Below the pieces are notes generated by a model. That model did no database searches. It was not told where the DNA came from and saw nothing but the letters and a program-made list of their open reading frames with translations. Below, one piece after another: positions 1 through 64,000 of a stretch of DNA of 64,000 nt. The position numbers and the translations under genes were made by a program. Positions within the stretch are counted from its first letter, which is position 1, and each line of letters begins with the position of its first letter. The stretch spans positions 73,474 to 137,473 of the forward strand of contig CAYFKJ010000003.1 in assembly GCA_964343605.1 (NCBI GenBank), read 5' to 3'. Origin of the DNA: an uncultured Rhodospirillaceae bacterium (GTDB lineage: Bacteria; Pseudomonadota; Alphaproteobacteria; UBA2966).

Positions 1-2
1 TC

Positions 3-437
3 GCCGAGTATCTTGAAGAACGCTATCCCGTGCCGGCCCTGCTGCCCGAGGATGCCATCGACCGGGCCTGGGTGCGGGCGATCTGCCAGGCGGTGGCCTG
101 TGAGATCCATCCGCTTAACAATCTCGGCACGCTCAACTACCTGGTCAACGACATGGGCCTGAGCGAGGACGACAAGCAGCGTTGGTACCGTCATTGGATC
201 GCCGCCGGCCTGGGCGCCATCGAAGCCATGTTGCAGGCGCACCCCAACTCAAGCACATTTTGTCACGGCGACATGCCGACGCTGGCCGACGCCTTCCTGA
301 TCCCTCAGATTTTCAATGCGCAGCGCTTCGATTGCGATTTGACCGGATACCCCACGATCATGCGGGTCGAGGCCGCTTGCCGCGAGCTGGACGCCTTTAC
401 GGCCGCCCACCCGGACAACCAGCCGGATAGCGAGTAG
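3..437 (+). CDS. maiA: maleylacetoacetate isomerase / glutathione S-transferase zeta (5'-truncated at window edge)
   Basis: The frame is open from nt 3. The translation AEYLEERYPVPALLPEDAIDRAWVRAICQAVACEIHPLNNLGTLNYL is typical of GST-zeta C-terminal domains. Stop TAG at 435-437. Confidence 0.7.
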   Translation, partial: AEYLEERYPVPALLPEDAIDRAWVRAICQAVACEIHPLNNLGTLNYLVNDMGLSEDDKQRWYRHWIAAGLGAIEAMLQAHPNSSTFCHGDMPTLADAFLIPQIFNAQRFDCDLTGYPTIMRVEAACRELDAFTAAHPDNQPDSE

Positions 438-456
438 GGGTCAGAAACCGATTTCC

Positions 457-572
457 GTCATTCCCGCGAAAGCGGGAATCCATTCCGCGGCCTCTTCTAT
501 TGCAAATCCAGCTGAAAATCAGTCGCTCAGGCATGGTTTCCGGATAAGCGCGTCGCGCTTTCCGGAATGACG
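457..572. repeat. MITE/REP-like intergenic element, copy 1 (GTCATTCCCGCG...CGCGCTTTCCGGAATGAC)
   Basis: Its two ends are near-identical to the element at 12265-12380. It contains a perfect 8-bp palindrome ATTCCCGC/GCGGGAAT and a second long hairpin TTCCGGATAAGCGCG/CGCGCTTTCCGGAA, with a divergent centre. It sits between convergent genes. Confidence 0.6.
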
Positions 573-582
573 AATTAATTCA

Positions 583-1437
583 TCAACAAGTCAAACAGCC
601 GGTGCGGGCCTCGTCGATGAGCTTGCGCATTTGCTGGATGTTGACGTACCCGGGGATGATGGCGTCACCCACGACAAAGCCTGGGGTGCCCTGGATGCCG
701 AGGTTCTTCGCCAGATCATAGGACTGTGCGACCACCTGCCGGACCTCGGGGCTTTCCATGTCTTCGGCGATTTGCACAACATCGAGCCCGTATTCCTCCG
801 CGATGTCGAAAACTCGTTGACGGTCGAGGTTGCCCCGCGCATCCATCAACGCGTTGTGGAAGTCGAGATATTTCGACCGATCGGTCCTCAGGGCCGCGAT
901 GGCCGCGCGCGACGCCAGATCGGATTGTGGGCCGAGGATCGGGAATTCCTTGTACACAACCCGGATATTCGGATCCGTCGCCAGCAGTTCCGCCATGACG
1001 GGGTGGAACTTTTTGCAGTAGCCGCAGCGGTAATCGAAGAATTCAACCAGCGTCACGTCGCCGTCGGGATTGCCGCCGACGAAGGAATTCGGATCGTTGC
1101 GCAGGAGTTCGCCGTTGCTCTTGAGATAGGCCATGGTTTTGGCCTTCTCTTCGGCCTCCTGCCGCGCCTGCATGGCCTTGAAGGCCTCGACGATGATTTC
1201 GGGATGGTCTTCGATGTACTTTTTGACGACTTCCTCGACGGCTTCCTTTTGAGCCGGGGTGAGGGTGTCGGCCGCCCGGACAACCGGGGTGCTGGTGAAC
1301 AGCAACAAGCCCGCCAGCAGGAGCATTCCGAACAGAGCCTTTGCGAATTGATCGAGGATCGGCTCGGCTTTCGTCCGTGGACGGGTGGGGAATTGCTGGT
1401 TCGGCAAGATCGGTCTCCTGAATGAATACGCCATCAA
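583..1437 (-). CDS. DsbA-family thiol:disulfide oxidoreductase (periplasmic, signal-anchored)
   Basis: CGYC (CxxC) active site within FFDYRCGYCKKFHP. Hydrophobic N-terminal segment MLLLAGLLLFTSTPVVRA. The start may instead be the internal Met at 1326. Confidence 0.75.
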   Translation of the reverse strand: MMAYSFRRPILPNQQFPTRPRTKAEPILDQFAKALFGMLLLAGLLLFTSTPVVRAADTLTPAQKEAVEEVVKKYIEDHPEIIVEAFKAMQARQEAEEKAKTMAYLKSNGELLRNDPNSFVGGNPDGDVTLVEFFDYRCGYCKKFHPVMAELLATDPNIRVVYKEFPILGPQSDLASRAAIAALRTDRSKYLDFHNALMDARGNLDRQRVFDIAEEYGLDVVQIAEDMESPEVRQVVAQSYDLAKNLGIQGTPGFVVGDAIIPGYVNIQQMRKLIDEARTGCLTC

Positions 1438-1540
1438 GGTTCAGACAATATGCCAAAACCCCGATGGCGTGAATTCACAAGCGGATTACTAACTTGGTAC
1501 GCTTACTAGGATACCAAACGATCTACAAGCGCTTTGGCGA

Positions 1541-3556
1541 CTAGGCCGCCTTGATGTTCTGCAGGAAATCCTCGACTTCCCGGCGCAGGTTCTGGAATCG
1601 CTCGCCCAATTCCTGGGACGCGTTGAGAACGGTGCCCGAGGCTTCGCCGGTCTGTTCGGATCCGGCTTTCACCGTGACGATGCTCTCCGAGACGTTCTGA
1701 GTGCCGCGGGCGGCTTCCTGAACGTTGCGGCTGATCTCGCCTGTGGCGGCACCCTGTTCCTCGACAGCCGAGGCGATCGTGGTGGCGATCTCGTTCATCT
1801 CCGAAATCGTCGAGCCGATGCCTTCGATGGCGCCGACGGCATCCTGTGTGGTGGACTGGATCGCACCGATCTGGTTGCTGATGTCCTCGGTCGCCTGGGC
1901 CGTCTGGCTGGCCAGGTTCTTGACCTCGGAGGCCACCACCGCGAAGCCCTTGCCGGCGTCACCGGCACGGGCCGCCTCGATGGTCGCATTGAGGGCCAGC
2001 AGGTTGGTCTGATTGGCGATGTCGTTGATCAGGTCGACGACCTCGCCGATCTTCTGGGCCGCATCGGCCAGATCACGGATGGTCTGGTTGGTGCCTTCCG
2101 CGGCCTTCACGGCGTTACCCGAGATCTCAGCCGAGTGCGAGACCTGGCGGCTGATTTCGCTGATCGAGGAGGAAAGCTCCTCGGCCGCACTGGCGACGGT
2201 CTGGACGCTGGCGGTCGCCTGCTCGGCGGCGGAGGCTACCGTGACGCTCTCGTCCTGCGTCTGGCGGGCGATCTCGGTCATCGACTGAGCCGAGGACTCC
2301 ATCTGCGTGGAACTCGCGGCCACGACGCCGAGGATGTCTTCCACGGTGTCTCCGAAACCCGACGTCAGATCGTTCATCTTGGCCTGACGGGCTTCGCGCT
2401 GACGATTTTCTTCCGCTTCACGCTCACGCTCGGCGTCCTTGCGGCGCTCTTCCTCGGCGCGGGCCTTTTCCTGCTCGGCTTCCATGCGTTCGGCTTCAAG
2501 GGCGGTTTCCTTGAAGACCACGACAGCCTGGGCCATTTCACCGATCTCGTTGCCGTAGTCGGTGGCGGGAATGTCGACCTGTTTGTTGCCGGCGGCCAAT
2601 TCCTTCATGGCCGCGATCATGGCGGCGATGGAACCCGAAACGGCGCGGCCGATGAAAACGGCCAGCACGATGACGATCAGGGAGATCACGGCCATGGTCG
2701 CCATGATGGTCTTGAACGTCGTCGAGCTATTGGCTTTGGCCTGCTGGGTCGCAGCGCTGAAAGCTTCCTTGCCGGCGCCGACCAGAGCGATCAGTTTGGG
2801 CTCGACCTCGGCATAAAGCGAACTCATTTTTTTCTGCGCCTTGGCTTCCAGGGTCAGACCCTCCACGACCTTCTTGAAAGCGACGAGGTAAATCTGGGCG
2901 CTGTCGATCAGGTACTCCTGATCGTCCTCGTCCTCGACGTGCTCGGTGACGGCCTTTTCGAAATCGGCGATGCCGGCTTCAAGCTTCTTGGCGTACTTAA
3001 CGTCGCGACGCATCAGGTAATCTTTTTCGTGGCGGCGCAGCATGAGCATGGCAGCCAGAACACTCGGATCGTTGATGTTCTTGAGTTCCGCCTCGGCTTC
3101 CTTCACGGCCTTACGCATCTGGCCGCGCAAACCGGTGCTGGGGGTCATGCCGATTTTTTCGCGCAATTCGACGACGTGCTTGAATTCGGCGACATAGGCC
3201 TCGAAACCGGTACGGACCTGCGTGAGAACCTCATGAAGTTCCGGATTTTTGATTCCCGCATCAAGCCTGTCGAAGATCACCGACATATCCGCTGCCACGG
3301 CGGCATGGCGGTCGGCATACTTTTTCTTCATGCGCAGAAAGAAGTCCTTTTCGTTCCGGCGCTCCTGGAGAAATCCGACCTGCAGCGCGTTGACGTCGGC
3401 GACAGCTTCGGTCACCACCAATTGACGCGCCTGGAAGCCAGCCTGGGTGTTGCTGCTGGAATAGTAGACGACACCGACGGCGGCAAAACCGACAAGGGCC
3501 GCGCCGATGATGATGGCGAGCTGGAAGCTCAGCTTGATTGAATTCAAAATGTTCAT
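1541..3556 (-). CDS. methyl-accepting chemotaxis protein (HAMP + MCP signalling domain)
   Basis: Highly conserved MCP signature [33 protein letters not shown]-terminal TM helix. The start was moved to MNILNSIK, which has an AAGGAAACAAG RBS. Confidence 0.85.
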
Positions 3557-3708
3557 TTTCTTGTTTCCTTCACTAACCGCCCCCTTGTTAGAGAGGCTGC
3601 GCAATTGTCGACGCGACAGCTGAACTCTCTTGGATTTCAGGCCCGGGCGGCACGGACACGCCGCACCGGGCCGAAATCACTTGGAGGATTTGTCCTAACG
3701 GAGCCCTA

Positions 3709-4071
3709 TTAACCGCAGTGGTTGAACTCCTCGTTCTTCTTGGGGTACTCCACGCAGAAGTCTTCGCTGCCACCCGGCGCCTTGATGGCGTTGCCGTTCC
3801 AAGTCGCGGTAATGACCTTGAACTTGGTGATATTGAGGCGGCGGTTGCGGCAGGACTTCATGGCCGCGGCCTGACAGGCCTCGAGCGAATCGGCCTTCTT
3901 CGTCTTGACGCACGACTGGTTGCCGCCGCACTTCTTGTAGCTCGTGGCTTCCTGGCCGGGGCAAGCCGTCCGGGTATAGCTGACGGCGCATTCGGCGCGG
4001 GCGTCGGTCGGCGTCCAGGACAACATGACGGCGACGGCCAGGGCGGCAAACGCCAGATAGATCTTTTTCAT
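3709..4071 (-). CDS. small secreted cysteine-rich hypothetical protein (121 aa, 8 Cys)
   Basis: ORF with signal peptide MKKIYLAFAALAVAVMLSWTPTDARA and a GGAGAG RBS. It lies between the two MCP paralogs. No homolog recognised. Confidence 0.45.
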   Translation of the reverse strand: MKKIYLAFAALAVAVMLSWTPTDARAECAVSYTRTACPGQEATSYKKCGGNQSCVKTKKADSLEACQAAAMKSCRNRRLNITKFKVITATWNGNAIKAPGGSEDFCVEYPKKNEEFNHCG

Positions 4072-4325
4072 TATTCTCTCCACCAGTGTTCTGTTGATAC
4101 AGTCGAGGGCTGCGCCCTCAGGAATTTTGATTCCGTCTCCGGAATTTGGTGGAGGATATAACCGAGGTTCCGTGTCGGGATTATTTCCAAATCGCGAAAT
4201 TTGATTTCGGGGAAGTAACAAATGTTTCCCGATTATTGCATTTCTACCCCTGCGTTATCGGCTACCGGACAAATGCTTATTCAATAGTGATATTGATAAT
4301 TCTCTCATTCGGGTCGAGGGATCCT

Positions 4326-4358
4326 CCAACAAAAACGGGCCCCGGAATACCGGGGCCC
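4326..4358 (-). terminator. rho-independent terminator downstream of MCP2
   Basis: GGGCCCCGG-TATT-CCGGGGCCC stem-loop followed on the minus strand by GTTTTTGTTGG. Confidence 0.5.
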
Positions 4359-4383
4359 GCCTTTGTCTTAAAGCCGATATTGC

Positions 4384-6297
4384 TTATGCGGCTTTGATAT
4401 TTTTCAGGAACTCCTCGACTTCCTGGCGCAAGCCCTGGAAGCGTTCGGCCAGTTCCTGGGAGGCGTTGAGGACATTGCCCGAGGCTTCTCCGGTCTGTTC
4501 CGACCCGGCCTTCACCGTGACGATGCTCTCCGAAACGTTCTGGGTGCCTGAAGCGGCTTCCTGAACGTTGCGGCTGATCTCGCTGGTGGCCGCACCCTGT
4601 TCCTCGACCGCCGAGGCGATCGTGGTGGCGATCTCGTTCATCTCGGAGATTGTCGAACCGATGCCTTCGATGGCACCGACGGCATCCTGCGTTGTGGACT
4701 GGATCGAACCGATCTGGTTGCTGATGTCCTCGGTCGCCTGGGCCGTCTGGCTGGCCAGGTTCTTGACCTCGGAGGCCACCACCGCGAAGCCCTTGCCGGC
4801 GTCACCGGCACGGGCCGCCTCGATGGTCGCATTGAGGGCCAGCAGGTTGGTCTGATTGGCGATGTCGTTGATCAGGTCGACGACCTCGCCGATCTTCTGG
4901 GCCGCATCAGCCAGTTCCCGGATAGTCTGATTGGTACCGTTCGCGGCTTCCACAGCACGACCGGAAATCTCGGCCGAGTGTGAGACCTGGCGGCTGATTT
5001 CGCTGATCGATGACGTGAGTTCCTCGGCCGCACTGGCGACGGTCTGGACGCTGGCGGTCGCCTGCTCGGCGGCAGAGGCCACCGTGACACTCTCGTCCTG
5101 GGTCTGGCGGGCGATTTCCGACATCGACTGGGCGGAGGATTCCATCTCGGTCGAGCTGGACGCCACCACACCGAGGATTTCCTCGACCGTGTCGCCGAAG
5201 CCGGAAGTCAGGCTGTCCATGCGTTCCTGACGGGCCTGGCGCTCGGCATTTTCCTCGGCCTCGCGTTGACGCTCGGCTTCCTCGCGCTGTTTGCGTTCTT
5301 CGGCGGCCTTCTTTTCCTCCTCCTCGAGGCGGATCTTCTCGATGGCATTGTCCTTGAAGACCTGGACGGCGCCGGCCATCTTGCCGATTTCGTTGGTCAG
5401 GCCCAATGCGGGAACTTCGACCTCGTTGTCGCCTTCGGCCAAGCGCTCCATGGTTGCCGTCATACGACCGACGGGAACGGTGATGGCGCGAGCCAGGAAA
5501 AAGGCGGCGACCAGTCCGAGGCCGATGGCGAAGGCCGTGGCGATGGCCAGCAGCCGAACGGCGGTAATTTCATCTTTCTCCAACTGAATAAGCGCGTCGG
5601 CCGTGAATTTCTCGATGCTGTGAAGCGCTTCCTCCAGCTCATGATCGATCTGGTCTTGCTGTTTCTCAATTTTTTCGGTGACTTCACCCAGGTGCTTCAC
5701 TTCTCCCTTCTCGATCTTGTGAAGGGTCTGTTCGGCCAACTGCTCGTACTCGTGATGTTCCGCATCGACCTTGGTCAGGATTTCCAAAAGGTGGTGGAAT
5801 TCATCCTTGGCGGCTTGGGTGTGCGCTGCTTCGATGGCTTCTTCAAGGGTCGCTTCGGCGTCCTTCAACTCTTCGGCGACCTTGTGGCCGAGCTCCGCGA
5901 AGTCGTGCTCCAGCTCTTTATAATGCTTCATTTTGCTGGGATCCTTGGCAAGATCCTTGCCGAGAGCAATGGAGCGTTCGAATAGAATGGCCTGTTCGAG
6001 TTGGTGAAGCGTCACTTTGGTGAGCTTTTCCGTGAGCGGCATGTCGCGTTCGGCGATGTCCTCGATCTCGGTACCGATCGCCTGCATCTCAAAGACGCCG
6101 AACCCGGCGACGCCCGCTGTGATGAGGAGGAGGAAGCCGACCAGGCCGTAAATCCTCCAGCTAATTCTCAGATTCGCTAACATTGACTTTTTTCCTTGTT
6201 CTTGTTTGCCGGCAAGTTCGGGAGCGTCGACCGTATCGGCGGTCCCATGGGTGGCGGTTAATTTGTCAAATACAAAACCCTTAACTGACTTAGACAT
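4384..6297 (-). CDS. methyl-accepting chemotaxis protein, paralog of 1541..3556
   Basis: Same MCP signature. The C-terminal ~300 aa are ~95% identical to the MCP1 C-terminus, while the sensor N-terminus differs. GAGGAG RBS before the ATG at 6297. Confidence 0.85.
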
Positions 6298-6553
6298 GAC
6301 GTTGCACTCCTCTGAAGCGCTGTTGAATTGTGTCCGGCGCTTACTCGCCCAGTACCGCGTCGCCTTGGCAGAACGATCGGGAGCACGCCGGTAAAATTAC
6401 CCCCTAACAAACTATGGACAATTTGCGCGCGAGGCGTTTCACGGATATGTCAGAGTTCGCGGAATTGGTTTCACCACCGTTACAAGTGTAACGGTTGTGT
6501 AACTCCAATCTTATTAGCGCTTAAGGAAGAAAATCCTAAACCGGCATGGAATG

Positions 6554-8047
6554 TCAGGTCGTCCGCACCCTGCCGACCGCCGTTTTCCAACCGGCGTACA
6601 ACTCCTCGCGCAAACCGTCTTCCATGCCCGGTTCAAAACGTCTGTCGCGGCGCCACTGGCGGGCGATATCTTCCTTGCCCGAGTAATAACCGGTCGCCAA
6701 ACCGGCAAGGTAGGCCGCTCCCAACGCCGTGGTTTCCGTGACAACCGGGCGTTCAACGGGCGTGCCGAGCATGTCGGCGAGAAACTGCATGGTCCAGTCG
6801 TTTGCCGCCATGCCGCCGTCCACCCGCAGCGTCGGCGGAAGGGGCGCGCCGTCGGCCGTCATGGCCTCAAGCAGGTCGCGGGTCTGGTAGCAAACGGCCT
6901 CGAGGGTGGCACGCGTGATTTCGGCCGCGCCCGTGTCCCGGGTAAGCCCGATCAGGGCGCCCCGGGCGTCGGCATCCCAGTAGGGTGCGCCGAGACCGGT
7001 GAAGGCGGGCACCATGTAGATGCCGCCCGCCGAGGACACGCTGGCCGCGAGCGCTTCACTTTCCGCGGCATCGGAGAACAGGCCTAGTCCGTCCCGCAAC
7101 CACTGGACGGCGGCGCCGGCCACGAAGATGCTGCCCTCCAGGGCATAGGTCGTCTCGCCATCCAGCCGCCAGGCCACGGTCGTCAGCAACCGGTTCGTCG
7201 AGGAAACGGCTTCGCCGCCTGTGTTGAGGAGAGCGAAACAGCCGGTGCCGTAAGTGCTCTTCAGAGTGCCGGGTTCGAACGCCGCCTGGCCGAAAGTGGC
7301 GGCCTGCTGATCACCGGCCATGCCGGTGATGGGGATCGCGGCGCCGAACAGTTCAGGATCGCAAGCCCCGAAAAGAACCGAGCAATCCTTAACTTCGGGC
7401 AGCACTTCTCGGGGAATGTTGTGTAAGGCCAGCAACGCGTCATCCCACTCTTGCGAATGAATGTTGAAGAGTTGCGTTCGTGAGGCGTTGCTAGCGTCCG
7501 TCGCATGCACCTCACCTCCGGTGAGGTGCCAGAGCAGGAAACAGTCGATGGTGCCGAAAGCCAGCTCGCCGGCATCGGCCCGTTTTCGCGCCCCGTCCAC
7601 GTTATCGAGCAGCCAGCATAGCTTGGTCGCGGAAAAATACGGGTCAAGCAGGAGACCGGTGAGCTTCTGCGTTGTTTCGGCGCAACCGGCCTCCGTAAGT
7701 TCGCGGCAGCGTTCCGCCGTCCGCCGGTCCTGCCAGACGATGGCATTGTGCACCGGTTCGCCGGTGGCGCGGTCCCAAAGAACCGTCGTTTCGCGTTGAT
7801 TGGTGATGCCGATGGCATTGATATTTCCGACGCCGACTTTTTCGATGACCTCCCTGGCCGTCGACAAGGTGTCGCGCCAGATGGTCCGCGCGTCATGTTC
7901 GACCCAGCCCGGCTGCGGATAGATTTGCGGCAATTCGCGCTGGGCAAGCGCCTCGATGGCGCCTTCGCGGTTGAACGCGATGGCCCGGCTGCTGGTGGTC
8001 CCCTGATCGAGCGCCAGGATGCAGTTTCCGGCTGGTCGGTCAGTCAT
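6554..8047 (-). CDS. glpK: glycerol kinase
   Basis: Starts [29 protein letters not shown]; FGGY sugar-kinase motifs continue throughout. Confidence 0.93.
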
Positions 8048-8068
8048 GGCTTGCGGTCCGAATTGCCG

Positions 8069-9436
8069 TCATTGGCGCTTTGCACGCTTTTTGAGCTGCC
8101 GTTCCACCGATCTCTGAATATCCAGCGCCCGGAGATGTCCCGATGAACCATGCGGCAGGTTGTCGAGGGCGCGGCGGGCAAACATACGGGCATCAAGCGG
8201 CCGGCCGGTCAGCAGGGCGTACTCAGCGCTGGCCAGGGACGACTTGGCAATCTGTCCGTCCCGCCCCAGCGCGATGGCCAACTGTTGCCAGGCGGAGCCC
8301 AGTTTGCGCTCCCGGCTGACGGCTACCTCGAGGTGGCGGATGGCTTCATGTACGAGTGCGGGATCGTCGGTTGCGATCAGGATTTGTCCCAGTAGCGTCA
8401 ACAAAAGGGGTTCCGCCGGCATTAGTTCGTTGGCTCGGCGCAGGGGGGCGATCGCCTCTTTGGCGTGGCCCTGTTCGAACAGGATCTGGCCTTTCAGTTC
8501 GTGAAAGTAAGCGTCATCCGGGAACGCATGCAGCAAGCCGTCGATTTCCCCGAGCGCCGATTGGAGGTCCGAGTCACGATGGTACGCAACCGCGCGGGCG
8601 AACCGGGCCGGCACGCTTCGGTCCGTGAGAGGATACTTGCGCAGCGTTCGGCCGGGAGATTCGAAAAAGGCGAAGATCTTGGCTTGCATCCGCGCGAGTC
8701 GAAGATCTTCCGCCTCGTTGGGCGGCGGCGGTCCGCTCTGGTCGACGATGGCGCGCAGGCTGGCGATGCGGTCCCGCGTCAAAGGGTGGCTGCGGATGTA
8801 GGGATCCTGGTTGGCGGTGACGAGGGCTTCCTGGCCTCTCATGCGCTCCAGAAAGGTCAAAATGCCGGCCGGAGATCGGCCGACGTCGCGAAGCAGTTTG
8901 ATCGCCATCTGGTCGGCTACCGATTCCTGCGTCCGGTTGTATTTGAGCAGGGACCCTTTGGCGACCTGCTGGCCTCCCGTGAAGACGGCGCTGCCCGCTT
9001 TGCCCTGGCCGGCCACGATCGCGGCCATTCCCAGCACCATGGCGACGATGGCCTGGGCATTGGCGTTCTTCATGGCGTCGCGCAGGCGAACCAGATGGCC
9101 GCCCGCGATATGCCCCGTTTCATGCGCCAGGACGCCGGCGATTTCATCCACCGACTTGGCGGAAAGCAGCAATCCGGTGTTGACGAAGATGTTCTGGCCG
9201 CCCGCCACAAAGGCGTTGAGATCACTGTCCGCGACGATATGAATGCGCACGGCATCGGATGTCAGACCGGCCGCGCTGAACAGTGGCGCAACCCAATCGC
9301 GGATGCTATGTTCGATCTCGGCGTCCCGGATCAGTCTGATAGGCGCCGAAGATGCCGGTCCAATTGGGACGGCAAGCATCCAAATTAGAGCCCACATCAC
9401 GGTCGTATGAAGTAAGCGCGGCATGGAGTTGGACAA
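8069..9436 (-). CDS. M48-family zinc metalloprotease with C-terminal TPR repeats (BepA/YfgC-like)
   Basis: HETGHIAGGH (HExxH) motif. Signal peptide. TPR-like helical C-terminus. TTG start with a GGGAG RBS. Confidence 0.75.
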   Translation of the reverse strand: MSNSMPRLLHTTVMWALIWMLAVPIGPASSAPIRLIRDAEIEHSIRDWVAPLFSAAGLTSDAVRIHIVADSDLNAFVAGGQNIFVNTGLLLSAKSVDEIAGVLAHETGHIAGGHLVRLRDAMKNANAQAIVAMVLGMAAIVAGQGKAGSAVFTGGQQVAKGSLLKYNRTQESVADQMAIKLLRDVGRSPAGILTFLERMRGQEALVTANQDPYIRSHPLTRDRIASLRAIVDQSGPPPPNEAEDLRLARMQAKIFAFFESPGRTLRKYPLTDRSVPARFARAVAYHRDSDLQSALGEIDGLLHAFPDDAYFHELKGQILFEQGHAKEAIAPLRRANELMPAEPLLLTLLGQILIATDDPALVHEAIRHLEVAVSRERKLGSAWQQLAIALGRDGQIAKSSLASAEYALLTGRPLDARMFARRALDNLPHGSSGHLRALDIQRSVERQLKKRAKRQ

Positions 9437-11048
9437 CGAGCGGACTCCCGTGAAGGTGGTTCAGCGTAAATCTGGTCGGGGAAGCCGTCAACGCGGCTTG
9501 CTCCCTTTGGTCCTGGCGTCGGCCCTGCTTGCGGCCTGTTCCAGCGAACCCGAGGTTACCACGCTTGAGTTGGGCGAGGTGATTGAGGGATTCGTCGGGG
9601 GCGTGGCGGCGGACGAGCCACGGGCGGCGTTGGTCGCCCAGGACGTATTGGCGGCAGGCGGTACGGCCGCGGACGCTTCGGTCGCCTTGGCATTCTCCAT
9701 GGCCGTCACGTACCCGTCGGCGGCCTCCCTCGGCGGCGGCGGCGCCTGCGTTATTTACGATGCGGCGACGCAAACTTCCGAAACCATCAGTTTCCTGCCG
9801 GGCCGCCCCGCCCGGGGCGGCATCGTGGCGGTGCCCGGCACCGTGCGGGGCATGGCCGCCCTGCACAGCCGATATGGCCGGATAGGCTGGGCCGATCTGG
9901 TATCGCCTGCGGAAATCCTGGCCCGGCGCGGCCATTCGGTATCGCGGGCCTTGGCTGGTCCCCTGGTCGCCGCCCGGCCCCTGTTGGCGGCCGAGCAGGG
10001 GCTGCGCTCCATCTTCATGACGCCGAGCGGCAAGGTGCTGACCGAAGGAGATACGCTCTCCCAAGTTCCCTTGTCCGCGGTATTGGCGCAAATTCGCGTG
10101 CGTGGGCCGGGCGAGCTCTATATCGGGCCGGCTGCCCTAAATTTCGTCAGCGGCGCGCGCGCGCTCGGCGGCGTCGTCGAATTGGCCGATCTCAGGGGGT
10201 ATCGGCCTTCCTGGCACGACACCATATCGATGAACACGGGCAAGTTCGTGTACCACACCAGCCCCGGTCCCATGACCGGCGGCGCCATTGCCGGTCAGAT
10301 GTGGGCCATGCTGAACGAGAACCAGCGTTTGGCGAAAGCCAAGGGCGCCCAGCGCACGCACCTGTTGGCCGAGGTTTCCGCCCGGGCCTATGGCGATCGG
10401 CGCGTTAACGCCAAGCGGCCGCTGTCGTCGTTCCGGGCGCATGCCCTGATGACAGGATATTTACCCAACCGGCATCCGCCCATGCCGAATTCGCATCAAC
10501 CGGCCCTTAGCCCGGAATTGGGCGAAGGCGGCTCGACGGGATTCGCGGTGGTTGACCGCGAGGGGTCGGCCGTCGCCTGCACGCTCTCCATGGGCCGGGT
10601 CTTCGGCGCCGGCCGGGCCGACCGGCTGACCGGCATCGTGTTTGCCGCGCCGCCGATCCAAAGCGATTTCGAATTTCTCGGCCCCGCCTTGGTAATCGGA
10701 CCAGAAGGCCGCGTGATCATGGCGGCGGCGGCGTCGGGTGGGCCTGCGGCGCCGGCCGCCCTGGTGCAGGGTGCGTTGGTGGGCGTCGAGAACGGTACTT
10801 TGAACAACGTTCTGGGCGCGCCACGCGTGTTTCATCCCAGCAATCCCGATCTCGCCTATGTCGAGCCCGACATGCACGGAGACATCGTCGCCAATATGCG
10901 GCGGCGGGGTCATACGCTGCGAATGGCGCCATCGCTGGGCCGGGTGAACGCCATTCTCTGTCCCGGCGGACTGGGCGGCGACAACGCCAAGTGTGAATAT
11001 CGCAGCGATCAACGCGGCTACGGCCTGGCTGTCGGCGGCGAGTTTTGA
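9423..11048 (+). CDS. gamma-glutamyltransferase-family lipoprotein
   Basis: GGT-family N-terminal motifs (DEPRAALVAQDVLAAGGTAADASVA; SLGGGGACVIYD). Lipobox LLAAC. The exact start is uncertain because it overlaps the divergent M48 gene. Confidence 0.7.
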   Translation: MELDNERTPVKVVQRKSGRGSRQRGLLPLVLASALLAACSSEPEVTTLELGEVIEGFVGGVAADEPRAALVAQDVLAAGGTAADASVALAFSMAVTYPSAASLGGGGACVIYDAATQTSETISFLPGRPARGGIVAVPGTVRGMAALHSRYGRIGWADLVSPAEILARRGHSVSRALAGPLVAARPLLAAEQGLRSIFMTPSGKVLTEGDTLSQVPLSAVLAQIRVRGPGELYIGPAALNFVSGARALGGVVELADLRGYRPSWHDTISMNTGKFVYHTSPGPMTGGAIAGQMWAMLNENQRLAKAKGAQRTHLLAEVSARAYGDRRVNAKRPLSSFRAHALMTGYLPNRHPPMPNSHQPALSPELGEGGSTGFAVVDREGSAVACTLSMGRVFGAGRADRLTGIVFAAPPIQSDFEFLGPALVIGPEGRVIMAAAASGGPAAPAALVQGALVGVENGTLNNVLGAPRVFHPSNPDLAYVEPDMHGDIVANMRRRGHTLRMAPSLGRVNAILCPGGLGGDNAKCEYRSDQRGYGLAVGGEF

Positions 11049-11085
11049 ATACGATGAGCAACTTTCCGGCGGAGCCCGTTCGGCG

Positions 11086-12261
11086 ATGAAGATCGCGCGG
11101 CGCACCGATGCGATTACGCCGTTCTTTGCCATGGAGGTCATGAAGGCCGCCAACGAGCGGGCGGCTGCGGGCGGTGACGTCCTGCACATGGAGGTCGGCG
11201 AACCCGCGGGCGGGGCCCCGGCAGCGGTTGTCGAATCCGCTCAAGCCTCTCTCAAGCAGGCGGCCGGTTTGGGCTATACCGAAGCCCTCGGCCTGCCCGA
11301 ACTGAGGGCCGCCATCGCCGCCCACTATATCGAGAGTTACGGCGTGGCGACCGATCCGTCGCACATCGTTGTCACCACCGGTTCGTCGGGCGGATTTCTA
11401 CTCGCATTTTCGACGGCCTTCGACGTCGGTGACCGCGTCGCCCTGGCCGCACCCGGATATCCTGCGTACCGCAACATTATGGCCGGTCTGGGTATCGAGG
11501 CGTCGGCTATCCTGACGGGACCGGAAACGCGATTTCAACCGACGCCCGAGCTATTGGAGAAAGCCGAGGCGGAGGGCGGCAAGCTTGACGGCCTGCTGAT
11601 CGCCAGTCCGGCCAACCCCACCGGCACGATGCTCGACCATGCGGCTCTTGCCGCTTTGGTCGATTACTGCCGCGACCGGGACATACGCATCATCTCGGAC
11701 GAGGTTTATCACGGCATCACCTATGGCGCCGCCGCCGAAACCATCGTGGCGTTCGATGAGCACGCCGTCGCGGTCAACAGTTTTTCCAAGTATTTCGCGA
11801 TGACGGGCTGGCGGTTGGGTTGGATGGTCCTGCCTGAAGATCTGGTGCGGCCGGTGGAACGGCTGGCGCAGAACCTCTACATCTCGCCGCCCACATTGTC
11901 GCAGCATGCCGCCGCCGCGGCCTTTGCATCATCCGGGGAACTCAATGCCAAGGTCGCCGGATACGCGCGCAACCGCGAAATGTTGTTGCGCGAGATGCCG
12001 AAGGCCGGGTTCGACAATTTGGCGCCGGCCGACGGTGCGTTTTACATATTCGCCGACGTTAGCAACCTGACGAACGATTCAAGTGAGTTCTGCCGGCGGA
12101 TGCTGGCGGAGACCGGTGTGGCGGCAACGCCCGGGATCGATTTCGATCCCGACAGGGGTGCGGCCTACGTGCGCTTTTCCTTCGCCGGTGAATATGCCGA
12201 TATGGCGGAAGCCGCCAAGCGGCTCAAAGGTTGGTTGGCAAAAAAACCTGTTTCAGACTAA
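11086..12261 (+). CDS. pyridoxal-phosphate-dependent aminotransferase, class I (aspartate/aromatic aminotransferase family)
   Basis: The N-terminus MKIARRTDAITPFFAMEVMKAA is typical of class-I aminotransferases. GGAG RBS 11 nt upstream. Stop TAA at 12259-12261. Confidence 0.8.
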   Translation: MKIARRTDAITPFFAMEVMKAANERAAAGGDVLHMEVGEPAGGAPAAVVESAQASLKQAAGLGYTEALGLPELRAAIAAHYIESYGVATDPSHIVVTTGSSGGFLLAFSTAFDVGDRVALAAPGYPAYRNIMAGLGIEASAILTGPETRFQPTPELLEKAEAEGGKLDGLLIASPANPTGTMLDHAALAALVDYCRDRDIRIISDEVYHGITYGAAAETIVAFDEHAVAVNSFSKYFAMTGWRLGWMVLPEDLVRPVERLAQNLYISPPTLSQHAAAAAFASSGELNAKVAGYARNREMLLREMPKAGFDNLAPADGAFYIFADVSNLTNDSSEFCRRMLAETGVAATPGIDFDPDRGAAYVRFSFAGEYADMAEAAKRLKGWLAKKPVSD

Positions 12262-12264
12262 ATC

Positions 12265-12380
12265 GTCATTCCCGCGCAGGCGGGAATCCATGCCGTAGCC
12301 TCGAAAAATTGTGCCTTGTAGTGGGAACCGTACGCTCAGGCATGGATTCCGGACAAGCGCGACGCGCTTTCCGGAATGGC
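12265..12380. repeat. MITE/REP-like intergenic element, copy 2
   Basis: It starts 4 nt after the aminotransferase stop. Its ends GTCATTCCCGCGCAGGCGGGAATCCAT ... TCAGGCATGGATTCCGGACAAGCGCGACGCGCTTTCCGGAATGGC match copy 1. Confidence 0.6.
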
Positions 12381-12400
12381 AAAAAACCGGGCGTTAGAAT

Positions 12401-12442
12401 GAAAAAAAGGGCGGCCACCGGAAACGGGGCCGCCCTCTTTGG
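12401..12442. terminator. bidirectional rho-independent terminator (aminotransferase / rne convergent pair)
   Basis: 11-bp GC stem GGGCGGCC(A)CCG-GAAA-CGGGGCCGCCC with a GNRA tetraloop. It is flanked by an A7 tract on the plus strand, which reads as T7 on the rne strand. Confidence 0.6.
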
Positions 12443-12459
12443 GTTCGGGAGTTTAGGCG

Positions 12460-15174
12460 CTAGCCGCGCTGCCACCATCCCTTGCGGCGGGATTTCGGAG
12501 CGTCCTCTTCAGCCGCATTCGTCCCGTCGTCGGGGGCCGGCTCGGTCGCCACGATTTGCGGCGTGGCAATTTCCGTCGCAGGCTCGGCAACTTCCGCGAC
12601 GCCGATGTCGGCATCGGCGGCGAGTGTCGGCTCGGGTTCAGGTTCCGCTTCCGGTTCGGCCTCGGCTTCCGTTACCGCTTCGGCCTCAGCCTCAGCCTCA
12701 GCCGGCTCGTCGGCGGGTTCGGGAGCGTCTGCCTCTTCCGCTTCCGGTTCAGTCGGGGCTTCTGCCTCTGTGGGCGATTCTTGGTCGCCGTCCTCAGCTT
12801 CAACGGTTTCCACCGGCGCGTCTTCCGTTACCGGCTGATCGCTTTCGGCATCGGCCGCGGCTTCGGTTTCGGGGGCAGCAGTCTCGTCGGTTGTCGCCTC
12901 CGTTACCTCCTGAGCCTCCGCCTCAACCGGCGTTTCGGCTGCCGGCTTGCGGCTGCGGCGACGACGGCGGCGGCGGCGGGGTTTCTCTTCCGCGACACCG
13001 CTGTCCTTGGCCTCCGAGTCGGCATCAACCGCTTCGTCCGCAGAATCGGCCTCCTGAGCGGCGGGCTGCTCATCGGGCGTGGCCTCCTTGTCTTCGTCGG
13101 ATTTCGCCTCGTCCGTCGCTGTTTCCGTAGACTCAGCGCTCTCCGTCTTGCCACGACGGCGGCGGCCACCACGCTTGCCGCGCCGGCGCCGTTTTTTGGG
13201 CTGGGTGTCTTCGTCGCTGTCCGAATCGTCGGCTTCGACGATGATCACTTCGCTTACCGCCTCGATTTCCTCGACTTCGCCGCTGTGCGTGCGGACCCGT
13301 TCCAGACGATAGTCCGGCGGCACCAGGCTTTCGTCGGCGCCGATCCCGATGCGCATCTTGAAGCGTTCTTCCAGCAGCAAAACGCCGTCGCGTTTCTGGT
13401 TGAGCAGGTAGAGCGCCACCGGCGTCGCCACGTGAATGAGTATCTCGGCCGCCCGGCCACGAATGCCTTCTTCCTCGATGGCCCGCAGCACGTGGAGGGC
13501 CGAGCTTTCGATGGAGCGCACCACGCCGGTGCCCTCGCAGTGGGCACAGACCTCTGTACTCGCCTCGATCAGGCTGGGCCGCAGGCGCTGGCGCGACATC
13601 TCCAAGAGCCCGAACGGGCTGATGCGGCCGACCTGGATGCGGGCACGGTCTGATTTGAGCTTTTCCTTCAGCCGCCGTTCGACGTTGCGGGCGTTACGCG
13701 ATTCGTCCATATCGATGAAGTCGATGACGACAAGACCGGCCAGGTCCCGCAGACGCAATTGGCGAGCCACTTCCTCGGCCGCCTCCAGGTTCGTGCGGTA
13801 GGCGGTTTCCTCAATGTTGCGTTCGCGCGTCGAGCCGCCGGAGTTGACGTCGATGGCGACCAGCGCCTCCGTCGGGCTGATGACGATGTAGCCGCCGGAT
13901 TTGAGCTGCACGGTGGGGCTGTGCATCGAATCGAACTGCTGCTCCACCTGGTAGCGATGGAACAGGGGAATGCGGTCGGCATAGGGCTGCACGCGCTTGG
14001 CATGAGAGGGCATGAGCATCTTCATGAAGCTCTTGGCGGCCTTGTAGCCTTCCTCGCCCTCGACGAGCACTTCGTCGATTTCCTTGGAATAGAGATCCCG
14101 GATCGAACGCTTGATGAGGTTCGCCTCTTCGTAAGTCAGGCTGGGCGCCGTCGATTCAAGCGTGAGTTCACGGACGCTGTCCCACAGGCGCAAGAGATAC
14201 TCGTAGTCGCGTTTGATCTCCGCCTTGCTGCGCGATTGGCCGGCGGTGCGGACAATCAGGCCCATGCCGGCCGGAACCTTCAGGCCGTCGATGACGCCCT
14301 TGAGTTTTTTGCGGTCCGACTGACTCGTGATCTTGCGGCTGACGCCGCCGCCTCTGGCGGTGTTGGGCATCAGGACGCAGTAGCGGCCCGCCAGTGAAAG
14401 ATAAGTGGTGAGCGCCGCACCCTTGTTGCCGCGTTCCTCCTTGACCACTTGCACCAGAAGGATTTGCCGGCGTTTGATGACTTCCTGAACCTTGTAACGG
14501 CGTTGCGGCCGGCGGCGGGGGCGGGCGACTTCGTCCAGTTCATCACCGCCCACGGCCACGACATTGCGGCCCCGGGGCTTGGGTTCGCCGTCGTCGGCGT
14601 CGTCAATTTCGCCTTCGTCGAGATCCGCTTCCTCAGCCGCCAGGTCGGCTTCGCCTTCCGCGTCCTCGGGATCGTCGGTGTCGCCGGCGTCGGCTTCCGG
14701 TTCTCCTCCATCGGCCTCCGCGCTTACGTCTTTTTCGTCGCCATCATCGGTCACGTCCTCGACGCCGTTGAGATCGTCCTCGGTATCGAGGTCTTCGGCG
14801 TCGGCTTCCTCGTCCTCGTCCTCGTTGGCTTCGGCCTGGGCGGAGCGCTCGGCCTCCGCTTCCTCCTCGGCGACCTCGGCAGCGCCCTCAAACGCTTCCT
14901 GTTCAAGCAGCGCCTGGCGGTCCTCAATCGGGATCTGGTAATAGTCGGGATGGATTTCGCTGAAGGGCAGGAAGCCGTGCCGGTTGCCGCCGTAGTCGAC
15001 GAACGCGGCCTGAAGCGACGGCTCAACGCGCGTCACTTTGGCAAGATAGATATTGCCCTTGAGCTGCTGTTTGGTGGCTGATTCGATATCGAATTCTTCG
15101 AGGCGCGTTCCCCGAACGACCACGACCCGGGTTTCTTCCGGATGGGCCGCGTCAATAAGCATACGCGTAGCCAT
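12460..15174 (-). CDS. rne: ribonuclease E
   Basis: The N-terminus MATRMLIDAAHPEETRVVVVRGTRLEEFDIESATKQQLKGNIYLAKVTRVEPSLQAAFVDYG is canonical RNase E (S1/catalytic domain). The long acidic/Arg-rich low-complexity C-terminal half is the usual degradosome scaffold. Confidence 0.93.
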   Translation of the reverse strand: MATRMLIDAAHPEETRVVVVRGTRLEEFDIESATKQQLKGNIYLAKVTRVEPSLQAAFVDYGGNRHGFLPFSEIHPDYYQIPIEDRQALLEQEAFEGAAEVAEEEAEAERSAQAEANEDEDEEADAEDLDTEDDLNGVEDVTDDGDEKDVSAEADGGEPEADAGDTDDPEDAEGEADLAAEEADLDEGEIDDADDGEPKPRGRNVVAVGGDELDEVARPRRRPQRRYKVQEVIKRRQILLVQVVKEERGNKGAALTTYLSLAGRYCVLMPNTARGGGVSRKITSQSDRKKLKGVIDGLKVPAGMGLIVRTAGQSRSKAEIKRDYEYLLRLWDSVRELTLESTAPSLTYEEANLIKRSIRDLYSKEIDEVLVEGEEGYKAAKSFMKMLMPSHAKRVQPYADRIPLFHRYQVEQQFDSMHSPTVQLKSGGYIVISPTEALVAIDVNSGGSTRERNIEETAYRTNLEAAEEVARQLRLRDLAGLVVIDFIDMDESRNARNVERRLKEKLKSDRARIQVGRISPFGLLEMSRQRLRPSLIEASTEVCAHCEGTGVVRSIESSALHVLRAIEEEGIRGRAAEILIHVATPVALYLLNQKRDGVLLLEERFKMRIGIGADESLVPPDYRLERVRTHSGEVEEIEAVSEVIIVEADDSDSDEDTQPKKRRRRGKRGGRRRRGKTESAESTETATDEAKSDEDKEATPDEQPAAQEADSADEAVDADSEAKDSGVAEEKPRRRRRRRRSRKPAAETPVEAEAQEVTEATTDETAAPETEAAADAESDQPVTEDAPVETVEAEDGDQESPTEAEAPTEPEAEEADAPEPADEPAEAEAEAEAVTEAEAEPEAEPEPEPTLAADADIGVAEVAEPATEIATPQIVATEPAPDDGTNAAEEDAPKSRRKGWWQRG

Positions 15175-15682
15175 AATATTAACCTTGGGACGGCCGACCT
15201 CCTGCGCGAATAACAGGCGGAAAGCCGCCGCTCATATATGGGCGAGATCGGTTCACCTGGCCGGCTCCAACCATTCCTTCGGGTTTGGAACCGACGCCGA
15301 CAACCGCATCGCGGTTTGCCGGGGTCCGGCCTCGCAGTTTCAACATAACTCTGCATTGTCTTGAGCGCTGATGGCCGAGTGGACTTGCCGAAACAGGAAA
15401 GCGGTGTGCCGAGTATCCCTTACCGAGTTTTTAGAGAAACGGTTTGGGACGGCCCCCTTCGTCCTGTTTCTGCGGTCCCGTCTTCGGATGCCGCGCCGCC
15501 AATTCCCGAATCTTCGAGAAATGGCTGACCACAGAGATTCGCATCGGCATCATAGTCTCAGTAACCTAGAGATGACAAACGAATTCGCGAGTGTTGCCGC
15601 CGGGGCGCGACGAATTCTAGATCGTTGCGTCTATACCCTAAATCGCATTATATCTAGTGGAAGGGAGCGGAGATTATACCAT
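15175..15682. promoter_or_regulatory. ~500 bp divergent intergenic region: long rne 5' leader plus amiC promoter
   Basis: No credible ORF. RNase E genes are classically autoregulated through long structured 5' UTRs. Confidence 0.35.
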
Positions 15683-16915
15683 ATGTTGCCTAGTTTTCGT
15701 GACCAGGGCCTTACCCGATTGTTGCGCATGTGCCACCTGGCCGTCAGGATTCTGATCCGTCTCGCACTCGGGACGCTCGTTTTCGGCTTGGCGTCGGCCG
15801 GCCAAGCGAGTGCCGCACCCGTGGTTACCGGCGTGCGCACCGGCGTTCACGCGGATATGACGCGCATTGTGCTGGACATGACAGAGGGGGTCGGATTCCA
15901 GGTTTTCCTGCTCGACAATCCGTACCGTGCCGTCGTCGACATGAACGAAGTGACCTGGCAGGTGTCGCCGGACAAACTGCGCAACCAGGGCCTGATCAAG
16001 GGCATGCGGTTCGGCCTGTTCACGGCCGGCACCTCGCGCGTCGTCGTCGATCTGACCGGGCCAGCGAAGGTTCATCGGGCGTTTTCCCTGGCGCCGCGGG
16101 GCGGATCGGGACATCGATTGGTGATCGATCTGGCCGGCATTGCGGGCAGCCAATTCAAACGCAGCACCGGCAAACGATCGAACAAACCCAAGGTACTGTT
16201 CACGCCGCCCAAACCGGCCCAGAAACCGAATCCCAAGCCCGTTATCGTCCTCGATCCGGGCCATGGCGGGGTCGATCCCGGCGCCATCGGCGGGCGCGGC
16301 GTGTACGAGAAAAACGTGACGCTCCGTGTCGCCCGAGAATTAAGGGAAAAACTTTTAAAAACAAAACGTTATAAGGTTGTTTTAACCCGAGATAGGGACG
16401 TCTTCGTCCGTCTGCGCAATCGCGTCGCCAAGGGCCGGGCGGTACGTGGAGACCTGTTCATCTCCCTCCATGCCGACAGTATCGGCAAACGCAGCGTCCG
16501 GGGGGCCAGCGTCTATACCCTGTCGGAGCGGGCGTCGGACAAGGAGGCGGCGGCGCTTGCCCGCAGGGAAAACAAGGCCGACATCATCGCCGGCATGGAT
16601 TTCGGCGAGCAAAGCGAGGATGTCGCCAATATCCTGATCGACCTGGCCCAGCGTGAAACCATGAACCTGTCGGCTACATTCGCCAACATCGCGGTGAACA
16701 AGCTGGCGGACAGCGTCAGGGTATTGCGCCGCAGCCACCGCTTTGCCGGCTTCGCCGTCCTCAAGGCGCCGGATGTGCCGTCCGTTCTGGTTGAAATGGG
16801 CTACCTCTCGAACGCTCAGGATGAGCGCATGCTCAATTCGCCCAAGCGGCGGGCGAAGCTCGTGGCGGCCCTGGTCACCGCCATCGACAAGTATTTTCAG
16901 AAAGGCGCGAATTAG
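15683..16915 (+). CDS. amiC: N-acetylmuramoyl-L-alanine amidase (AMIN domain + Amidase_3)
   Basis: VLDPGHGGVDPGAIG zinc-amidase motif. Signal peptide LALGTLVFGLASAGQASA. AAGGGAGCGGAG RBS before the ATG at 15683. Confidence 0.82.
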   Translation: MLPSFRDQGLTRLLRMCHLAVRILIRLALGTLVFGLASAGQASAAPVVTGVRTGVHADMTRIVLDMTEGVGFQVFLLDNPYRAVVDMNEVTWQVSPDKLRNQGLIKGMRFGLFTAGTSRVVVDLTGPAKVHRAFSLAPRGGSGHRLVIDLAGIAGSQFKRSTGKRSNKPKVLFTPPKPAQKPNPKPVIVLDPGHGGVDPGAIGGRGVYEKNVTLRVARELREKLLKTKRYKVVLTRDRDVFVRLRNRVAKGRAVRGDLFISLHADSIGKRSVRGASVYTLSERASDKEAAALARRENKADIIAGMDFGEQSEDVANILIDLAQRETMNLSATFANIAVNKLADSVRVLRRSHRFAGFAVLKAPDVPSVLVEMGYLSNAQDERMLNSPKRRAKLVAALVTAIDKYFQKGAN

Positions 16916-17033
16916 TTGTCGGTGGGCGACAGGAGAGACATTTCGGCCCTCCGGCCACATCACGGCCACATTTGTCTTTTACGGGTAGGCGGAGCGGAAC
17001 CATCGGGGCAAGAAAAATGATGGACGCGGCGGC

Positions 17034-19442
17034 ATGACAAGAATTCTCGCGGCCCTGTTCGGCACATTGGTGCTGGTCGGCATTACGGTGGCGGGCGGCG
17101 TGGTCTGGGGGCTTTACCACTATGGACGCGGCCTGCCGGATTACCAGCAGCTCGCCCATTACGAACCACCGACGGTGACGCGGGTTCACGCCGGCGACGG
17201 GCGGCTGCTGGTGGAATACGCCACCGAGAAGCGGGTTTTCGTCCCCATCGGCGCCATTCCGCGCCGCGTCATCAACGCTTTCCTGGCGGCCGAGGACAAG
17301 AATTTCTACACCCACTCCGGTGTCGATTTCCTCAGCATCGTGCGGGCCGCCGTCACCAATCTGATCAACATCGCCCGCGACCGCCGCCCCGTCGGCGCCT
17401 CGACCATCACCCAGCAGGTGGCCAAGAACTTCCTGCTCACCAACGAGGTCTCGATCGAGCGCAAGATCAAGGAAGCCATCCTGGCCTTCCGCATCGAGCG
17501 CGCCTTCACCAAGGACCGCATCCTTGAGCTCTACCTCAACGAAATCTACCTGGGCTTCGGCTCCTACGGGGTCGCCGCCGCGGCGCTCAACTACTTCGAC
17601 AAACCCATGGACGAGCTGACCCTGGCCGAGGTTGCCTATCTCGCGGCCTTGCCCAAGGCGCCCAACAACTACCATCCGGTGCGGCGGCCCGAGGCGGCCC
17701 TGGCGAGGCGCAACTGGGTGATCGAACGCATGCTGATCGAGGACTTCGTCACGCCGCAGGAGGCCTCCTGGGCGCGGGCGTTGCCCCTCAACATCCGCCG
17801 CCGGACGGCGACCGAGTTCGTGTCTGCCGACTATTTCACCGAGGAAGTCCGGCGGCAGCTCATCAAGAAATACGGCGAGAACGGCCTCTACGAGGGCGGC
17901 TTGTCGGTGCGCACCACGCTCGATCCCCGGCTGCAGGGCATTGCCCAGGAGGTGCTCCGCGCTGGCATCGAGGCCTACGACCGGCGCCATGGCTGGCGCG
18001 GTCCCATCACCAGCTTCGAGGTTGGTCACGATTGGGCCGAGACGCTGACGGCCATCAAACGGCCCGGCCGGCTGGGCGACTGGAAGATGGCGGTGGTGCT
18101 GTCGGTGCTCGAAACCGGCGCTGAGGTCGGTTTCGCCAGCGGCGCGCGCGGCTTCATTCCGATGAAAGGGATGGCCTGGGCCCGGCCCTGGAAGAAGGGT
18201 CAGCGGGTCGGGCCGAAACCCAAGACGCCGATGGAAATTCTGGCGGTCGGCGACGTCGTTCCCGTTGTCGCCGATCAGGAACGCACCCTCGGCGTTTACC
18301 AACTCAAACAAATACCTGAGATTGAGGGCGGCATCGTCGCCATGGATCCCCACACCGGGCGGGTGCTGGCGATGGTCGGCGGTTTCGACTATGCGGGCAG
18401 CGAATTCAATCGGGCGACGCAAGCCAAACGGCAGCCCGGATCGGCTTTCAAGCCGTTCGTCTACGCCGCCGCGTTGGAGCACGGCTTTACCCCGGCGAGC
18501 CTCGTCCTCGACGCCCCGTTCGTCATGGACCAGGGCCCCGGCCTGCCCAAATGGAAGCCCGCCAACTACACCAAAAAATTCTATGGTCCCAGTACGTTAC
18601 GGCTCGGAATTGAGAAATCACGTAATCTAATGACGGTGCGTTTGGCGCAGTTCATCGGCATGGAGATCGTCAGTGACTATGCCCGCCGCTTCGGCATCAT
18701 CGACAACATGCCGGAGATCCTTTCCATGTCCCTGGGCGCCGGCGAAACAACCCTGATGAAGCTGACCACCGCCTACGCCATGCTGGTCAACGGCGGCAAG
18801 GACATCAAGCCGACCTTGATCGACCGCATCCAGGACCGGCGCGGCCGCACGGTGTTCCGTCACGACCCCAGACCCTGCGTCGACTGCCGCGAATTGCGCT
18901 GGCTGGGCCAGAAGCCGCCGGTCATCGAGGACACCCGGTCTGCCGTGATTGCCCCCCAGACCGCCTATCAAGTCGTTTCCATGCTGGAGGGCGTGGTCGA
19001 ACGCGGCACCGGGCGGCGTATCAGGGCGGTGGGCAAGCCCCTTGCGGGCAAGACCGGCACGACCAATCAGGCGCTGGATACCTGGTTCATGGGCTTTTCG
19101 CCCGACCTCGCCATCGGTGTATATGCCGGCTTCGACAAGCCGAAAAGCCTGGGGCCGAGGGAGCAGGGGGCCTCCGTCGCCGCCCCCATCTTCCGTGACT
19201 TCGCCGCCCGCGCGCTGGAGGGCCAGCCCGCCATCCCGTTCCGCGTACCGCCCGGCATCCGTCTCGTGCGCGTCAACGCCAACACGGGTTTGCCGGCCGC
19301 TCCCTGGGACAAGAAAGTCATCCTCGAAGCCTTCCGTCCCGGCACCGAACCCACCAAGGGCGCCCCCGTCCTCGACGGCTCCGAAACCGCCGAAACCGCG
19401 GGATCGGGCAACGCCGTATCGGGTACCGGCGGGCTGTACTGA
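17034..19442 (+). CDS. mrcA: penicillin-binding protein 1A (bifunctional glycosyltransferase/transpeptidase)
   Basis: GT51 motifs (EDKNFYTHSGVD, RRPVGASTITQQVAKN) and transpeptidase motifs (SxxK in PGSAFKPF; KTGTT). Confidence 0.9.
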   Translation: MTRILAALFGTLVLVGITVAGGVVWGLYHYGRGLPDYQQLAHYEPPTVTRVHAGDGRLLVEYATEKRVFVPIGAIPRRVINAFLAAEDKNFYTHSGVDFLSIVRAAVTNLINIARDRRPVGASTITQQVAKNFLLTNEVSIERKIKEAILAFRIERAFTKDRILELYLNEIYLGFGSYGVAAAALNYFDKPMDELTLAEVAYLAALPKAPNNYHPVRRPEAALARRNWVIERMLIEDFVTPQEASWARALPLNIRRRTATEFVSADYFTEEVRRQLIKKYGENGLYEGGLSVRTTLDPRLQGIAQEVLRAGIEAYDRRHGWRGPITSFEVGHDWAETLTAIKRPGRLGDWKMAVVLSVLETGAEVGFASGARGFIPMKGMAWARPWKKGQRVGPKPKTPMEILAVGDVVPVVADQERTLGVYQLKQIPEIEGGIVAMDPHTGRVLAMVGGFDYAGSEFNRATQAKRQPGSAFKPFVYAAALEHGFTPASLVLDAPFVMDQGPGLPKWKPANYTKKFYGPSTLRLGIEKSRNLMTVRLAQFIGMEIVSDYARRFGIIDNMPEILSMSLGAGETTLMKLTTAYAMLVNGGKDIKPTLIDRIQDRRGRTVFRHDPRPCVDCRELRWLGQKPPVIEDTRSAVIAPQTAYQVVSMLEGVVERGTGRRIRAVGKPLAGKTGTTNQALDTWFMGFSPDLAIGVYAGFDKPKSLGPREQGASVAAPIFRDFAARALEGQPAIPFRVPPGIRLVRVNANTGLPAAPWDKKVILEAFRPGTEPTKGAPVLDGSETAETAGSGNAVSGTGGLY

Positions 19443-19527
19443 GAACACCGTCCATTTCCATTGACGCTTTTGCCACGCCCAAGTACCGTCTCGCCGCACG
19501 AGATCGCGATTCGTTGGGAGTAGGGCG

Positions 19528-20659
19528 TTGAAGGCCGAGATCATATCCATATCCGAAGACATCAGGCAGTCGCTGGAACTGCTGAGGAGGCGTCTTTGAC
19601 TGGGAGACCGCGCTGGTCCGGCTGGAGGAGCTGAACGCCCTGGCGGAGGATCCCACGCTTTGGAACGATCCCGACAAGGCCCAAAAGACGATGCGGGAGC
19701 GCACGCGCCTCGACAATCAGATCAAGGCTGTGCGGGAGCTTGAGAGCGGGCTTGAGGACAATCTCGAACTGATCGAAATGGGCGAGGCCGAAGGCGATGA
19801 GGAGGTCGTCGCGGAGGCGGAGGCCGCCATCGAGGCTCTGGCCAAAATCGCCGCCAAGAGCCGCATCGAGAGCCTCTTGTCGGGCGAGGCCGACGGCAAC
19901 GACACCTATCTTGAGGTCCACGCCGGCGCCGGCGGCACCGAATCCCAGGACTGGGCGGAAATGCTGCTCCGGATGTACGTGCGCTGGTCGGAAGCGCACG
20001 GCTATAAGGTCGAATGGCTGGAGGAAAGCCCGGGCGAAGAAGCCGGCATCAAGTCGGCGACCCTGAAAGTGAACGGCGATAACGCTTACGGCTGGCTGAA
20101 AACCGAGGTCGGCGTCCACCGCCTCGTACGCATTTCGCCGTTCGATTCCTCGGCGCGGCGGCACACCAGCTTCGCCAGCGTGGGCGTCTATCCCGTGATC
20201 GACGACGCCATCGAAATCGAGGTCAACGACGGCGACATCCGTGTTGATACCTATCGCGCTTCCGGCGCCGGCGGCCAGCACGTCAACAAGACCGATTCGG
20301 CCGTGCGCATGACCCACATTCCAACCGGCATCGTGGTGCAGTGCCAGAACGACCGCTCCCAGCATAAGAACCGCGCCTCGGCCATGAGCATGCTGAAGGC
20401 GCGCCTCTATGAGGCCGAGCTGCAGCGGCGCGAGGAGGAGGCCCAGGCACAGGCGGACGCCAAAACCGATATCGGCTGGGGCCACCAGATCCGCTCCTAC
20501 GTGCTGCAGCCCTACCAGATGGTCAAGGATCTCCGCACCGGCGTGGAAACAGGCAACACCAGCGCCGTGCTGGACGGCGACCTCGACGATTTCATGGCGG
20601 CGGCGCTGGCCCAGCGTCTGGGCGGAGAGGGCTCGACGGGAGACTCGAAGGAAGGGTAG
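19528..20659 (+). CDS. prfB: peptide chain release factor 2, made by a programmed +1 frameshift: join(19528..19596,19598..20659)
   Basis: The frame-1 ORF (M)[22 protein letters not shown] ends at the in-frame TGA at 19597. This lies within AGGAGG-CGT-CTT-TGA-C, the canonical RF2 shift site with an internal SD. The +1 frame continues [12 protein letters not shown]...[23 protein letters not shown], containing the GGQ motif. Confidence 0.9.
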
Positions 20660-20686
20660 GCTTCACCCGGGCTTGGGGAGGCGCCG

Positions 20687-22102
20687 ATGGGTGAAATGAT
20701 TTCCATCCCGTTGTGGGTAGCGGGACTGGTGGTGTTGCTGGCGGCGTTGGCCGTGCTGGACCGCTTCCTGTTGCCGAGCGCGCGGTGGTTCCTGCGCCGC
20801 CGGGTCAGCCGGGCGGTGGAGGAACTCAATACCCGGCTCGACCTCAAGATCCAATCCTTCAAGCTGACGCGCCGCGAGGTGCTGATCGACCGGCTGACCT
20901 ACGACGCCGAGGTCATGCAGGCGGTGGAGGAGAAAAGCGCCACCGAAAACACCCCCCGCGAGGTGCTGATGGCGGAGGTCGCGCGCCACGCCCGCGAGAT
21001 CGTGCCGGCCTTCAACGCCTACATCTATTTCCGCATCGGCGCCTGGGCGGCGCGGCGGGTTGCCGAGTGGCTCTACCGCGTGCGCCTCGGCTATGCCGAC
21101 GAGGAAGGGTTGGCGGCGGTCGATCCCGAGGCCAGCGTCGTGTTCGTCATGAACCACCGCTCCAACATGGACTACGTGCTGGTGGCCTATCTCGCGGCCT
21201 CGCGCACGGCACTGTCCTACGCGGTGGGGGAGTGGGCCCGCATCTGGCCGCTGCAGGCGTTGATCCGCTCGCTCGGCGCCTATTTCGTCAGGCGCAACTC
21301 GGGCGATCAGCTTTACCGCCGGGTGCTGGAACGCTACGTCGCCATGGCCACGGCGGCGGGCGTGGTGCAGGCCGTCTATCCCGAGGGCGGCCTCAGCAAG
21401 GACGGCTACCTCAGGCCGCCGCGGCTCGGGTTGTTGAACTACATGCTGAAAGCGTTGGACACCGACGGCGCCAAGGACATCGTGTTCGTGCCCGTGGGCA
21501 TCAACTACGACCGGGTGTTCGAGGACCGCTCGCTTGTGCGGACGCTGGACGAGGACTCCGAGCGGCGCACGACGGGCTATGCGCTGAAGAAGACATTCAG
21601 CTTCATCGGCCACAACTTCGCCTTGATGGCGCGGCGGAAGTGGTATCGCTTCGGATATGCCTGCGTCAATTTCGGGCCTCCGGTGTCGGCCCGCGCCTGG
21701 CTGGCCGACGACGCCGACCGGGTCGGCGAAGATCATCGCGAACGCATCGAAGCGCTGGGCCGGCACCTCATGGACCGGGTCGGCCAGGTGGTGCCCGTGC
21801 TGCCGGTTTCCCTTGTCGCCACGGTGTTCGCCGCGCGGGCGGAGGAGGCCATCAGCGAGCTCGACCTCAAGGTGGCGGCCCATGCCCTGATCACCAAGCT
21901 GGAAGCCGTCGGCGCTCAGGTTTACGTGCCCCACGCGGATGCCGATTATGCCCTGTCGGTGGGGTTGCGGATGCTGACGCTGCGGCACCTGGTCGAGGAG
22001 AAAGACGGCCTTTTCCGCGTCAAAGCCGGCGAACTGCCGATCCTGCACTACTACGCCAACGCCATCGCCCACTTCTTCAATGAGGAGGGTAAGGGGGCGT
22101 GA
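20687..22102 (+). CDS. PlsB/GPAT-like glycerol-3-phosphate (or lysophospholipid) acyltransferase
   Basis: Acyltransferase HX4D motif in VFVMNHRSNMDYVLVAY. N-terminal TM helix. Confidence 0.6.
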   Translation: MGEMISIPLWVAGLVVLLAALAVLDRFLLPSARWFLRRRVSRAVEELNTRLDLKIQSFKLTRREVLIDRLTYDAEVMQAVEEKSATENTPREVLMAEVARHAREIVPAFNAYIYFRIGAWAARRVAEWLYRVRLGYADEEGLAAVDPEASVVFVMNHRSNMDYVLVAYLAASRTALSYAVGEWARIWPLQALIRSLGAYFVRRNSGDQLYRRVLERYVAMATAAGVVQAVYPEGGLSKDGYLRPPRLGLLNYMLKALDTDGAKDIVFVPVGINYDRVFEDRSLVRTLDEDSERRTTGYALKKTFSFIGHNFALMARRKWYRFGYACVNFGPPVSARAWLADDADRVGEDHRERIEALGRHLMDRVGQVVPVLPVSLVATVFAARAEEAISELDLKVAAHALITKLEAVGAQVYVPHADADYALSVGLRMLTLRHLVEEKDGLFRVKAGELPILHYYANAIAHFFNEEGKGA

Positions 22103-22761
22103 CCCAACAAGTCGTTCTCGTTCACGGCCTGGGACGTGGGTGGGCGAGCATGGCTCAGCTTGGCCGCGGCTTGGAGGCCGCCGGTTTCAGGGTCGCCTAT
22201 TGGGACTATCCCAGCCGGATGCACAGGTTGGCCGATCATGTCGAAGCCTTCAGGGCCTGGCTGAGGGCGCAGAATTTTACCGGCCCGGTTCATTTCGTCG
22301 GGCATTCGCTGGGCGGCATCGTCATTCGGGGCGCGCTGGCCGACGCTCCGCCCGTCGCATTGGGCCGCATCGTGCTGATCGCCGTGCCCAATCAGGGGGC
22401 CGGGGTGGTTTCGAGCTTCGGCGCCTTGCCCTTTTCGCGTTTCATTTTCGGTTTGCCGCTGGAAGACCTGGCCGAGGGTTCGCCGGCGCTGCGGGCGCTG
22501 GGCGTGCCGGATGCCGAGATCGGCATCATCGCCGGCGTGCAGCATTTCCACCCTTTCAACCCGATCTCCTACGTCAACCTGTTCCACCGCCATGGCCACG
22601 CTCATGACGGTACCGTGGAACTTGCCAACACCCGCCTGGAGGGCGCCAAGGAAGACGTCGTGATCGACGCTCACCACACCTTCATTTGCGACCACGCCGA
22701 AGTCATCGCGCAAACGACCGGATTTCTGCAAAATGGGGTGTTTTCCAAGCCCAAGGCCTGA
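22099..22761 (+). CDS. alpha/beta-hydrolase (lipase/esterase-like, GHSLGG nucleophile elbow)
   Basis: GHSLGG motif. GTG start overlaps the upstream stop (GTGA). Confidence 0.7.
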   Translation: MTQQVVLVHGLGRGWASMAQLGRGLEAAGFRVAYWDYPSRMHRLADHVEAFRAWLRAQNFTGPVHFVGHSLGGIVIRGALADAPPVALGRIVLIAVPNQGAGVVSSFGALPFSRFIFGLPLEDLAEGSPALRALGVPDAEIGIIAGVQHFHPFNPISYVNLFHRHGHAHDGTVELANTRLEGAKEDVVIDAHHTFICDHAEVIAQTTGFLQNGVFSKPKA

Positions 22762-22773
22762 GGAGACCCGAAT

Positions 22774-23541
22774 ATGAGCGACAAAACGCAGCACCGAGTC
22801 CTGGTCATCGTGCCGTTTCCCATGTCGGCGGAAAGCCTCGAGCTTCGGCGTCAACAACTCGACGCCGTGCAGCTTGGCGACGGCATTTCGTTCACGTTCG
22901 AATCAACTCGGGCAGCGCCCAAGAACTACGTCAGCCAGTCGGACCTGGTGCTGGCGGACATGGGCATGCTTGACGCGGGGCAGAGAGCCGAGGAGCGCGG
23001 TTTCGATGCCGTCTGCATCGACACCATGAGCGATTCCGGCGTGGCCGCCCTGCGCTCCGAATTGGACATCCCGGTTTTCGGTCCGGGGCGGGCTTCCGTC
23101 CTCATGGCCCTGTTGCTGGGTGACAGGTTCTCGATCGTCACCATGTGGCCGCATTGGAAGCACCTCTACGTCAAGACGCTCAAGGACCTGCGCCTCGCGG
23201 ATCACTGCGCCTCGATCCGCAGCATCGATATCGCGCCCGATAACCAAGCTCTGTTGGGCGGCAAGGAGGAAGAGGTCTTCCCGCTGCTGGAGGATGCCGC
23301 CAACAAATGCATCGAGGAGGACGGCGCCGAAGTCATCCTGCTGGGCTCGACGACGATGCATCAGGCTCACGGCTATCTCAGCGAGCGACTAAGCGTGCCT
23401 GTGATCAATCCCGGTCCCCTGACCTACAAGCTGGCGGAAGCGGCACTGGGACTGGGCTTGACGCACAGCCGGGCGGCCTACCCGAAAACGCTGGAATCGC
23501 GGCGGGATCTCGTCAGCCGAATGTTCGACGGGGTGAGCTGA
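22774..23541 (+). CDS. Asp/Glu/hydantoin racemase-family protein
   Basis: ~250-aa two-lobed racemase-like sequence with conserved Cys positions (CIDTM...; LLGSTTM). Confidence 0.55.
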   Translation: MSDKTQHRVLVIVPFPMSAESLELRRQQLDAVQLGDGISFTFESTRAAPKNYVSQSDLVLADMGMLDAGQRAEERGFDAVCIDTMSDSGVAALRSELDIPVFGPGRASVLMALLLGDRFSIVTMWPHWKHLYVKTLKDLRLADHCASIRSIDIAPDNQALLGGKEEEVFPLLEDAANKCIEEDGAEVILLGSTTMHQAHGYLSERLSVPVINPGPLTYKLAEAALGLGLTHSRAAYPKTLESRRDLVSRMFDGVS

Positions 23542-23557
23542 AACCGACCCGAAAGGA

Positions 23558-23595
23558 AATAAGAAACGGCCCGCCGGTAGGGGGCCGTTTCAGTG
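23558..23595. terminator. bidirectional terminator between the racemase and the bactofilin gene
   Basis: AAACGGCCC-(gccggtagg)-GGGCCGTTT hairpin, with a T-rich run on the minus strand. Confidence 0.5.
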
Positions 23596-23620
23596 AAATC
23601 TTGGTCCGGAAGGCGCGAAT

Positions 23621-24106
23621 TCAGGCGCTGGCGGCCGCTTTGGGCGCTTCCTTGGCCTCTTTCACGGGGGCTTCGGGAACCTTGGCTTCGGCTTCCTTGG
23701 TGCCGAAGGTGGCCTTGGCCTTGTTGACCACCGGCTGCGCATCGGCGCGCTTGAGCTGGCCTTCGATATAAGCGCCGGATTCCACGGAAAGAATTTCGTG
23801 AACGATGTCGCCGACGACATGGGCGGTCTTGGAGAGTTTGACCTCCTTGGCCTTCACCTTGCCGTCGATGGTGCCGCGGATCTCGATGGTTTGAGCAATA
23901 ATTTCGCCACAGACCTTGGCATGTTCGCCAATGGTCAATGAACGGCTGGAGACATCGCCGTCGATGGTGCCGTCAACCTGAACCTCGCCTTCGGTCTTCA
24001 GATTGCCGACGATGTGGAGATTGGCGCTGATTATGGATGGTGCCACGTTACCCCCCTCGTTCGCTGCTCTTTGTCCCGCTTGATCTTTCTCAGTTCTTGA
24101 AAACAT
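23621..24106 (-). CDS. bactofilin (polymer-forming cytoskeletal protein)
   Basis: Bactofilin beta-helix repeats (HIVGNLKTEGEVQVDGTIDGDVSSRSLTIGEHAKVCGEIIAQTIEIRGTIDG). A/K/E/P-rich C-terminal tail. Confidence 0.8.
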   Translation of the reverse strand: MFSRTEKDQAGQRAANEGGNVAPSIISANLHIVGNLKTEGEVQVDGTIDGDVSSRSLTIGEHAKVCGEIIAQTIEIRGTIDGKVKAKEVKLSKTAHVVGDIVHEILSVESGAYIEGQLKRADAQPVVNKAKATFGTKEAEAKVPEAPVKEAKEAPKAAASA

Positions 24107-25424
24107 ATCGTCCCGCTTTCAAAAAATTGGCCGGGTTTCGGGATTTGCCGTTGAAGGTTACTTCGTAATGAACGTGGTAACCCGTGCTCCGGCCGGTGCT
24201 CCCCATGAGACCGATTTTTTCCCGAAAATCAACACGCTGTCCCTTTTTTACAAGAATCCGGTGCAAATGGCCATAGCGCGTCTTGAGACCCAATCCGTGG
24301 TCAATTTCGATCATCCGGCCCAAAGGCCCGTTGCGGCCCGCGAAGGTCACCACGCCCGCCGCCGTGGCCCGGACCCGGGATTTGAACACGCCCGCCAGAT
24401 CAAGACCGTGATGGCTGGCCCAGCGCTTGGTAAAGGGGTCCTTGCGGCGGCCGTAGCCGCTGGAAATCGAGTAGCTGTCGACGGGGGCGGTCAGAGGCAG
24501 GCGCTGGAGGATGTTCTGCAACGCTTCCCAGCGGCCGATGTGGGATTCCAAGGCGGTGACGCTGGTTTCGTAGCCCCGGTCCATGCCCGCGAATTCATCG
24601 CTCGCGTCGCCTGCGTCGAGATTGATCAACGGTCCGCCGACACCCTTGCCGTTCGGGATGGCGCGTTTCACCAGGCCTTCCAGGTCAAGCTTGGTGATTT
24701 TGATCATTTCCTCCATTTCGGCGACATTCAATTCGGTGCGTTCATGAAGCCGTGCAATCAGGTTTTGCTGTGAAAATTTGATCTCGGCCAGCCTTTCCTC
24801 AAGCTGGTTGACGTGGTCGCTGAGGGCATCGCGCCGCTCCCGCGCACTGTCCCGCTGCAGGGTAAGCTGACTAAGTTTTTCCAGCGCGCCGTCGAGCGCT
24901 TTGCTCAGGCTGCTGCGTTCGTTCGTCGTGGTTTCGAGATCGGATTCGATGTTGGCCAGGCGGCGCTTCAGATCCTTTTTAACCTGGATGACCTCGTCGC
25001 GGGCCGAGGACACCTGATCGAGTTCCTCCGTAAGCGCGCCGAGTTTCCGTTCCAAGTTGTCCTTCAAAGTCACGATCTTGACCAACTGGCGGTGTTTTTC
25101 CTCCAGTTCTCGGGTCATCGCCGTGAAGCGTTCCTCGGTATCGATGAGTTGGCTGGCGAGCTCCTCGTACGTCAGCTCCATCTTGGCGATCTGACGGTTT
25201 TTGCTGTCGATGATTTCGTTCTTGAAAATCAGGTAAATCGAGGCGAAAGCGACCCAGCCAAGGAAAGCGAGAACAGCCACCGAGATGAGGGTCTGGGAGG
25301 TCCCGCCGAGCGAAACGTAATGAACGTGGCCGCGGCTGCGGTAATAGAACTCCCGCTCCGGAAACATCCGTTTCCAGAGTCGTTTCGCGCGCACCCGCCA
25401 CGTGATGGTCTCGTCGACCCCCAT
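24090..25424 (-). CDS. M23/LytM-family peptidoglycan endopeptidase with TM anchor and long coiled coil (LmdC/EnvC-like)
   Basis: C-terminal M23 motifs (HHGLDLAG...GSTGRSTGYHVHYEV). N-terminal TM helix. Coiled-coil middle. Overlaps the bactofilin start by 17 nt. Confidence 0.8.
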   Translation of the reverse strand: MGVDETITWRVRAKRLWKRMFPEREFYYRSRGHVHYVSLGGTSQTLISVAVLAFLGWVAFASIYLIFKNEIIDSKNRQIAKMELTYEELASQLIDTEERFTAMTRELEEKHRQLVKIVTLKDNLERKLGALTEELDQVSSARDEVIQVKKDLKRRLANIESDLETTTNERSSLSKALDGALEKLSQLTLQRDSARERRDALSDHVNQLEERLAEIKFSQQNLIARLHERTELNVAEMEEMIKITKLDLEGLVKRAIPNGKGVGGPLINLDAGDASDEFAGMDRGYETSVTALESHIGRWEALQNILQRLPLTAPVDSYSISSGYGRRKDPFTKRWASHHGLDLAGVFKSRVRATAAGVVTFAGRNGPLGRMIEIDHGLGLKTRYGHLHRILVKKGQRVDFREKIGLMGSTGRSTGYHVHYEVTFNGKSRNPANFLKAGRYVFKN

Positions 25425-25566
25425 AAGCCTTCCGTTATCGCTTAAATGATCAAACCAATTTACAAACCAAGTCTATGCCGCCGACCCGATTGTTCACTCA
25501 GGCTGGACGGCCAAAACGTTAGATTTCCATGACGGACACGGCTTGTCTACCGTGTGTTTCAAATTT

Positions 25567-26403
25567 TTAGCGCTTTGCGGCGAGGGGGCCGTAAAATTGT
25601 TCCCCGAATCCGGCGAGGTCGCGGGCAGATACGTTGAACGGTCCCTGAACGCGTCCCTTGAAGTACCGATTGACCAATTCCCGGTATGCGATCTCCGATT
25701 CCATCCCACGGTATTCGGCAAGCCGGGAAAACCAGGTAACTCCGGTGCGGACATGCTTGATCTCATCTTGATAGATCACGTCCAAAACTGCCGCGTCCTC
25801 CTCGTGGCCGTGGGAACGCAGGCGTTTCACGGTGTCGGGGGTGACGTCCAGGCCGCGCGCCTCCAGAACGAGTGGTACGACAGCGAGACGGGCCAACAGG
25901 TCGCCGCTTGTCGCCTGCGCCGCTTCCCATAGTCCGTCATGTGCCGGCAAATCTCCATAACTCAAGTCGACGTGCCTGAGGCGTTCCGCCAGCAGTTCAA
26001 AGTGCTTGGCTTCCTCGTCGGCGACCTCCACCCAATCGTCGCAGAACGACTTGGCGCTCTCGCTGGAGATGGTCAACAGCGGTTCGGAGCGTACGAACCG
26101 GGCAATGATGTCCCAGGCCAGATCGATGGCATTCAACTCGATATGGGCGAGCGCGTGGAGCAGCGCGCCTTTGCCCCTGTCGCCCGCCGTGCTTCGTTTG
26201 GGCATATCGCGGGGCCGGCGCAATTCGGGTTTGGCGGGGCGTGCCGGGCGGTCGGGCGGAGAAGGGTTTCCCGGGGCGTCAAGGGTAAGGCCGCCGTTTC
26301 GCCAGTCCGAGGCGAGCACCCGGCTCAGCGCGACCTTATCCGCCGGGCGCGGGGAGTGGATTATTTCGATGCCGCGGGAAATTAGAGTGTCTGACGATTT
26401 CAT
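25567..26403 (-). CDS. ferritin-like domain protein (DUF455-like)
   Basis: Helical protein with the LLHALAHIELNAIDLAWD motif. The assignment is from memory of the family, so it is weak. Confidence 0.4.
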   Translation of the reverse strand: MKSSDTLISRGIEIIHSPRPADKVALSRVLASDWRNGGLTLDAPGNPSPPDRPARPAKPELRRPRDMPKRSTAGDRGKGALLHALAHIELNAIDLAWDIIARFVRSEPLLTISSESAKSFCDDWVEVADEEAKHFELLAERLRHVDLSYGDLPAHDGLWEAAQATSGDLLARLAVVPLVLEARGLDVTPDTVKRLRSHGHEEDAAVLDVIYQDEIKHVRTGVTWFSRLAEYRGMESEIAYRELVNRYFKGRVQGPFNVSARDLAGFGEQFYGPLAAKR

Positions 26404-26452
26404 TTATTTTTCATATTATCAATTAGATATATTTAGTTATTAAACTAATAAC

Positions 26453-29400
26453 TCATGTTTTATTCGGCTCATCAAGCTGGCCCGCGGGCTCGGCGATAAT
26501 GTCCTTGAAGTGCCCAAAGGCCACGGCCTGCGTATCGATAAGGCGGGCCCGCGCAGTGCTGAAATCCGGTTCGCCGACCGCGGCGGCGAGGGCGGCACGC
26601 AGGCCTTCCGGAGCGTTGTCATCCGCAAAATCGTCGCTCGTAGTCTGGCGCAAGAGGCCCTGGACGTTGCGCATCAAAACGATCGCCTCGACGAGATCGG
26701 CGGCAGTTCCCTGATCCAGCAAGCCAGCGCCCCTCAGGCGCTCGAAGGCGCCGCTGGTATTGCCGTCAATCACCTCCGGATGCTCGTGAGCGTGCCTTAG
26801 CACAAGGTACTGGGCGATGAATTCCAAATCGACAATGCCGCCGCGCACGTATTTCACGGACCAGGGATTGGCGGTTGGACGGTCCCGCTCGATGCGCTCG
26901 CGCATTTCGGCCACGTCCTTCAACAGCTTGTCTTCATCGCGCGAGGCGCTGAGCACTTGCCCGATCACCTGTTCAACCTGCTGCGCCAGGTTTTCCGGCC
27001 CGGCCACGGTGCGGGCTCTCACCAGCGCCATGTGCTCCCAGGTCCAGGCGTCCGATTTTTGGTAGGCGGAAAAGCCGTCGAGGCGGACGGCGATCGGACC
27101 GGCGGCCCCCGATGGACGCAGGCGCATGTCGACGTCGTAGAGCCGGCCTTCGCCCGTCATGGCGTTGAGGGCGTTGATCAGACGTTTTGCCAGGCGTGCA
27201 TAGTATTCCGTAACCGACAGCGGCCGTTCTCCGTCGGAGGCCGAAACATCGTCCGGATGATCGTAAACGAATGTCAGATCCAAATCAGAGCCCGCCGTCA
27301 TTTCACGCGCCCCCAGTTTGCCCATGGCGATAACCACGAATTCGCCGCCGGGAACGACGCCATGCCGCTCCGCCAGTTCCTCGGAAACGCAGCCGAGGAG
27401 GGCACGGATGGGAACGTCGGCGAGGTCGGCCAATCCGGGACCCGCGGCATTGGCGTCGAGAAGGTGCCGCAGGTTTTGCACGCCGACTTGAAAGCGCCGG
27501 CCGTGGCTCCATCGCCGGGTGACGTCCAGAACGTCCTGAATGTCGCGGGCCCGGCTGAGTGCGCCCTCCAGTTCCGCCCGCAATTCGTTGGCGTCGGGCA
27601 GCGGATCGTAAAACCCCGGAGATATAACGCCGTCCAGCAGACTGGGGTTGCGGCTCAGGTATTCCGCCAGGCGGGGCGCGCCGCCCATGATTTCGCCGAC
27701 CAGGCTCAGCAAACCGGGATGGGCGTGAAAAAGCGAAAATAGCTGGACACCCGACGGCAGCTTGCCCAGGAATTCGTCGAACTTGAGCAGGGCGGCATCC
27801 GGGTTCAGCGTGTCTGCCAAAGTAGCCAACAAGATCGGCATGAGTTCGGTCAGAAGCTCGCGGGCACGGACGCTGCGCGTGGCGCGGTATCGGCCGTGAT
27901 GCCAGCGCCGGATGGCGGCCGCCGCCGTGGCCGGCTCGCGGTATCCCATGGATGCCAGCGTCTCGATGGTGCCCGGATCGTCTTCGGTGCCGGTGAAGAC
28001 CAGATTGCCAGCAACCCCGTCCGCGGCGCCCAGATCGGGAGCATCCTCGAACAGCCGCGCGTAGTGGTTTTGGACCCGCTCCAGATTGCGCAGAACATCC
28101 GCCTCGAACTGGGAAACATCGTCATAGCCGGAAAATGCCGCAACATGTGCGAGGCCCTCAGGGTCTTCAGGCAGGGTCTGGGTCTGCTCGTCGGCGATCA
28201 TTTGAAGCCGGTGTTCCAGGCGGCGGAGGAAGCCGTAGCTGTCGATCATTTCCGCGGCCACGTCCGAAGTAATCTGTTCGCTTTCCGCCAGCGCCGTCAG
28301 CGCGGCGCAGGTTCCGGGCTGGCGCAGCGTCGGATCGCGGCCGCCGGCGATTAGCTGCTGGGTTTGGGCGAAAAATTCGATTTCCCGTATGCCGCCGCGG
28401 CCCACCTTGATGTTGTGTCCCGGCACCGTGACCTGCCGGTGTCCCTTGTGGGCGTGGATCTGGCGTTTGATCGAATGAATGTCCTCGATGGCCGCAAAAT
28501 CGAGAAATTTCCGCCAGATGAACGGGGAAATGCGCTGCAGGAACCCGGCGCCCGCCTCGATGTCCCCGGCCACCGGGCGGGCTTTGATCATGGCGGCGCG
28601 TTCCCAGTTCTGACCGACGCTTTCGTAATAGTTCTCCGCGGCTGCCATCGACAACGCGACGGGGGTCGCACCGGCATCCGGGCGCAGCCGCAGATCGGTG
28701 CGGAATACATAGCCGTCGCCGGTTCTGTCCTGGATGATTTTGACCAGATCCCGGGTCAGGCGGACGAAGCCGTCCTGCGGACCACGGGTCCCGACGTAGC
28801 TGTCGACTTCCTGGTCCCACAGCACGATCAGGTCGATGTCGCTTGAGTAATTGAGTTCGTCGGCGCCAAGTTTGCCCATGCCCAGGATCGTGAGGCCGGA
28901 GCTGCGGCACGGATCGTCAGGATCGGCGATCTCGAAATTACCCGCGGATGCTTCCATCCTGAGCAGATGTTCAAGGGCGAGGTCGAGCACTAAGGACGCA
29001 TACCCCGACAAGGCCGCCGTCACTTCCGCCAGGGACCAGGCGCCGGCCAAATCCGCTGCCGCTGTCAACAGCGCGAGGCGGGTTTTGCCCTGACGCAGGA
29101 CCGCCATGAGATTCGCCGTGCTGCCGGCTTCACGGGCCTGCTGCCGGACTTCGCCGAAGAGTTCTTGCAGGCTGATTTCAGGGCGCCGAGTTGCTATACT
29201 GTGAACAAATCCCGGATCTCTGATCACATTTCGCGCGAGATAAGGGCTATTGCCGAACAGCGCCGTCAGGAACGCTCGGCCGGCCTCGTCCTCCGCAAAC
29301 GCGTGGATGAAATCGGAATGGCTTTCGGTTGCAATTGATTCGGCGGCGGCATACCAATCGCTGAAGCCATTCTTGACGCTCTCAGCGTCGAATGGGGGTG

Positions 29401-29545
29401 GTAACGAAGAAGCGTCGGCAAACAGAGCGAACACGCGATTTTCCTTCCCGCCGAGGTTTCCGGCATGCTGCGCGAAGCCATGGTATGGGTCAAGAACGGC
29501 TGCGGCAATTTCGGCGGATCCGTTGCGGGCCCGGCCGAGAGTCAT
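26453..29545 (-). CDS. glnE: bifunctional glutamine synthetase adenylyltransferase / adenylyl-removing enzyme
   Basis: Two nucleotidyltransferase domains (ILGMGKLGADELNYSSDIDLIVLWD and AMGKLGAREMTAGSDLDLTFVYD). ~1000 aa. The start may be an internal codon. Confidence 0.88.
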   Translation of the reverse strand: MTLGRARNGSAEIAAAVLDPYHGFAQHAGNLGGKENRVFALFADASSLPPPFDAESVKNGFSDWYAAAESIATESHSDFIHAFAEDEAGRAFLTALFGNSPYLARNVIRDPGFVHSIATRRPEISLQELFGEVRQQAREAGSTANLMAVLRQGKTRLALLTAAADLAGAWSLAEVTAALSGYASLVLDLALEHLLRMEASAGNFEIADPDDPCRSSGLTILGMGKLGADELNYSSDIDLIVLWDQEVDSYVGTRGPQDGFVRLTRDLVKIIQDRTGDGYVFRTDLRLRPDAGATPVALSMAAAENYYESVGQNWERAAMIKARPVAGDIEAGAGFLQRISPFIWRKFLDFAAIEDIHSIKRQIHAHKGHRQVTVPGHNIKVGRGGIREIEFFAQTQQLIAGGRDPTLRQPGTCAALTALAESEQITSDVAAEMIDSYGFLRRLEHRLQMIADEQTQTLPEDPEGLAHVAAFSGYDDVSQFEADVLRNLERVQNHYARLFEDAPDLGAADGVAGNLVFTGTEDDPGTIETLASMGYREPATAAAAIRRWHHGRYRATRSVRARELLTELMPILLATLADTLNPDAALLKFDEFLGKLPSGVQLFSLFHAHPGLLSLVGEIMGGAPRLAEYLSRNPSLLDGVISPGFYDPLPDANELRAELEGALSRARDIQDVLDVTRRWSHGRRFQVGVQNLRHLLDANAAGPGLADLADVPIRALLGCVSEELAERHGVVPGGEFVVIAMGKLGAREMTAGSDLDLTFVYDHPDDVSASDGERPLSVTEYYARLAKRLINALNAMTGEGRLYDVDMRLRPSGAAGPIAVRLDGFSAYQKSDAWTWEHMALVRARTVAGPENLAQQVEQVIGQVLSASRDEDKLLKDVAEMRERIERDRPTANPWSVKYVRGGIVDLEFIAQYLVLRHAHEHPEVIDGNTSGAFERLRGAGLLDQGTAADLVEAIVLMRNVQGLLRQTTSDDFADDNAPEGLRAALAAAVGEPDFSTARARLIDTQAVAFGHFKDIIAEPAGQLDEPNKT

Positions 29546-29588
29546 GATATTGATGGTTGAAACAGATTAGCGTACCCGGACGAACCAA

Positions 29589-32500
29589 GTGATCCTTCCA
29601 GCGGGCAAATTCATTCTTCAGGTCATTGCGGCAATGGCGGCCGGCCTTGCCGTCCTGCTCGCGGTCACGGCTTGGCTGCTCTCGTCCGGCCCGGTCTCGC
29701 TGGGTTTTCTCACCCCGTATTTGAAAGAAGCATTGACGCTCGGCCGCGCCGGCGTGCGCGTCGAACTGGACGATACGATATTGGCCTGGGCGGGATGGGA
29801 CCGGACGCTCGATATCAGGGCCATCGGGGTGCGCCTGCTGAACGAAGAGGGTGGCCTGATCGCGGGCGTGCCCGAAGTCTCGCTTGGTTTGAGCGGGACC
29901 GCGCTACTGGACGGCCGGGTGGTGCCGACGACGCTCGACCTGCTGCGCCCGAAGATCAGGTTGCTGCGGACGCGGGAGGGCCAGATCGACTTGGGTTTGG
30001 GCACCAAGATCGGCAGCTCGGCGGGTGATGCCGCAGGGGCCATGGTCGAGGCCCTGCTGCACCCGAGCCCGGCCGACCGCCGCGACGGTTTCCTCAGTCT
30101 TGTCCGAATTCTCGACGCCGACCTGATCGTTGTCGACAAGGCGTCGCGCACGACGTGGCGTGCGCCTTGGGCTGATTTGACGATGCTGCGCACCGACGCC
30201 GGGATTGACGCCGAATTGACCACGGATCTCGAAATCGGCGGTGGCGCGACGCGCATCGTCGTCAAAGGCCTCTACGATTTGAATGCGGATAGCACTGCGT
30301 TGGAGGTTGTCTTGGCGGATTTTGAACCGGCGCGGCTCGCCGCCCATGTCGATGATCTTGCCGATTTCGGCGTCCTGACGGCACCTGTGAGCGGAACCTT
30401 GACCACCGTTCTGTCGGGGGACGGAGCGTTTGCTCCGGTCGACTTTGATCTGACCAGCGGGCCGGGTGCCGTCGCCCTCCCCGAATATTTCCCAGGGCCT
30501 CTGGTTTTCACGCAGATGGCCTTGCGCGGCAGCGTCGTCGACAATTTCACGGCTGTCCGCATAGACGAGCTGTTTTTCGATGGGGGCGGTCCTTCCGGCG
30601 TGGTCCGCGGGCTGGCGACGCTCGACCGCTCGGGCAGCCAGCTGGCCATCGGCGGAAATTTGGAGGGAGAGTTTCGCGACCTGCGTATCGACGACCTCGG
30701 AGAATACTGGCCGCCGAACCTGGCGCCGGCAGCGCGGGCATGGGTCACGAACAATATTCGCGACGGCGTCGTCGGTGTGGGCAAGGTCGCGATGAAGGTG
30801 GACTCGGAAAAATACCTCAAGGGTGAACTTTCCGATGACGCCCTCGAACTGGATTTCGAATTTGACGGCCTCACGGCGCATTACCTGGAAAATCTACCGG
30901 AACTCAGGGATGCCCGGGGCACGGCGCGCATGACCGTGGATGCGTTGGACATTGCGCTCTCGGCGGGTCGGATATCCGAACTGGAAATTTCCGAGGGCAA
31001 CGTCCGTATCGATGGCTTGAACGGTGATGCCCCATCCGCCGACATCAGCTTCGTCGCCAGCGGGCCGATTTCCGACAGTCTTTCGGTGCTTAACCACCCT
31101 CCCTTCGGGTTCGCCGATCTGATGTCGCTCGATCCCGGCGGACTTGGCGGTCAGCTGGCGGCGCGGGCGCGCTTTGCCTTTCCGTTGAAGAACGACATCG
31201 CCACCGAGGAAATCCGCTTTGCCGCGGCCGCCAATCTTCGGGACTTCGCGATGACGTCGGGAATTGAAGGCTATGCCCTCGACGGCGGTTCCGTCGTTGC
31301 CAGGGTTGATGCGAACGGCATGGATGTGGACGGGTCGGTCAACATCGCCGGCGTGCCCGCCAACATCAAATGGCGGAAGGATTTCCATGGCGAGCATGCC
31401 GGCACGACTTCCCTCAGCCTTGCCCTGATCCTCGACGCCCCCGCGCGGCAGGCTCTCGGTGTGCCGGAGCTGCCTTGGCTTTCCGGAGCGGTGCCGCTGA
31501 CCGCGGAGCTGGTTGCCGACGGCTGGCGCATATCGCGAGGCAGCGTCACGACCGACATGACCGGTGCCACCCTTTCGATTCCCGAGCTAATTTGGTCGAA
31601 GGCGGCAGGAGTGGCGAGCCAGGCAAATTTCAATTTCGCTCTGCCCGCCAATGGGGATGACCCGGCAACACCGGCCAATCAAGGCATTATCGCCAACTTT
31701 TCCTACGCCGGCGGCGGATTGGAGGCGCAAGGCCAAGTCGAGGCTGGGCCGGATATGGCGTTTCGCCGGCTTGAGCTGTCGCGGTTGAAGCTTGGTGAAT
31801 CCGAGGTATCCATGTCCCTCCGGCCGTTGTTGCCGTCGGGTTATTTCGTCGCGCTCGAAGGCTCGCGATTCGACATGCGTCCCTACATTTCGCAGTTCGT
31901 CGGAGGCGAATCAGAATCAGATCTGCCGCCCCTCAAGTTGGAGGCGAGACTGGGGCAAATGATATTGGGCGACGGGCACGTCCTCAATCAGATGCAAGGC
32001 AAGGCGATCTACAACGGTGCGGGATGGGAGGAAATGAGGGCTGCCGGCTCGCTGAAAATGGGTGCACCGGTCGAGCTGTCCATCAAAAGCGGCGCTGACA
32101 AAAGCGAAGTCATCGTCGTATCCGACAACGGCGGCGCGTTTGCACGCGATCTCGGAATATTCGAGAACGCAATCGGTGGCCGGTTGTCGATCACAGCCAC
32201 AATCGACGAGGCAACCGAAGGCCGGCCTGTCCGCGGACGGGTCCTGTTCAAGAATTTCAAGGTTGTGGACGCGCCGACGCTGACAAGGATCCTGACCGTA
32301 GGTTCGCTCGTCGGCGTGGCCGATCTGTTGGCCGGAGAGGGCATTTCGTTCGCCCAGTTCGAGGCGCCGTTCGCCATGCAAAGTGGTCAGATCAGGACCA
32401 AGGGAGCGCGGGGCGTGGGGTCGTCCCTGGGGATCACGCTGGATGGCGTCGTCGATCGCAACCGTGAGGAAATCGCCATGGCCGGCACCCTTGTTCCGGC

Positions 32501-32738
32501 CTATACGTTCAATTCGGTACTGGGCAAAATACCGATCCTGGGGGACATCATTGTCGGCGGCAAAGGCCAGGGTTTGTTCGGTCTGACGTTCCAGGTGACG
32601 GGCGCCATATCCAAGCCGAAAGTGACGGTAAATCCGCTTTCTGCCCTGGCACCGGGCCCGCTGCGAACCCTGTTCTTCGGTCCGCAGTCACCCAACGATA
32701 CGGAAGTCGGCGCGACCGATCGCGAAGCGGCAAATTAG
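29589..32738 (+). CDS. AsmA-like / YhdP-family (DUF3971) giant inner-membrane protein
   Basis: N-terminal TM anchor. ~1050 aa, Gly/Asp-rich and beta-rich. Architecture typical of the AsmA/TamB-like superfamily. GTG start. Confidence 0.55.
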   Translation: MILPAGKFILQVIAAMAAGLAVLLAVTAWLLSSGPVSLGFLTPYLKEALTLGRAGVRVELDDTILAWAGWDRTLDIRAIGVRLLNEEGGLIAGVPEVSLGLSGTALLDGRVVPTTLDLLRPKIRLLRTREGQIDLGLGTKIGSSAGDAAGAMVEALLHPSPADRRDGFLSLVRILDADLIVVDKASRTTWRAPWADLTMLRTDAGIDAELTTDLEIGGGATRIVVKGLYDLNADSTALEVVLADFEPARLAAHVDDLADFGVLTAPVSGTLTTVLSGDGAFAPVDFDLTSGPGAVALPEYFPGPLVFTQMALRGSVVDNFTAVRIDELFFDGGGPSGVVRGLATLDRSGSQLAIGGNLEGEFRDLRIDDLGEYWPPNLAPAARAWVTNNIRDGVVGVGKVAMKVDSEKYLKGELSDDALELDFEFDGLTAHYLENLPELRDARGTARMTVDALDIALSAGRISELEISEGNVRIDGLNGDAPSADISFVASGPISDSLSVLNHPPFGFADLMSLDPGGLGGQLAARARFAFPLKNDIATEEIRFAAAANLRDFAMTSGIEGYALDGGSVVARVDANGMDVDGSVNIAGVPANIKWRKDFHGEHAGTTSLSLALILDAPARQALGVPELPWLSGAVPLTAELVADGWRISRGSVTTDMTGATLSIPELIWSKAAGVASQANFNFALPANGDDPATPANQGIIANFSYAGGGLEAQGQVEAGPDMAFRRLELSRLKLGESEVSMSLRPLLPSGYFVALEGSRFDMRPYISQFVGGESESDLPPLKLEARLGQMILGDGHVLNQMQGKAIYNGAGWEEMRAAGSLKMGAPVELSIKSGADKSEVIVVSDNGGAFARDLGIFENAIGGRLSITATIDEATEGRPVRGRVLFKNFKVVDAPTLTRILTVGSLVGVADLLAGEGISFAQFEAPFAMQSGQIRTKGARGVGSSLGITLDGVVDRNREEIAMAGTLVPAYTFNSVLGKIPILGDIIVGGKGQGLFGLTFQVTGAISKPKVTVNPLSALAPGPLRTLFFGPQSPNDTEVGATDREAAN

Positions 32739-32744
32739 CGGGCG

Positions 32745-34001
32745 TCATCCCGGCTTGACGAGGGCGTGGCGCTTCTTCCCGGCGGACAGCTTTATCGCGC
32801 CCGAAGGGCCCACGTGATCGATGCCGATCATATCCATCTCGCCCGTGATGACGGCATCGTTCAGGCGCGCGCCGCCGCCCTTGATCAGCCGGCGCGCCTC
32901 GCCGCCCGTCTGACAAAGCCCGGCGCGGCGCAAAAGATCGAAAGCGGCAATGCCGTCTTCAAGATCGGCTGCGGCGATCTCGACGGTGGGCAGACCCTCG
33001 GCCAACGAACCTTGTTCGAAGGTCTTGCGCGCCGTTTCGGCGGCTTCGGCGGCGGCCTCCAGGCCGTGGCACATGGCCGTTGCTTCGTTGGCCAGAATTT
33101 TCTTGGCGTCGTTGAGTTCCGCACCCTCCAATTTCTCAAGCCGGGCGATTTCATCCAACGGCAGATCCGTGAAAAGCCTGAGGAAGCGCCCGACATCGGC
33201 GTCTTCGGCGTTTCGCCAGTATTGCCAATAGTCCCAGGGTGACAGCATGTCGGCATTCAGCCAGACGGCGCCGGAGGCGGTCTTGCCCATTTTGGCGCCG
33301 GATGCGCTGGTCAGCAGGGGTGTGGTGAGGCCGTAGAGGGTTCGGCTATCGACGCGGCGGGCCAGGTCCACGCCGTTGACGATATTGCCCCACTGATCGG
33401 ACCCGCCCATCTGCAGTTCGCAGCCGTGGCGGCGGCCCAGCTCAAGGAAATCGTAGGCCTGCAGGATCATGTAGTTGAATTCGAGGAAAGTCAGCGGCTG
33501 CTCGCGCTCCAGGCGCAGCTTGACGCTGTCGAACCCGAGCATGCGGTTTACCGAGAAGTGCCGTCCGAAATCCCTCAGGAAATCGATGTATTGCAGCTCG
33601 TCGAGCCAGTCAGCGTTGTTCACCATGATGGCATCGGTGGGGCCGTCACCGAAGGTCAGGAATTTGGCGAAGACATCCTTGATCCCCGCCATGTTGGCAT
33701 TGATCGCCTCGACCGTCAGCAATTGCCGGCTTTCCTCCTTACCCGACGGGTCGCCCACCTTAGTCGTCCCGCCGCCCATCAGAACGATGGGTTTATGGCC
33801 GGTGCGCTGTAATTGGCGCAGCATCATGATTTGAACCAGGCTGCCGGCGTGCAGGCTCGGCGCCGTGCAGTCGAAACCGATATAGGCCGGAACGGGCTTC
33901 CCCGATGCAGCCCTGTCGTCCAGGGCATCCATGTCGGTGCATTGGTGCAGAAACTGCCGCTCGACAATCGTGCGGAGAAATTCGGAGCGAAGCTCGGTCA
34001 T
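32745..34001 (-). CDS. tyrS: tyrosine--tRNA ligase
   Basis: HIGH-region [22 protein letters not shown]-like KMGKTASG, and a C-terminal S4 domain. Confidence 0.92.
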
Positions 34002-34119
34002 GGTTCGTCGGCTCTAAGCTGGAGGTACGAAAGGCAAAATTCTGCGCGGTGTCTAGCACACCTTGATTTTGCCGACAACGCATGCTCTTCGTATGTCCGG
34101 CAGAGGAGGGGTAGAACGC

Positions 34120-35205
34120 GTGAAATCATACACGGCAATGGGATTGATGAGTGGCACGTCGTTGGACGGCATCGATGCCGCCATCATTGAAACGGACGGT
34201 CACCGCGTTTCGGCCTTCGGGCCGACGGCGAGCAAGAGCTATGATGATGACTTCAGGGCGGATATCAGGGCGATCCTGAACGCCCGAAATGATATCGGCG
34301 ACGTCGAACAGCGACTGACTGAAAAGCATGCAGGATTAGTTAATGTTTTACTTGAGAAAGAAGATATAAATTATGAAAAAATAGATATAATTGGCTTCCA
34401 TGGTCAAACGATTGACCATCGGCCCGGAGAGGGTGTGACGCGGCAAATCGGGGACGGGGCCAAGCTTGCGGAACTGACCGGCATCGACGTCGTCAACGAG
34501 TTCCGCCTTGCGGACGTAGCGGGGGGTGGAGAAGGGGCGCCATTCGCACCGCTATATCACGCGGCTCTGGCCGGACTTCTCGAAAAACCGGTGGCGGTCG
34601 TGAATGTCGGTGGCGTGGCCAACGTCACGTGGATCGGGGAGGACAGCAACAACATAATTGCGTTCGATACCGGCCCCGGCAACGCGCTTTTGGATGACTG
34701 GATGTCAGGCCGTGCAGGCAGGCGTTGTGACCTGGATGGGAAAACCGCGGCGCTTGGGGAGACGAACACGGAAATTCTCGAAGTTCTAACGCGACATCCT
34801 TATTACGCTAGGCCCGCGCCAAAATCCCTGGATCGCAACGATTTTTCCGCCCAAGTGCTGGCCGCTGTGGAAAATCTAACGCTCGAAGAGGGCGCTGCGA
34901 CCCTGACCGCCTTGACGGCGCAAACCATTGCCGGATCGGTCGCACACATGCCCGCCCCTCCGAAACGCTGGTTGGTGTGCGGCGGCGGGCGGCACAATCC
35001 GACCCTCATGGCGATGTTGGCGGAGCGTGTTGGTGCTCCGGTCCGGCCCGTGGAATCGGTCGGCTGGCGCGGCGATTCCCTTGAAGCCGAGGCCTTCGCT
35101 TTCCTTGCGGTAAGAAGCCTGCTGGGCCTGCCTCTCAGTCTGCCGACGACGACGGGCGTTGCCAAACCCATGCCCGGGGGGCGGTTGCACAGATCTTCAA
35201 AGTAG
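34120..35205 (+). CDS. anmK: anhydro-N-acetylmuramic acid kinase
   Basis: N-terminus (V)KSYTAMGLMSGTSLDGIDAAIIETDG. GGAGG RBS 10 nt before the GTG at 34120. Divergent from tyrS, a conserved arrangement. Confidence 0.85.
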   Translation: MKSYTAMGLMSGTSLDGIDAAIIETDGHRVSAFGPTASKSYDDDFRADIRAILNARNDIGDVEQRLTEKHAGLVNVLLEKEDINYEKIDIIGFHGQTIDHRPGEGVTRQIGDGAKLAELTGIDVVNEFRLADVAGGGEGAPFAPLYHAALAGLLEKPVAVVNVGGVANVTWIGEDSNNIIAFDTGPGNALLDDWMSGRAGRRCDLDGKTAALGETNTEILEVLTRHPYYARPAPKSLDRNDFSAQVLAAVENLTLEEGAATLTALTAQTIAGSVAHMPAPPKRWLVCGGGRHNPTLMAMLAERVGAPVRPVESVGWRGDSLEAEAFAFLAVRSLLGLPLSLPTTTGVAKPMPGGRLHRSSK

Positions 35206-35217
35206 ACTGAGTTCGAC

Positions 35218-35871
35218 CTAAGCCGCTCGCGCCGCCGCCAGACGGGCGTCTAGATAGCCTGCCGCGGTCTTGGTCATTTCTTCCATCTGGCCTTCGAAGA
35301 AGTGCCCGGCGCCCTTGATCAGCTCATACTCGACCGTAATGCCCTTCTGGGCCTGGAGCTTGGCTGCCAATTTGTCGACATCCGGAATCGGCACGACTTC
35401 GTCCTCTGTGCCGTGCACGAGAATGCCCGAAGACGGGCAGGGCGCCAAAAAGGCGAAATCGTACATATTCGCGGGGGCCGCTACCGAAATGAACCCGTCG
35501 ATCTCCGGGCGGCGCATCAGCAACTGCATGGAGATCCAGGCGCCGAACGAGAAACCGGCCACCCAGCACGCCCGCGCGTTCTCGTTGAACGTCTGCAGCC
35601 AGTCAAGACAGGCGGCGGCGTCCGATAGCTCGCCTACGCCCTGGTCGAAAATGCCCTGACTGCGTCCCACACCGCGGAAGTTGAAGCGGAGGGTGGAAAA
35701 ACCCCGGCGAACAAAGGTGTGATAGAGGTTGTAAACCACCTTGTTGTTCATCGTCCCCCCGTATTGCGGGTGGGGATGGAGGACCAGCGCAATCGGCGCG
35801 CCCTCTTTGGGGTTGTGATGGTAGCGTCCTTCGAGGCGGCCTTCGGGGCCATTTATGATGATGTCAGGCAT
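35218..35871 (-). CDS. alpha/beta-fold hydrolase
   Basis: RFNFRGVGRSQG motif and an overall ~220-aa alpha/beta-hydrolase pattern. Start taken at MPDIIINGPEG. Confidence 0.55.
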   Translation of the reverse strand: MPDIIINGPEGRLEGRYHHNPKEGAPIALVLHPHPQYGGTMNNKVVYNLYHTFVRRGFSTLRFNFRGVGRSQGIFDQGVGELSDAAACLDWLQTFNENARACWVAGFSFGAWISMQLLMRRPEIDGFISVAAPANMYDFAFLAPCPSSGILVHGTEDEVVPIPDVDKLAAKLQAQKGITVEYELIKGAGHFFEGQMEEMTKTAAGYLDARLAAARAA

Positions 35872-36220
35872 GTCTTGTCGGGTATACCACTGTTTGTGGC
35901 CGGAAATCGAATTTGCTCGGGATGACCGGCGTGAATTTGCTGTCCGCGTATTCCACATTTATAGGTTGGGATTGAAAACCTACCAATTTCTAACGCTCTA
36001 CGGAAATACTTGACTGCTGTTGTCGGAATAACTATATCCTTGTCAGCGTTAGGGAGCCGAGCCTTGCTTTCTGTTTGCCGGATTCGGATAAAATCCGGCG
36101 GATTCAACAAAGCCCGTCCTCCGCGAAGCGTAGCCGGAAATGGTTGCTAATCCGTTGAATCCAATGGATTTCAGCCAAACCGGTCCATGCAACACGAGGG
36201 ATGCGGTCGGGGAATATATC

Positions 36221-37009
36221 ATGTCCGGTGGTCCGATGTTCAAGAATATTGGTTACGACATAGCAGCGGTGTTCGAGCGTGACCCTGCGGTGCGCTCAAA
36301 ACTCGAGGTCTTCCTGTGCTATCCGGGTTTCCATGCCGTCTTGATCTACCGCCTGGCGCACGCGGTCTGGATCCGGCGCTGGTTCCTCTTGGGGCGCTTT
36401 CTGTCGCACCTCGGACGGTTCCTGACAGGGATCGAAATCCATCCCGGCGCCGTTATCGGCAAGGGCATGTTTATCGATCACGGCATGGGCGTCGTTATCG
36501 GTGAAACGTCGGTGCTAGGCGAGAACGTCACGCTTTATCATGACGTTACGCTGGGCGGCATCTCGCCGGCGGAAAACTCGTCGGCCCAAGTCTCGCAAAA
36601 ACGCCACCCAACGCTGGAAGACGGCGTAATTGTCGGTTCCGGCGCTCAAATCCTCGGACCCATCGTGATCGGCGCCAACGCGCGGGTGGGCGCCAATTCC
36701 GTGGTTTTCAAGAACGTACCGGCCGGCGCGACGGTCGTCGGTATTCCCGGCAAGCTTGCGGGCGCCGCAAAACCAAGGCCCGCAGAGCGCCGGTTCGAGC
36801 CTTACGGGACGCCGGCAAGCGAGATATCGGATCCGGTGGCGCGGTCGATCGATGGACTGCTCGACCAGGTGCAGACGCTGAATACCCGGGTCGCGGAATT
36901 GGAAGCCGCGCTTGGCGCTGCCAAGAAGAATGAGTGGCCGCTCGAGGAAGAAACCGCTGACGCAGGCATAGATGCAGCAACGGATACCGATACCAAGCTC
37001 AACGTTTAG
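36221..37009 (+). CDS. cysE: serine O-acetyltransferase
   Basis: Hexapeptide LbH region [44 protein letters not shown]. The start is approximate. Confidence 0.85.
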
Positions 37010-37060
37010 CTAACCGGGCCGCGCCGATTTTTGCCGCGGGGCCGAAATGGGAGAGAACAA

Positions 37061-37549
37061 GTGAAACTCAGCACCAAAGGACGGTACGCCGTAATGGCGA
37101 TGGCTGACCTGGCAATTCAAAGTGCGGGACGGCCGGTCTCGTTGGCAGATATTGCCGCGCGTCAGGAAATCTCGCTTTCCTACCTGGAGCAGTTGTTCGG
37201 AAAATTGCGGCGCTGCGGACTGGTCAAAAGCGTCCGGGGCCCAGGCGGCGGCTATATGCTGGGCCGAGGTCCGGAGGAAATTCGCATTTCCGACATCGTC
37301 CTGTCGGTTGACGAACCTCTGACGGCAACGCGATGTACGCCCGGTTCGCCCACTGGCTGTCACAGCAACCAGGGGCGCTGCCTGACCCATGATCTTTGGG
37401 AAGAACTGTCCAACCAAATCCACCTCTATTTGTCCTCGGTCACGCTCGACGATGTAGTCAGTCGCCGTATTCTCGGCACCAGTGGCGTGCTGGCGGCCGC
37501 TTCGGTTGAACCGGACTTGGCTGGTCTGGTGCCGCAGGAGGCGGTGTGA
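37061..37549 (+). CDS. iscR: Rrf2-family Fe-S cluster regulator
   Basis: (V)KLSTKGRYAVMAMADLA HTH region. Three Cys (C..C.....C) for cluster ligation. Its position is first in the isc operon. Confidence 0.8.
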   Translation: MKLSTKGRYAVMAMADLAIQSAGRPVSLADIAARQEISLSYLEQLFGKLRRCGLVKSVRGPGGGYMLGRGPEEIRISDIVLSVDEPLTATRCTPGSPTGCHSNQGRCLTHDLWEELSNQIHLYLSSVTLDDVVSRRILGTSGVLAAASVEPDLAGLVPQEAV

Positions 37550-38691
37550 GCCAACCCCTCGCATATCTCGACTACAACGCGACGGCTCCGGTTAGATCCG
37601 GCGTCGCGGAAGTAGTCGCCGACGCGCTGTCGGTAGGCGGAAATCCATCTTCCGTCCACCGTTCCGGCCGCGCGGCGCGGGCATTTGTCGAGCGGGCGAG
37701 GGATCAGGTGGCGGCACTCGTCGGGGCCGGTACGGAAACGGTAGTTTTCACCAGCGGTGGTACCGAGGCCAACAACCTTGCGCTCAAGGGTCTTGCCCGG
37801 GCGGGGCGTCGACTAATTGTTTCGGCGGTGGAGCACGCCTCCGTGGCTGTGCCCGCTGAAGAGGCCGGAGCGGACATAATCCCGGTCGATGCCGACGGCA
37901 TCGTTGATTTGACGGCTTTGGAAAGTCTGCTTGCGGACAATCAGGAACCGGCACTGGTGTCGGTCATGTTGGCCAACAACGAAACCGGCGTTGTTCAACC
38001 CGTGGCGGAGGCCGCGGAGGTCGCGCACCGTCATGGCGCTCTGATGCATTGCGATGCCGTTCAGGGTCCGGGACGGCTGGTTGTTGATGTGGCGGCCCTG
38101 AACGTAGATCTTCTGACTTTGTCGGGCCATAAGCTTGGCGGGCCGCAGGGTGTGGGCGCGCTCGTTATCGGACCGGCTGCACACGAACTTAAGGCAATTG
38201 TTTCGGGCGGCGGTCAGGAACGCGGACTGCGCCCCGGTACGGAAAACGTCTCCGGCATCGCGGGATTTGGACTGGCGGCGGAGCTCGCCGGCACAGATAT
38301 GGATCGCGCCGCGGAAATCGCCGCGCTGCGTGACGGTCTTGAAGCAACCTTGACGGCGATAGCGCCAGAGCTGGTCGTCGCCGGCGTCAACGCCCAGCGG
38401 CTCTGCAATACCTCAACCATTATCGCGCCTGGTCTTGATAGCGAGACGCAGGTCATGGCGCTTGATCTGGCCGGTGTGGCGGTGAGTGCCGGGGCTGCAT
38501 GCTCCTCGGGCAAGGTGGCGTCCTCGGACGTGCTCGCGGCCATGGGTATGTCCGCAGAACAGGCCGGCTGCGCCATCCGCGTGAGTCTCGGTACGGACAC
38601 CCAAAAAGGCGATATCGATCGTTTTGTTATGGCTTGGCGTGAACTTTACGAGCGCCTGAGTATTGGCAAGGAAGCGTTGTCGGCGGCCTGA
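37546..38691 (+). CDS. cysteine desulfurase (NifS-like, first of two)
   Basis: Class-V aminotransferase, with SGHKLGGPQGVGALV around the PLP lysine. Start overlaps the iscR stop. Confidence 0.85.
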   Translation: MSQPLAYLDYNATAPVRSGVAEVVADALSVGGNPSSVHRSGRAARAFVERARDQVAALVGAGTETVVFTSGGTEANNLALKGLARAGRRLIVSAVEHASVAVPAEEAGADIIPVDADGIVDLTALESLLADNQEPALVSVMLANNETGVVQPVAEAAEVAHRHGALMHCDAVQGPGRLVVDVAALNVDLLTLSGHKLGGPQGVGALVIGPAAHELKAIVSGGGQERGLRPGTENVSGIAGFGLAAELAGTDMDRAAEIAALRDGLEATLTAIAPELVVAGVNAQRLCNTSTIIAPGLDSETQVMALDLAGVAVSAGAACSSGKVASSDVLAAMGMSAEQAGCAIRVSLGTDTQKGDIDRFVMAWRELYERLSIGKEALSAA

Positions 38692-38725
38692 GTGCGGCTG
38701 AACTAGGAACAAGGATTATTAAGGC

Positions 38726-39967
38726 ATGAACGACCTGTCCACGGGCACCAACATGAAAACGCCCATTTACCTGGATTATCAGGCGACGACGCCGGTGGAC
38801 CCGCGCGTACTGGAAGCGATGATGCCGTATTTCACCGCGAAGTACGGCAACCCCCATTCGCGCAGCCATTCCTTCGGGTGGGAGACCGAGGAGGCCGTCG
38901 AAGCGGCGCGCGGCCAGGTGGGCAGCCTGATCGGCGCCAACGCCAAGGAGATCATTTTCACCTCGGGCGCCACCGAATCCAATAACCTGGCGCTCAAGGG
39001 CGTGGGCCGGTTCTACAAGGACAAGAAGAACCACATCATCACGACGGTGACGGAGCACAAGTGCGTGCTCGATACCTGCCGCCACCTGGAGCAGGAGGAA
39101 GGCTTCGAGGTCACCTACCTGCCGGTCGCCGAGAACGGTCTCATCAATCTCGACGATTTGCGGGCGGCCATCACCGACAAGACCGTTTTGGTCTCCGTCA
39201 TGGCCGTGAACAACGAAATCGGCGTCATCCAGCCGCTCAAGGAAATTGGCGCTATCTGCCGTGAGAACAAGGTGTTCTTCCACACGGATGCGGCTCAGGC
39301 CGCAGGTAAGATTCCGCTCGACGTCGACGAAATGAATATCGACCTGATGAGCATTTCGGGCCACAAGATTTACGGTCCAATGGGCATCGGTGCGCTCTAT
39401 GTTCGCCGCAAGCCCCGCGTCCGCCTGCGGCCCATGATCAACGGCGGCGGTCAGGAGCGCGGCATGCGGTCCGGAACGCTGGCGCCGCCGCTCTGTGTCG
39501 GGTTGGGTGAGGCCTGCGCCATCGCCGAGGCCGATATGTCGTCCGACAACGAACGTATCCGCATGCTGTCTGACCGGTTCTACGACAAGATCACGGACAA
39601 GCTGCCCGAAGTCTTCCTCAACGGCGACCGCGAGCAGCGCTTCCCAGGCAACCTCAATCTCAGCTTCGCCTACGTCGAGGGCGAATCGCTGATGATGGGT
39701 ATCCGGGATCTGGCCGTGTCGTCGGGTTCGGCCTGTACCTCGGCTTCGCTGGAGCCCAGCTACGTGCTGCGGGCGCTCGGCGTGGAAGAGGAACTGGCGC
39801 ACACCTCACTGCGCATCGGCATCGGACGGTTTACGACAGAGGCGGAAATCGACTACGCCGTCGACACGCTGGTGGAGGCGGTCGAAAAACTGCGCGCCAT
39901 GAGTCCGCTTTGGGAAATGGCGCAAGAGGGAATTGATTTGAAGTCCATTGAATGGGCTGAGCATTGA
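38726..39967 (+). CDS. iscS: cysteine desulfurase IscS
   Basis: [39 protein letters not shown] and [21 protein letters not shown], the catalytic Cys loop. Confidence 0.9.
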
Positions 39968-40033
39968 GACGAATTGCCACGCTGCAAATTAGTCTTAATC
40001 TGATAGAAATGGTGGAGAGGTTGGAGACCGGAA

Positions 40034-40459
40034 ATGGCATATAGCGACAAACTTTTGGACCACTACGAAAACCCGCGCAACATCGGTGCTTTCGAGAAGG
40101 ACGATGACGCGGTGGGGACCGGTCTGGTGGGGGCGCCCGCGTGCGGTGACGTCATGAAGCTTCAGATCAAGGTGTCCGCCGACGGCATCATCGAAGACGC
40201 CAAGTTCAAGACGTTCGGCTGCGGTTCGGCGATCGCCTCGTCGAGCCTGATCACCGAATGGGTCAAGGGCAAGAGCCTCGACGAAGCCGGCGAGATCAAG
40301 AACACCGACATCGCCCAGGAACTGGCGCTGCCACCGGTCAAGATCCACTGTTCGGTCCTGGCCGAGGATGCGATCAAGGCGGCGATCACCGACTACAAGG
40401 GCAAGGGCGGCGCCGACGCGGCACCCGCGACCGGCGAGGAAGTCAAGGAAACCGCGTGA
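40034..40459 (+). CDS. iscU: Fe-S cluster assembly scaffold
   Basis: MAYSDKLLDHYENPRNIGAF...GAPACGDVMKLQIKV. Confidence 0.92.
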   Translation: MAYSDKLLDHYENPRNIGAFEKDDDAVGTGLVGAPACGDVMKLQIKVSADGIIEDAKFKTFGCGSAIASSSLITEWVKGKSLDEAGEIKNTDIAQELALPPVKIHCSVLAEDAIKAAITDYKGKGGADAAPATGEEVKETA

Positions 40460-40494
40460 GTGGTGGCGAGACGATTAACAAGGATTAGTTTGGC

Positions 40495-40827
40495 ATGGCA
40501 CAGATGATCACACTTTCGGACAACGCCGTGGAGCGCATCCAGGCGTTGTTGAGCAAGCGCGACAATCCGGACATGGGCTTGCGCATCGGCGTGCGGACCG
40601 CGGGCTGCTCCGGCCTGTCGTACACGCTCGAGTATGCCGAAGAACCCGAGGAGTTCGACGAAGTTGTCGAGGACAAGGGCGTGAAGGTTTTCATCGACCC
40701 CAAGGCGACGATGTTCATCGTCGGCACCGAAATGGATTTCGTCGAGGAAAAGCTGCAGTCCGGGTTCGTGTTCAACAACCCCAACGAAAAAGGCAAGTGC
40801 GGTTGCGGCGAATCCTTCCACGTCTAG
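40495..40827 (+). CDS. iscA: iron-sulfur cluster insertion protein (HesB/IscA family)
   Basis: C-terminal GCGCGESFHV. Confidence 0.9.
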   Translation: MAQMITLSDNAVERIQALLSKRDNPDMGLRIGVRTAGCSGLSYTLEYAEEPEEFDEVVEDKGVKVFIDPKATMFIVGTEMDFVEEKLQSGFVFNNPNEKGKCGCGESFHV

Positions 40828-40862
40828 GCGACCAGTAGGACCACGCGTGACCCCGGGGGGCC

Positions 40863-41555
40863 TTGCGCCCCCCATATTCATGCCCTGAGGCGGTAAAGAG
40901 AACAAAGACCGTGCACGACGGAGACGATCAACTCATCATCTCGGAGGCCTTGCAGCCGGCCCAAAGCGTTCCCTGCTGGTCCTGCAAGGGCGGCGTGGAC
41001 GGTCGGGCGCCGTTTTGCCATGCCTGCGGCGTAATTCAGCCGCCGCGCCCGGCCGACGATTTTCAGCGCCTGGGACTGGCCAGCCATTTCGACGTCGACC
41101 CCAAGGATTTGGAAAAGCGTTACTTCGCCTTCCAGCGGACGTTTCATCCCGACCGCTTCGCCACCAAGACGGCGCGCGAGCGGCAGTATTCCCTGCAGCA
41201 TGCCACGGGCTTGAATGAGTCCTACGAACGGCTCAAGGCGCCGTTGACGCGGGCCCAGTCCCTGCTGGTCGCCATGGGTGGGACATTGCCTGATGAGGCC
41301 CATACCGAGGGCGATCCCGAGTTGCTCATGGAGGCGATGGAAAGCCGCGAAGCCCTGGCCGAAGCCGACACGGCCGAGGCCGTAGCCGCCCTTGAGGTCA
41401 AGGCGCGGGTCGATATCGAAGTCTGTGAGGAGGCACTGTCGCTGGCCTTCGCCGTCGAAGATCTCGACGGCGCCGCCAATCTGATTACGCGCCTCAAATA
41501 TCTGGTTAAGTTATACGACGAGATTCGGCGCAAGCGCCGGAGCGTACAAGGTTAG
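40863..41555 (+). CDS. hscB: Fe-S co-chaperone HscB with N-terminal tetracysteine (CxxC...CxxC) extension
   Basis: J-domain (DFQRLGLASHFDVDPKDLEKRYFAFQRTFHPDRF) preceded by CWSCKGGVDGRAPFCHACG. Confidence 0.8.
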   Translation: MRPPYSCPEAVKRTKTVHDGDDQLIISEALQPAQSVPCWSCKGGVDGRAPFCHACGVIQPPRPADDFQRLGLASHFDVDPKDLEKRYFAFQRTFHPDRFATKTARERQYSLQHATGLNESYERLKAPLTRAQSLLVAMGGTLPDEAHTEGDPELLMEAMESREALAEADTAEAVAALEVKARVDIEVCEEALSLAFAVEDLDGAANLITRLKYLVKLYDEIRRKRRSVQG

Positions 41556-41561
41556 TATTCA

Positions 41562-43463
41562 ATGGTCGAACTCCTGCAAATTCACGAACCGGGCGAGACG
41601 CCTTTGCCCCATGCCGGCGAGGAGGTCGCCGTCGGCATCGATCTCGGCACGACGAACTCGTTGATCGCCATCGCCCACGACGGTGAGCCCGAGGTTCTGC
41701 GCGGTCCGGACGGCAAAACGCTGATCCCCTCCGTCGTCGCCTATGGCGACGGTGAGGCGGTGGTGGGTGAGGGCGCCCGGCGCGTCATCATGGATAGCCC
41801 GGAACGTGTCGTGTCGTCCGTGAAGCGGCTGATGGGCCGTGGCCTCGAGGACCTCAAATCGCTGGGCGGCGCCGTGCCCTACGATGTCGACGCCGATATG
41901 GAATCCGGCGGCATGGTCCGCCTCAACGTGGCGGGTCATCGCCTGACGCCGGTGGAAGTTTCATCGCACATCCTCGGCGCGCTGAGGGCTTTGGCCGAGG
42001 CCTCGCTCGACCGCACCATCGACAAGGCCGTAATCACCGTTCCCGCCTATTTCGACGACGCCGCGCGGGCGGCCACCAAGGATGCCGCCAAGCTCTGCGG
42101 TCTCCAGGTTCTACGGCTGGTTAACGAGCCGACGGCGGCGGCGCTGGCGTATGGACTGGATAAGGACGCCGAGGGGCTGTACGCGGTCTACGATCTGGGT
42201 GGCGGCACCTTTGACATTTCCATCCTGCGCATGGAGATGGGCGTCTTCCAGGTTCTGGCGACCGGTGGCGATGCCCAGTTGGGCGGCGACGATTTCGATC
42301 ACGCCGTGGCCACGCACTTCCTCGGCCAGCGCGAAGACCGGCCCGCGGATGCCAAGATTTCCCCGGGCGAAGCCAAAACCGCCATGATGACGGCCCGCCT
42401 GGTCAAGGAATGCCTGACCGATCAGGAGCAGGGCCGCTGGATGCTCGACGTCGAGGGTGAGGCGACCTGGCACGAACTAGACCGCGCGAAATTCGAGGAC
42501 CTGATCGGCGACATTGTCGATCGCACGATTAGCCTGTGCCGCGGCGTCATGGACGACGCCGACGTCTTCCCCGAGGACATCAAGGGCGTTGTCCTGGTTG
42601 GTGGCTCGACCCGGGTCCCGCTTGTCCGCAAGCGCGTTGCCGAACTGTTCGGCCAAAAGCCGCTTTCCGATATTGATCCGGATCAGGTCGTGGCTCTTGG
42701 TGCCGCGCTTCAAGCCGAGGCCCTGACGATGGGGTCAAACGCGCTGCTGCTGGACGTCACGCCTTTGTCGCTGGGTATCGAAACCATGGGCGGGCTGGTC
42801 GAAAAAGTCGTTCACCGCAACACGCCGATCCCCGTGGCCCGGGCCCAGGAATTCACAACCTACAAGGACGGCCAGACGGCCATGGCCATCCACGCCGTTC
42901 AGGGCGAACGCGAGATGGTCGACCAGAACCGCTCGCTGGCGCGCTTCGAGTTGCGCGGCATCCCGGCCATGGCGGCGGGAGCGGCGCGCATCCTGGTAAC
43001 CTTCGCGGTCGATGCCGATGGATTGCTGACCGTCAGCGCCGTCGAACAGAGCACCGGCATGGAAGCCCATGTCGAGGTCAAACCGAGCTACGGCCTGTCG
43101 GACGACGATATGGCACGGATGCTGCGGGAAAGCATGGAATTCGCGCGCGACGACATGACGGCGCGCCTGTTCGCCGAAGCCTGCGTCGAGGCTGAGCGCA
43201 TGCTGTTGGCTTTCGACGCGGCGCTGGAGTTGGACGGCGATCTCGTGAAGTCCGAGGAAAAAGAGGAAATCGAAGCCAGGATTACCGAATTGCGCGAAGC
43301 GATGGAGGGTGACGACCGGGATGCCGTGAACGGGGCAGTCGAAGCGTTGAACGCCGCAACCGAACCCTTCGCCGCGCGCCGTATGGATCGCCAGATCAGG
43401 GGGGCGCTGACCGGCGTTGCCATCGACGAACTGAATGAAGATGCCGAGATCGGCGAAGTGTAA
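41562..43463 (+). CDS. hscA: Fe-S chaperone HscA (Hsp70 family)
   Basis: [21 protein letters not shown] and [12 protein letters not shown] motifs. Confidence 0.92.
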
Positions 43464-43588
43464 TTTTGCGGCGATCAGTCGCACATAACCGGGCTGGTAA
43501 TTGCCCGCCGTCCGCGCTATGTCGTACCGCTGTTTTGTAATCTGCCCCCGGCCTGTTTCGTGCCGCTACATGTTTTCGGAGTTTGCTC

Positions 43589-43924
43589 GTGCCTAAGATG
43601 ACTTTCATCGATCCGCAGGGAAATGCCAAGGAGGTCGACGCACCTCTCGGTCTTTCGGTACTGGAGATCGCCCACCGCAACAAGATCGACCTGGAAGGGG
43701 CGTGCGAGGGGTCGCTGGCCTGTTCGACGTGCCACGTCATCGTCGACGACGAGTATTTCGACGACCTGCCCGAAGCGACCGAGGACGAGGAAGACATGCT
43801 GGACCTGGCCTTCGCCCTGACGCACACCTCGCGGCTGGGTTGCCAGATCATCATTACCGAAGAACTGGACGGACTGACCGTGACCTTGCCGGCGGCCACG
43901 CGCAATATGATGGTGGACGCCTGA
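43589..43924 (+). CDS. fdx: [2Fe-2S] ferredoxin, ISC type (adrenodoxin-like)
   Basis: [12 protein letters not shown]...SRLGCQI. Confidence 0.88.
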
Positions 43925-43944
43925 CGACAACGAAAGGGGGCGAC

Positions 43945-44145
43945 ATGCAGCTTAAGTGGACCGACGTCAACGATATCGCGATTGAGCTGGAAGACGCCCA
44001 CCCGGACGTGGATGTCGTCAATCTGCGCTTCACCGACCTGCACCGCTGGGTCACCGAACTGCCCGAATTCGACGACGATCCCAACCGCTCCAACGAAAAA
44101 ATCCTCGAGGCCATCCAGATGGCCTGGCTCGACGAGCGCGACTAG
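43945..44145 (+). CDS. iscX: Fe-S assembly protein IscX (YfhJ)
   Basis: 66-aa acidic protein MQLKWTDVNDIAIELEDAHPDVDVVNLRFTDLHRWV. AAGGGGG RBS. Confidence 0.8.
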   Translation: MQLKWTDVNDIAIELEDAHPDVDVVNLRFTDLHRWVTELPEFDDDPNRSNEKILEAIQMAWLDERD

Positions 44146-44148
44146 TCT

Positions 44149-44964
44149 GTGGCCCGCAGCCCGCAGGAGATCCAGGACACCACCCGCTTCATCGACGTCT
44201 ACCGGCGTGCCCAGGCGCCTGCCATGTTGGACGTCGAGGAAATCGCCTGCGGCTGCCGTTACGGCGCCACGAGTTGGGCGACCCTTGACGAGGTCCGGGC
44301 GATCGCCCGACTGCTCGACCTGGGACCCGGCAGGAAGCTCCTGGAAATCGGAGCCGGGTCCGGCTGGCCTTCCCTGCAACTTGCCGAAAGAAGCGGGTGC
44401 GATGCGGTTCTGACGGATCTCCCCATCTCCGGCATTCAGATTGCCGGTGAGAGGGCGCGGGCTGACGGCTTGAGCCATCGGTGTTTTGGCCTGCTGGCGG
44501 ACGGATCTCACCTGCCTTTCGCCGAGGCCGCATTCGATGCCGTTCATCACGCGGATGTTCTTTGCTGCTTGAAGTCGAAGCGGGAGGTTCTGAGGGAGTG
44601 CCGGCGCATCATGCGGTCTAACGGCAGAATGGCTTTCTCCGCGATCTTCATGGCGGCGGAATTGGCGCCAACCGAAACCGAACTCGCCGTCGCCGCCGGA
44701 CCGCCGTTCATGGAGATGAAAGGGACATATCCGACGCTTATGACGGAAACCGGCTGGCGACTGGTGGAAACTCATGATTTGACGGACGCCTTCCTCTCCA
44801 CGGCCGAGCGCCTGGTGGTGGAGGAAGAGGCGCGGGCGGCCGTTCTTGAACCGCTTCACGAAAAGGGCGAGTTCAACGCCCGCTTGAACCGCCACCGCGC
44901 CAAGATCGAGGCTCTCGGACAGGGTCTGATCCGGCGCGAATTGTATATCGCCGAACCTGTCTAA
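44149..44964 (+). CDS. class I SAM-dependent methyltransferase
   Basis: SAM motif I LLEIGAGSGWPSL. It starts 3 nt after the iscX stop. Confidence 0.6.
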   Translation: MARSPQEIQDTTRFIDVYRRAQAPAMLDVEEIACGCRYGATSWATLDEVRAIARLLDLGPGRKLLEIGAGSGWPSLQLAERSGCDAVLTDLPISGIQIAGERARADGLSHRCFGLLADGSHLPFAEAAFDAVHHADVLCCLKSKREVLRECRRIMRSNGRMAFSAIFMAAELAPTETELAVAAGPPFMEMKGTYPTLMTETGWRLVETHDLTDAFLSTAERLVVEEEARAAVLEPLHEKGEFNARLNRHRAKIEALGQGLIRRELYIAEPV

Positions 44965-45012
44965 GGGTCCCGAAACGGGCTATCATTCGCCGGAACCAAC
45001 CCTTGGGGGGGA

Positions 45013-46695
45013 TTGATGATCGCGCGCATTCGGCTTTATTCCGGCATGGTCCTGCTGGTTTTCGTCACGGGACACCTGTTCAACAGTTCGCTGGGCGTCT
45101 TCTCGTTCGAAGCGATGGATGCCGCATCCCAGTTCACGACCCGCCCCTGGCGCACGATTCCAGGCACCGTTCTTCTGCTCGGCGCCTTCCTGACGCATAC
45201 CACCCTGTCGATGAGGTCGCTGTTTTTTCGTCAAACGCTGAGGATGAAACCCTGGGAGGCCACCCAGAATATTTTGGGCATCCTCATTCCCTTATTGGCG
45301 TTCGGTCATGTCATTGCCATGCGCGGTTTGGTCGAGTTCATGGGTTTGAAAACCGGGTACGCCCTGGAAATGGTCGCCCTGTTCGTGGTGCGTCCGGATT
45401 TCGGCGCGATCCAAGTGGGGCTCGTCCTGCTTACCTGGATTCACGGCTGCATCGGTTTGCACACCTGGGCCCGCCTGAAACCGGGATACCAGAAATTCCA
45501 AGGCTGGGTACTCTCGCTGGCTGTCGCCTGGCCCGTCATGGCGTTGTCCGGCTATGTCGCGGCAGGGAACCGGGCGCAGCGGATGGTGGCGGACGAGGAA
45601 TGGCTCGGCGGCGTCATCAAGACCTCCGGTTTCAACGACGAAATGTTTGCGGCGGCCCTTCAATGGAACATCAATTTCTGTATTGGATATTTGGTATTGC
45701 TGGCGCTTCTGTTCGGCGCCCGCTGGATCCGGCTGGCCATCGCCAAGCGTGAAACGCCGATGGTCTTGCATTACCAGGGCGGTCGGGAGATCACCGCCAT
45801 ACCCGGCGCCACGGTTCTGGAATCGCTGCGGGCCGGCGGTATCCCACATGCCTCCGTGTGCGGCGGACGCGGGCGCTGCTCAACCTGCCGTATCCGCGTG
45901 GGGCGCGGCGCGGACTGGCTCAATCCCCCGGATGAAAACGAGGTCAAAGTATTGGAGCGCATTGCGGCGCCACCGTCGGTGCGGCTGGCCTGCCAGGTGC
46001 GGCCCAAGGTCGATCTCGAAATCGCGCCGCTCTTGTCGCCCGAGGCAACCGCGTCCGACGGCTTCGAACAGCCGGGTTACCTGGCGGGGCAGGAGGTCGA
46101 GGTCGCCTTCGTGTTCGTCGACCTGCGCGGCTCGACCGGGCTATCGGAAGGACGCCTGCCCTACGACTTCGTCTTCGTGCTCAACCAGTTTTTCGCCGCC
46201 ATCGACGGCGCGCTGCAGGAAACCAACGGCCATTACGCCCAGTTCAACGGCGACGGCCTGATGGCGATCTACGGTTTGAACTCGGGCATCGAACAGGGCG
46301 CCCTGGAAGCCGTTCAGGGTGCCCAGGCCATGATGCGCCGCATCGCCGAATTGAACGAACGCTTGAAAGCCGAGCTACCGGCGCCCTTGGCCATCGGAAT
46401 CGGCATCCACAGCGGCGAGGCCATTGTCGGTAGCATGGGGCCGCCCGACCATCCGATTATTTCGGCCATCGGCGATCACGTGAACATCGCCGCCCGCCTG
46501 GAAGCCAAGTGCAAGGACTTCGGCGTGCCGCTGATCGTCTCGGCCATCACGGCGGAGAAAGCCGGCGTCGACCTCGGCGGATTCCAACAGGAAACCGTCG
46601 ATGTCCGCGGCCGCGACGGCAATATCCGCATCTGGGTGATCGACGATCCTTCGAAAATCGATCTTGCGAAGACGAAAGAAACGGTGCCCGCCTGA
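45013..46695 (+). CDS. membrane-anchored class III adenylate/guanylate cyclase with an internal [2Fe-2S] ferredoxin domain
   Basis: Six-helix hydrophobic N-terminus with conserved His residues in the helices. A plant-type Fer2 module (CGGRGRCSTCRIRV...LACQV). A CHD cyclase domain (FVFVDLRGSTG; NGDGLMAIYG; IGDHVNIAARLE). Confidence 0.8.
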   Translation: MMIARIRLYSGMVLLVFVTGHLFNSSLGVFSFEAMDAASQFTTRPWRTIPGTVLLLGAFLTHTTLSMRSLFFRQTLRMKPWEATQNILGILIPLLAFGHVIAMRGLVEFMGLKTGYALEMVALFVVRPDFGAIQVGLVLLTWIHGCIGLHTWARLKPGYQKFQGWVLSLAVAWPVMALSGYVAAGNRAQRMVADEEWLGGVIKTSGFNDEMFAAALQWNINFCIGYLVLLALLFGARWIRLAIAKRETPMVLHYQGGREITAIPGATVLESLRAGGIPHASVCGGRGRCSTCRIRVGRGADWLNPPDENEVKVLERIAAPPSVRLACQVRPKVDLEIAPLLSPEATASDGFEQPGYLAGQEVEVAFVFVDLRGSTGLSEGRLPYDFVFVLNQFFAAIDGALQETNGHYAQFNGDGLMAIYGLNSGIEQGALEAVQGAQAMMRRIAELNERLKAELPAPLAIGIGIHSGEAIVGSMGPPDHPIISAIGDHVNIAARLEAKCKDFGVPLIVSAITAEKAGVDLGGFQQETVDVRGRDGNIRIWVIDDPSKIDLAKTKETVPA

Positions 46696-46708
46696 TGGGA
46701 GTAATGCC

Positions 46709-46993
46709 ATGCTGTTCATGGTGATCGAGACCTTCCGCGATCAGAATGCCAAGGCGGTCTACGCGCGCTTCCGGGAGAAGGGGCGCATGTTGCCGGCGGG
46801 TCTGGAATTCGTGGACTCCTGGGTCAGCGCCGATCTTGGCCGCTGTTTCCAGGTCATGGCTTGCGAAGACGTCGCGTTGCTGCAGCAGTGGGTGACGAAC
46901 TGGTCCGACCTCGTCGAGTTCGAAATCGTGCCGATCGTGCCCGGATCCGACGCCGCCAAGGCTGTTCAAGCAAGCGAAAGTGAACGGGCTTGA
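46709..46993 (+). CDS. DUF3303-family small protein
   Basis: Starts MLFMVIETFRD. GGGAG RBS. Confidence 0.5.
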   Translation: MLFMVIETFRDQNAKAVYARFREKGRMLPAGLEFVDSWVSADLGRCFQVMACEDVALLQQWVTNWSDLVEFEIVPIVPGSDAAKAVQASESERA

Positions 46994-47069
46994 TCGCCAT
47001 TGCCCACCCGGCGCGGCCAGATTTCTGATACTTTACCTGCAACGAATCCAATATCGGGCGAGGTCCGGC

Positions 47070-47270
47070 ATGTTGCGAATAGCATTGCTTTGGCTTGGTC
47101 TGTCTGTCCTGACCGGCTGCATGTCCGTGCAGATGGGTAAGGGGAATTACGAACAAGCCGATCACGATCGGTGTATCGGACGCGGGTTCGAGGCCGATTC
47201 CCAAAACTATAAGGATTGCCGCCTGACGATCGCCAAAAGGCGGAGTGTCGGCATGGAGCCGGGTGTCTAG
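47070..47270 (+). CDS. small putative lipoprotein (66 aa)
   Basis: Signal plus lipobox MLRIALLWLGLSVLTGC. GAGGT RBS. The ORF is short, so confidence is low. Confidence 0.3.
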   Translation: MLRIALLWLGLSVLTGCMSVQMGKGNYEQADHDRCIGRGFEADSQNYKDCRLTIAKRRSVGMEPGV

Positions 47271-48472
47271 ACCACACCGTCTTTCTTGAGGGTGGCGATG
47301 TCGTCGTCCGAGCGGCCCAGTTCGCGCAGGATCGCTTCCGTATCACCTCCGTGAAGGGGGGCGGGGCGGTTGAGCGGCCCGTCGCGGTCCGCTTGATAAC
47401 CGCCGGAGAGGATGACGGCGGGGTCGGCGGCGATGCCGTCGGGCAGTGGAGCCTCGACCAGCCGTTGGCCGGCCGCAAGCTGCGGGTCACTGACGACCTC
47501 GGGAACCGTGCGCACCCGTCCGCAGGGGATACCGGCGTCCCTTAAACGGGACTCCCAATTTTCCGCGGTATCGGCTGCGAGGGCATCGCGGATTTCCGCC
47601 TCGATGAAATCCCGATTTTGCATGCGGGCGTCAGTGGTGGCACAGCGCTCGTCTGCCGCCATTTCAGCGCGTCCGATAATCTTGAACAAACTCGCCACTT
47701 GGGCGTCGCTAATGGCGGTGATCAGGAGGGGGTCGCTCGCCGTGGGAAAAAGATTGTCGGTCGGCAGGCCGGCCTCGGTGCGGTTGCCGTTGCGGCCCGG
47801 CAGGTGGCCGCCGTTGGCGTAGTTCATGATCTGCGGCGCCATGAGATGCAGCGCACCGTCGAGCAGCGAGGCATCGATAAACTGTCCCTCGCCTGTGGCC
47901 TGCCTGCGCAAGAGGGCAGAGAAAATGGCGGTCGCCGCCATGGCACCGGCGTACATGTCAATGGCCATGATGCCGAGACGCGTGGGATCGCCGTCTGCAA
48001 ATCCGTTGACGGACATGATGCCGGTGTCCGCCTGCAGGGGACCGTCGTAGGCGGCAAGGCCCGCCTTCGGCCCGGTCTGGCCGTAGCCGCTGATGGCGCA
48101 CCAGATCAGCCCAGGATTGCGCGCCCTGCATTTTTCGGGATCGAGACCTAACCGGGTCATAACGCCGGGCCGGAAATTGTCGACCACGACGTCTGCCCGG
48201 TCGATCAGGTCCCGGGCTACGGCAACGCCCTCCGCCGACTTGAGGTTCAACGAGAGGCTTCGCTTGCCGCCGTTAAGATATTGAAACATTGGCGAAATTC
48301 GGTGTTCGGCAAAGGCGCCTTCGGCCATGATGCCGCGCATGATGTCACCGCCGTTCGGCGTTTCAACCTTGACCACATCGGCGCCGTGAAGTGCCAGTTG
48401 CCGTGTCGCCGCCGGCCCGGCGATGATCTGCGTGAAATCGACGACGAGTACGCCGTCCAGGGAATGGGGCAT
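47267..48472 (-). CDS. CoA-transferase family III (CaiB/BaiF)
   Basis: VLVVDFTQIIAGPAATRQLALHGADVVKVE N-terminus. ~400 aa. Confidence 0.85.
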   Translation of the reverse strand: MPHSLDGVLVVDFTQIIAGPAATRQLALHGADVVKVETPNGGDIMRGIMAEGAFAEHRISPMFQYLNGGKRSLSLNLKSAEGVAVARDLIDRADVVVDNFRPGVMTRLGLDPEKCRARNPGLIWCAISGYGQTGPKAGLAAYDGPLQADTGIMSVNGFADGDPTRLGIMAIDMYAGAMAATAIFSALLRRQATGEGQFIDASLLDGALHLMAPQIMNYANGGHLPGRNGNRTEAGLPTDNLFPTASDPLLITAISDAQVASLFKIIGRAEMAADERCATTDARMQNRDFIEAEIRDALAADTAENWESRLRDAGIPCGRVRTVPEVVSDPQLAAGQRLVEAPLPDGIAADPAVILSGGYQADRDGPLNRPAPLHGGDTEAILRELGRSDDDIATLKKDGVV

Positions 48473-48482
48473 TTATTCGACC

Positions 48483-50231
48483 CTACTCGAGGCCGGCCAG
48501 CCTCAAGCCCTCGATGAGTTTGTCGAGATCTTCCTTGACTGCATAAGGCTGGGTCGCCTCGATCAGTGCCAGCGTGCTGTCGGGATAGAGGGCTTTGTAC
48601 CGATCCATGACCTCGCGGGCTTCATCGATCCTACCCAGTTGGGCAAGTGCAGCGCTTTTGACACGATAGGCGCCGGGAAAATCGGGCCGGTCCTGCAGTG
48701 CCAGATCCATACATCTGGAGGCTTCCTCGTACTGGCCGCCAACGAAATGCGCGACCGCCTTCGACGCCACGAAATAGGGCACCTGGGGATCCCTTGGGCT
48801 GAGGCGCAGGGCCTGTTCGATGTCGGCCAAGGCGTCGTCACAGTTCCCGCCGAATCCTTTTGCTAAACCCCGATAGCCGAAAGCGGTGGCGCTGTTGGGG
48901 TTGAGATCGAGCGCGCGGGTCAGTTCGCTGATGGCGCCGTCGGGATTGCGGTGCATCATCTGCAGATAACCTAGCGCGATGTGCGCCCAGGAATCCCGCT
49001 CGTCCATGACCGCGGCCTTCCGCGCCAGGCGTTCGGCTTCATCCAATTCGGGTTCCCTGGCGCGCCAACCCATATGAATGGAAACGATGTACATGAAGGC
49101 CAGCGCGCTGCTGGCGAACGAAAGATCGGGGAAGTCTTCGACGACTTTACGCATCAGCCGGATGGCTTCGTCGGTATCGGCTTTGTTCAGCAGCCAAAAA
49201 TGCGTCCGCGCCTTCATCAGGGTTTCCCAGGCCGAAATCTGCGAAGGATCACGCTTGGAGGCGTTGTGTCCCTCCAGGGCGAAGACCTCGGGCTCGACGG
49301 CCGCCGCGATATTGCGGGTGATTTCGTCCTGCAGGTCGAAGATATCGACGACCTGCCGGTCGAAGCGCTCAGCCCATACGTGATTGCCGGAGCTGCCCTC
49401 GATCAGCTGAACGTTGATGCGCATGCGGTCGCCGGATTTGCGCACGCTGCCCTCGATGACGTAGCGGACGTCGAGTTCCTTCGCCACTTCGGCGACGTTT
49501 ACCGCCCGGCCCTTGTAGGTAAACGTGGTGTTGCGCGCGATCACCGTCATCCAGCGATTGCGCGAAAGTTCGGTGATGATGTCCTCGGTGACACCATCGA
49601 CGAAATATTCCTGTTCCGGATCCCCGGACATATTGTCGAACGGAAGGACAGCGAGTGAAGGCTTGTCGGATGTAGCAGACGAGGCTGTTTCCGCAACGGG
49701 GTCGGGCACTGGTGTCTCGGGCTTCGCAATCGAAACGCCGTAAACCCTGACCGGGGCGGACACATGCTTGACCTCATGCTCGCCGAGGTCTTCGAACTCG
49801 TAATCCAGCCGGTTCCGCACCTGTTCGAAGACGCCGCCGGAAATACAGACGGCGCCCGGTTCCGCCAGAGCCTCGATGCGGGCGGCGATGTTGACGCCTT
49901 CGCCGTGGATGTCTTCGCCGTCGTCGATGATGTCGCCGAGGTTGACGCCCATGCGGAAATCCAACTGGCTTCCAGCCAGCCCCTGCTGCATGTCGACGGC
50001 GCAAGTTACGGCGTTCTGCACGGTCGGGAATTCCGCCAGAAAACCGTCGCCTGTGTGTTTCACAATACGTCCGGAATGATTGTCGATTATGGGATCGATG
50101 ACGTCGGAGCGAGCTGCCTTCCAGGCGGCAACGGTGCCGTCCGTGTCTTGCTCCATAAGACGTGTGTAGCCCACGACGTCAGCCGCCAAAATCGCCGACA
50201 GCCGCCGCGCGTCACCACCCCCTTCACTCAT
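48483..50231 (-). CDS. adenylate/guanylate cyclase (class III) fused to a TPR/BTAD-like regulatory domain
   Basis: N-terminal CHD (ADVVGYTRLME...HTGDGFLAEF...GVNIAARIEALA) and C-terminal TPR helices. Start taken at MSEGGG with a GGGGGA RBS. Confidence 0.8.
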   Translation of the reverse strand: MSEGGGDARRLSAILAADVVGYTRLMEQDTDGTVAAWKAARSDVIDPIIDNHSGRIVKHTGDGFLAEFPTVQNAVTCAVDMQQGLAGSQLDFRMGVNLGDIIDDGEDIHGEGVNIAARIEALAEPGAVCISGGVFEQVRNRLDYEFEDLGEHEVKHVSAPVRVYGVSIAKPETPVPDPVAETASSATSDKPSLAVLPFDNMSGDPEQEYFVDGVTEDIITELSRNRWMTVIARNTTFTYKGRAVNVAEVAKELDVRYVIEGSVRKSGDRMRINVQLIEGSSGNHVWAERFDRQVVDIFDLQDEITRNIAAAVEPEVFALEGHNASKRDPSQISAWETLMKARTHFWLLNKADTDEAIRLMRKVVEDFPDLSFASSALAFMYIVSIHMGWRAREPELDEAERLARKAAVMDERDSWAHIALGYLQMMHRNPDGAISELTRALDLNPNSATAFGYRGLAKGFGGNCDDALADIEQALRLSPRDPQVPYFVASKAVAHFVGGQYEEASRCMDLALQDRPDFPGAYRVKSAALAQLGRIDEAREVMDRYKALYPDSTLALIEATQPYAVKEDLDKLIEGLRLAGLE

Positions 50232-50316
50232 TACCAAATTCCCCCAAGTAAGCCCTCGGGGCGATTGTACGTCATCTGAAAGGCTGGTGCGACCCCGCGG
50301 GGAGCCGGGAAATCGG

Positions 50317-51141
50317 TCAATCGTCGGGCTTCCCGCCCAATTTTTCCTTGCGCAGGCGCTCCTCGTACTGGCCCACATAAGAGGTATGCGTCACCAGCCC
50401 GGTGGCTTCGTCCCAGGTATGGAGATAGACGGCGGGCGGTTCCATGACCAGCACCAATGGGGCGTCCTCGCCCATTTCGAGGCCGATCTGGTGGGCCGTG
50501 CTGGGCGCGACCGAGACACAAGTACCGGCCCAGCTAATGGTGATGGGCCGGTGCAGGTGGCCGGCGGTGACCCGCAGGACCTGGGGATGGCGCTGGACGA
50601 CCTCCATCATCGGCGTCGGGTTGTCGAAGCCGTGACGGTCCATGATCTCGATGCCGCTGGTGATCGGCGGGTGGTGCATGAAGATCAGCGTCGGGCGATC
50701 AGGTTCCGCCCCCAACGTGGCATCCAACCAGGCCAGGCGTTCGGTGCACATGGTACCGCCGATCTCGCCCTCGATCTGGGTGTCCAGCCCGACCAGGCGC
50801 AGCGGGTAATCCTCCAGGGCGTAGTGGATGAAGCCATCGGCCGGCAAATAGTCGTGATCGGGAAAGGCGGCTCTTAGATGCTTGCGGGAATCGTGGTTGC
50901 CGGGAATGACGTAGAGCGGCATGTCCAGCGGCGCGAAAAGCTCCCGCAAGACTTCGTATTCTTCCGGCTTGGCCCAGTCGACGAGGTCGCCGGTGGCGAG
51001 CACGACATCCGGCAGCGGGTCCATCGCCATGATATGGGCGACGGCCCGGGCCAGATGGTCGCAGGTCTGGTAGTTGCCGTCCGAATCCTTTCCACGCTCG
51101 GAAACGTGGAGGTCGGAAATTTGGGCGGCGATGAAGGTCAA
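50317..51141 (-). CDS. calcineurin-like metallophosphoesterase, class III cyclic-nucleotide phosphodiesterase (CpdA-like)
   Basis: The motif series D-x-H (ISDLHV), GDLVD, GNHD, HHPP and GHLH, with the spacing of CpdA/Rv0805-type PDEs. Confidence 0.65.
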   Translation of the reverse strand: MTFIAAQISDLHVSERGKDSDGNYQTCDHLARAVAHIMAMDPLPDVVLATGDLVDWAKPEEYEVLRELFAPLDMPLYVIPGNHDSRKHLRAAFPDHDYLPADGFIHYALEDYPLRLVGLDTQIEGEIGGTMCTERLAWLDATLGAEPDRPTLIFMHHPPITSGIEIMDRHGFDNPTPMMEVVQRHPQVLRVTAGHLHRPITISWAGTCVSVAPSTAHQIGLEMGEDAPLVLVMEPPAVYLHTWDEATGLVTHTSYVGQYEERLRKEKLGGKPDD

Positions 51142-52463
51142 TCCTTTTTCCTCAGATCGACGACACGCTGGGCCTTACCGATGGAACGCGGCACCGCGCC
51201 TTCCTCGCCGACGCGGACGTCCGCCGTGACGCCGACCATGGCCTTGATATGGTGGGCGACGTCCTTGGCGGCGGCGTCGGCGACGTCCTCCCAGCCCGCG
51301 CCGTAAAGTTCGGGCTTGAGCTCGGTGACCACGGCCAGCTTGTCGAGATTGCCGTCGCGGCTCACTTCCAACTGGTAGTGCGGCGCAATGTGGTCGTCCT
51401 TCAGCAGGATTTCCTCGATCTGCGAGGGGAAGACGTTGACGCCGCGAATGATCAGCATGTCGTCCGACCGGCCCGTAATCTTGGCCATGCGGCGGTGGGT
51501 GCGCGCCGTGCCCGGCTGCAGATGCGTAAGGTCACGCGTGCGGTAGCGCACGACCGGGAAGGCTTCCTTGGTGATGCTGGAGAACACGAGCTCGCCCTGT
51601 TCGCCGTCCGTCAGCACGTCGCCGCTGGCGGGATCGATGATCTCGGGCAGGAAGTGGTCCTCCCAAATGTGGAGCCCGTCCTTGGTCTCGATGCACTCGC
51701 AGGCGACGCCCGGTCCCATGACTTCCGACAAGCCATAGATGTCGACGGCGTCGATGCCCATGCGCGTCTCAATCTCCTCGCGCATGGCCGGCGTCCAGGG
51801 CTCGGCGCCGAAGATGCCGATGCGCAGGCAGGATTTTTTCGGATCAAGGCCTTGGGTTTCGTATTCGTCGGCGATCGAGAGCATGTAGCTTGGCGTCACC
51901 ATGATGACGCCGGCGCCGAAATCCTCGATCAGTTGCACCTGGCGCTCGGTCATGCCGCCCGACATGGGTACGACCGTGGCCTTCAGCCGTTCGGCGCCGT
52001 AGTGCGCGCCAAGACCGCCGGTGAAGAGGCCGTAGCCGTAGGCGTTGTGGATGATGTCGCCGGCCCGGGCGCCTGCCGCCCGCATGGAGCGCGCCATCAG
52101 GTCCGACCAGTTGTCGATGTCGTTCTGGGTGTACCCCACCACTGTCGGCTTGCCGGTGGTGCCGGAGGAGGCGTGAACGCGGATAACTTCCTCGCGCGGC
52201 ACGGCGAACATGCCGAAGGGGTAGTTGTCCCGAAGATCCGCCTTGGTCGTGAAGGGGAACTTGGCGATGTCCTCGAGATACTGGAAGTCGTCAGGGTGGA
52301 CACCAGCGTCGTCGTACTTCTTCTTGTAGAACGGCACGTTGGCATAGACGTGCCGCAGCGTCTTCCTCAAGTGTTCTGTTTGGACGGCCGCGATTTCATC
52401 GCGGCTTGCGGTTTCGATGGCCTCCATCTCGTCCTTTGTGGGGGCGCGGTTTTCCGCCAACAT
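51138..52463 (-). CDS. paaK: phenylacetate--CoA ligase
   Basis: Near-collinear match to PaaK: FPFTTKADLRDNYPFGMFAVP...HASSGTTGKPTVVGYTQNDIDNW...IIRGVNVFPSQIEE. Confidence 0.88.
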   Translation of the reverse strand: MLAENRAPTKDEMEAIETASRDEIAAVQTEHLRKTLRHVYANVPFYKKKYDDAGVHPDDFQYLEDIAKFPFTTKADLRDNYPFGMFAVPREEVIRVHASSGTTGKPTVVGYTQNDIDNWSDLMARSMRAAGARAGDIIHNAYGYGLFTGGLGAHYGAERLKATVVPMSGGMTERQVQLIEDFGAGVIMVTPSYMLSIADEYETQGLDPKKSCLRIGIFGAEPWTPAMREEIETRMGIDAVDIYGLSEVMGPGVACECIETKDGLHIWEDHFLPEIIDPASGDVLTDGEQGELVFSSITKEAFPVVRYRTRDLTHLQPGTARTHRRMAKITGRSDDMLIIRGVNVFPSQIEEILLKDDHIAPHYQLEVSRDGNLDKLAVVTELKPELYGAGWEDVADAAAKDVAHHIKAMVGVTADVRVGEEGAVPRSIGKAQRVVDLRKKD

Positions 52464-52481
52464 ATCGACTACTCCCTTTAA

Positions 52482-53684
52482 CTAAACCCGTTCGATGACG
52501 GCGGCGATACCCTGGCCGACGCCGATACACATGGTGCAGAGCGCCAACTTGGCGCCGTTGCGTTGTAATTGATAGGTCGCCGTGGTGGCGAGGCGGGCGC
52601 CCGACATGCCGAGGGGGTGGCCCAGCGCAATGGCGCCGCCCTGGGGGTTGACCCGTTCGTCGTCGTCCTCCAGTCCCCAGTCGCGCGTCACCGCCAGCCC
52701 TTGCGCGGCAAAGGCCTCGTTGAGCTCGATAACGTCAAGCTCGTCGAACTTGAGGCCCAAGCGGTTCAGCAGCTTGCGGGCAGCCGGTGCTGGTCCGAAG
52801 CCCATGATGCGCGGCGGTACGCCGGCATGACCCATCCCGAGCACGCGGGCACGCGGCGTCAGACCGTGTTCCTTGGCGGCCTCCTCCGAGGCGATGATCA
52901 GCGCGGCCGCGCCGTCGTTGACGCCGGAGGCATTGCCGGCGGTCACCGTGCCGCCTTCGCGGAAGGGCGTCGGCAGCTTGGCCAAGGCCTCCATGGAGGT
53001 CTCGCGCGGATGCTCGTCGGCCTCCACGACAACCGGGTCGCCTTTGCGTTTGGGAATGGTGACCGGCACGATTTCCTCAGCCAGGTTGCCGTTCTTCTGG
53101 GCGGCGGCGGCGCGCTGCTGACTGCGCAGCGCGAAGGCATCCTGATCCTCGCGCTGGATCTGGAACTCCTCCGCAACGTTCTCCGCCGTCTCCGGCATGC
53201 TGTCGACGCCGTATTGCTTCTTCATCAGCGGATTGATGAAGCGCCAGCCGATGGTGGTATCGAAAATCTCGGCCCGGCGCGAAAAGGCGGCGTCCGGCTT
53301 GGGGAGGATCATCGGCGCCCGGCTCATGCTTTCGGAACCACCCGCGACACAGAGGTCGGCCTCACCCGTCTTGATGGCCCGCGCCGCCTGTCCGACGGCT
53401 TCGAGGCCCGACCCGCAAAGCCGGTTGACGGTGGCGCCCGGCACGCTGTCCGGGATACCCGCCAGCAGGGAGGCCATGCGGGCGATATTGCGGTTGTCCT
53501 CACCCGCTTGGTTGGCGGCGCCGTAGAACACGTCGTCGACGCGCGACCAGTCCATGTCCGCATTGCGTGACATCAGCTCCTTGAGCGGCAGGGCGGCCAG
53601 ATCGTCGGCGCGAACGCTGGAGAGGGCGCCGCCGTACCGTCCGATGGGCGTGCGGACGGCGTCACAGATGTAGGCTTCGGTCAT
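52482..53684 (-). CDS. paaJ: 3-oxoadipyl-CoA / 3-oxo-5,6-dehydrosuberyl-CoA thiolase
   Basis: [34 protein letters not shown]...[10 protein letters not shown]...[20 protein letters not shown] matches PaaJ/PcaF. Confidence 0.88.
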
Positions 53685-53869
53685 TTCGGGGGGCTCCTTG
53701 TTCGTGCTTTTGCGGGCTCGGCACCTTCGTTGTGGACATTTTTGATGGGTAGGCCAACAATATCGCCGACAACATATCGATACATCGTTGCGGCGGCAAT
53801 CCTTCGAATCAACGGTTAGGATAGCCGAGCAACGTCCAAAATGGCAGTTACGAGTTAGGACCCCCCACT

Positions 53870-54475
53870 ATGGCAAACACCTATTCCTTCGAAGGCATGA
53901 TTCCCGTCATCAAACCGGGCGCCTTCGTCCATCCGACGGCCGTTCTGATCGGCGACGTCATCATCGACGAAGGGTGTTTCATCGGGCCGGGCGCCGCCTT
54001 GAGAGGCGACTTCGGGCGGATTGAGGTAGGCGTTGGCGCCAACGTTCAGGACAATTGCGTGGTGCACTCGTTTCCCGGCAAGACGGTCGTCATCGCCGAG
54101 GACGGCCACATCGGGCACTCGGCCGTCATTCACGGCTGCACCATCGGCCGCAATGCGCTGGTCGGCATGAACGCCACCGTGATGGATGACGCCGTCGTCG
54201 GCGAGGAAGCCATCATCGCCGCCAATTCCTTCGTCAAGGCGGGCTTCGAGGTGCCGCGGCGCACCCTGGCGGCGGGTTCTCCCGCCAAGATCCTGCGTGA
54301 GGTGTCGGACCAGGACGTTGCCTGGAAGTCCAGCGCGACGGCTCTTTACCAGGAATTGGCGCAGCGATCGCTGCAATCGCTCGTGGCGGCGCCGGCGTTG
54401 ACGGCGGAGGAAGAGAACCGCCCCCGCGCCCCCGAGCGCGAGGATATAAAGCCGCTGCACGCCTCTAAAAAGTAG
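53870..54475 (+). CDS. paaY: phenylacetic acid degradation protein PaaY (gamma-carbonic-anhydrase-like hexapeptide thioesterase)
   Basis: PTAVLIGDVIIDEGCFIGPGAALRGDFGRIEVG...GHSAVIHGCTIGRNALVGMNATVMD matches PaaY. Confidence 0.78.
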   Translation: MANTYSFEGMIPVIKPGAFVHPTAVLIGDVIIDEGCFIGPGAALRGDFGRIEVGVGANVQDNCVVHSFPGKTVVIAEDGHIGHSAVIHGCTIGRNALVGMNATVMDDAVVGEEAIIAANSFVKAGFEVPRRTLAAGSPAKILREVSDQDVAWKSSATALYQELAQRSLQSLVAAPALTAEEENRPRAPEREDIKPLHASKK

Positions 54476-54491
54476 ATCGCTGGAGGCCTCT

Positions 54492-55151
54492 ATGACTACC
54501 GCGCTCAGCCACGAACAAGCCCGCCGTTTCTATGACGGATATGGCGCCAAGCAGGACGGCCAGGGGTTTTATGAAGACGCGGCGCTCGATCTTTTGATCG
54601 AACACGGCGATTTTGCACAAAGCCGCTCGGTCCTGGAAATCGGCTGCGGTACGGGGCGGTTCGCCGCCCGCCTGCTGTCGGATCACCTGCCGCCGTCCGC
54701 CCGATACACCGGCATTGACGTCAGCTCGACCATGGTGGAATTGAGCCGGGAACGGCTGCAGCCGTGGGCCGAGCGTTGCACCATCCATCATACTGACGGC
54801 GGCTTTGATTTCGCGTCCCTTGGCGGGCCGTTCGACCGCATCGTCAGCACCTATGTTTTCGACCTGCTGAGCGAATCCGATGTCGGCGAAGCGATGGCGG
54901 CGGCGCGACGGGTCTCGACGATGGGGGGGCGCCTTTGCCTGGCCGGGTTGTCGAAAGGCATGGGGCCGGTTTCCAACCTGTCGAGTGGGCTCTGGACCCT
55001 GGCCTACAAGATCAGCCCGTGGTTCGTCGGGGGCTGCCGTCCGATGGACCTCACCGCCCTGCTGCCACGCGATCAGTGGGCCGTCCGCCATCACGAAATT
55101 ACCGTCAGCACGACGATCCCTTCGGAAGTTTTATTGGCGGAGGCGGTATGA
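54492..55151 (+). CDS. class I SAM-dependent methyltransferase
   Basis: VLEIGCGTGRFAARLL motif I. Confidence 0.7.
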   Translation: MTTALSHEQARRFYDGYGAKQDGQGFYEDAALDLLIEHGDFAQSRSVLEIGCGTGRFAARLLSDHLPPSARYTGIDVSSTMVELSRERLQPWAERCTIHHTDGGFDFASLGGPFDRIVSTYVFDLLSESDVGEAMAAARRVSTMGGRLCLAGLSKGMGPVSNLSSGLWTLAYKISPWFVGGCRPMDLTALLPRDQWAVRHHEITVSTTIPSEVLLAEAV

Positions 55152-55612
55152 CCGCCATCTACGTGGACGCCGATGCCTGTCCGGTAAAGGACGAGGCGGT
55201 CCGCGTGGCCGCACGCCACGGTTTGAAGACCTACATGGTGAGCGATGGCGGTATCCGGCCCAGCCGAGATCCGTTGGTTGAATTGGTAATCGTACCGCCG
55301 GGAGCGGATGCTGCCGATGACTGGATCGCCGAGAACATCCAGGCCGCCGATATCTGCGTCACCAACGATATCCCGCTGGCAGCGCGCTGCCTGGAGGCGG
55401 ATGCGTTCGCCCTCAAGCCTAACGGCGAGGCGTTCACGGAAAGCGGCATCGGCATGGCCCTGGCCAACCGCGAACTGATGCAGGACCTGCGCGAGCGCGG
55501 CGAGATTACGGGTGGACCGAGGCCGTTCAGCAAGGCCGACCGATCGGCCTTTCTCAACCGCTTGGAAACCACTGTGCAAGCTGCAAAAAAACAAACAAAA
55601 TCATATACTTAA
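55148..55612 (+). CDS. YaiI/YqgV-family (UPF0178/DUF188) protein
   Basis: MTAIYVDADACPVKDE... is typical of the family. ATGA overlap with the upstream gene. GGAGG RBS. Confidence 0.7.
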   Translation: MTAIYVDADACPVKDEAVRVAARHGLKTYMVSDGGIRPSRDPLVELVIVPPGADAADDWIAENIQAADICVTNDIPLAARCLEADAFALKPNGEAFTESGIGMALANRELMQDLRERGEITGGPRPFSKADRSAFLNRLETTVQAAKKQTKSYT

Positions 55613-55677
55613 TCGAATTTTCGCTTCCTTAACCCCCAAACCCTATAATTGAACGATCCGGTCCGGAGAATTCGTAA

Positions 55678-56268
55678 TTGGGGGAATCCTTCATGGATAG
55701 CACGACTGTCATCATCGTCGTCGTCGTCGTTCTGGCGCTGATCTATCTCTGGTACGCAACCATCATCCGCCGCCGGAATAAGGTTCTGGAAGCTCTTTCG
55801 GGGATCGATGTGCAACTCAAGAAGCGCTCCAATCTCATCCCCAACATTCTCCAAATCGCCCGGAAGTTCATGGAACACGAAAAGGGCCTGTTGACCGAAA
55901 TCACCGAGCTGCGGGAGCAGGTCGATCGTGATTACGATCCGAAGGACGCGGAGGCAGTGAAGGGGCACTTGGCGCTGGCCGGGGAACTCGCCGGCAAGGT
56001 GGGCGGGCTGATGGTAAGAGTTGAGGACTATCCTGAGCTCAAATCCCAGGAAACCATGATCAAGGCGCAGCTCACCTACAATGAAGTCGAAGCCCAGATC
56101 GCGGCGGCGCGGCGCTTCTACAACGCCTCGGTCGCCGGCCTCAACAATTCGGTCCAGATTTTCCCGGGCAATCTCATCGCCGGCCTCGCCGGCGCCGCTG
56201 TGATGCCGTTTTTCGAAGCGGACGAAACCTCCAGGGCGCCGGTCAACGCCGCCGATCACCTGGGCTAG
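55678..56268 (+). CDS. LemA-family protein
   Basis: N-terminal TM helix then RRRNKVLEALSGIDVQLKKRSNLIPNI... LemA signature. Confidence 0.85.
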   Translation: MGESFMDSTTVIIVVVVVLALIYLWYATIIRRRNKVLEALSGIDVQLKKRSNLIPNILQIARKFMEHEKGLLTEITELREQVDRDYDPKDAEAVKGHLALAGELAGKVGGLMVRVEDYPELKSQETMIKAQLTYNEVEAQIAAARRFYNASVAGLNNSVQIFPGNLIAGLAGAAVMPFFEADETSRAPVNAADHLG

Positions 56269-56277
56269 CTCCACGCC

Positions 56278-57387
56278 ATGGTGTTGCGCCCGTTGCACTG
56301 GTGGCGCCTGGCCGGCGAAATCGAAGTGCCGGTCAAGGAGATCTTCCTCGGCATGTTGGGGCTGTTCGCTGGACGGGGGCTGAAACCCTTCTCGGGCGAA
56401 CTCAATTTCCGCCGTGTCGAGGGTATCGACGAACCGTTCGCGCCGCTTTACGAGCGCGACATCCGACCAAAGGTTCAGGTCTTCGAGTCGCAGCGCGTCG
56501 CCGCAGTCCGATCACTTGCGCTCCGGTTGTTCGTATCGAGCGTCGTCTTGATCGGCGCCATCGCCACGATCATCTACACCGACGGTCTAAATCAGAAAGG
56601 TGTCATTAGCGACGACACCCAAGGCATCATTATCTGGATCGGCATCGGGATCATGCTGTTCCTGTTCTGGTGGACGTTCCGGCCGGTGAGCAAGTACAAA
56701 TCCTCGGTCAAGTCGGAGATCTATCCGCTCATCTTCAAGTACTTCGGCAAGGATTTCACCTACAAGGAAGAGGGCCCCTTGAGTGCCCGATCCGTGAAGG
56801 ATTCCGGGATCATCCCGAATTTCGAGGATGAAGCGCGCGAGGATTATGTGCGCGGCACCTGGAAGGGTGTTCGGCTTGAGCTGACCGAAACAAAACTGAC
56901 CGTGGAGCACGGCAGCGGCGAGGACAGCCGGACGGAAACCAAGTTTCGCGGCCTCCTTATCCTTCTCACCATGAACAAGAAGTTCTCGGGGCGCACCGTT
57001 ATCAAGCGTGACCTGACCATGGTCTTCAACTGGTTCGCGGACAAGTTCGAACGGGAGCTCGAAAACGTCAAACTGGAGGATCCCAGGTTCGAACGCGAAT
57101 TCGAGGTTTATTCGTCGGATCAGGTTGAAGCCCGGTACCTGCTGACGCCCACGTTCATGGAACGGCTGATGGAACTGACCGAGGCCTTCGGCGGCAAGCC
57201 GATCCAGGCCTGTTTTTTCAAGAACAAACTGCTGCTGACCATCAAGACGAACAAGGACCGGTTCGAAACCGGATCCATCTTCCGGCCCGCCACCTTCGCC
57301 AAGGAGATCGATACGGTGCTGAAGGAAATGCCGGCGATCTTCAAAATCGTCGAGGTTCTGAAGCTCGACCAGAAGATCGGGCTGTGA
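56278..57387 (+). CDS. LemA-associated membrane protein (DUF3137-like)
   Basis: Two TM helices followed by a ~250-aa soluble domain, immediately downstream of LemA. Family assignment is tentative. Confidence 0.45.
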   Translation: MVLRPLHWWRLAGEIEVPVKEIFLGMLGLFAGRGLKPFSGELNFRRVEGIDEPFAPLYERDIRPKVQVFESQRVAAVRSLALRLFVSSVVLIGAIATIIYTDGLNQKGVISDDTQGIIIWIGIGIMLFLFWWTFRPVSKYKSSVKSEIYPLIFKYFGKDFTYKEEGPLSARSVKDSGIIPNFEDEAREDYVRGTWKGVRLELTETKLTVEHGSGEDSRTETKFRGLLILLTMNKKFSGRTVIKRDLTMVFNWFADKFERELENVKLEDPRFEREFEVYSSDQVEARYLLTPTFMERLMELTEAFGGKPIQACFFKNKLLLTIKTNKDRFETGSIFRPATFAKEIDTVLKEMPAIFKIVEVLKLDQKIGL

Positions 57388-57388
57388 C

Positions 57389-57895
57389 ATGCCGCCGGGG
57401 TATCAAATCAGGGTCGCGAAGCCGTCCGATGAAGCCGGCGTAACCGATTTTCTCCAGCTTTCGTACCCCGTGCTGATGGGCTCCAGTTACGAGGAGACCT
57501 TATTGGCGGTGGCTTTGCCGTTGATGACACGTGCCAATCCCGGTTTGCTCGAATCGGGGACCTATTACGTGGCGGTGGGCGAGGGCGGCCGGATCGTCGG
57601 CAGCGGCGGCTGGACCCGGGAGCGGCCCGGAACGGGCGAGATTATCGAAGGCTTGGCACACATCCGGCATTTCGCCGTTCATCCGGACTGGACGCGCCAA
57701 GGCATCGCACGGGCGATCTATGACCAGTGCGAAGCGGCAGCCAGGGCGTCGGGCTTCGGGCGCTTCGAGTGCTACTCCAGCCTCAACGCGGAAGGGTTTT
57801 ACGCCGCCCTGCGATTCAAGCGAATCCGTCCGGTCGTCGTGCCGATGGGGGAGGGTATCGAATTTCCCGCCATCCTCATGGAGCGGGATATCTAG
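57389..57895 (+). CDS. GNAT-family N-acetyltransferase
   Basis: Acetyl-CoA binding region RQGIARAIYDQCEAAARASG. Confidence 0.75.
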   Translation: MPPGYQIRVAKPSDEAGVTDFLQLSYPVLMGSSYEETLLAVALPLMTRANPGLLESGTYYVAVGEGGRIVGSGGWTRERPGTGEIIEGLAHIRHFAVHPDWTRQGIARAIYDQCEAAARASGFGRFECYSSLNAEGFYAALRFKRIRPVVVPMGEGIEFPAILMERDI

Positions 57896-58080
57896 TTCCT
57901 TTCAGGTTGGTGCCTACATCGGATCCGGGCCCCGGGAGATACTGCCGCCAGTCATAAACCGTTTCCTTTCCGCCAATGGGTGGCGGTGCAAGGCGTGGAC
58001 GCCCCGCAACTGCCGAACTATTGCCGTGCCACGAAAATATCCGGTACCGCCGATGTCGGGCGCAACGCCACCATCAATTT

Positions 58081-58310
58081 CTGAAATATGAACGCGGGCG
58101 GATATTTGTTTTCGAAATTTGAATAGAATATTTGAAATTTCCACTACTTAAGATACTGTTGAAAAAATTTAATCTTAAAAAAAGACGGTGATTACAATTG
58201 TATGCACGCTAAAATGGCGAAAATGGAATTGCCGTCACCGAACTTAAGTTGCTTAACTGCGGAACAAAACTTAGGAAAAACTGAAGTAAAAAAACTAAAC
58301 AAATAGGGAA
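58081..58310. promoter_or_regulatory. AT-rich (~30% GC by eye) promoter/boundary region of the low-GC island
   Basis: An abrupt compositional drop relative to the ~65% GC flank. Contains TTTGAAAT-type repeats and the palindrome GAAATTTC. Confidence 0.4.
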
Positions 58311-58871
58311 ATGAAAGAACAACTTATGAACCCCAGAAGTTGGTATTATCAAGACAAAGAAAAATTTCCGAATTTTCCCGATTTTGCCAATCTGTATAGG
58401 GATTGTGACGGCACCATACTTTTCAGGTCGGATTGTGGTTCCCAATCCTGTGGTTCCGCTGACTGCTGTCACTCGACCGGTGAAGACAGTTTTATTTTCT
58501 TTCTTCCGGGCGAGTTCGAATTTCAGACGTCCCAGGACCCCGCAATTCCATTTCATTCGGTATCCGAACAATTCTCGGACCGTTTTCACTGTTCCGGCAA
58601 TGCCGATTGCATTTACGAGGCCCGCCCGCTCGATTGCAGGAGCTATCCGTACTTTCCCGCGGTAATCGATATGGAACACGTGGGGTATTTCGACTGCCGC
58701 AGATCCCATGCATGTCCACTAAGAATTGATCTGGAATTGAGGGATCATCTTAAGAAAATACACAAATGGTGGCGTGTTCTCCTTAAAAACGAAGAAGTAA
58801 AAATATGGGCTAATGCTATGAGTAGGCACTGTAAATCTTTGCCAATTATGGAAATTCCGGAATTTAAATAA
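58311..58871 (+). CDS. YkgJ-family cysteine-cluster protein (putative Zn/Fe-chelating CxxCxxCC domain)
   Basis: SDCGSQSCGSADCC cluster plus downstream CIYEARPLDCRSYPYFP, resembling the PF03692 pattern. Low GC. Confidence 0.5.
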   Translation: MKEQLMNPRSWYYQDKEKFPNFPDFANLYRDCDGTILFRSDCGSQSCGSADCCHSTGEDSFIFFLPGEFEFQTSQDPAIPFHSVSEQFSDRFHCSGNADCIYEARPLDCRSYPYFPAVIDMEHVGYFDCRRSHACPLRIDLELRDHLKKIHKWWRVLLKNEEVKIWANAMSRHCKSLPIMEIPEFK

Positions 58872-58887
58872 ATGGTGTGAGGAAAAA

Positions 58888-60285
58888 ATGGCCGAATATT
58901 CGGACAATTTCTATAATACATTCGCGCGGGATGCCCTCAAGGGGCTGTCGTTATTTGGCACGGCCGGCAATCCCCTGCGCGAGGAGATGTTCGTCAGCTC
59001 GAGCCTGCCGGAAGCACGAATTCGCTTCCTGGTGGATGCCGATATTCCATCCACATACGAGGTCGAAAGCTACATCAAAAAGTTCGCCGACTTCGTTTCC
59101 GTATTCCTGATTGCCTCCCGGCTTGCCGAGGTACCGGTCCCACCTTCCATTGAAATCGAAAAGTACGTCGACCTTCTGATCAGGATTGTTGGCGGTTCCG
59201 GCGATGGCGAGGTGCCGCGCAAGCGGGAGGATATGCACTACAACCCCTCGCCCGCACTATCAGCCCAACTCGGAACTCCATTCATCGATTTCTGCGGGAG
59301 CTTCGCCGTTACCCTTATCGATTATCTCACTTATGCCGGCAAGGACAACATGTCAGCCGACGTTTCCGGGATGGCCAAGAGAGAAGTTCTGCAAATCCTG
59401 CATTTCCTGACCGACCCGGAAACCTTCATCGAGGTTGATGAGAAAATCGGTTGGGCTTTCGTGAGCGGGAGCGACTGTGACGACGGCAAGGGAATTCCCA
59501 TTCCGGATCAGCGGCACATCCTTCCGACCGCCTGGGCTGTCACGGCGCTCGCCAGGGGGTGGGCCTTGTGCAAGGAACTGGGCGAAGAAGCAGAACTGCG
59601 GAAGAAGATCAAGGGCGAGATTCTCCCGAAGGCACTGGCCTGGATCGATACGCTGAAGACCGAGAACGGTCTTTACAAGATCTCGGCTGTCGAGCGCGAT
59701 TTCGATTTGGTCGGCCACAATTTTGCCACTGAAACGCTCATAACGATGTCAGACATGGAAATTCCGGGCTCGGTTGAGGAAAGCATCGAGGCGGTTGAGC
59801 GATTCACACAGCTTCTGGATGAAGACTATCAAGGTACGTACGAAAATTTTGAAGCGAATATCGGATACCGGGTTTACGTGAAATCCAAGCCCGTAATTTC
59901 CTATGACGACAAAACGACATGGGCCCACTGTCTTTCGACGTTGGCGCTGTCGTTCTCGGCGTTGGAAAAAAGGTCTGATGCGACCGAGGAATTGCGGGAA
60001 AAGCTACGAAATCACTGTGTCTCAATGGCCGATCAAATCATCAACGTTCGGCGAAACTCTGAGAGCGGCCTTTGGGATGAAAAATACCTCCAGATTCACT
60101 GGAACCTGGCGGCGGTCGAAGCCTTGTTGAGGCTGGAAAACTTCGTGAGCATCGAGCGCTACGAAATAAGCGACGAACACATCAGGTCGGCCGTCGCGCG
60201 TCTCATGGATAGCGTCGAATTTCAATCCTCGTTGGAGGAGCATTTGATCGGTGCGCTCAGCAGAGTTCGAAAAGTATCCAAATAG
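58888..60285 (+). CDS. hypothetical protein (465 aa, no recognisable domain)
   Basis: Clean ORF with a GAGGA RBS 6 nt upstream. Low GC. Second gene of the island operon. Confidence 0.5.
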   Translation: MAEYSDNFYNTFARDALKGLSLFGTAGNPLREEMFVSSSLPEARIRFLVDADIPSTYEVESYIKKFADFVSVFLIASRLAEVPVPPSIEIEKYVDLLIRIVGGSGDGEVPRKREDMHYNPSPALSAQLGTPFIDFCGSFAVTLIDYLTYAGKDNMSADVSGMAKREVLQILHFLTDPETFIEVDEKIGWAFVSGSDCDDGKGIPIPDQRHILPTAWAVTALARGWALCKELGEEAELRKKIKGEILPKALAWIDTLKTENGLYKISAVERDFDLVGHNFATETLITMSDMEIPGSVEESIEAVERFTQLLDEDYQGTYENFEANIGYRVYVKSKPVISYDDKTTWAHCLSTLALSFSALEKRSDATEELREKLRNHCVSMADQIINVRRNSESGLWDEKYLQIHWNLAAVEALLRLENFVSIERYEISDEHIRSAVARLMDSVEFQSSLEEHLIGALSRVRKVSK

Positions 60286-60336
60286 AAATTCGCTTCCCAA
60301 ATAAAACCAAGAACAAAACGAATAGAGGTTCGGCTG

Positions 60337-61134
60337 ATGAAATACAAAATAGCGTTTCATAGTTATAAAGGCGGCGTTGGCCGGACCAAGGTAATGGTTG
60401 GCTTGGGCGCCATGCTCGCGCTTCAGGGGGTGCGCGTGGGCATGCTGGACTTCGACCTGGATTCGTCGGGACTGGCGACAATCTTCGGACACAGCAATGA
60501 CGACTTGGGGGACCGGGAGCTTCTCAGCATCCTGCAGCATGCGAATCCCAGCGTTTTGCCCGATTCGATCATCAACGTCACCGATTACGTTCAGGCGAAA
60601 TCGGGGAAAACCGTCAATGGCCACGGCTGCCTGAAATACGTTCCGACAATTTCCGACCCCGATGCATCCGACAACATCACCTTCTCAAGCCCCATGCGCT
60701 ATGCCGTTGACGAGATATTCGAGGCGCTGGTGACCGACAATGGCATCGATTTGCTGCTGGTGGATCTGAAACCGGGTTATTCGCCGTCATCCGCACTTAT
60801 TTTTCCCCTTGTGAACCGCGGTGTCGTTGTGACCCGCCTGGACCACCAAAATATCGAGGGCTTGTCGTCCACGGTACCGATCATGATCGAAAAGGATCTG
60901 GACCCGTTTCTGGTCGTAAATATGGTTCCAAATCTTGGCGAGAACGACAAAAGGGCCGAAGAGCGAATAAAGATCTTGGAAAAAGCGACGAACAGCAAAG
61001 TAAAGATCAGAATTGATTACGATCCCTTGAGCGTGTTCGAGAATGATGTCGAGGCCTGCTCAAGGGAAGATTCTTCGATGTACAAGGGACTGCAGACACT
61101 TTCGATCTTCGTTCAGGACCTGGTCAATTCGTGA
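60337..61134 (+). CDS. ParA/MinD/NifH-like P-loop ATPase with an atypical KGGVGRT Walker A
   Basis: FHSYKGGVGRTKVMVG matches the deviant Walker A (xKGGxGK[ST]), but with Arg at the P-loop Lys position. GAGGT RBS. Confidence 0.55.
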   Translation: MKYKIAFHSYKGGVGRTKVMVGLGAMLALQGVRVGMLDFDLDSSGLATIFGHSNDDLGDRELLSILQHANPSVLPDSIINVTDYVQAKSGKTVNGHGCLKYVPTISDPDASDNITFSSPMRYAVDEIFEALVTDNGIDLLLVDLKPGYSPSSALIFPLVNRGVVVTRLDHQNIEGLSSTVPIMIEKDLDPFLVVNMVPNLGENDKRAEERIKILEKATNSKVKIRIDYDPLSVFENDVEACSREDSSMYKGLQTLSIFVQDLVNS

Positions 61135-61177
61135 GGCATTGACCTGATTCGGATCTTCTTCGAGGAGAGCGTGCCAT

Positions 61178-62764
61178 ATGAATGACGATACCTTTCAGCA
61201 CTCGTTTCAGAACGCAAACCGAACCTATTACGATCCATTGTACGAGGTGGTACTGGTAACCGACCCCAGTTCGTCGACCGGCGAACGAGGATCATTTTGG
61301 GGGCGGAACCGGGTTCGCAAACATGCCTCGATAACCCACGACAGATTTCTGTCCATTGTCGACAGCTACGAATTCAGCCGCATGAACTTTCTTCACCAGG
61401 CCGGATTCGTCTGGCTGATTTTTCCCTCCGCCACGCACACCAGATTTGCCCATGCGCTGGGTTGTTGGCACCTTTCAGACCTTGCTTCCGACAACGTCAT
61501 CGTCAATCGAAAAATCGATGAAAACAAAGGAGCCAGCTCGGATTTGTTGCGGTTGAGCGAATTGCTCACCCATGCGGGGATAAAGGAAGAATTTCATTTG
61601 GCCCTGCTTCTCCATGATATCGGGCACTTCCCGTTTTCCCACGTCATCGAGAACAATCTGTTGCTCGGCCAACGTTACCCCGATCAGGATCAGACGAAAG
61701 GCATCATCCTCAATCACGAAACCATCGGCACCAGCCTGATCCAGGGTGAAAACAAAGTGAGCGAGCTTTTCAGCGAGTACATTCGGCGAAAAATCGGCGA
61801 CGATTTCGACAAGTCGAAGATTTTGTCGAATTGCCTCAAGGAGGCGGGGGAGACCATCGATCAAAAACTGATCTCCCACCTCATTTCACCAAAGCAAAAC
61901 GGATATGTCTCGAAGACCTACAAGAACGATCTCAGGTTCATCAACGGATTACACGATCTGGTTTCCGGGGTCATCGATCTGGATCGTATCGATCATTACC
62001 GCCGGGATTCCTTTTTTACATCGATTAGAACCGGCGAATTCAACGTCATCGGCCTGATCCTGAACATGGCGATGCTCGACGGTGAGGATCCAAATCGCTA
62101 CCAAACCCAACTCATGGACGACGGCATTGAACATGCCTTCCAAATTCTCTATGCGAAATCGAGCCTTACCAGGACGGTATTCCACCACGAACACAATCTC
62201 GCTTACGAAATAATGCTCAACAGGGCGATCAACCTTCATTGGGACGTTGCCGACGACCACTTTCGAACATTCTTGCCGTTTTACGACGACATGGAGCTTC
62301 TTCAAACGCTTCTGCACTCCAGCAACGCCGAGGCGTCCCGACTGATCCAGCGGATCCAACTGAGAATTCCGTTCCGCGGTATCGGTAAGTTTTGCGTCGA
62401 CGAAGCGACCTTCGAAAGCCTGGAAGGGGAAACCGCTTTTGAGAGGCGAAACGACTTCTATGAAAGATTCAGGAAGCAGCTAAAGACGCAAGGGAAGACC
62501 GAAGAGGACGTCGCGCTGAGGCTGGACAAGCAATTTGGCAAAAGCGTTCAGAGCCTGGAATGGATGGATCTCGCTAAAATTCTGGACAAGAACGAGTCGC
62601 CGCTCGACAAGATGCAGGGACATCTCAAGTTCATCGATTTCATCAGGGATCTCGGAGACATAGCAACCCGGACGTTTTGGATCTACTCCACCGAGGACGA
62701 TGCCGGCAACGCGAAAGAGCTGGAAGTTCTAGCGACGCAGATCGGCGGAAAAAAGATCAGTTGA
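61178..62764 (+). CDS. HD-domain dNTP triphosphohydrolase-like protein (dGTPase/SAMHD1 family)
   Basis: RFAHALGCWH (His motif), ALLLHDIGHFPFSH (HD motif) and IDLDRIDHYRRDS (the D-x-D-[KR]-x-D-[YH]-x-x-RD motif shared by SAMHD1/Dgt). GAGGAG RBS. Confidence 0.65.
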   Translation: MNDDTFQHSFQNANRTYYDPLYEVVLVTDPSSSTGERGSFWGRNRVRKHASITHDRFLSIVDSYEFSRMNFLHQAGFVWLIFPSATHTRFAHALGCWHLSDLASDNVIVNRKIDENKGASSDLLRLSELLTHAGIKEEFHLALLLHDIGHFPFSHVIENNLLLGQRYPDQDQTKGIILNHETIGTSLIQGENKVSELFSEYIRRKIGDDFDKSKILSNCLKEAGETIDQKLISHLISPKQNGYVSKTYKNDLRFINGLHDLVSGVIDLDRIDHYRRDSFFTSIRTGEFNVIGLILNMAMLDGEDPNRYQTQLMDDGIEHAFQILYAKSSLTRTVFHHEHNLAYEIMLNRAINLHWDVADDHFRTFLPFYDDMELLQTLLHSSNAEASRLIQRIQLRIPFRGIGKFCVDEATFESLEGETAFERRNDFYERFRKQLKTQGKTEEDVALRLDKQFGKSVQSLEWMDLAKILDKNESPLDKMQGHLKFIDFIRDLGDIATRTFWIYSTEDDAGNAKELEVLATQIGGKKIS

Positions 62765-62842
62765 GCGGGACACGGGTTGTCGACCGCCTCGTCTTACCCC
62801 GCTGGATCAGGCTCAGCATTTTCGCGCCGACTTAGGAGGTCG

Positions 62843-63598
62843 CTAAAATCCGTGTTTCTTCTTGAGCTCCCGATAGGCGTCTGATTGGAGAAACTCCCTC
62901 AGCGCGGCATCCAGTGATTTTCTGAAGTTCACGACATCCGGTAATTTCTTTGATATGCCCATGAAGACCGGCAAGCTCACGCTAGGCGGATCCAAAACCA
63001 GCATTTTGCTGGTATCTATGCCTTCCTTGCGCGCTTCAAAAAAGAATGTGGACGGATTTTGCACGGCGATTTGCACGCGCCTTTTGGCAAGCATGCGCAC
63101 CTGGGCGGACACCGAATTCACAAACACCTTGTCGAGGGATTGGGCGGTGTCAAATCTGTCGCCGTGGGTCCATCCCCGCATCGCGGCCACGCGCCGGCCA
63201 CTTAACGAAGCCATTGTGCCATCGTAGGGAATCTTGGAATCACGCAAGACGATGAAGGCGTGGTCTTCGTTAATGTGCGGCACGGTCGTGAATTCGGCGA
63301 TTTTCAAACGTTCGGACGTCGGCGACCAGTTGGGATGAATATCGATTTCGCCACGCTCCAACATCACGATTAGCCGGGCCATGGGAACACTCTTGACCGA
63401 CACGACCTTGTGCCCGAGCTTCTTCAGAACTGCCCGCGCCACATCCAGGCTCAAGCCCTGCCAACCGGATTCCCCTTGGTAGAAGAACGGCGCCATCTCG
63501 CCCGCCATGGCGATGCGGATCTCCCGCGCCGCCGCGTTTCCGGCCTGAACCACGTAGCTGCTGAAAACAAAGGCAAAAACGAAGCAACGCCACATCAC
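62843..63598 (-). CDS. periplasmic substrate-binding protein, family 3 (amino-acid ABC transporter SBP-like)
   Basis: Signal peptide, ~250 aa two-lobe SBP_bac_3-like sequence. GC is also lower than the flank. Confidence 0.65.
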   Translation of the reverse strand: MMWRCFVFAFVFSSYVVQAGNAAAREIRIAMAGEMAPFFYQGESGWQGLSLDVARAVLKKLGHKVVSVKSVPMARLIVMLERGEIDIHPNWSPTSERLKIAEFTTVPHINEDHAFIVLRDSKIPYDGTMASLSGRRVAAMRGWTHGDRFDTAQSLDKVFVNSVSAQVRMLAKRRVQIAVQNPSTFFFEARKEGIDTSKMLVLDPPSVSLPVFMGISKKLPDVVNFRKSLDAALREFLQSDAYRELKKKHGF

Positions 63599-63628
63599 GC
63601 AATCCCCCCGTCTATGTTGGCAGGTTAG

Positions 63629-64000
63629 TTAGCCTGCTGCCATCTCCCTCAGCTTAAACCTTTGCAGCTTGCCGGTCTCCGTGCGCGGCATGTCGTCGAG
63701 GAATTCGATGGCGCGGGGATATTTGTAGGGGGCGATCTCGGCTTTGACGAAATCCTGCAGTTCCTTGACCGTACCGTCGCCCGCCTCCGCGCCGTCGCGC
63801 AATGTGACGTACGCCTTGACGATGAAACCGCGTTCCGCGTCGGGAGCGGCAACGACCCCGCATTCCGCGACCTTGGGGTGGTCCAGCAGACAGGCCTCGA
63901 CCTCCGGCCCCGAGATGTTGTAGCCGGCGGAGATGATCATGTCATCGGTGCGGGCCTGGAACCAGAAGTAGCCTTCCTCGTCCATCATGTAGGCGTCCCC
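63629..64000 (-). CDS. AMP-dependent acyl-CoA synthetase/ligase, C-terminal part (gene continues beyond the window)
   Basis: C-terminal AMP-binding domain motifs (YRTGDLARWLPDG-like GYFWFQARTDDMIISAGYNISGPEVE; PRTETGKLQRFKLRE). Confidence 0.7.
   Translation of the reverse strand, partial: GDAYMMDEEGYFWFQARTDDMIISAGYNISGPEVEACLLDHPKVAECGVVAAPDAERGFIVKAYVTLRDGAEAGDGTVKELQDFVKAEIAPYKYPRAIEFLDDMPRTETGKLQRFKLREMAAG

Follow-up and report, generated by a model that had tools for sequence, protein, structure and literature searches.

The window, by which we mean the whole 64,000-nt stretch of DNA analyzed here, contains a gene cluster for Fe-S biogenesis on its forward strand (36140..44145). We identified the cluster from its ORFs and from Pfam and NCBIfam matches, and the order of its genes recurs in relatives. 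It is followed by a methyltransferase gene that begins with GTG 3 nt past iscX, a gene for a 559-aa membrane-bound cyclase and a DUF3303 gene (Table 1). The distance from the methyltransferase stop codon to the cyclase is 48 nt if the cyclase begins at a TTG codon and 51 nt if it begins at an ATG codon, and this gene context is just as the first-pass annotation of the locus had described it. The ATG at 45016 is the likelier start, since both an identical database protein (P0001) and every homolog have their N-terminus at this codon; with the alternative TTG at 45013 the ORF would span 45013..46695 (+). The gene ends with a TGA codon at 46693-46695. The G-run that precedes its start is kept in the spacers of relatives when the window is compared with L001, L003, L083 and L087, and it may act as a ribosome-binding site.

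Table 1. Features of the cyclase gene and of the neighboring isc locus (positions in the window; residue numbers refer to the 559-aa protein)
Feature	Position	Strand	Basis
cysE	36140-37009	+	
iscR (Rrf2)	37031-37549	+	
nifS-like	37546-38691	+	
iscS	38726-39967	+	
iscU	40034-40459	+	
iscA	40495-40827	+	
hscB	40863-41555	+	
hscA	41562-43463	+	
fdx	43583-43924	+	
iscX	43945-44145	+	Pfam Fe-S_assembly, E 7e-34
Class I SAM methyltransferase, between iscX and cyclase	44149..44964	+	Pfam Methyltransf_11, E 1.5e-15
Shine-Dalgarno-like G-run (GGGGGGG) just 5' of cyclase start	45005..45011	+	spacers compared: window, L001, L003, L083, L087
Whole gene, 559-aa membrane-bound cyclase	45016..46695	+	ORF list; identical database protein P0001 (559 aa); homolog N-termini align at Met
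Six-TM domain, residues 1-246, predicted di-heme cytochrome b module	45016..45753	+	AlphaFold, Foldseek, hhalign, TIGR02046, charge pattern
His20, TM1, predicted axial ligand, distal (periplasmic-side) heme	45073..45075	+	176/176; pairs with FrdC His44
His61, TM2, predicted axial ligand, proximal (cytoplasmic-side) heme	45196..45198	+	176/176; pairs with FrdC His93
His98, TM3, predicted second ligand, distal heme	45307..45309	+	176/176; pairs with FrdC His143
Trp141, invariant	45436-45438	+	aligns with FrdC Glu180
His143, TM4, predicted second ligand, proximal heme	45442..45444	+	176/176; pairs with FrdC His182
Fer2 [2Fe-2S] domain, residues 250-337	45763..46026	+	Pfam PF00111, NCBIfam, PDB matches, Cys conservation
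Predicted cluster ligand Cys282	45859-45861	+	
Predicted cluster ligand Cys288	45877-45879	+	
Predicted cluster ligand Cys291	45886-45888	+	
Predicted cluster ligand Cys326	45991-45993	+	
Linker Fer2 to cyclase, residues 338-358, short, poorly ordered	46027..46089	+	full-length AlphaFold model
Class III (IIIb-like) catalytic domain, residues 359-542	46090..46641	+	Pfam PF00211; alignment to Cya2 (2W01), CyaC (1WC0)
Specificity pair, Gln409	46240-46242	+	alignment to Cya2/CyaC; pair statistics
Specificity pair, Ser483	46462-46464	+	alignment to Cya2/CyaC; pair statistics
DUF3303 gene, 13 nt past cyclase stop	46709..46993	+	Pfam PF11746, E 3e-32

Six transmembrane (TM) helices come first in the protein, followed by a Fer2 [2Fe-2S] domain and then by a class III cyclase domain. 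The same combination of a polytopic membrane domain, a [2Fe-2S] domain and a class III cyclase had been proposed in the first-pass annotation, and Pfam, hydropathy and AlphaFold all bear it out. In the full-length AlphaFold model, TM6 runs to residue 245-246, and Fer2 begins with its first strand about 4 residues on, at residue 250. On the other side of Fer2, residues 351-355 of the linker have pLDDT values below 50 and the sole predicted helix is 3 residues long; a long helical transducer element is not predicted for this stretch. The pTM of the full-length model is 0.52, and its inter-domain geometry is not modeled with confidence.

We then determined the characteristics of the membrane domain. 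Hydropathy analysis gave six hydrophobic segments in the N-terminal part of the protein, and AlphaFold predicted six long helices (residues 2-28, 48-71, 79-109, 127-152, 158-190 and 208-246) in a model of the membrane domain with a pLDDT of 93.4 and a pTM of 0.85. The distribution of charges follows the positive-inside rule in a way that fits an N-in/C-in topology. When this model was compared with the PDB by Foldseek, the best matches were 1E7P_C and 1QLB_C, subunit C (FrdC) of the quinol:fumarate reductase (QFR) of Wolinella succinogenes, with TM-scores of 0.55-0.57 at a probability of 1.0. They were the only matches with a TM-score above 0.5; the next was subunit C of the Desulfovibrio gigas QFR (5XMJ_C, 0.40-0.45), and none of the rest exceeded 0.38. 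Cytochrome b561 (4O6Y) reached just 0.32-0.36 and was rejected as a relative, since in the cyclase four helices carry one His each. The same arrangement sets it apart from ferric-reductase domains of the NOX/STEAP/MsrQ type, which carry two His on each of two helices, and the ‘FRD families’ that the first-pass annotation had proposed for a search are thus not the right relatives.

The intramembrane His residues that had drawn attention to this domain are real, and their conservation is far beyond chance. His20, His61, His98 and His143 are invariant in all 176 full-length homologs, down to about 32% identity, and they lie one on each of TM1 to TM4 in the AlphaFold model, at alternating membrane depths; His149, by comparison, is conserved in 137 of the 176. 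We aligned the family by hhalign with a profile of 38 FrdC sequences, in which the FrdC sequence was checked against 1QLB_C. The alignment is collinear over 176 columns with an E-value of 2.6e-4 at a probability of only 42.5%, and it pairs His20, His61, His98 and His143 with FrdC His44, His93, His143 and His182, respectively, and Gln84, Gly88 and Gly147 with FrdC Gln129, Gly133 and Gly186. These four His of FrdC have reportedly been identified as the axial ligands of its two hemes. A former alignment against a single FrdC sequence was not significant (probability 1.6%, with TM3 placed on TM1 of FrdC) and is superseded by the profile. At the level of sequence families the similarity is faint: the di-heme b558 family TIGR02046, whose cut-off is 96 bits, scored 16.3 bits (E 0.0058) and recurred as a weak match for 17 of 26 members, a Pfam search with the membrane domain returned only noise (Sdh_cyt matched one of 26 members at E 1.5), and a HMMER profile of the domain found no match among PDB sequences at E<=10.

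Compared with W. succinogenes FrdC (1QLA/1QLB/1E7P; TIGR02046), the cyclase membrane domain therefore has the same fold, four helices that each bear one predicted heme-ligand His in matching register, co-aligned Gln and Gly positions and the same N-in orientation. However, its scores stay far under the family cut-offs, it possesses a sixth TM helix, and it is fused to Fer2 and the cyclase homology domain (CHD) instead of being encoded with flavoprotein (A) and Fe-S (B) subunits; a search of the window and of 80 related loci found no frdA- or frdB-like neighbors. It also lacks equivalents of two functional Glu residues of FrdC. Glu66, at the quinol site, aligns with Thr42, which is a variable position, and the counterpart of Glu180, in the proton pathway, is Trp141, present in all 176 homologs; neither Glu is conserved in the cyclase family. 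The membrane domain is thus predicted, from sequence and modeling, to be a di-heme cytochrome b module with the FrdC/SdhC-b558 fold and an extra C-terminal TM helix. The di-heme b-type module of the first-pass annotation is upheld in this form by the FrdC fold match, the four invariant His on the FrdC ligands and the weak TIGR02046 matches.

The Fer2 domain was recognized by Pfam (PF00111) at residues 257-332 with an E-value of 4e-9 and a score of 36.7 bits (cut-off 21), and Cys282, Cys288, Cys291 and Cys326 are each conserved in 174-175 of the 176 homologs. The first-pass annotation had called this domain plant-type. That it is a [2Fe-2S] Fer2 domain holds, but the plant-type assignment does not: the plant-type spacing is C-X4-C-X2-C-X29-C, whereas the spacing here is C-X5-C-X2-C-X34-C, and the matches are of the NqrF and vertebrate types. 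The top NCBIfam match of the segment from TM6 to Fer2 is the N-terminal region of NqrF, from the Na+-translocating NADH:quinone reductase (TIGR01941, E 8e-11, residues 243-337), and the PDB matches are NqrF (8A1T_F, E 3e-7) and then putidaredoxin and adrenodoxin; the best relatives overall are NqrF, ISC-type ferredoxin, putidaredoxin and adrenodoxin. The cyclase and NqrF share the C-X5-C-X2-C spacing and the tethering of Fer2 to the membrane by the preceding helix. However, the cyclase has no FAD/NADH-binding domain, and the likeness is a one-domain match (41.5 bits against an equivalog cut-off of 295). We also considered whether the domain is a duplicate of the Fdx encoded in the same operon and rejected this, since their 32% identity over 76 aa is generic similarity. 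Taking the anchor and Fer2 together, we predict with high confidence that two hemes and an iron-sulfur cluster are bound by the protein.

The catalytic domain matched Pfam Guanylate_cyc (PF00211) at residues 363-534 with an E-value of 1e-13 (51.3 bits against a cut-off of 21.9). The closest solved class IIIb domains are those of the guanylate cyclase Cya2 from Synechocystis (2W01, E 2e-20) and of CyaC from Arthrospira/Spirulina (1WC0, E 2e-12), whose N-terminal sensor modules differ from that of the window protein. The metal-binding residues Asp369 and Asp413 and the transition-state residues Asn490 and Arg494 align with those of both enzymes and are conserved in 164-172 of 176 homologs, which makes it plausible from the sequence that the domain is catalytically active. 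The first-pass annotation had described a complete CHD; the metal and transition-state residues are indeed intact, but the domain is not fully canonical, as Gln409 replaces the Lys that specifies adenine. Ser483, the other member of the specificity pair, aligns with the Thr in ‘dfTaiG’ of CyaC, and the pairs of Cya2 and CyaC are Glu/Gly and Lys/Thr, respectively. By definition, class IIIb enzymes have their substrate-binding Asp replaced by Thr or Ser, and Ser483 agrees with this.

Given that the pair is Gln-Ser and not Lys-Asp/Thr, cAMP is not assured as the product, and the label ‘adenylate’ of the first-pass annotation is unproven. The product is expected to be a cyclic purine nucleotide, with cAMP as the default guess that the Gln409-Ser483 pair leaves open. 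Among the 176 homologs, position 409 is Gln in 116, Lys in 31 and Glu in 14, and position 483 is Ser in 100 and Thr in 63; this variation between Gln, Lys and Glu suggests that related sensors make different nucleotides. It is a possibility, though a somewhat doubtful one, that the protein is a guanylate, dual-specificity or other-nucleotide cyclase. Gln409 stands where CyaC has Lys and where Cya2, the closest solved homolog, has Glu, and the split of the family into Gln-Ser (98), Lys-Thr (28), Gln-Thr (16) and Glu-Thr (14) pairs points to a diversified specificity. Rv0386 of Mycobacterium tuberculosis, with a Gln-Asn pair, reportedly has a guanylate cyclase side activity. However, most bacterial class III cyclases whose pair is non-canonical have proved to be adenylate cyclases. 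A cNMP effector nearby could have helped to decide the matter, but a crude regex scan of the window, which is weak as evidence of absence, gave no match to a cNMP-binding motif.

The architecture and the prediction of two hemes were already in the literature, and the idea of the first-pass annotation is in this respect not new. Beltz et al. 2016 (eLife 5:e13098, PMC4821796) described ‘cluster 1’, ferredoxin-associated 6TM class IIIb cyclases with two predicted hemes, which then comprised 30 sequences from alpha- and beta-proteobacteria, for example Rhodopseudomonas palustris Q132R4. The window protein shares with cluster 1 the domain order of a 6TM anchor with four intramembrane His, a ferredoxin and a class IIIb cyclase, and every feature of the cluster that can be tested by sequence is found in it: six TM helices, four intramembrane His at precise spacings, a ferredoxin between the anchor (to about residue 246) and the CHD (from about residue 359), and the class IIIb residues. 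The architecture is identical and the taxonomic range is the same; the window protein is a new member of this predicted family. The family now comprises 2,667 cluster representatives (50% identity, E<=1e-3), and we found no experimental work on the cofactors or activity of ferredoxin-associated 6TM cyclases in the searchable literature. What is new here, beyond the work of Beltz et al., is the size of the family, the fold model, the register of the His residues on FrdC, the Gln-Ser pair and the linkage of one clade to the isc operon.

In the isc-linked loci of this clade, the cyclase is the last or second-to-last gene of a probable cysE-iscR-isc-hsc-fdx-iscX operon. We defined the clade as the loci with at least 58% identity; 11 of its 16 loci are linked to isc and five are not. 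The linked loci fall in three of five subclades, carry an Rrf2/IscR gene at the head of the operon, and have gaps of 5-98 nt, always on the same strand. Beside one of the unlinked relatives, a divergently transcribed glutaredoxin gene adjoins the cyclase. Apart from the window, only L001 and L002, its two closest relatives, have the methyltransferase insert, which is absent from L003, L082, L083, L087, L088 and L089. The downstream neighbors differ between linked loci: they are DsbA and GGDEF genes, metallophosphatase and thiolase genes, or DUF3303 and CoA-transferase genes. Of the relatives, just L001 and L002 share the DUF3303 gene at this position, and in the source genome the transcription unit may in fact end with this gene. 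Among 77 more distant family loci, no isc linkage was observed, and no neighbor is conserved family-wide, the most widespread occurring in seven of 80 loci. Therefore, the linkage cannot explain the general function of the family, and the wiring to isc fails as a family property.

Within the clade, co-transcription with the isc genes, as the first-pass annotation had suggested, seems likely: the genes lie on one strand with gaps of 3 and 51 nt, the arrangement recurs in the 11 linked loci, and no terminator-like site was found on the + strand from 43945 to 45016. Scans for sigma-70 promoters and terminators gave nothing beyond shuffled expectation, and Rfam and tRNA scans found nothing. We suggest that the cyclase is probably co-expressed with Fe-S biogenesis in the query's clade. 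An alternative is that the adjacency has no functional meaning, being synteny inherited beside an essential and rarely rearranged operon, with the cyclase transcribed and controlled independently. We consider this possible, yet it is not the reading that we favor. It would agree with the absence of linkage from all 77 distant homologs and of any neighbor shared by more than seven of 80 loci, with the two subclades that lost or never had the linkage, and with the insertion of a methyltransferase between iscX and the cyclase. The 98-nt spacer of L003, which contains a weak hairpin and a T-run, and the cyclase's own conserved G-rich element resembling a ribosome-binding site would also fit. However, the isc junction was kept in three subclades whose HscA and HscB are just 73-75% and 61-69% identical to those of the window, while the downstream side changed each time. 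The gaps are as short as 5 nt, and the linkage has outlasted both the methyltransferase insertion and the loss of iscX (in L083, L087 and L088), always on the same strand.

Based on these results, we consider it fairly probable that the protein is a membrane-integral, probably homodimeric, redox-regulated class III nucleotidyl cyclase with hemes and a [2Fe-2S] cluster, linked to isc in this lineage. TM1 to TM4 would form a four-helix bundle like that of the di-heme cytochrome b subunit of the Wolinella quinol:fumarate reductase, with one heme coordinated by His20 and His98 close to the periplasmic face and the other by His61 and His143 close to the cytoplasmic face. TM5 would complete the FrdC-like core, and the extra TM6 would return the chain to the cytoplasm. 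Fer2, with its cluster on Cys282, Cys288, Cys291 and Cys326, is expected to lie on the heme bundle at its cytoplasmic face, as does the Fe-S subunit in complex II, so that the two hemes and the [2Fe-2S] cluster would make up a short trans-membrane electron wire. Such a wire could equilibrate with a redox carrier in the membrane or periplasm, most plausibly the quinone pool; given that Glu66 and Glu180 of FrdC are not conserved, a quinone is only a candidate partner. The redox state or occupancy of the cluster and hemes may then pass through the short linker and set the activity of the cyclase dimer, in a direction that we can only infer. In the isc-linked lineage, protein levels would follow Fe-S biogenesis, and the loading of the cluster probably would as well.

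We also considered the possibility that the signal is the presence of the [2Fe-2S] cluster and not its reversible redox state, the hemes being mainly structural or serving to oxidize or protect it. The cluster would be lost on shortage of iron or sulfur or on exposure to O2, NO or ROS, as in IscR, FNR and NsrR, and the placement in the isc operon would close a feedback loop that reports Fe-S supply as a cyclic nucleotide. The gene does lie inside an IscR-headed isc operon in 11 of the 16 clade loci, Fer2 is cytoplasmic and adjoins the output domain in the full-length model, and a divergent glutaredoxin gene stands beside one unlinked relative. However, four-Cys clusters of the Fer2 type are usually stable electron carriers. 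The heme-ligand His are conserved as strictly as the Cys (176 of 176), which argues that the hemes are integral to function, and all 77 distant loci are without an isc association; occupancy sensing thus seems quite improbable. Least likely, with only a very slight chance in our estimation, is a heme-free receptor for a ligand such as a lipid or quinone analog, or mainly an electron-transfer enzyme whose cyclase answers another input. In its favor, the Schultz laboratory showed that other 6TM anchors of cyclases mediate regulation by ligands or lipids, and the catalytic Glu residues of FrdC are missing. However, four invariant His, one per helix, at alternating depths and on the FrdC ligands, are hard to explain except as bis-His ligands of two hemes, and an obligatory Fer2 that separates anchor from output suggests that the signal is electron transfer.

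The family bears on the role of the six-TM anchors of class III cyclases, mammalian ones included, which is a long-standing question. It is the one case in which sequence alone predicts cofactors for the anchor (two hemes) and for the linker (a [2Fe-2S] cluster), and because these cofactors are defined, a direct and cheap biochemical test is possible. The isc linkage adds a physiological hypothesis, in which a cyclic nucleotide signals Fe-S or redox status, and organisms in which to test it. A further speculation, which we regard as rather unlikely, is that in the marine Rhodospirillaceae-like clade the cyclase is a true output of the IscR regulon, produced along with the Fe-S assembly proteins, whose own cluster and hemes report Fe-S supply and respiratory redox state as a cyclic nucleotide, maybe not cAMP in view of the Gln-Ser pair. 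If this is true, it would be a second-messenger branch of iron-sulfur homeostasis, for which we found no precedent.

Finally, we inspected the family representatives with alternative outputs and found no robust new architecture built on the TM+Fer2 module among them. Those classified as ‘TM only’ or ‘TM+Fer2’ are mostly truncated or frameshifted ORFs. P0160 is a methyltransferase fusion, which we rejected as a Rosetta-stone link to the methyltransferase of the window because their similarity is generic (26% over the SAM motif), and P0206 and P0213 carry tails of about 180 aa without assignment.

We confirmed that the gene is a real cyclase ORF with a membrane part, a Fer2 domain and a class III cyclase domain (CHD), as the first-pass annotation had described it, using the ORF list, Pfam and hydropathy. 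The ATG one codon after the opening TTG is the likelier start, because an identical database protein, P0001, is 559 aa long and every homolog aligns from this Met; residue numbers follow the 559-aa numbering. Pfam assigned residues 257-332 to Fer2 (E 4e-9) and residues 363-534 to Guanylate_cyc (E 1e-13), both above the gathering score, but gave no match for the first ~245 residues. Hydropathy analysis showed six hydrophobic segments. It has previously been reported that the six-transmembrane (6TM) anchors of cyclases can be clustered, and that ‘cluster 1’ consists of 30 alpha- and beta-proteobacterial class IIIb cyclases with a ferredoxin between the anchor and the catalytic domain and two predicted hemes (Beltz et al. 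2016, eLife, PMC4821796). In the searchable literature, Q132R4, an example protein of that study, is mentioned in no other paper, and we found no biochemical follow-up of the cluster 1 family. Given that the architecture was already published and that no follow-up was found, the first-pass annotation rediscovered a published prediction, and the window cyclase is a new member of this family, with a predicted function. Genuinely new are the linkage to the isc operon in one clade, the register at residue level with FrdC (the di-heme cytochrome b subunit C of the Wolinella succinogenes quinol:fumarate reductase, QFR) together with the loss of functional FrdC Glu residues, and a specificity pair of the cyclase domain that is non-canonical and varies within the family.

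Full-architecture homologs were plentiful, with more than 100 clusters at 45-86% identity among the matches listed, and a membrane-domain profile matched 2,667 cluster representatives (50% identity) at E<=1e-3. We calculated conservation over 176 full-length members, with identity down to ~32%. Four of the intramembrane His residues flagged in the first-pass annotation (H20, H61, H98 and H143), as well as W141, were conserved in 176/176, whereas a further flagged residue, H149, was kept in only 137/176. Sequence-level searches with the membrane domain gave no PDB match and no meaningful Pfam match. TIGR02046, the NCBIfam di-heme b558 family of SDH/FRD cytochrome b subunits, was a recurrent weak match (17 of 26 members, best E 3e-4), always far below the curated cut-off. 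The AlphaFold model of residues 1-250 was confident (pLDDT 93.4, pTM 0.85) and contained six long helices, and a Foldseek search of this model against PDB yielded only two matches with a TM-score above 0.5, namely 1E7P_C and 1QLB_C, both W. succinogenes QFR subunit C (TM-score 0.55-0.57, probability 1.00). The corresponding scores were 0.40-0.45 for D. gigas QFR subunit C and only 0.32-0.36 for cytochrome b561.

We also performed a profile-profile comparison between the cyclase membrane domain and a family alignment of 38 FrdC sequences, in which the FrdC sequence is identical to 1QLB_C. The two were collinear over 176 columns (E 2.6e-4, probability 42.5%), and H20, H61, H98 and H143 paired with FrdC H44, H93, H143 and H182. 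FrdC H44/H143 are reportedly the axial ligands of the distal heme and H93/H182 those of the proximal heme (Lancaster et al. 1999). In the same alignment the conserved Q84, G88 and G147 paired with the invariant FrdC Q129, G133 and G186. The predicted cytoplasmic loops contain 10 K+R and 1 D+E and the periplasmic loops 5 K+R and 6 D+E; these charges fit an N-in/C-in topology, in which H20/H98 would lie towards the periplasm and H61/H143 towards the cytoplasm. In contrast to FrdC, the cyclase membrane domain has an extra sixth helix, which is needed because the chain must come back to the cytoplasm. In addition, FrdC Glu66 (quinol oxidation) aligns with a variable Thr, and Glu180 (proton pathway) with the invariant Trp141. 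Given that the His register is kept while both Glu residues are replaced, this suggests that the heme scaffold was retained but the catalytic chemistry of FrdC was not. We treat the module as a remote FrdC homolog with a putative di-heme cytochrome b-like action, and do not count it in the FrdC/SdhC family itself.

The Fer2 domain carries the pattern C282-X5-C288-X2-C291-X34-C326, kept in 174-175 of the 176 members. Its best relative is the N-terminal TM-helix-plus-Fer2 region of NqrF (TIGR01941 E 8e-11; PDB 8A1T_F E 3e-7), and the next best are ISC-type ferredoxin, putidaredoxin and adrenodoxin; therefore, the label ‘plant-type’ in the first-pass annotation is imprecise. A copy of the operon's own Fdx was also considered as the source of this domain and rejected (32% identity over 76 aa). 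In the full-length AlphaFold model the domains are confident singly (pLDDT 86.9) but their arrangement is not (pTM 0.52). Here only a few residues separate the end of TM6 (about 245) from the start of the first Fer2 strand (250), so that Fer2 would have to sit at the membrane surface. The linker from Fer2 to the cyclase domain (338-358) is short and poorly ordered, without a long helical transducer.

The closest solved catalytic domains were the Cya2 guanylate cyclase (2W01, E 2e-20) and CyaC (1WC0). Alignments to these identified D369 and D413 as metal-binding Asp and N490 and R494 as transition-state residues, and from sequence the catalytic machinery looks intact. At the specificity positions, however, Gln409 falls on the adenine-specifying Lys of CyaC and on a Glu of Cya2, while Ser483 falls on the CyaC Thr. 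To our knowledge, a Gln here has a single precedent, M. tuberculosis Rv0386. Of the 176 aligned homologs, 98 have the pair Gln-Ser, 28 Lys-Thr, 16 Gln-Thr and 14 Glu-Thr. The window cyclase, which the first-pass annotation called a probable adenylate cyclase, is of the Gln-Ser type and would make a cyclic nucleotide that need not be cAMP. This variation within one architecture suggests that sub-families make different cyclic nucleotides.

A redox-regulated cyclase, as the first-pass annotation proposed, is the best-supported reading; we could confirm the observation behind that annotation, and the analysis supports its interpretation in part. Two bis-His hemes and the membrane-apposed [2Fe-2S] cluster would act together as a short electron wire across the membrane, much as subunits C and B do in complex II, and the redox state or occupancy of this wire would control the cyclase dimer; which partner exchanges electrons with it, in which direction it regulates and what the cyclase makes are all inferred. 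A quinone is a plausible partner from the ancestry of the module, but the loss of the FrdC quinol-site Glu weakens this idea. In the isc-linked clade, where the amount of the protein and the loading of its cluster would track IscR-controlled Fe-S biogenesis, the main mechanistic rival is a sensor of cluster occupancy.

The genes upstream of the cyclase are as first annotated, but the isc (Fe-S cluster assembly) cluster is larger, running from cysE through iscX (see table). The spacing is 3 nt from iscX to a class I SAM methyltransferase and then 48-51 nt to the cyclase. Among a first sample of 80 genomic loci with homologs, isc genes lie upstream only in the three closest (L001, L002 and L003; 65-88% identity); the 77 loci at <=52% identity have none there, and no other neighbor is kept across the 80 loci. 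Therefore, isc linkage cannot explain the general role of the family. We then sampled intermediate homologs. Relatives with at least 58% identity form a clade that is monophyletic in an NJ tree without bootstrap. Eleven of its loci are linked (window, L001, L002, L003, P0007, P0008, P0010, P0012, P0014, P0015, P0016), and in all 11 the same-strand series cysE-iscR-nifS-iscSUA-hscBA-fdx(-iscX) ends with the cyclase, which follows after a gap of 5-98 nt. The five unlinked loci (P0003, P0004, P0005, P0011, P0013) fall into two subclades, one nested and one basal, and the simplest history is one gain and one loss.

These isc-linked genomes are not closely related (HscA 73-75% and HscB 61-69% identical to those of the window), and the genes downstream of the cyclase vary (DsbA and GGDEF response regulator; metallophosphatase and thiolase; DUF3303 and CoA-transferase). 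The junction is retained without iscX in L083, L087 and L088, and despite the inserted methyltransferase, which occurs only in the window, L001 and L002. Neutral synteny is a less likely alternative account of the adjacency. The spacers contain no terminator-like structure, except a weak hairpin and T-run in L003, and a G-rich Shine-Dalgarno-like run is common to all those compared. The comparison gives reasonable evidence, though not proof, for co-transcription of the cyclase with isc in this clade.

Features of the window discussed in the text
Feature	Position	Strand	Remark
isc cluster: cysE, Rrf2/IscR gene, NifS-like desulfurase, iscS, iscU, iscA, hscB, hscA, fdx, iscX		+	
cysE and Rrf2/IscR gene (opening the cluster), NifS-like second cysteine desulfurase	36140-38691	+	NifS-like gene between iscR and iscS, start overlapping iscR end by 4 nt
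iscX	43945-44145	+	Pfam Fe-S_assembly E 7e-34
Class I SAM methyltransferase	44149-44964	+	Best NCBIfam match DVU_1556 family, 61 bits, below cut-off 155
G run	45005-45011		6-7 G in window and relatives
Cyclase ORF	45013-46695	+	560 aa counted from TTG
Likelier start, ATG	45016	+	
Codon of Gln409	46240-46242	+	Alignment
Codon of Ser483	46462-46464	+	Alignment
DUF3303 gene	46709-46993	+	13 nt after cyclase stop; kept in L001 and L002 only
Second class III cyclase	48483-50378	-	N-terminal CHD with canonical Lys, then TPR repeats
Low G+C segment	58001-62000		G+C 0.49-0.51 vs 0.58-0.66 in rest of window

The extended gene order with the NifS-like gene is common to all linked relatives. The G run just before the cyclase start recurs in the spacers of L001, L003, L083 and L087, even though the protein is only ~60% identical across subclades; it may serve as a ribosome-binding site with an unusually high G content or have a regulatory role. 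The DUF3303 gene may share the cyclase transcript. The second cyclase, two genes downstream, is kept at the same place in L001 and L002 (88% identity), and at the unlinked P0004 (L084 3182-4906) a CHD+TPR cyclase with 47% identity to it comes right after the di-heme cyclase, the two genes overlapping by 4 nt. Both cyclases may work together as a pair, or the arrangement may be coincidental. Redox or second-messenger themes recur among other neighbors: a divergent glutaredoxin gene lies just upstream of the unlinked P0003 (L081 7528-7815, -), and the genes right after the cyclase in the isc-linked P0007, P0008 and P0010 encode a thiol oxidoreductase of the DsbA family and a GGDEF response regulator.

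We also observed rare variants of the module. In P0160, TM1-5 are joined to a UbiE-like methyltransferase domain, and in P0206 and P0213 TM+Fer2 is followed by a ~180-aa tail without Pfam match, which in P0213 resembles a degenerate cyclase domain. These could be true alternative outputs, or assembly or frameshift artefacts. Finally, tRNA and Rfam scans of the whole window gave no match, and its low G+C segment could be foreign or otherwise atypical DNA.

Follow-up and report, generated by a model that had tools for sequence, protein, structure and literature searches.

Adenylate cyclase and phosphodiesterase genes beside paaJ and paaK in an uncultured Rhodospirillaceae bacterium: a possible young mosaic operon

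Introduction

In E. coli, phenylacetate catabolism is encoded by the canonical paaZ/paaABCDEFGHIJK/paaXY cluster, whose promoters reportedly require cAMP-CRP. Fragmented paa clusters are common, notably in marine Alphaproteobacteria, and the survey describing this makes no mention of a cyclase or a phosphodiesterase (PMC13186573).

In the Alphaproteobacteria it is a recurrent arrangement that a cyclase gene neighbours the gene of a class III phosphodiesterase (PDE), the described case being cyaD1-spdA (SMc02179) of S. meliloti, where SpdA was predicted from the neighbouring cyclase to be a cAMP phosphodiesterase and then proved to be 2',3'-specific, hydrolysing 2',3'-cNMPs with undetectable activity on 3',5'-cAMP (PMC4222275). 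Rv0805 of M. tuberculosis has an approximately 150-fold preference for 2',3'-cNMP, and substrate specificity in the SpdA/Rv0805-type family is not predictable from sequence (PMC4222275). GpdQ, a glycerophosphodiesterase of Enterobacter aerogenes for which structures are available (PDB 2dxl, 2zo9, 3d03), shows no cAMP hydrolysis (PMC3535393). As regards the cyclases, CyaC of S. meliloti is a redox-regulated class III enzyme with a six-transmembrane di-haem-B domain (PMC10463352).

Results

Organization of the cluster

The cluster lies within a 64-kb window, i.e. the whole stretch of DNA that was analysed, and comprises the following genes:

53870..54475, plus strand: paaY-like hexapeptide-repeat protein, 201 aa, divergent from the cluster
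52482..53684, minus strand: paaJ/pcaF, 3-oxoadipyl-CoA thiolase, 400 aa (NCBIfam PRK09050, TIGR02430)
51138..52463, minus strand: paaK, phenylacetate-CoA ligase, 441 aa (NCBIfam TIGR02155)
50317..51141, minus strand: class III-type metallophosphodiesterase (PDE), GpdQ/SpdA-like, 274 aa (PF00149)
48483..50231, minus strand: class III adenylate cyclase (AC-TPR), 582 aa (PF00211 and TPR families)
47267..48472, minus strand: family III CoA-transferase, 401 aa (PF02515)

Open reading frames and profile matches gave the minus-strand order paaJ, paaK, PDE, AC-TPR and CoA-transferase, with paaY divergent, and an NCBI record, on a contig of 659,140 bp, carries identical protein sequences and gene starts. 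The junction sequences, inspected directly, showed distances of 18, -4, 85 and 10 nt from paaJ to the CoA-transferase gene. The order, common direction, gene families and gap sizes put forward in the original prediction were all borne out in this way, save that the overlap of paaK and PDE, taken there for ATGA, is a 4-nt TTGA, the PDE starting at TTG. The start of paaK, 18 nt downstream of paaJ, is preceded by a Shine-Dalgarno-like AGGGAG. A consensus scan of the intergenic gaps of the cluster found no terminator-like or promoter-like site and, since the spacing is tight and co-directional, the co-transcription claimed for the whole run is plausible at least for paaJ-paaK-PDE; judged from sequence, the five genes probably form one transcription unit at least in part. 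All six genes from paaY to the CoA-transferase are under purifying selection (dN/dS 0.02-0.14), and the five-gene order, shared with two other genomes (L001, L009), has been maintained over a dS of about 0.5-0.8. Tight packing and a start/stop overlap kept in three diverged genomes are what is expected of a functional operon, so that co-expression may be a product of selection and not of chance.

Three of these genes have homologues in the canonical E. coli operon, PaaJ, PaaK and PaaY being 67%, 64% and 55% identical (the last over 191 aa). The assignments of the thiolase (730.8 bits for PRK09050, cutoff 605; 706.3 bits for TIGR02430, cutoff 597) and of PaaK (703.7 bits for TIGR02155, cutoff 646.3) are at equivalog level, while the PaaY-like protein reaches 266.8 bits for the PaaY model TIGR02287 against a cutoff of 319.6, with CaiE scoring nearly as high. 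Searches of the window by tblastn with E. coli Paa proteins matched PaaJ, PaaK and PaaY and gave no match for PaaA-I or PaaX (E<=1e-3), nor for PaaZ when about 80% of the E. coli protein was used as query. The divergent paaY and the missing paaABCDE, paaFGHI and paaX had been correctly foreseen. Unlike the E. coli operon, the window has three paa genes only, followed by three co-directional non-paa genes.

Cyclase and CoA-transferase

AC-TPR consists of an N-terminal catalytic domain, a conserved middle domain, termed 'TolB-like' in JGI annotations of homologous proteins, and C-terminal TPR repeats; its start at 50231 agrees with the NCBI gene call and with homologue lengths. Its identification as a class III adenylate cyclase is upheld by the PF00211 match (34.7 bits, cutoff 21.9), by its best PDB match (3mr7, 139 bits) and by the catalytic residues, D18, K58, D62, R93, D107, N114, R118 and K155 being invariant in 16 homologues. 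These include what we take, from class III cyclases in general, to be the metal-binding Asp pair, the ATP-specifying Lys/Asp pair and the transition-state Asn and Arg, and at the level of sequence the protein carries all canonical class III ATP-cyclase residues. Of the 'TPR/BTAD tail' ascribed to it, several TPR families were detected, whereas the BTAD domain (PF03704) was not detected by Pfam (E<=0.001). The family is very large, with at least 8000 homologues found and paralogues in variable neighbourhoods; the next-closest homologues that were checked, three proteins of 75%, 62% and 58% identity, are encoded among unrelated genes and have no PDE or paa gene beside them.

The CoA-transferase gene begins 10 nt past the cyclase stop, and its product is a full-length family III member, as had been proposed (PF02515, 367.7 bits, profile positions 1-366 of 366). 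It reached no NCBIfam equivalog, the best being succinate-glutarate CoA-transferase (245.8 bits, cutoff 750).

Phosphodiesterase

The PDE (PF00149, 64.2 bits) carries the class III motif set D-Xn-GD-Xn-GNH[E/D]-Xn-H-Xn-GHXH, the corresponding positions (D10/H12, G51-D52, G81-N82-H83-D84, H156/H157 and G194-H195-x-H197) being invariant in 30 homologues, and with them the metal ligands D10, H12, D52, N82, H156/157, H195 and H197. Its AlphaFold model (pLDDT 90.9) matches both GpdQ and Rv0805, in keeping with the class III fold. By sequence and by fold the closest solved structure is GpdQ, with 128.8 bits against PDB sequences and the top Foldseek match (TM 0.87, rmsd 1.9 A over 261 columns); the two proteins are of equal length and share the same seven metal ligands, at an identity of only 29-32%. 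Rv0805 scores lower (72 bits, TM 0.73-0.83). Among the NCBIfam models the best is SpdA (NF050112) with 158.8 bits, under the equivalog cutoff of 400, followed by CpdA (PRK11148) with 110.7 bits, also under its cutoff of 225.

The description of this protein as 'CpdA-like' holds at the superfamily level, since it has the superfamily and the D..GD..GNHD..H..GHxH motif set in common with CpdA/Icc of E. coli and P. aeruginosa and with Rv0805. Below that level GpdQ and SpdA are closer than CpdA or Rv0805, and identity as CpdA was rejected on the basis of the profile score, the 28% identity with the E. coli protein and the greater closeness of GpdQ and SpdA.

A second cyclase and the flanking genes

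A further cyclase gene, not included in the original prediction, lies downstream of the isc operon and is convergent with the cluster, a small gene being placed between them:

45013..46695, plus strand: CyaC-like class III cyclase (Fer2-AC), 559-560 aa (PF00111, PF00211)
46664..46993, plus strand: DUF3303 small protein, start codon uncertain (PF11746, 110.4 bits)

Fer2-AC is composed of a His-rich membrane domain, a 2Fe-2S ferredoxin domain (PF00111, 36.7 bits) and a class III cyclase domain (PF00211, 51.3 bits), the last with 2w01 as its nearest PDB entry, and a 100% identical protein of 559 aa (P0241) comes from an NCBI source. In domain layout it resembles CyaC of S. meliloti, with a His-rich membrane domain ahead of the cyclase domain and a 2Fe-2S domain between the two; CyaC itself reportedly carries a binuclear Fe-S cluster. 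It differs in having a Gln/Ser specificity pair instead of Lys/Asp. The placement of Fer2-AC behind the isc operon is a lineage-specific trait. In two related loci (L004, L007) its gene is directly convergent to the PDE gene, and the DUF3303 gene is also called in L001.

Distribution in other genomes

Besides the window, the full five-gene order was found in L001 and L009 only, with proteins 82-99% identical. The sister lineages, sampled by a few loci and with PDEs 56-58% identical, keep the PDE beside the isc operon, downstream of paaJ and with paaY divergent, and lack paaK, AC-TPR and the CoA-transferase, as seen at three loci (L004, L007, P0005 contig). At all three paaY adjoins paaJ, as it does in L001 and L009; in L006, too, a thiolase gene immediately precedes the PDE. 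The paaJ-PDE gap is 13-14 nt in L004, L006 and L007 and 91 nt on the P0005 contig. The synteny that had been proposed as a check consequently gave a divided answer: all five genes in two relatives, and only paaY and paaJ-PDE in the sisters. In a neighbour-joining tree (without support values) the thiolase-linked PDEs form one clade, the sister of which is P0015, a PDE that is isc-adjacent and has no thiolase.

Farther away, at 79 loci with PDEs 44-55% identical, no thiolase, paaK or CoA-transferase gene occurs within 6 kb and no class III cyclase gene within 10 kb; in about 25 of these genomes a PhnS/T/V-like ABC importer lies directly upstream of the PDE homologue, a context absent from the thiolase-linked clade of the window PDE. 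Recurrence of cyclase-PDE adjacency in independent lineages was not found at these 79 loci or around the three AC-TPR homologues. Within the clade, the PDE stands beside a cyclase in most of the loci examined (the CyaC-like one in L004 and L007, both cyclases in the window), and a genuine connection with cAMP could lie behind this. It is paaJ/paaY that is conserved as the partner of the PDE, and neither paaK nor a cyclase.

Control regions

Two intergenic regions were aligned between genomes:

53732..53778, minus strand: conserved paaY-paaJ intergenic block, GATATGTTGTCGGCGATATTGTTGG...AAAAATGTCCAC (alignment of window, L009, L004 and L007)
50232..50316, minus strand: PDE-cyclase spacer, 85 nt (alignment of window, L009 and L001)

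The first block is kept in all four genomes, while the remaining paaY-paaJ spacer diverges, and contains a sigma-70-like match on the plus strand (TGGACA-17-AACAAT, 53733-53761); it is probably a divergent promoter/operator. No CRP-type box was found in the paaY-paaJ control region, and no cNMP-binding regulator is encoded in the 64-kb window. In the second region the 3' half, including GTACAATCG, is conserved in the three genomes; it holds a TACAAT hexamer (50264-50269) 32 nt 5' of the cyclase ATG, whose conservation hints at a separate promoter for the cyclase. This hexamer was not flagged by the consensus promoter scan, and the spacer has no Rfam match.

Discussion

The reading that we favour, with moderate confidence, is that the cluster is an evolutionarily recent mosaic operon with an older paaJ-PDE pair as its foundation, and that its cyclase and PDE are not a conserved cognate pair. 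The older core would consist of paaY divergent from paaJ-PDE, at the end of a conserved AnmK-cysE-isc chromosomal block and beside the CyaC-like cyclase. In the window lineage paaK sits between paaJ and PDE, joined to the latter by the TTGA overlap, and AC-TPR and the CoA-transferase follow the PDE; gain of paaK and AC-TPR in this lineage and their loss in the sister clade are equally parsimonious. Transcription from the conserved paaY/paaJ divergent region would give a paaJ-paaK-PDE mRNA, while expression of AC-TPR and the CoA-transferase would depend either on read-through or on a separate promoter within the 85-nt spacer. AC-TPR would convert ATP into 3',5'-cAMP, subject to regulation through its middle and TPR domains, and the PDE would be catalytically active as a binuclear metallophosphodiesterase like GpdQ, SpdA and Rv0805, with 3',5'-cNMP, 2',3'-cNMP or another diester as candidate substrates, among which sequence does not allow a choice.

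It is possible that the locus is instead a cAMP circuit dedicated to the catabolism of phenylacetate, AC-TPR and PDE, perhaps together with the CyaC-like cyclase, being co-transcribed with paaJK and in mutual control with the pathway, but we regard this as unlikely. Such a circuit would accord with the tight co-directional genes separated by gaps devoid of predicted terminators, the canonical catalytic residues of AC-TPR, the intact active site of a PDE of the class III superfamily, the cyclase adjoining the PDE in the window, L001, L009, L004 and L007, the purifying selection that maintains the arrangement and the reported need of the E. coli paa promoters for cAMP-CRP. Nevertheless, the PDE-AC-TPR adjacency is confined to one narrow lineage, which speaks against the 'cognate' pair tied to phenylacetyl-CoA formation of the original prediction, as do the 79 other PDE loci without a nearby cyclase, the other neighbours of the AC-TPR homologues, and the nearest characterised relatives GpdQ (PMC3535393) and SpdA (PMC4222275), which have no 3',5'-cAMP hydrolysis. 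The S. meliloti spdA locus likewise places a class III PDE gene next to a class III cyclase gene but, unlike the window, it encodes a receptor cyclase of the CHASE2 type, together with the regulator Clr, and lacks paa genes (PMC4222275). The predicted second-messenger control of aromatic catabolism also finds no counterpart in a CRP-type site or a cNMP-binding protein nearby, and the conserved TACAAT suggests that the cyclase may be transcribed separately.

Less probable is a housekeeping role of the PDE as a 2',3'-cyclic nucleotide phosphodiesterase, similar to SpdA or Rv0805, which would clear RNA-breakdown products and take no part in signalling here. The SpdA model is its best NCBIfam match, and both the history of SpdA, first taken for a cAMP enzyme on account of its cyclase neighbour, and the preference of Rv0805 agree with this role (PMC4222275); nevertheless, the score is far under the equivalog cutoff, specificity in this family is not predictable from sequence (PMC4222275), and such a role offers no explanation for the conserved association with paaJ.

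We know of no step in the paa or beta-ketoadipate pathways that requires a phosphodiesterase, and it is hardly probable that the PDE acts with PaaJ and PaaY on a non-cyclic-nucleotide phosphodiester, for example a CoA-related or another metabolite diester, with the cyclase as an unrelated passenger: the paaJ-PDE bicistron with divergent paaY is the only clade-wide conserved association, the nearest solved relative, GpdQ, is a promiscuous diesterase and the wider PDE family occurs in phosphonate/phosphodiester-type ABC importer operons, but the clade shares its whole isc-flanking synteny, so that adjacency can persist by descent alone, and the evidence names no candidate substrate.

For the young mosaic operon, the combination of an older core, formed by paaY and paaJ-PDE, with a lineage-restricted AC-TPR suggests that cyclase and PDE became neighbours by recent juxtaposition. 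If cAMP and phenylacetate catabolism are linked at all, the link would accordingly arise through co-expression alone.

Gene content and junctions of the cluster

Five consecutive ORFs occupy 47267-53684 on the minus strand, and a paaY-like gene diverges from them upstream. Family searches assigned them as follows, all components belonging to known families:

paaJ/pcaF, minus strand: 3-oxoadipyl-CoA thiolase (PRK09050, 730.8 bits, cutoff 605)
paaK, minus strand: phenylacetate-CoA ligase (TIGR02155, 703.7 bits, cutoff 646.3)
PDE, minus strand: calcineurin-like metallophosphoesterase
AC-TPR, minus strand: class III cyclase with TPR repeats
CoA-transferase, minus strand: family III (PF02515, 367.7 bits)
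paaY-like gene, 53870-54475, divergent from the cluster: PaaY/CaiE-type hexapeptide protein

Direct reading of the junctions gave an 18-nt gap between paaJ and paaK, containing a Shine-Dalgarno-like sequence (AGGGAG), a 4-nt overlap between paaK and PDE, 85 nt between PDE and AC-TPR, whose ATG start lies at 50231, and 10 nt between AC-TPR and the CoA-transferase. The same starts and identical protein sequences are recorded for an NCBI contig of 659,140 bp. When part of PaaZ and thirteen other Paa proteins of E. coli K-12 were used as tblastn queries against the window, only PaaJ (67%), PaaK (64%) and PaaY (55%) found a match. Consensus scans for promoters and terminators remained at chance level, with no site within any intergenic gap, and Rfam (44000-58000, E ≤ 1) matched no RNA element in the spacers. 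On the strength of these family searches, junction readings, tblastn comparisons and scans, the gene order, co-direction and tight packing described in the original prediction are borne out, as is the absence of other paa genes from the window (the PaaZ query being partial), with small corrections: the paaK/PDE overlap reads TTGA instead of ATGA, since the start codon of PDE is TTG, and in the tail of the cyclase, for which a BTAD domain had been proposed, Pfam detects TPR repeats and no BTAD domain. Co-transcription of at least paaJ-paaK-PDE is likely. In the 85-nt spacer, a conserved TACAAT (50264-50269), placed 32 nt upstream of the AC-TPR start, hints at a separate promoter for the cyclase but does not prove one.

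As regards the divergent paaY-paaJ spacer, a block at 53732-53778 (GATATGTTGTCgGcGATATTGTTGG...AAAATGTCCAC), which includes a near-direct repeat GATAT(G)TTGT, is kept in the window and in the related loci L009, L004 and L007, and is probably a shared control region, that is, a putative operator or divergent promoter. A CRP/Clr-type operator in the same spacer was considered and rejected, the sole nearby match falling inside the paaJ coding sequence; throughout the window, TGTGA-N6-TCACA with up to 2 mismatches occurred 4 times, against 14.4 expected by chance. Neither cNMP-binding regulators nor further paa genes were detected elsewhere in the window, where Pfam and NCBIfam returned housekeeping functions only for the remaining ORFs.

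The isc flank and the neighbouring cyclase

The window contains core-chromosome genes (RNase E, PBP1A, RF2, GlnE, TyrRS and AnmK), and AnmK is followed by cysE, the isc genes (nifS-like cysteine desulfurase, iscS, iscU, iscA, hscB and hscA), a methyltransferase gene and a second cyclase gene, which closes the isc operon and is convergent with the cluster:

Fer2-cyclase, 45013-46695, plus strand: His-rich membrane domain of about 240 aa, 2Fe-2S ferredoxin domain and class III cyclase domain

In L095, another related locus, AnmK...cysE-Rrf2-nifS-fdx...PDE appear in the same order as in the window; PDE has therefore long been part of the isc flank. CyaC of S. meliloti is reported to carry an Fe-S cluster (Wissig et al. 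2019). The architecture of the Fer2-cyclase resembles that of this redox-regulated enzyme (PMC10463352). Its product nucleotide is uncertain, since the purine-specifying pair is Gln/Ser in place of Lys/Asp. A general link between CyaC-like cyclases and isc operons was discarded, as homologues with 72% and 52% identity lie in unrelated contexts.

Two further features of the window were recorded. A 499-aa ORF with no family match (43396-44895, minus strand) overlaps both the plus-strand methyltransferase gene (44149-44964) and the region of the relatives' fdx/iscX-type protein. Antisense ORFs of this kind are typical of high-GC DNA, and this one is most likely spurious. Moreover, the GC content, about 0.62 elsewhere, falls to 0.49-0.51 in an island at about 58000-62800. 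Its genes encode a protein of 465 aa without family match, a ParA-like ATPase with a KGGVGR motif (60337-61134) and an HD-domain protein of 528 aa (61178-62764). The island may have been horizontally acquired, and a PADLOC scan of it gave only a weak, partial match (PDC-M28B).

Distribution of the gene order

Of the relatives compared, only the closest ones, at 82-99% identity for the six cluster proteins, have the full five-gene order:

L001, GCA_964401845: full five-gene order
L009, uncultured Rhodospirillaceae MAG: full five-gene order
L002, 3.9-kb contig: paaJ-paaK-PDE part and start of a downstream gene

In a comparison of the three genomes, the six cluster genes had a dS of about 0.5-0.8, and hscA and the CyaC-like cyclase gene one of about 1.0. 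Every gene had a dN/dS of 0.02-0.14, which indicates that the arrangement is stable and the genes functional. The synteny to be checked among relatives held in L001 and L009 but not in the next lineages, where PDE is 56-58% identical and the order is paaY<>paaJ-PDE, without paaK, AC-TPR or CoA-transferase. Thiolase and PDE genes are 13-14 nt apart in L004, L006 and L007, and 91 nt apart on the contig of the homologue P0005; in L004 and L007, PDE and the last gene of the isc operon are direct convergent neighbours, the latter encoding a protein of 559-568 aa with Fer2 and cyclase domains. In a neighbour-joining tree, the thiolase-linked PDEs form one clade, whose sister, P0015, is isc-adjacent and without thiolase. 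The ABC-linked homologues branch elsewhere in the tree, with GpdQ (32% identical) serving as outgroup. By parsimony, the present tree fits equally well with the window lineage having gained paaK and AC-TPR and with the sister clade having lost them.

The PDE family is large (4598 matches in the homologue search), and the survey was extended to 79 further genomes with PDEs 44-55% identical, covering 1.3 Mb of flanks. None of the 79 had a thiolase, paaK or CoA-transferase gene within 6 kb of PDE, nor a class III cyclase domain within 10 kb. The original view of PDE as the cognate partner of the cyclase is not supported by this comparison, the full order being lineage-specific. In about 25 of these genomes, the PDE homologue closes an ABC-importer operon (L034, L042, L046, L050, L053, L066-L071, L073, L075, L077, L078, L080, L084-L088 and others), whose substrate-binding protein, permease and ATPase are relatives of the 2-aminoethylphosphonate transporter PhnS/T/V, with scores under the cutoffs. 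This context suggests a phosphodiester or phosphonate scavenging role for most of the family.

Predicted activities of the phosphodiesterase and the cyclase

PDE retains the complete set of metal ligands expected from the class III phosphodiesterase motifs, and they are invariant in 30 homologues. The top NCBIfam model was SpdA (158.8 bits), followed by CpdA (110.7 bits), both far under their cutoffs, and E. coli CpdA is 28% identical to PDE. Among solved structures, GpdQ was the best match by sequence (128.8 bits; Rv0805, 72 bits), and the AlphaFold model (pLDDT 90.9) gave a TM of 0.87 to GpdQ over the whole length and 0.73-0.83 to Rv0805. GpdQ does not hydrolyse cAMP (PMC3535393). SpdA of S. 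meliloti, once predicted to be a cAMP phosphodiesterase from the adjoining cyclase gene cyaD1, is a 2',3'-cNMP phosphodiesterase with no detectable activity on 3',5'-cAMP, and its authors concluded that sequence does not reveal specificity in class III phosphodiesterases (PMC4222275). The best-supported reading is that PDE is a predicted active diesterase whose specificity cannot be read from its sequence; that 3',5'-cAMP is its main substrate seems rather doubtful.

AC-TPR is a canonical class III cyclase: D18, D62, K58, D107, N114 and R118 are all present and invariant in 16 homologues. By the established roles of these positions in class III cyclases, D18/D62 bind the metals, K58/D107 specify ATP and N114/R118 stabilise the transition state. 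The enzyme very probably makes cAMP. The homologue search returned at least 8000 matches, and the genes around the next-closest homologues among the matches listed (75%, 62% and 58% identity) are unrelated to those seen here. The first of these homologues, the closest non-syntenic homologue among the matches listed (L090, 6899-9734), has an MBL-fold hydrolase gene 121 nt upstream. Non-orthologous displacement of PDE by this hydrolase was rejected, since a precomputed Pfam match to the Anti-Pycsar protein Apyc1 proved partial and too weak on re-scoring (27.1 bits, cutoff 50); it is a generic MBL protein, with no evidence for a cNMP phosphodiesterase partner.

Interpretation and implications

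The best-supported reading is that the cluster is a young mosaic operon assembled on an older paaJ-PDE pair, and that the adjacency of PDE and AC-TPR is recent, with no conserved cognate pairing. A dedicated cAMP circuit tied to phenylacetate catabolism is improbable; the closest precedent for cyclase-PDE adjacency, the cyaD1-spdA locus, counsels caution and does not favour that model. Quite improbable is also that the thiolase-linked PDE clade is a new functional subfamily, expressed from the paaJ promoter and acting on cAMP made by the CyaC-like cyclase and AC-TPR.

According to a 2026 survey of paa clusters, fragmented clusters are common, especially in marine Alphaproteobacteria, and PaaY is markedly scarce in Alphaproteobacteria; the survey makes no mention of cyclases or phosphodiesterases (PMC13186573). 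The alphaproteobacterium studied here encodes a PaaY homologue (53870-54475), kept beside paaJ throughout the PDE-linked clade. No paper found in a search of the literature combined paaK with a cyclase and a phosphodiesterase in a single operon.

At present, the main value of the cluster is cautionary: the position of a class III phosphodiesterase beside a cyclase is no evidence of cAMP specificity, as SpdA illustrates. The paaJ-PDE bicistron conserved beside the isc operon is the least expected and most testable element. Were the subfamily reading true, the local cAMP level would be reset directly whenever the phenylacetate/beta-ketoadipyl-CoA branch is induced, and a catabolic operon would carry its own second-messenger writer and eraser instead of a CRP site. 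Should the cyclase and PDE indeed act with paaJK, the cluster would rank among the rare catabolic operons encoding both synthesis and degradation of their own cAMP, and it would open a way to learn what the AC-TPR cyclases of Alphaproteobacteria do, a very large family that is almost uncharacterised.

Follow-up and report, generated by a model that had tools for sequence, protein, structure and literature searches.

Four tightly spaced, intact + strand ORFs (58311-62764) lie inside a 62% GC metabolic region of an uncultured Rhodospirillaceae bacterium, and they raise two questions: do they belong together, and what would they do as a unit? The first-pass annotation had proposed a defence operon. 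The window analysed here is the whole stretch of 64,000 nucleotides, in which the locus is laid out as follows.

58081..58310, + strand: AT-rich leader, 230 bp, 32% GC, the left compositional edge of the island
58311..58871, + strand: g1, 186 aa, Cys-cluster protein
58888..60285, + strand: g2, 465 aa, (alpha/alpha)6-barrel protein
60337..61134, + strand: g3, 265 aa, MinD/ParA-class (SIMIBI) ATPase
61178..62764, + strand: g4, 528 aa, SAMHD1/EF1143-type HD-domain (d)NTP triphosphohydrolase homologue

The ORF coordinates bore out the gene positions and the gaps of 16, 51 and 43 nt given earlier, and a purine-rich, SD-like stretch precedes each start (AGGGA, GAGGA, AGAGG, GAGGAG), as had been claimed. 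The low-GC tract of ~230 bp was also confirmed, but the upstream 8 kb measured 62% GC instead of ~65%. The leader is presumed to be the promoter/regulatory region of the cassette, a role that we infer; its + strand has no sigma-70 consensus match, and it matches no Rfam family. GC content was 44% in g1, 53.5% in g2, 52% in g3 and 51% in g4, with a GC3 of 0.46-0.67 in the four genes versus 0.71-0.85 in the flanking genes. Downstream, GC rises gradually, to 56% in the SBP gene and 62% past 63.6 kb. Ordinary metabolic genes flank the cassette. No tRNA or integrase was found at the island, in agreement with the first reading, and the window island has no flanking repeat of note.

The g4 protein is a SAMHD1/EF1143-type homologue, much as the first-pass annotation had suggested. 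It matched Pfam HD at 31 bits, and the PDB structures 2q14, 2hek and SAMHD1 at E 5e-18 to 1e-9 (single sequence) and 1.6e-33 to 1e-23 (profile). All catalytic residues are kept, including the H..HD..D set and the dNTPase motif, which reads DLDRIDHYRRD. Across 55 members of its HD subfamily, R89, H146, D147, H150, D272, Y274 and R276 are invariant, and H92, H155, H180 and D277 nearly so. Since the SAMHD1 catalytic residues are conserved to this degree, g4, the predicted effector of the cassette, looks active. The subfamily is distinct (~500 aa) and rare, with ~100 clusters among 5.8 billion proteins, and it is sharply set off by score from generic SAMHD1-like homologues.

Genes of the SAMHD1-like HD type are common across bacteria and archaea, and g4 might be a dgt-like gene for housekeeping control of the dNTP pool, with chance neighbours. 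This explanation is effectively refuted, and its residual probability is minute. The rarity and separate scoring of the subfamily argue against it, and g4 is not dgt: it reached 18 bits against TIGR01353 (dGTP triphosphohydrolase), far under the cutoff of 152. Its partners are strictly co-inherited, the neighbourhood outside the cassette is not conserved between loci, and the composition of the cassette is foreign to the host.

The HD subfamily was found at 32 independent loci, with g2 (~450 aa in the family) and g3 directly upstream in 29 of them. A fourth gene is present in 28 of these 29 loci, CxxCxxCC-type in 25 and PRMT-like in three; in the one locus that lacks it, the contig stops inside the HD gene. 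None of the generic SAMHD1-like HD loci (~137) carries any cassette partner. Because it is repeated at 29 other independent loci, the gene set is beyond chance. Cassette genes overlap or abut, for example with 4-nt overlaps in L005. The pairwise-identity matrices of the four proteins correlate (Mantel r 0.66-0.85), and 0 of 2000 permutations reached the observed value. Hosts include Acidobacteriota, Proteobacteria, Bacteroidota, Nitrospirae, Verrucomicrobiota, Desulfobacula and two Thermoplasmatota archaea. Partners are also swapped: a PRMT-like SAM methyltransferase takes the place of the fourth component in L012, L030 and L092, and the same HD subfamily stands behind two different proteins in L095 and L206. 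The four genes form a cassette that is conserved, co-evolves and moves horizontally. Their co-occurrence in unrelated genomes, which the first-pass annotation had set as the decisive test, was seen with intact cassettes in both bacteria and archaea. No PADLOC-DB 2.0 or NCBIfam model matches the system, consistent with the earlier claim of an unrecognised combination. PADLOC-DB lacks models for g1, g2 and g4, and we found no paper that describes the cassette.

The ATPase g3 matches Pfam ParA/CbiA. Its Walker A reads KGGVGRT, with the signature Lys retained and the P-loop Lys changed to Arg; this deviation had been noticed before and turns out to be a family hallmark. The P-loop of 24 cassette ATPases was KGGxGR[ST] in 21, KGGxGK in two and ITGGTGRS in one, and K11, D38, D40, D143, Q171 and G175 are conserved. 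Against NCBIfam NF047398 ('KGGVGR-motif variant AAA ATPase'), g3 scored 73.8 bits, under the cutoff of 90, and its cassette orthologues 90.9-105.7 bits, above it. The L012 ATPase matched the PADLOC candidate PDC-M28B over positions 129-344 of 438. The family does not look degenerate, since it conserves the signature Lys, the Asp residues of switch I and that of Walker B, and an Arg-to-Lys reversion occurs twice. In g3 itself, the Mg/nucleotide motifs are intact. This ATPase is predicted to be a nucleotide-dependent dimerisation switch or adaptor. Kaur et al. (2020, PMC7159879) remarked on 'inactive MinD/ParA-like' domains in conflict systems of prokaryotes. NF047398, the MinD/ParA-like domains of vWA-MoxR/AP-ATPase systems (PMC7159879) and PDC-M28B belong to the same family as g3 and share its Arg-for-Lys P-loop. 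In these other systems, the domain is part of the same protein as, or accompanies, kinases, AP-ATPases, TPR or vWA-MoxR components, whereas the cassette ATPase is free-standing, 250-270 aa long and coupled to an HD enzyme. Its other motifs and the two reversions argue against simple inactivity.

The g2 protein had been described as lacking a recognisable domain. It indeed has no sequence-family match, but a fold could now be assigned, an enzyme-like (alpha/alpha)6 barrel (epimerase/glycosidase/cyclase). The six-hairpin barrels that it resembles (GH76, GH88/105, AGE/cellobiose 2-epimerase, class II terpene cyclases and complement TED) share ~10% identity with it, and the catalytic residues of these families were not identified in g2. 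As a cytoplasmic protein, g2 shares its operon with an ATPase and an HD enzyme, which is not known of any of the six-hairpin barrel families. It is the least conserved and fastest-evolving component, with a median identity of 18.8% versus 30% for HD, a pattern that fits a sensor; we regard g2 as a candidate sensor, ligand-binding subunit or enzyme.

The window g1 has no Pfam or NCBIfam match. Its Cys residues are arranged as C42-x4-C47-x4-C52-C53, followed by C94, C100, C109 and C135, and it carries a further motif, CIYxxRPxDCRSYPYFP. The start codon is ambiguous (186 aa here, 181 aa as called in ENA). The family was assigned by profile-profile comparison through cassette orthologues: six 'front-type' g1 orthologues have invariant Cys residues in common, and hhalign joined them to 13 'downstream-type' cassette proteins at 95% probability (E 2.6e-8), which in turn pass Pfam PF03692 at 37-54 bits. 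The proposed YkgJ-type CxxCxxCC identity thus holds at the level of a remote superfamily member, but the motif spacing is C-x4-C-x4-CC. We place g1 as a remote, divergent member of the CxxCxxCC/YkgJ/FliB superfamily; its predicted ligand is a metal or [4Fe-4S] cluster, and it may be SAM-dependent. No solved structure exists among its relatives. FliB is a [4Fe-4S]-binding Lys methylase with a CX4CX3CC motif (PMC8598068), a spacing that resembles the CX4CX4CC of g1. FliB/PF03692 and g1 have in common an N-terminal Cys cluster that ends in CC, then C-x-IY-x2-RP-x2-CR-x-[FY]P. Unlike FliB, g1 has no flagellar context.

Defence and MGE contexts were drawn from ~10 loci and are anecdotal, without a controlled statistic. 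One cassette copy is cargo adjoining TnsA/TnsB/TniB/TniQ (a Tn7-like transposon), and another sits on a plasmid-like RepA/ParA/TrwC/TraI element, beside HipA. Other copies adjoin ThsB-type TIR genes with DUF4062, Vsr-C5-MTase/DUF4928 with a TA pair, or an MTase-Mrr fusion, and one is flanked by a SIR2_2 gene on one side and a helicase-MZB gene on the other. The cassette stands beside an integrase in L093 and an ArdC-RadC gene in L016, and DDE transposases adjoin it at some loci. TA genes nearby comprise HipA, PIN_3/DUF6364 and DUF433/DUF5615, and in L008 the HD gene is split by an IS. In a crude control, PADLOC matches were not enriched among the neighbours (83 families near cassettes versus 130 near generic HD genes, 116 proteins per set). 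Searches of IMG/VR, GenBank phages and PLSDB plasmids turned up no member of the HD subfamily.

Carriage on Tn7-like and plasmid-like elements, the nearby TA genes and the lack of PADLOC enrichment would also suit a selfish or stress module of the addiction or growth-arrest type, with a toxin-like, nucleotide-depleting HD enzyme restrained by the other three proteins. The IS-disrupted HD gene of L008 hints that the cassette is costly to its host. Such a module is quite improbable in our view: four conserved, co-evolving components far exceed its needs, and many copies, that of the window among them, are chromosomal and have no mobile element close by. Its mechanism overlaps abortive-infection defence, from which sequence alone hardly separates it.

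Polyamine/SAM-metabolism genes abut 6 of 32 cassette loci and 5 of 171 controls (post hoc p = 0.0025), an unexpected adjacency that suits metabolism no less well than it suits defence. AdoMet decarboxylase-like and DUF3326 genes overlap the cassette in L005/L008. It is neighboured by a spermidine synthase in L205, by agmatine deiminase and N-carbamoylputrescine-amidase-like genes in L089, by an agmatinase in L090 and by a PLP decarboxylase in L015. At two loci (L201, L202), 2OG-Fe(II) oxygenases adjoin the cassette.

The cassette could encode a pathway, metabolic or modifying, that is linked to SAM/polyamine or nucleoside chemistry rather than an immune sensor-effector. The HD enzyme would strip triphosphate from a (modified) nucleotide, the barrel would be an isomerase, epimerase or hydrolase, the FliB-like/PRMT-like protein would move a methyl (or aminocarboxypropyl) group from SAM, and the ATPase would activate or scaffold. 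In a sub-variant, the product would itself act against viruses as a nucleoside analogue, comparable to those of viperins or of the oxetanocin pair OxsA/OxsB. The polyamine genes and oxygenases speak for such a pathway, as do the metabolic context of the window, the swap to a PRMT-like methyltransferase and the fact that FliB, the sole characterised CxxCxxCC-type protein, is a [4Fe-4S] SAM-dependent methylase. However, the polyamine genes vary by locus and are missing from most loci and from the window, and the post hoc statistic may stem from synteny that Acidobacteriota-like genomes have in common. KGG ATPases of the ParA/MinD class act as switches and are not known to be biosynthetic enzymes, and the conservation of g2 is very low for an enzyme. 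Conflict genes typically show the extreme rarity, patchy inter-domain spread, Tn7/plasmid carriage, IS disruption and partner swapping seen here. On balance we consider a metabolic pathway unlikely, if a serious contender.

Stand-alone antiphage dGTPases, a defence by dNTP depletion that PADLOC and DefenseFinder list as 'dGTPase', were reportedly described by Tal et al. in 2022. Defence dGTPases and human SAMHD1 share with g4 the predicted chemistry, that of an HD (d)NTP triphosphohydrolase with an R..H..HD..H..D..Y..D set. The bacterial enzymes are single genes of the Dgt family, whereas g4 always lies within a multi-gene cassette and falls on the COG1078/SAMHD1-EF1143 side, in its own subfamily. 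The PADLOC dGTPase model did not match g4, and the orthologous L201 HD protein reached only E 0.007. Among established antiviral dNTPase effectors, Clover (CloA dGTPase + CloB nucleotidyltransferase; PMC12265719) is similar in that an operon-encoded regulatory partner checks or activates the dNTPase. That partner is a Pol-beta-type NTase making p3diT; the cassette has no NTase, but three partners of unrelated folds (ParA-type ATPase, (alpha/alpha)6 barrel, CxxCxxCC or PRMT-like). Clover occurs in Proteobacteria and Firmicutes, the cassette mostly in uncultured lineages and archaea.

We tentatively favour an anti-phage (conflict) system that may act via (d)NTP depletion, with a probability that we put slightly short of even. 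This reading draws on the Tn7 cargo position, the plasmid-like element, the TIR/SIR2/RM neighbours at some loci and partner-module swapping. It has precedents in the antiviral dNTPases, Clover included, in the MinD/ParA-like domains of conflict systems and in the PDC-M28B match of the cassette ATPase. Weighed against it are the absent PADLOC enrichment, the metabolic window flanks devoid of MGE marks, the polyamine/SAM adjacency, the enzyme-like g2 fold, the SAM-enzyme-like fourth component and the lack of subfamily members in the phage and plasmid collections searched. At rest, g4 would be kept inactive in complex with the KGGxGR ATPase g3. The fast-evolving barrel g2 would sense infection through a phage product or a small molecule and thereby alter the nucleotide-dependent dimer state of g3. 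The ATPase would then release or assemble active g4, leading to hydrolysis of dNTPs (possibly NTPs) and a stop to phage DNA synthesis. The fourth component, FliB-like CxxCxxCC or PRMT-like, would add a covalent modification, probably methylation, that may set the threshold of the response or mark self.

The low-GC island contained four consecutive genes on the + strand, together called the cassette below. Their ORFs were confirmed at the positions proposed in the first-pass annotation:

58311-58871, + strand: g1, 186-aa ORF, Cys-cluster protein
58888-60285, + strand: g2, 465-aa ORF, predicted (alpha/alpha)6-barrel protein
60337-61134, + strand: g3, 265-aa ORF, putative KGGVGRT ATPase
61178-62764, + strand: g4, 528-aa ORF, predicted SAMHD1-like HD enzyme

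The intergenic gaps were 16, 51 and 43 nt, and a purine-rich, SD-like stretch was found upstream of all four starts. The start of g1 was ambiguous, with ATG 58311 (186 aa, NCBI-type call) and ATG 58326 (181 aa, ENA gene calls) as candidates; the SD-like AGGGA favours 58311. The GC content was 32% in the 230 bp preceding g1, 44-53.5% in the four genes (GC3 0.46-0.67) and 62% across the surrounding 8 kb, with a GC3 of 0.71-0.85 in the flanking genes.

Island edges marked by repeats, a tRNA or an integrase were looked for in the window, and none was found. The searches of the window gave no tRNA, no flanking repeats of note and, with the AT-rich leader included, no Rfam family at gathering score. 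The genes flanking the cassette were ordinary, metabolic ones: thiolase, AMP-ligase, CoA-transferase, hexapeptide transferase, methyltransferase, LemA, DUF3137 and GNAT genes on the 5' side, and SBP_bac_3 and AMP-binding genes on the 3' side. Identical copies of the island, with identical flanks, occurred in ENA metagenome assemblies from a single project. On these grounds only composition marks the boundary of the island, as had been noted from the sequence.

A second, milder GC dip (window 55600-57400) coincided with the LemA (55678-56268) and DUF3137 (56278-57387) pair. The GC content here was 49-57% per 300-nt window and 58% as a whole; with a host-like GC3 (0.78-0.80), the pair is probably no recent import. 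Farther upstream, amid aromatic/CoA catabolism genes, the - strand encoded a 631-aa protein with an adenylate/guanylate cyclase catalytic domain and C-terminal TPR repeats (48483-50378).

The Pfam HD domain was found in g4, and the nearest solved structures were of the SAMHD1 type (2q14, 2hek, SAMHD1, C. elegans ZK177.8 and EF1143). The metal ligands H...HD...D corresponded to H92, H146-D147 and D272, in register with 2hek, 2q14 and SAMHD1 homologues. The family-specific set tested comprised PSxTHxRFxHS, in which an Arg precedes the first His, together with GHxPFSH and DxDRxDYxxRD; it also aligned in register. Its counterparts in g4, PSATHTRFAHS, LLHDIGHFPFSH and DLDRxDHYxRD, are conserved motifs that form the established catalytic set of SAMHD1-type triphosphohydrolases. 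Across 55 aligned members of the g4 subfamily, R89, H146, D147, H150, D272, Y274 and R276 were invariant, and H92 (>=90%), H155, H180 and D277 nearly so; the stretch D269-R270-x-D272-H273-Y274-x-R276-D277 was conserved in the family alignment. The subfamily comprises proteins of ~500 aa in about 100 clusters, and an E-value step from 1e-31 to 1e-23 marks its edge. Judged by these residues, g4 is a SAMHD1/EF1143-type (COG1078) HD homologue and a predicted (d)NTP triphosphohydrolase; the traits of that family include conversion of dNTPs to deoxynucleoside and triphosphate, and allosteric oligomerisation. The dNTP triphosphohydrolase motifs recognised at first reading are thus borne out by the catalytic residues and their conservation, and the enzyme is not of the Dgt type. 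A Dgt-type dGTPase was rejected because TIGR01353 gave g4 18.4 bits (cutoff 152) and no PADLOC dGTPase match was obtained for g4 at E<=0.1, the orthologue at locus L201 reaching only E 0.007.

To assess the conservation of the cassette, the subfamily alignment was run against GTDB genomes and JGI metagenomes and individual members were looked up, which gave 32 independent loci. All fetched loci were searched with HMMs made for the four families; generic SAMHD1-like HD genes scored at most 180 and the subfamily at least 300. At 29 of the 32 loci the HD gene was directly preceded by a g2 homologue and a KGGxGR ATPase, all on one strand, and none of the three partners was present at any of about 137 generic HD loci. 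A conserved cassette had been the key prediction of the first-pass annotation, and it was strongly confirmed. A CxxCxxCC-type protein was also present in 25 of the 29 loci; three had a different fourth gene, and in one the contig ended inside the HD gene. The commonest order was g2-g3-g4-g1, with the CxxCxxCC gene directly 3' of the HD gene, as in the L014 cassette of Bacteroidota; the order g1-g2-g3-g4 was found in the window and at L003, L011, L085, L086 and L087. Cassette genes often overlapped by a few bases. Matrices of pairwise identity, one per family, were correlated across the four families (r 0.66-0.85; the observed value was reached in 0 of 2000 Mantel permutations), which indicates that the four genes were inherited and transferred as a unit.

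The hosts were Acidobacteriota, Aminicenantes, Thermoanaerobaculia, Proteobacteria, Desulfobacula, Bacteroidota, Nitrospirae, Verrucomicrobiota and two Thermoplasmatota archaea. An origin from a prophage, plasmid or virus was rejected, as searches of IMG/VR, GenBank phages and PLSDB yielded no member of the subfamily. A second cassette type was seen at two loci (L095, 3-3871; L206, 7136-11419), where the subfamily HD gene was preceded by genes for two other proteins, not g2 and g3. These were a helical protein of ~400-516 aa and a receiver-like protein of ~280-300 aa, 35% and 26% identical between the loci, respectively, and without a Pfam match.

The ATPase g3 scored above the Pfam ParA and CbiA cutoffs and is, on sequence criteria, a MinD/ParA-class (SIMIBI) deviant Walker A ATPase. 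Its best NCBIfam match was NF047398, 'KGGVGR-motif variant AAA ATPase' (73.8 bits, cutoff 90), with the motif present; cassette orthologues scored 90.9, 100 and 105.7 bits against the same cutoff. The cassette ATPase thus appears to be a member or near-member of NF047398. Among 24 cassette ATPases, the P-loop read KGGxGR[ST] in 21, KGGxGK[ST] in two and ITGGTGRS in one. The canonical GK[ST] Lys occurred only at L016 and L088, and Arg took its place in the window copy (R16) and in 22 of 24 orthologues. The signature Lys K11, the switch-I DxD (D38/D40) and the Walker B D143 were kept in 17-19 of 19 cassette ATPases, and an RxDxQNxxG motif was also conserved. This pattern points to a conserved variant, not a degenerate one. 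'Inactive MinD/ParA-like' domains have been reported in vWA-MoxR and AP-ATPase conflict systems (Kaur et al. 2020, PMC7159879). We infer that g3 binds nucleotide and acts as a dimerisation switch whose hydrolysis is slow or altered. A role as an Mrp/NBP35-type Fe-S carrier loading g1 was rejected, since the likeness to MrpORP/ApbC did not extend past residue ~55 and g3 lacks a CxxC motif.

No match to g2 was found in HMM libraries including Pfam and NCBIfam. A word-indexed search across 5.8 billion proteins recovered two relatives, and only 2-3 even with a 13-sequence profile, so that HMMER had to be run exhaustively against 1.84 billion proteins, which gave 33 representatives. One relative, 37% identical to g2, lay on a 3.3-kb metagenomic contig with all four genes in identical order. 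The HMMER-derived alignment lifted the pLDDT of the AlphaFold model from 59 to 90: the model built with 24 sequences (pLDDT 89.8, pTM 0.88) and the earlier one from three sequences gave the same fold answer, a predicted (alpha/alpha)6 barrel. The first reading, which saw no recognisable domain in g2, therefore stands for HMM matches, whereas the model does show a fold. The fold is shared with the six-hairpin enzymes of the GH76, GH88, AGE and terpene cyclase groups, but identity to them is ~10% and no sequence model matches; g2 has a known fold and belongs to no known family. It also evolves fastest, with a median identity of 18.8%, compared with 24.9% for g1, 27.3% for g3 and 30.0% for g4; its invariant residues are D134, W189, T214, W252 and Y339.

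The g1 protein carried the motifs CX4CX4CC and CIYEARPLDCRSYP (superfamily pattern C-x-IY-x2-RP-x2-CR). It had no match of its own in the HMM libraries (Pfam, PADLOC, NCBIfam), and its cassette orthologues elsewhere passed Pfam PF03692 (CxxCxxCC). When a profile of six g1-like proteins was aligned by hhalign with one of 13 PF03692-passing cassette proteins, the probability was 95% (E 2.6e-8), which suggests that g1 is a remote member of PF03692 (CxxCxxCC/YkgJ/FliB). The only biochemically characterised relative in PF03692, Salmonella FliB, is a SAM-dependent protein-lysine methylase that holds a [4Fe-4S] cluster via CX4CX3CC (PMC8598068); the Cys spacing of g1, CX4CX4CC, is similar.

At three loci the CxxCxxCC protein was absent and a PRMT-like methyltransferase was found instead:

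L012, 6570-7721: PRMT-like methyltransferase, Thermoplasmatota archaeon
L030, 6574-7728: PRMT-like methyltransferase, Thermoplasmatota archaeon
L092, 4998-5642: PRMT-like methyltransferase, metagenomic contig

This protein consists of an N-terminal winged helix and a class I methyltransferase domain, and it lies at one end of the cassette or the other. Bacterial and archaeal copies were 41-42% identical. All 60 PDB matches listed, of 77, were eukaryotic-type protein arginine methyltransferases, at E values as low as 2e-15. The alignment spanned the double-E loop, with a double-E-loop-like motif present. A reading of the archaeal protein as a DNA methyltransferase, from mad2 and Type II matches, was rejected on the strength of the PRMT matches and this motif. 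As the CxxCxxCC and PRMT-like proteins are non-homologous and displace each other, their exchange points to a SAM-dependent modifier as the fourth component. By analogy to FliB, and given the replacement at the three loci, g1 may bind [4Fe-4S] or Zn and transfer methyl groups from SAM.

The neighbourhoods elsewhere included mobile and defence-related genes. The cassette adjoined TnsA/TnsB/TniB/TniQ (L201), two ThsB-type TIR genes with DUF4062 and TnsA (L202), Vsr-C5-MTase/DUF4928 and a TA pair (L203), and an MTase-Mrr fusion (L085). It was flanked by a SIR2_2 protein and a helicase-MZB protein at L086, and lay on a RepA/ParA/TrwC/TraI element with HipA adjacent at L204. An integrase (L093), ArdC-RadC (L016) and, at some loci, DDE transposases were also found beside it. 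At L008 (Aminicenantes), the HD gene was split by an IS630-like DDE_3 transposase (9974-12745), and an intact CxxCxxCC gene followed (12747-13376). With a crude control, there was no PADLOC excess among cassette neighbours: 83 families, versus 130 for the neighbours of generic HD genes (116 proteins each).

A 2OG-Fe(II) oxygenase gene (~280 aa) lay beside the cassette at two related loci, both within Tn7-like elements (L201, 6495-7331; L202, 6744-7589), on the same strand as the cassette in one and on the opposite strand in the other. It was discarded as a fifth component because it was absent from all other cassette loci.

Polyamine/SAM genes formed another group of neighbours, listed here with their positions:

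L005, 5631-6929, and L008, 13369-15066: AdoMet-decarboxylase-like and DUF3326, overlapping the last gene of the cassette
L205, 12087-12767: spermidine synthase, directly beside the cassette
L089, 1052-3039: agmatine deiminase and CN-hydrolase, directly beside the cassette
L090, 3438-4364: agmatinase, directly beside the cassette
L015, 5648-7297: PLP decarboxylase, directly beside the cassette

Such genes adjoined the cassette at 6/32 loci versus 5/171 controls (Fisher p = 0.0025, in a post hoc test), and the adjacency may reflect synteny or a functional link. In two Thermoplasmata (L021, 8283-9206; L039, 8246-9187), an agmatinase gene lay directly 5' of a non-cassette SAMHD1-like HD gene, which may bear on the polyamine association.

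Two readings of the cassette were weighed. Defence is favoured by the established antiviral activity of the effector family, and by Clover, where a dNTPase has a dedicated regulator (PMC12265719). It is also favoured by the fast evolution of g2, by the compositional island in the window, by the loci beside Tn7, plasmid-like, TIR, SIR2, RM and TA genes, by the IS-split HD gene, and by the swapping of partners round a common HD effector in the second cassette type. Immune systems typically show this kind of swapping. Set beside this were the lack of a PADLOC excess, the lack of viral and plasmid members, the metabolic flanks and the polyamine neighbours. All things considered, we hold a defence system to be a tentative reading, with a chance somewhat short of even. 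That the cassette serves SAM, polyamine or nucleoside chemistry instead, for which the post hoc enrichment of polyamine/SAM genes speaks, we regard as rather unlikely.

Under the defence reading, a depletion mechanism is plausible, and we class the cassette, on its predicted function, as a form of nucleotide-depletion immunity. It resembles (predicted) dNTP-depletion systems and lies outside both the Dgt-type dGTPase family and Clover. Clover (CloA and CloB) has an adjacent Pol-beta-type nucleotidyltransferase, whereas g1-g3 show no NTase similarity and g4 is accompanied by a ParA-type ATPase, an (alpha/alpha)6 barrel and a CxxCxxCC protein. The sole PADLOC-level match of the cassette ATPase domain, to the candidate PDC-M28B, was at the level of the P-loop and domain, which places the cassette outside every PADLOC-modelled system. 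The impression of an unfamiliar gene combination held up: no model in PADLOC-DB of 2023 or NCBIfam, and no paper within an incomplete coverage of the literature, was found to describe the four genes together.

A more specific scheme is speculative, and we give it only a slim chance. Here, in an immune system of bacteria and archaea not recognised before, an Arg-P-loop ParA/MinD-type switch would control a SAMHD1-like dNTPase, and firing would be set by protein methylation, through either a FliB-like [4Fe-4S] enzyme or an interchangeable PRMT-like arginine methyltransferase. The input would come from the (alpha/alpha)6 barrel, for which the danger signal might be a metabolite derived from polyamines or SAM. 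If true, the scheme would describe nucleotide depletion gated by methylation for the first time, and would give prokaryotic PRMT-like and CxxCxxCC proteins their first role in defence.

On either reading, the cassette forms a 4.7-kb unit that has clean limits, lends itself to experiment and offers clear targets for mutation. If metabolic, it would point to a SAM/polyamine-linked nucleotide pathway not known before. If it is a defence system, nucleotide depletion would extend beyond the single enzymes dGTPase and SAMHD1 and the two genes of Clover to a four-component machine that bacteria and archaea have in common. It would add a KGGxGR ParA-type ATPase, an (alpha/alpha)6 barrel and a CxxCxxCC/PRMT-like modifier, none with an assigned immune role, and would provide a testable function for two large 'unknown' families, the NF047398 ATPases and the PF03692 proteins.
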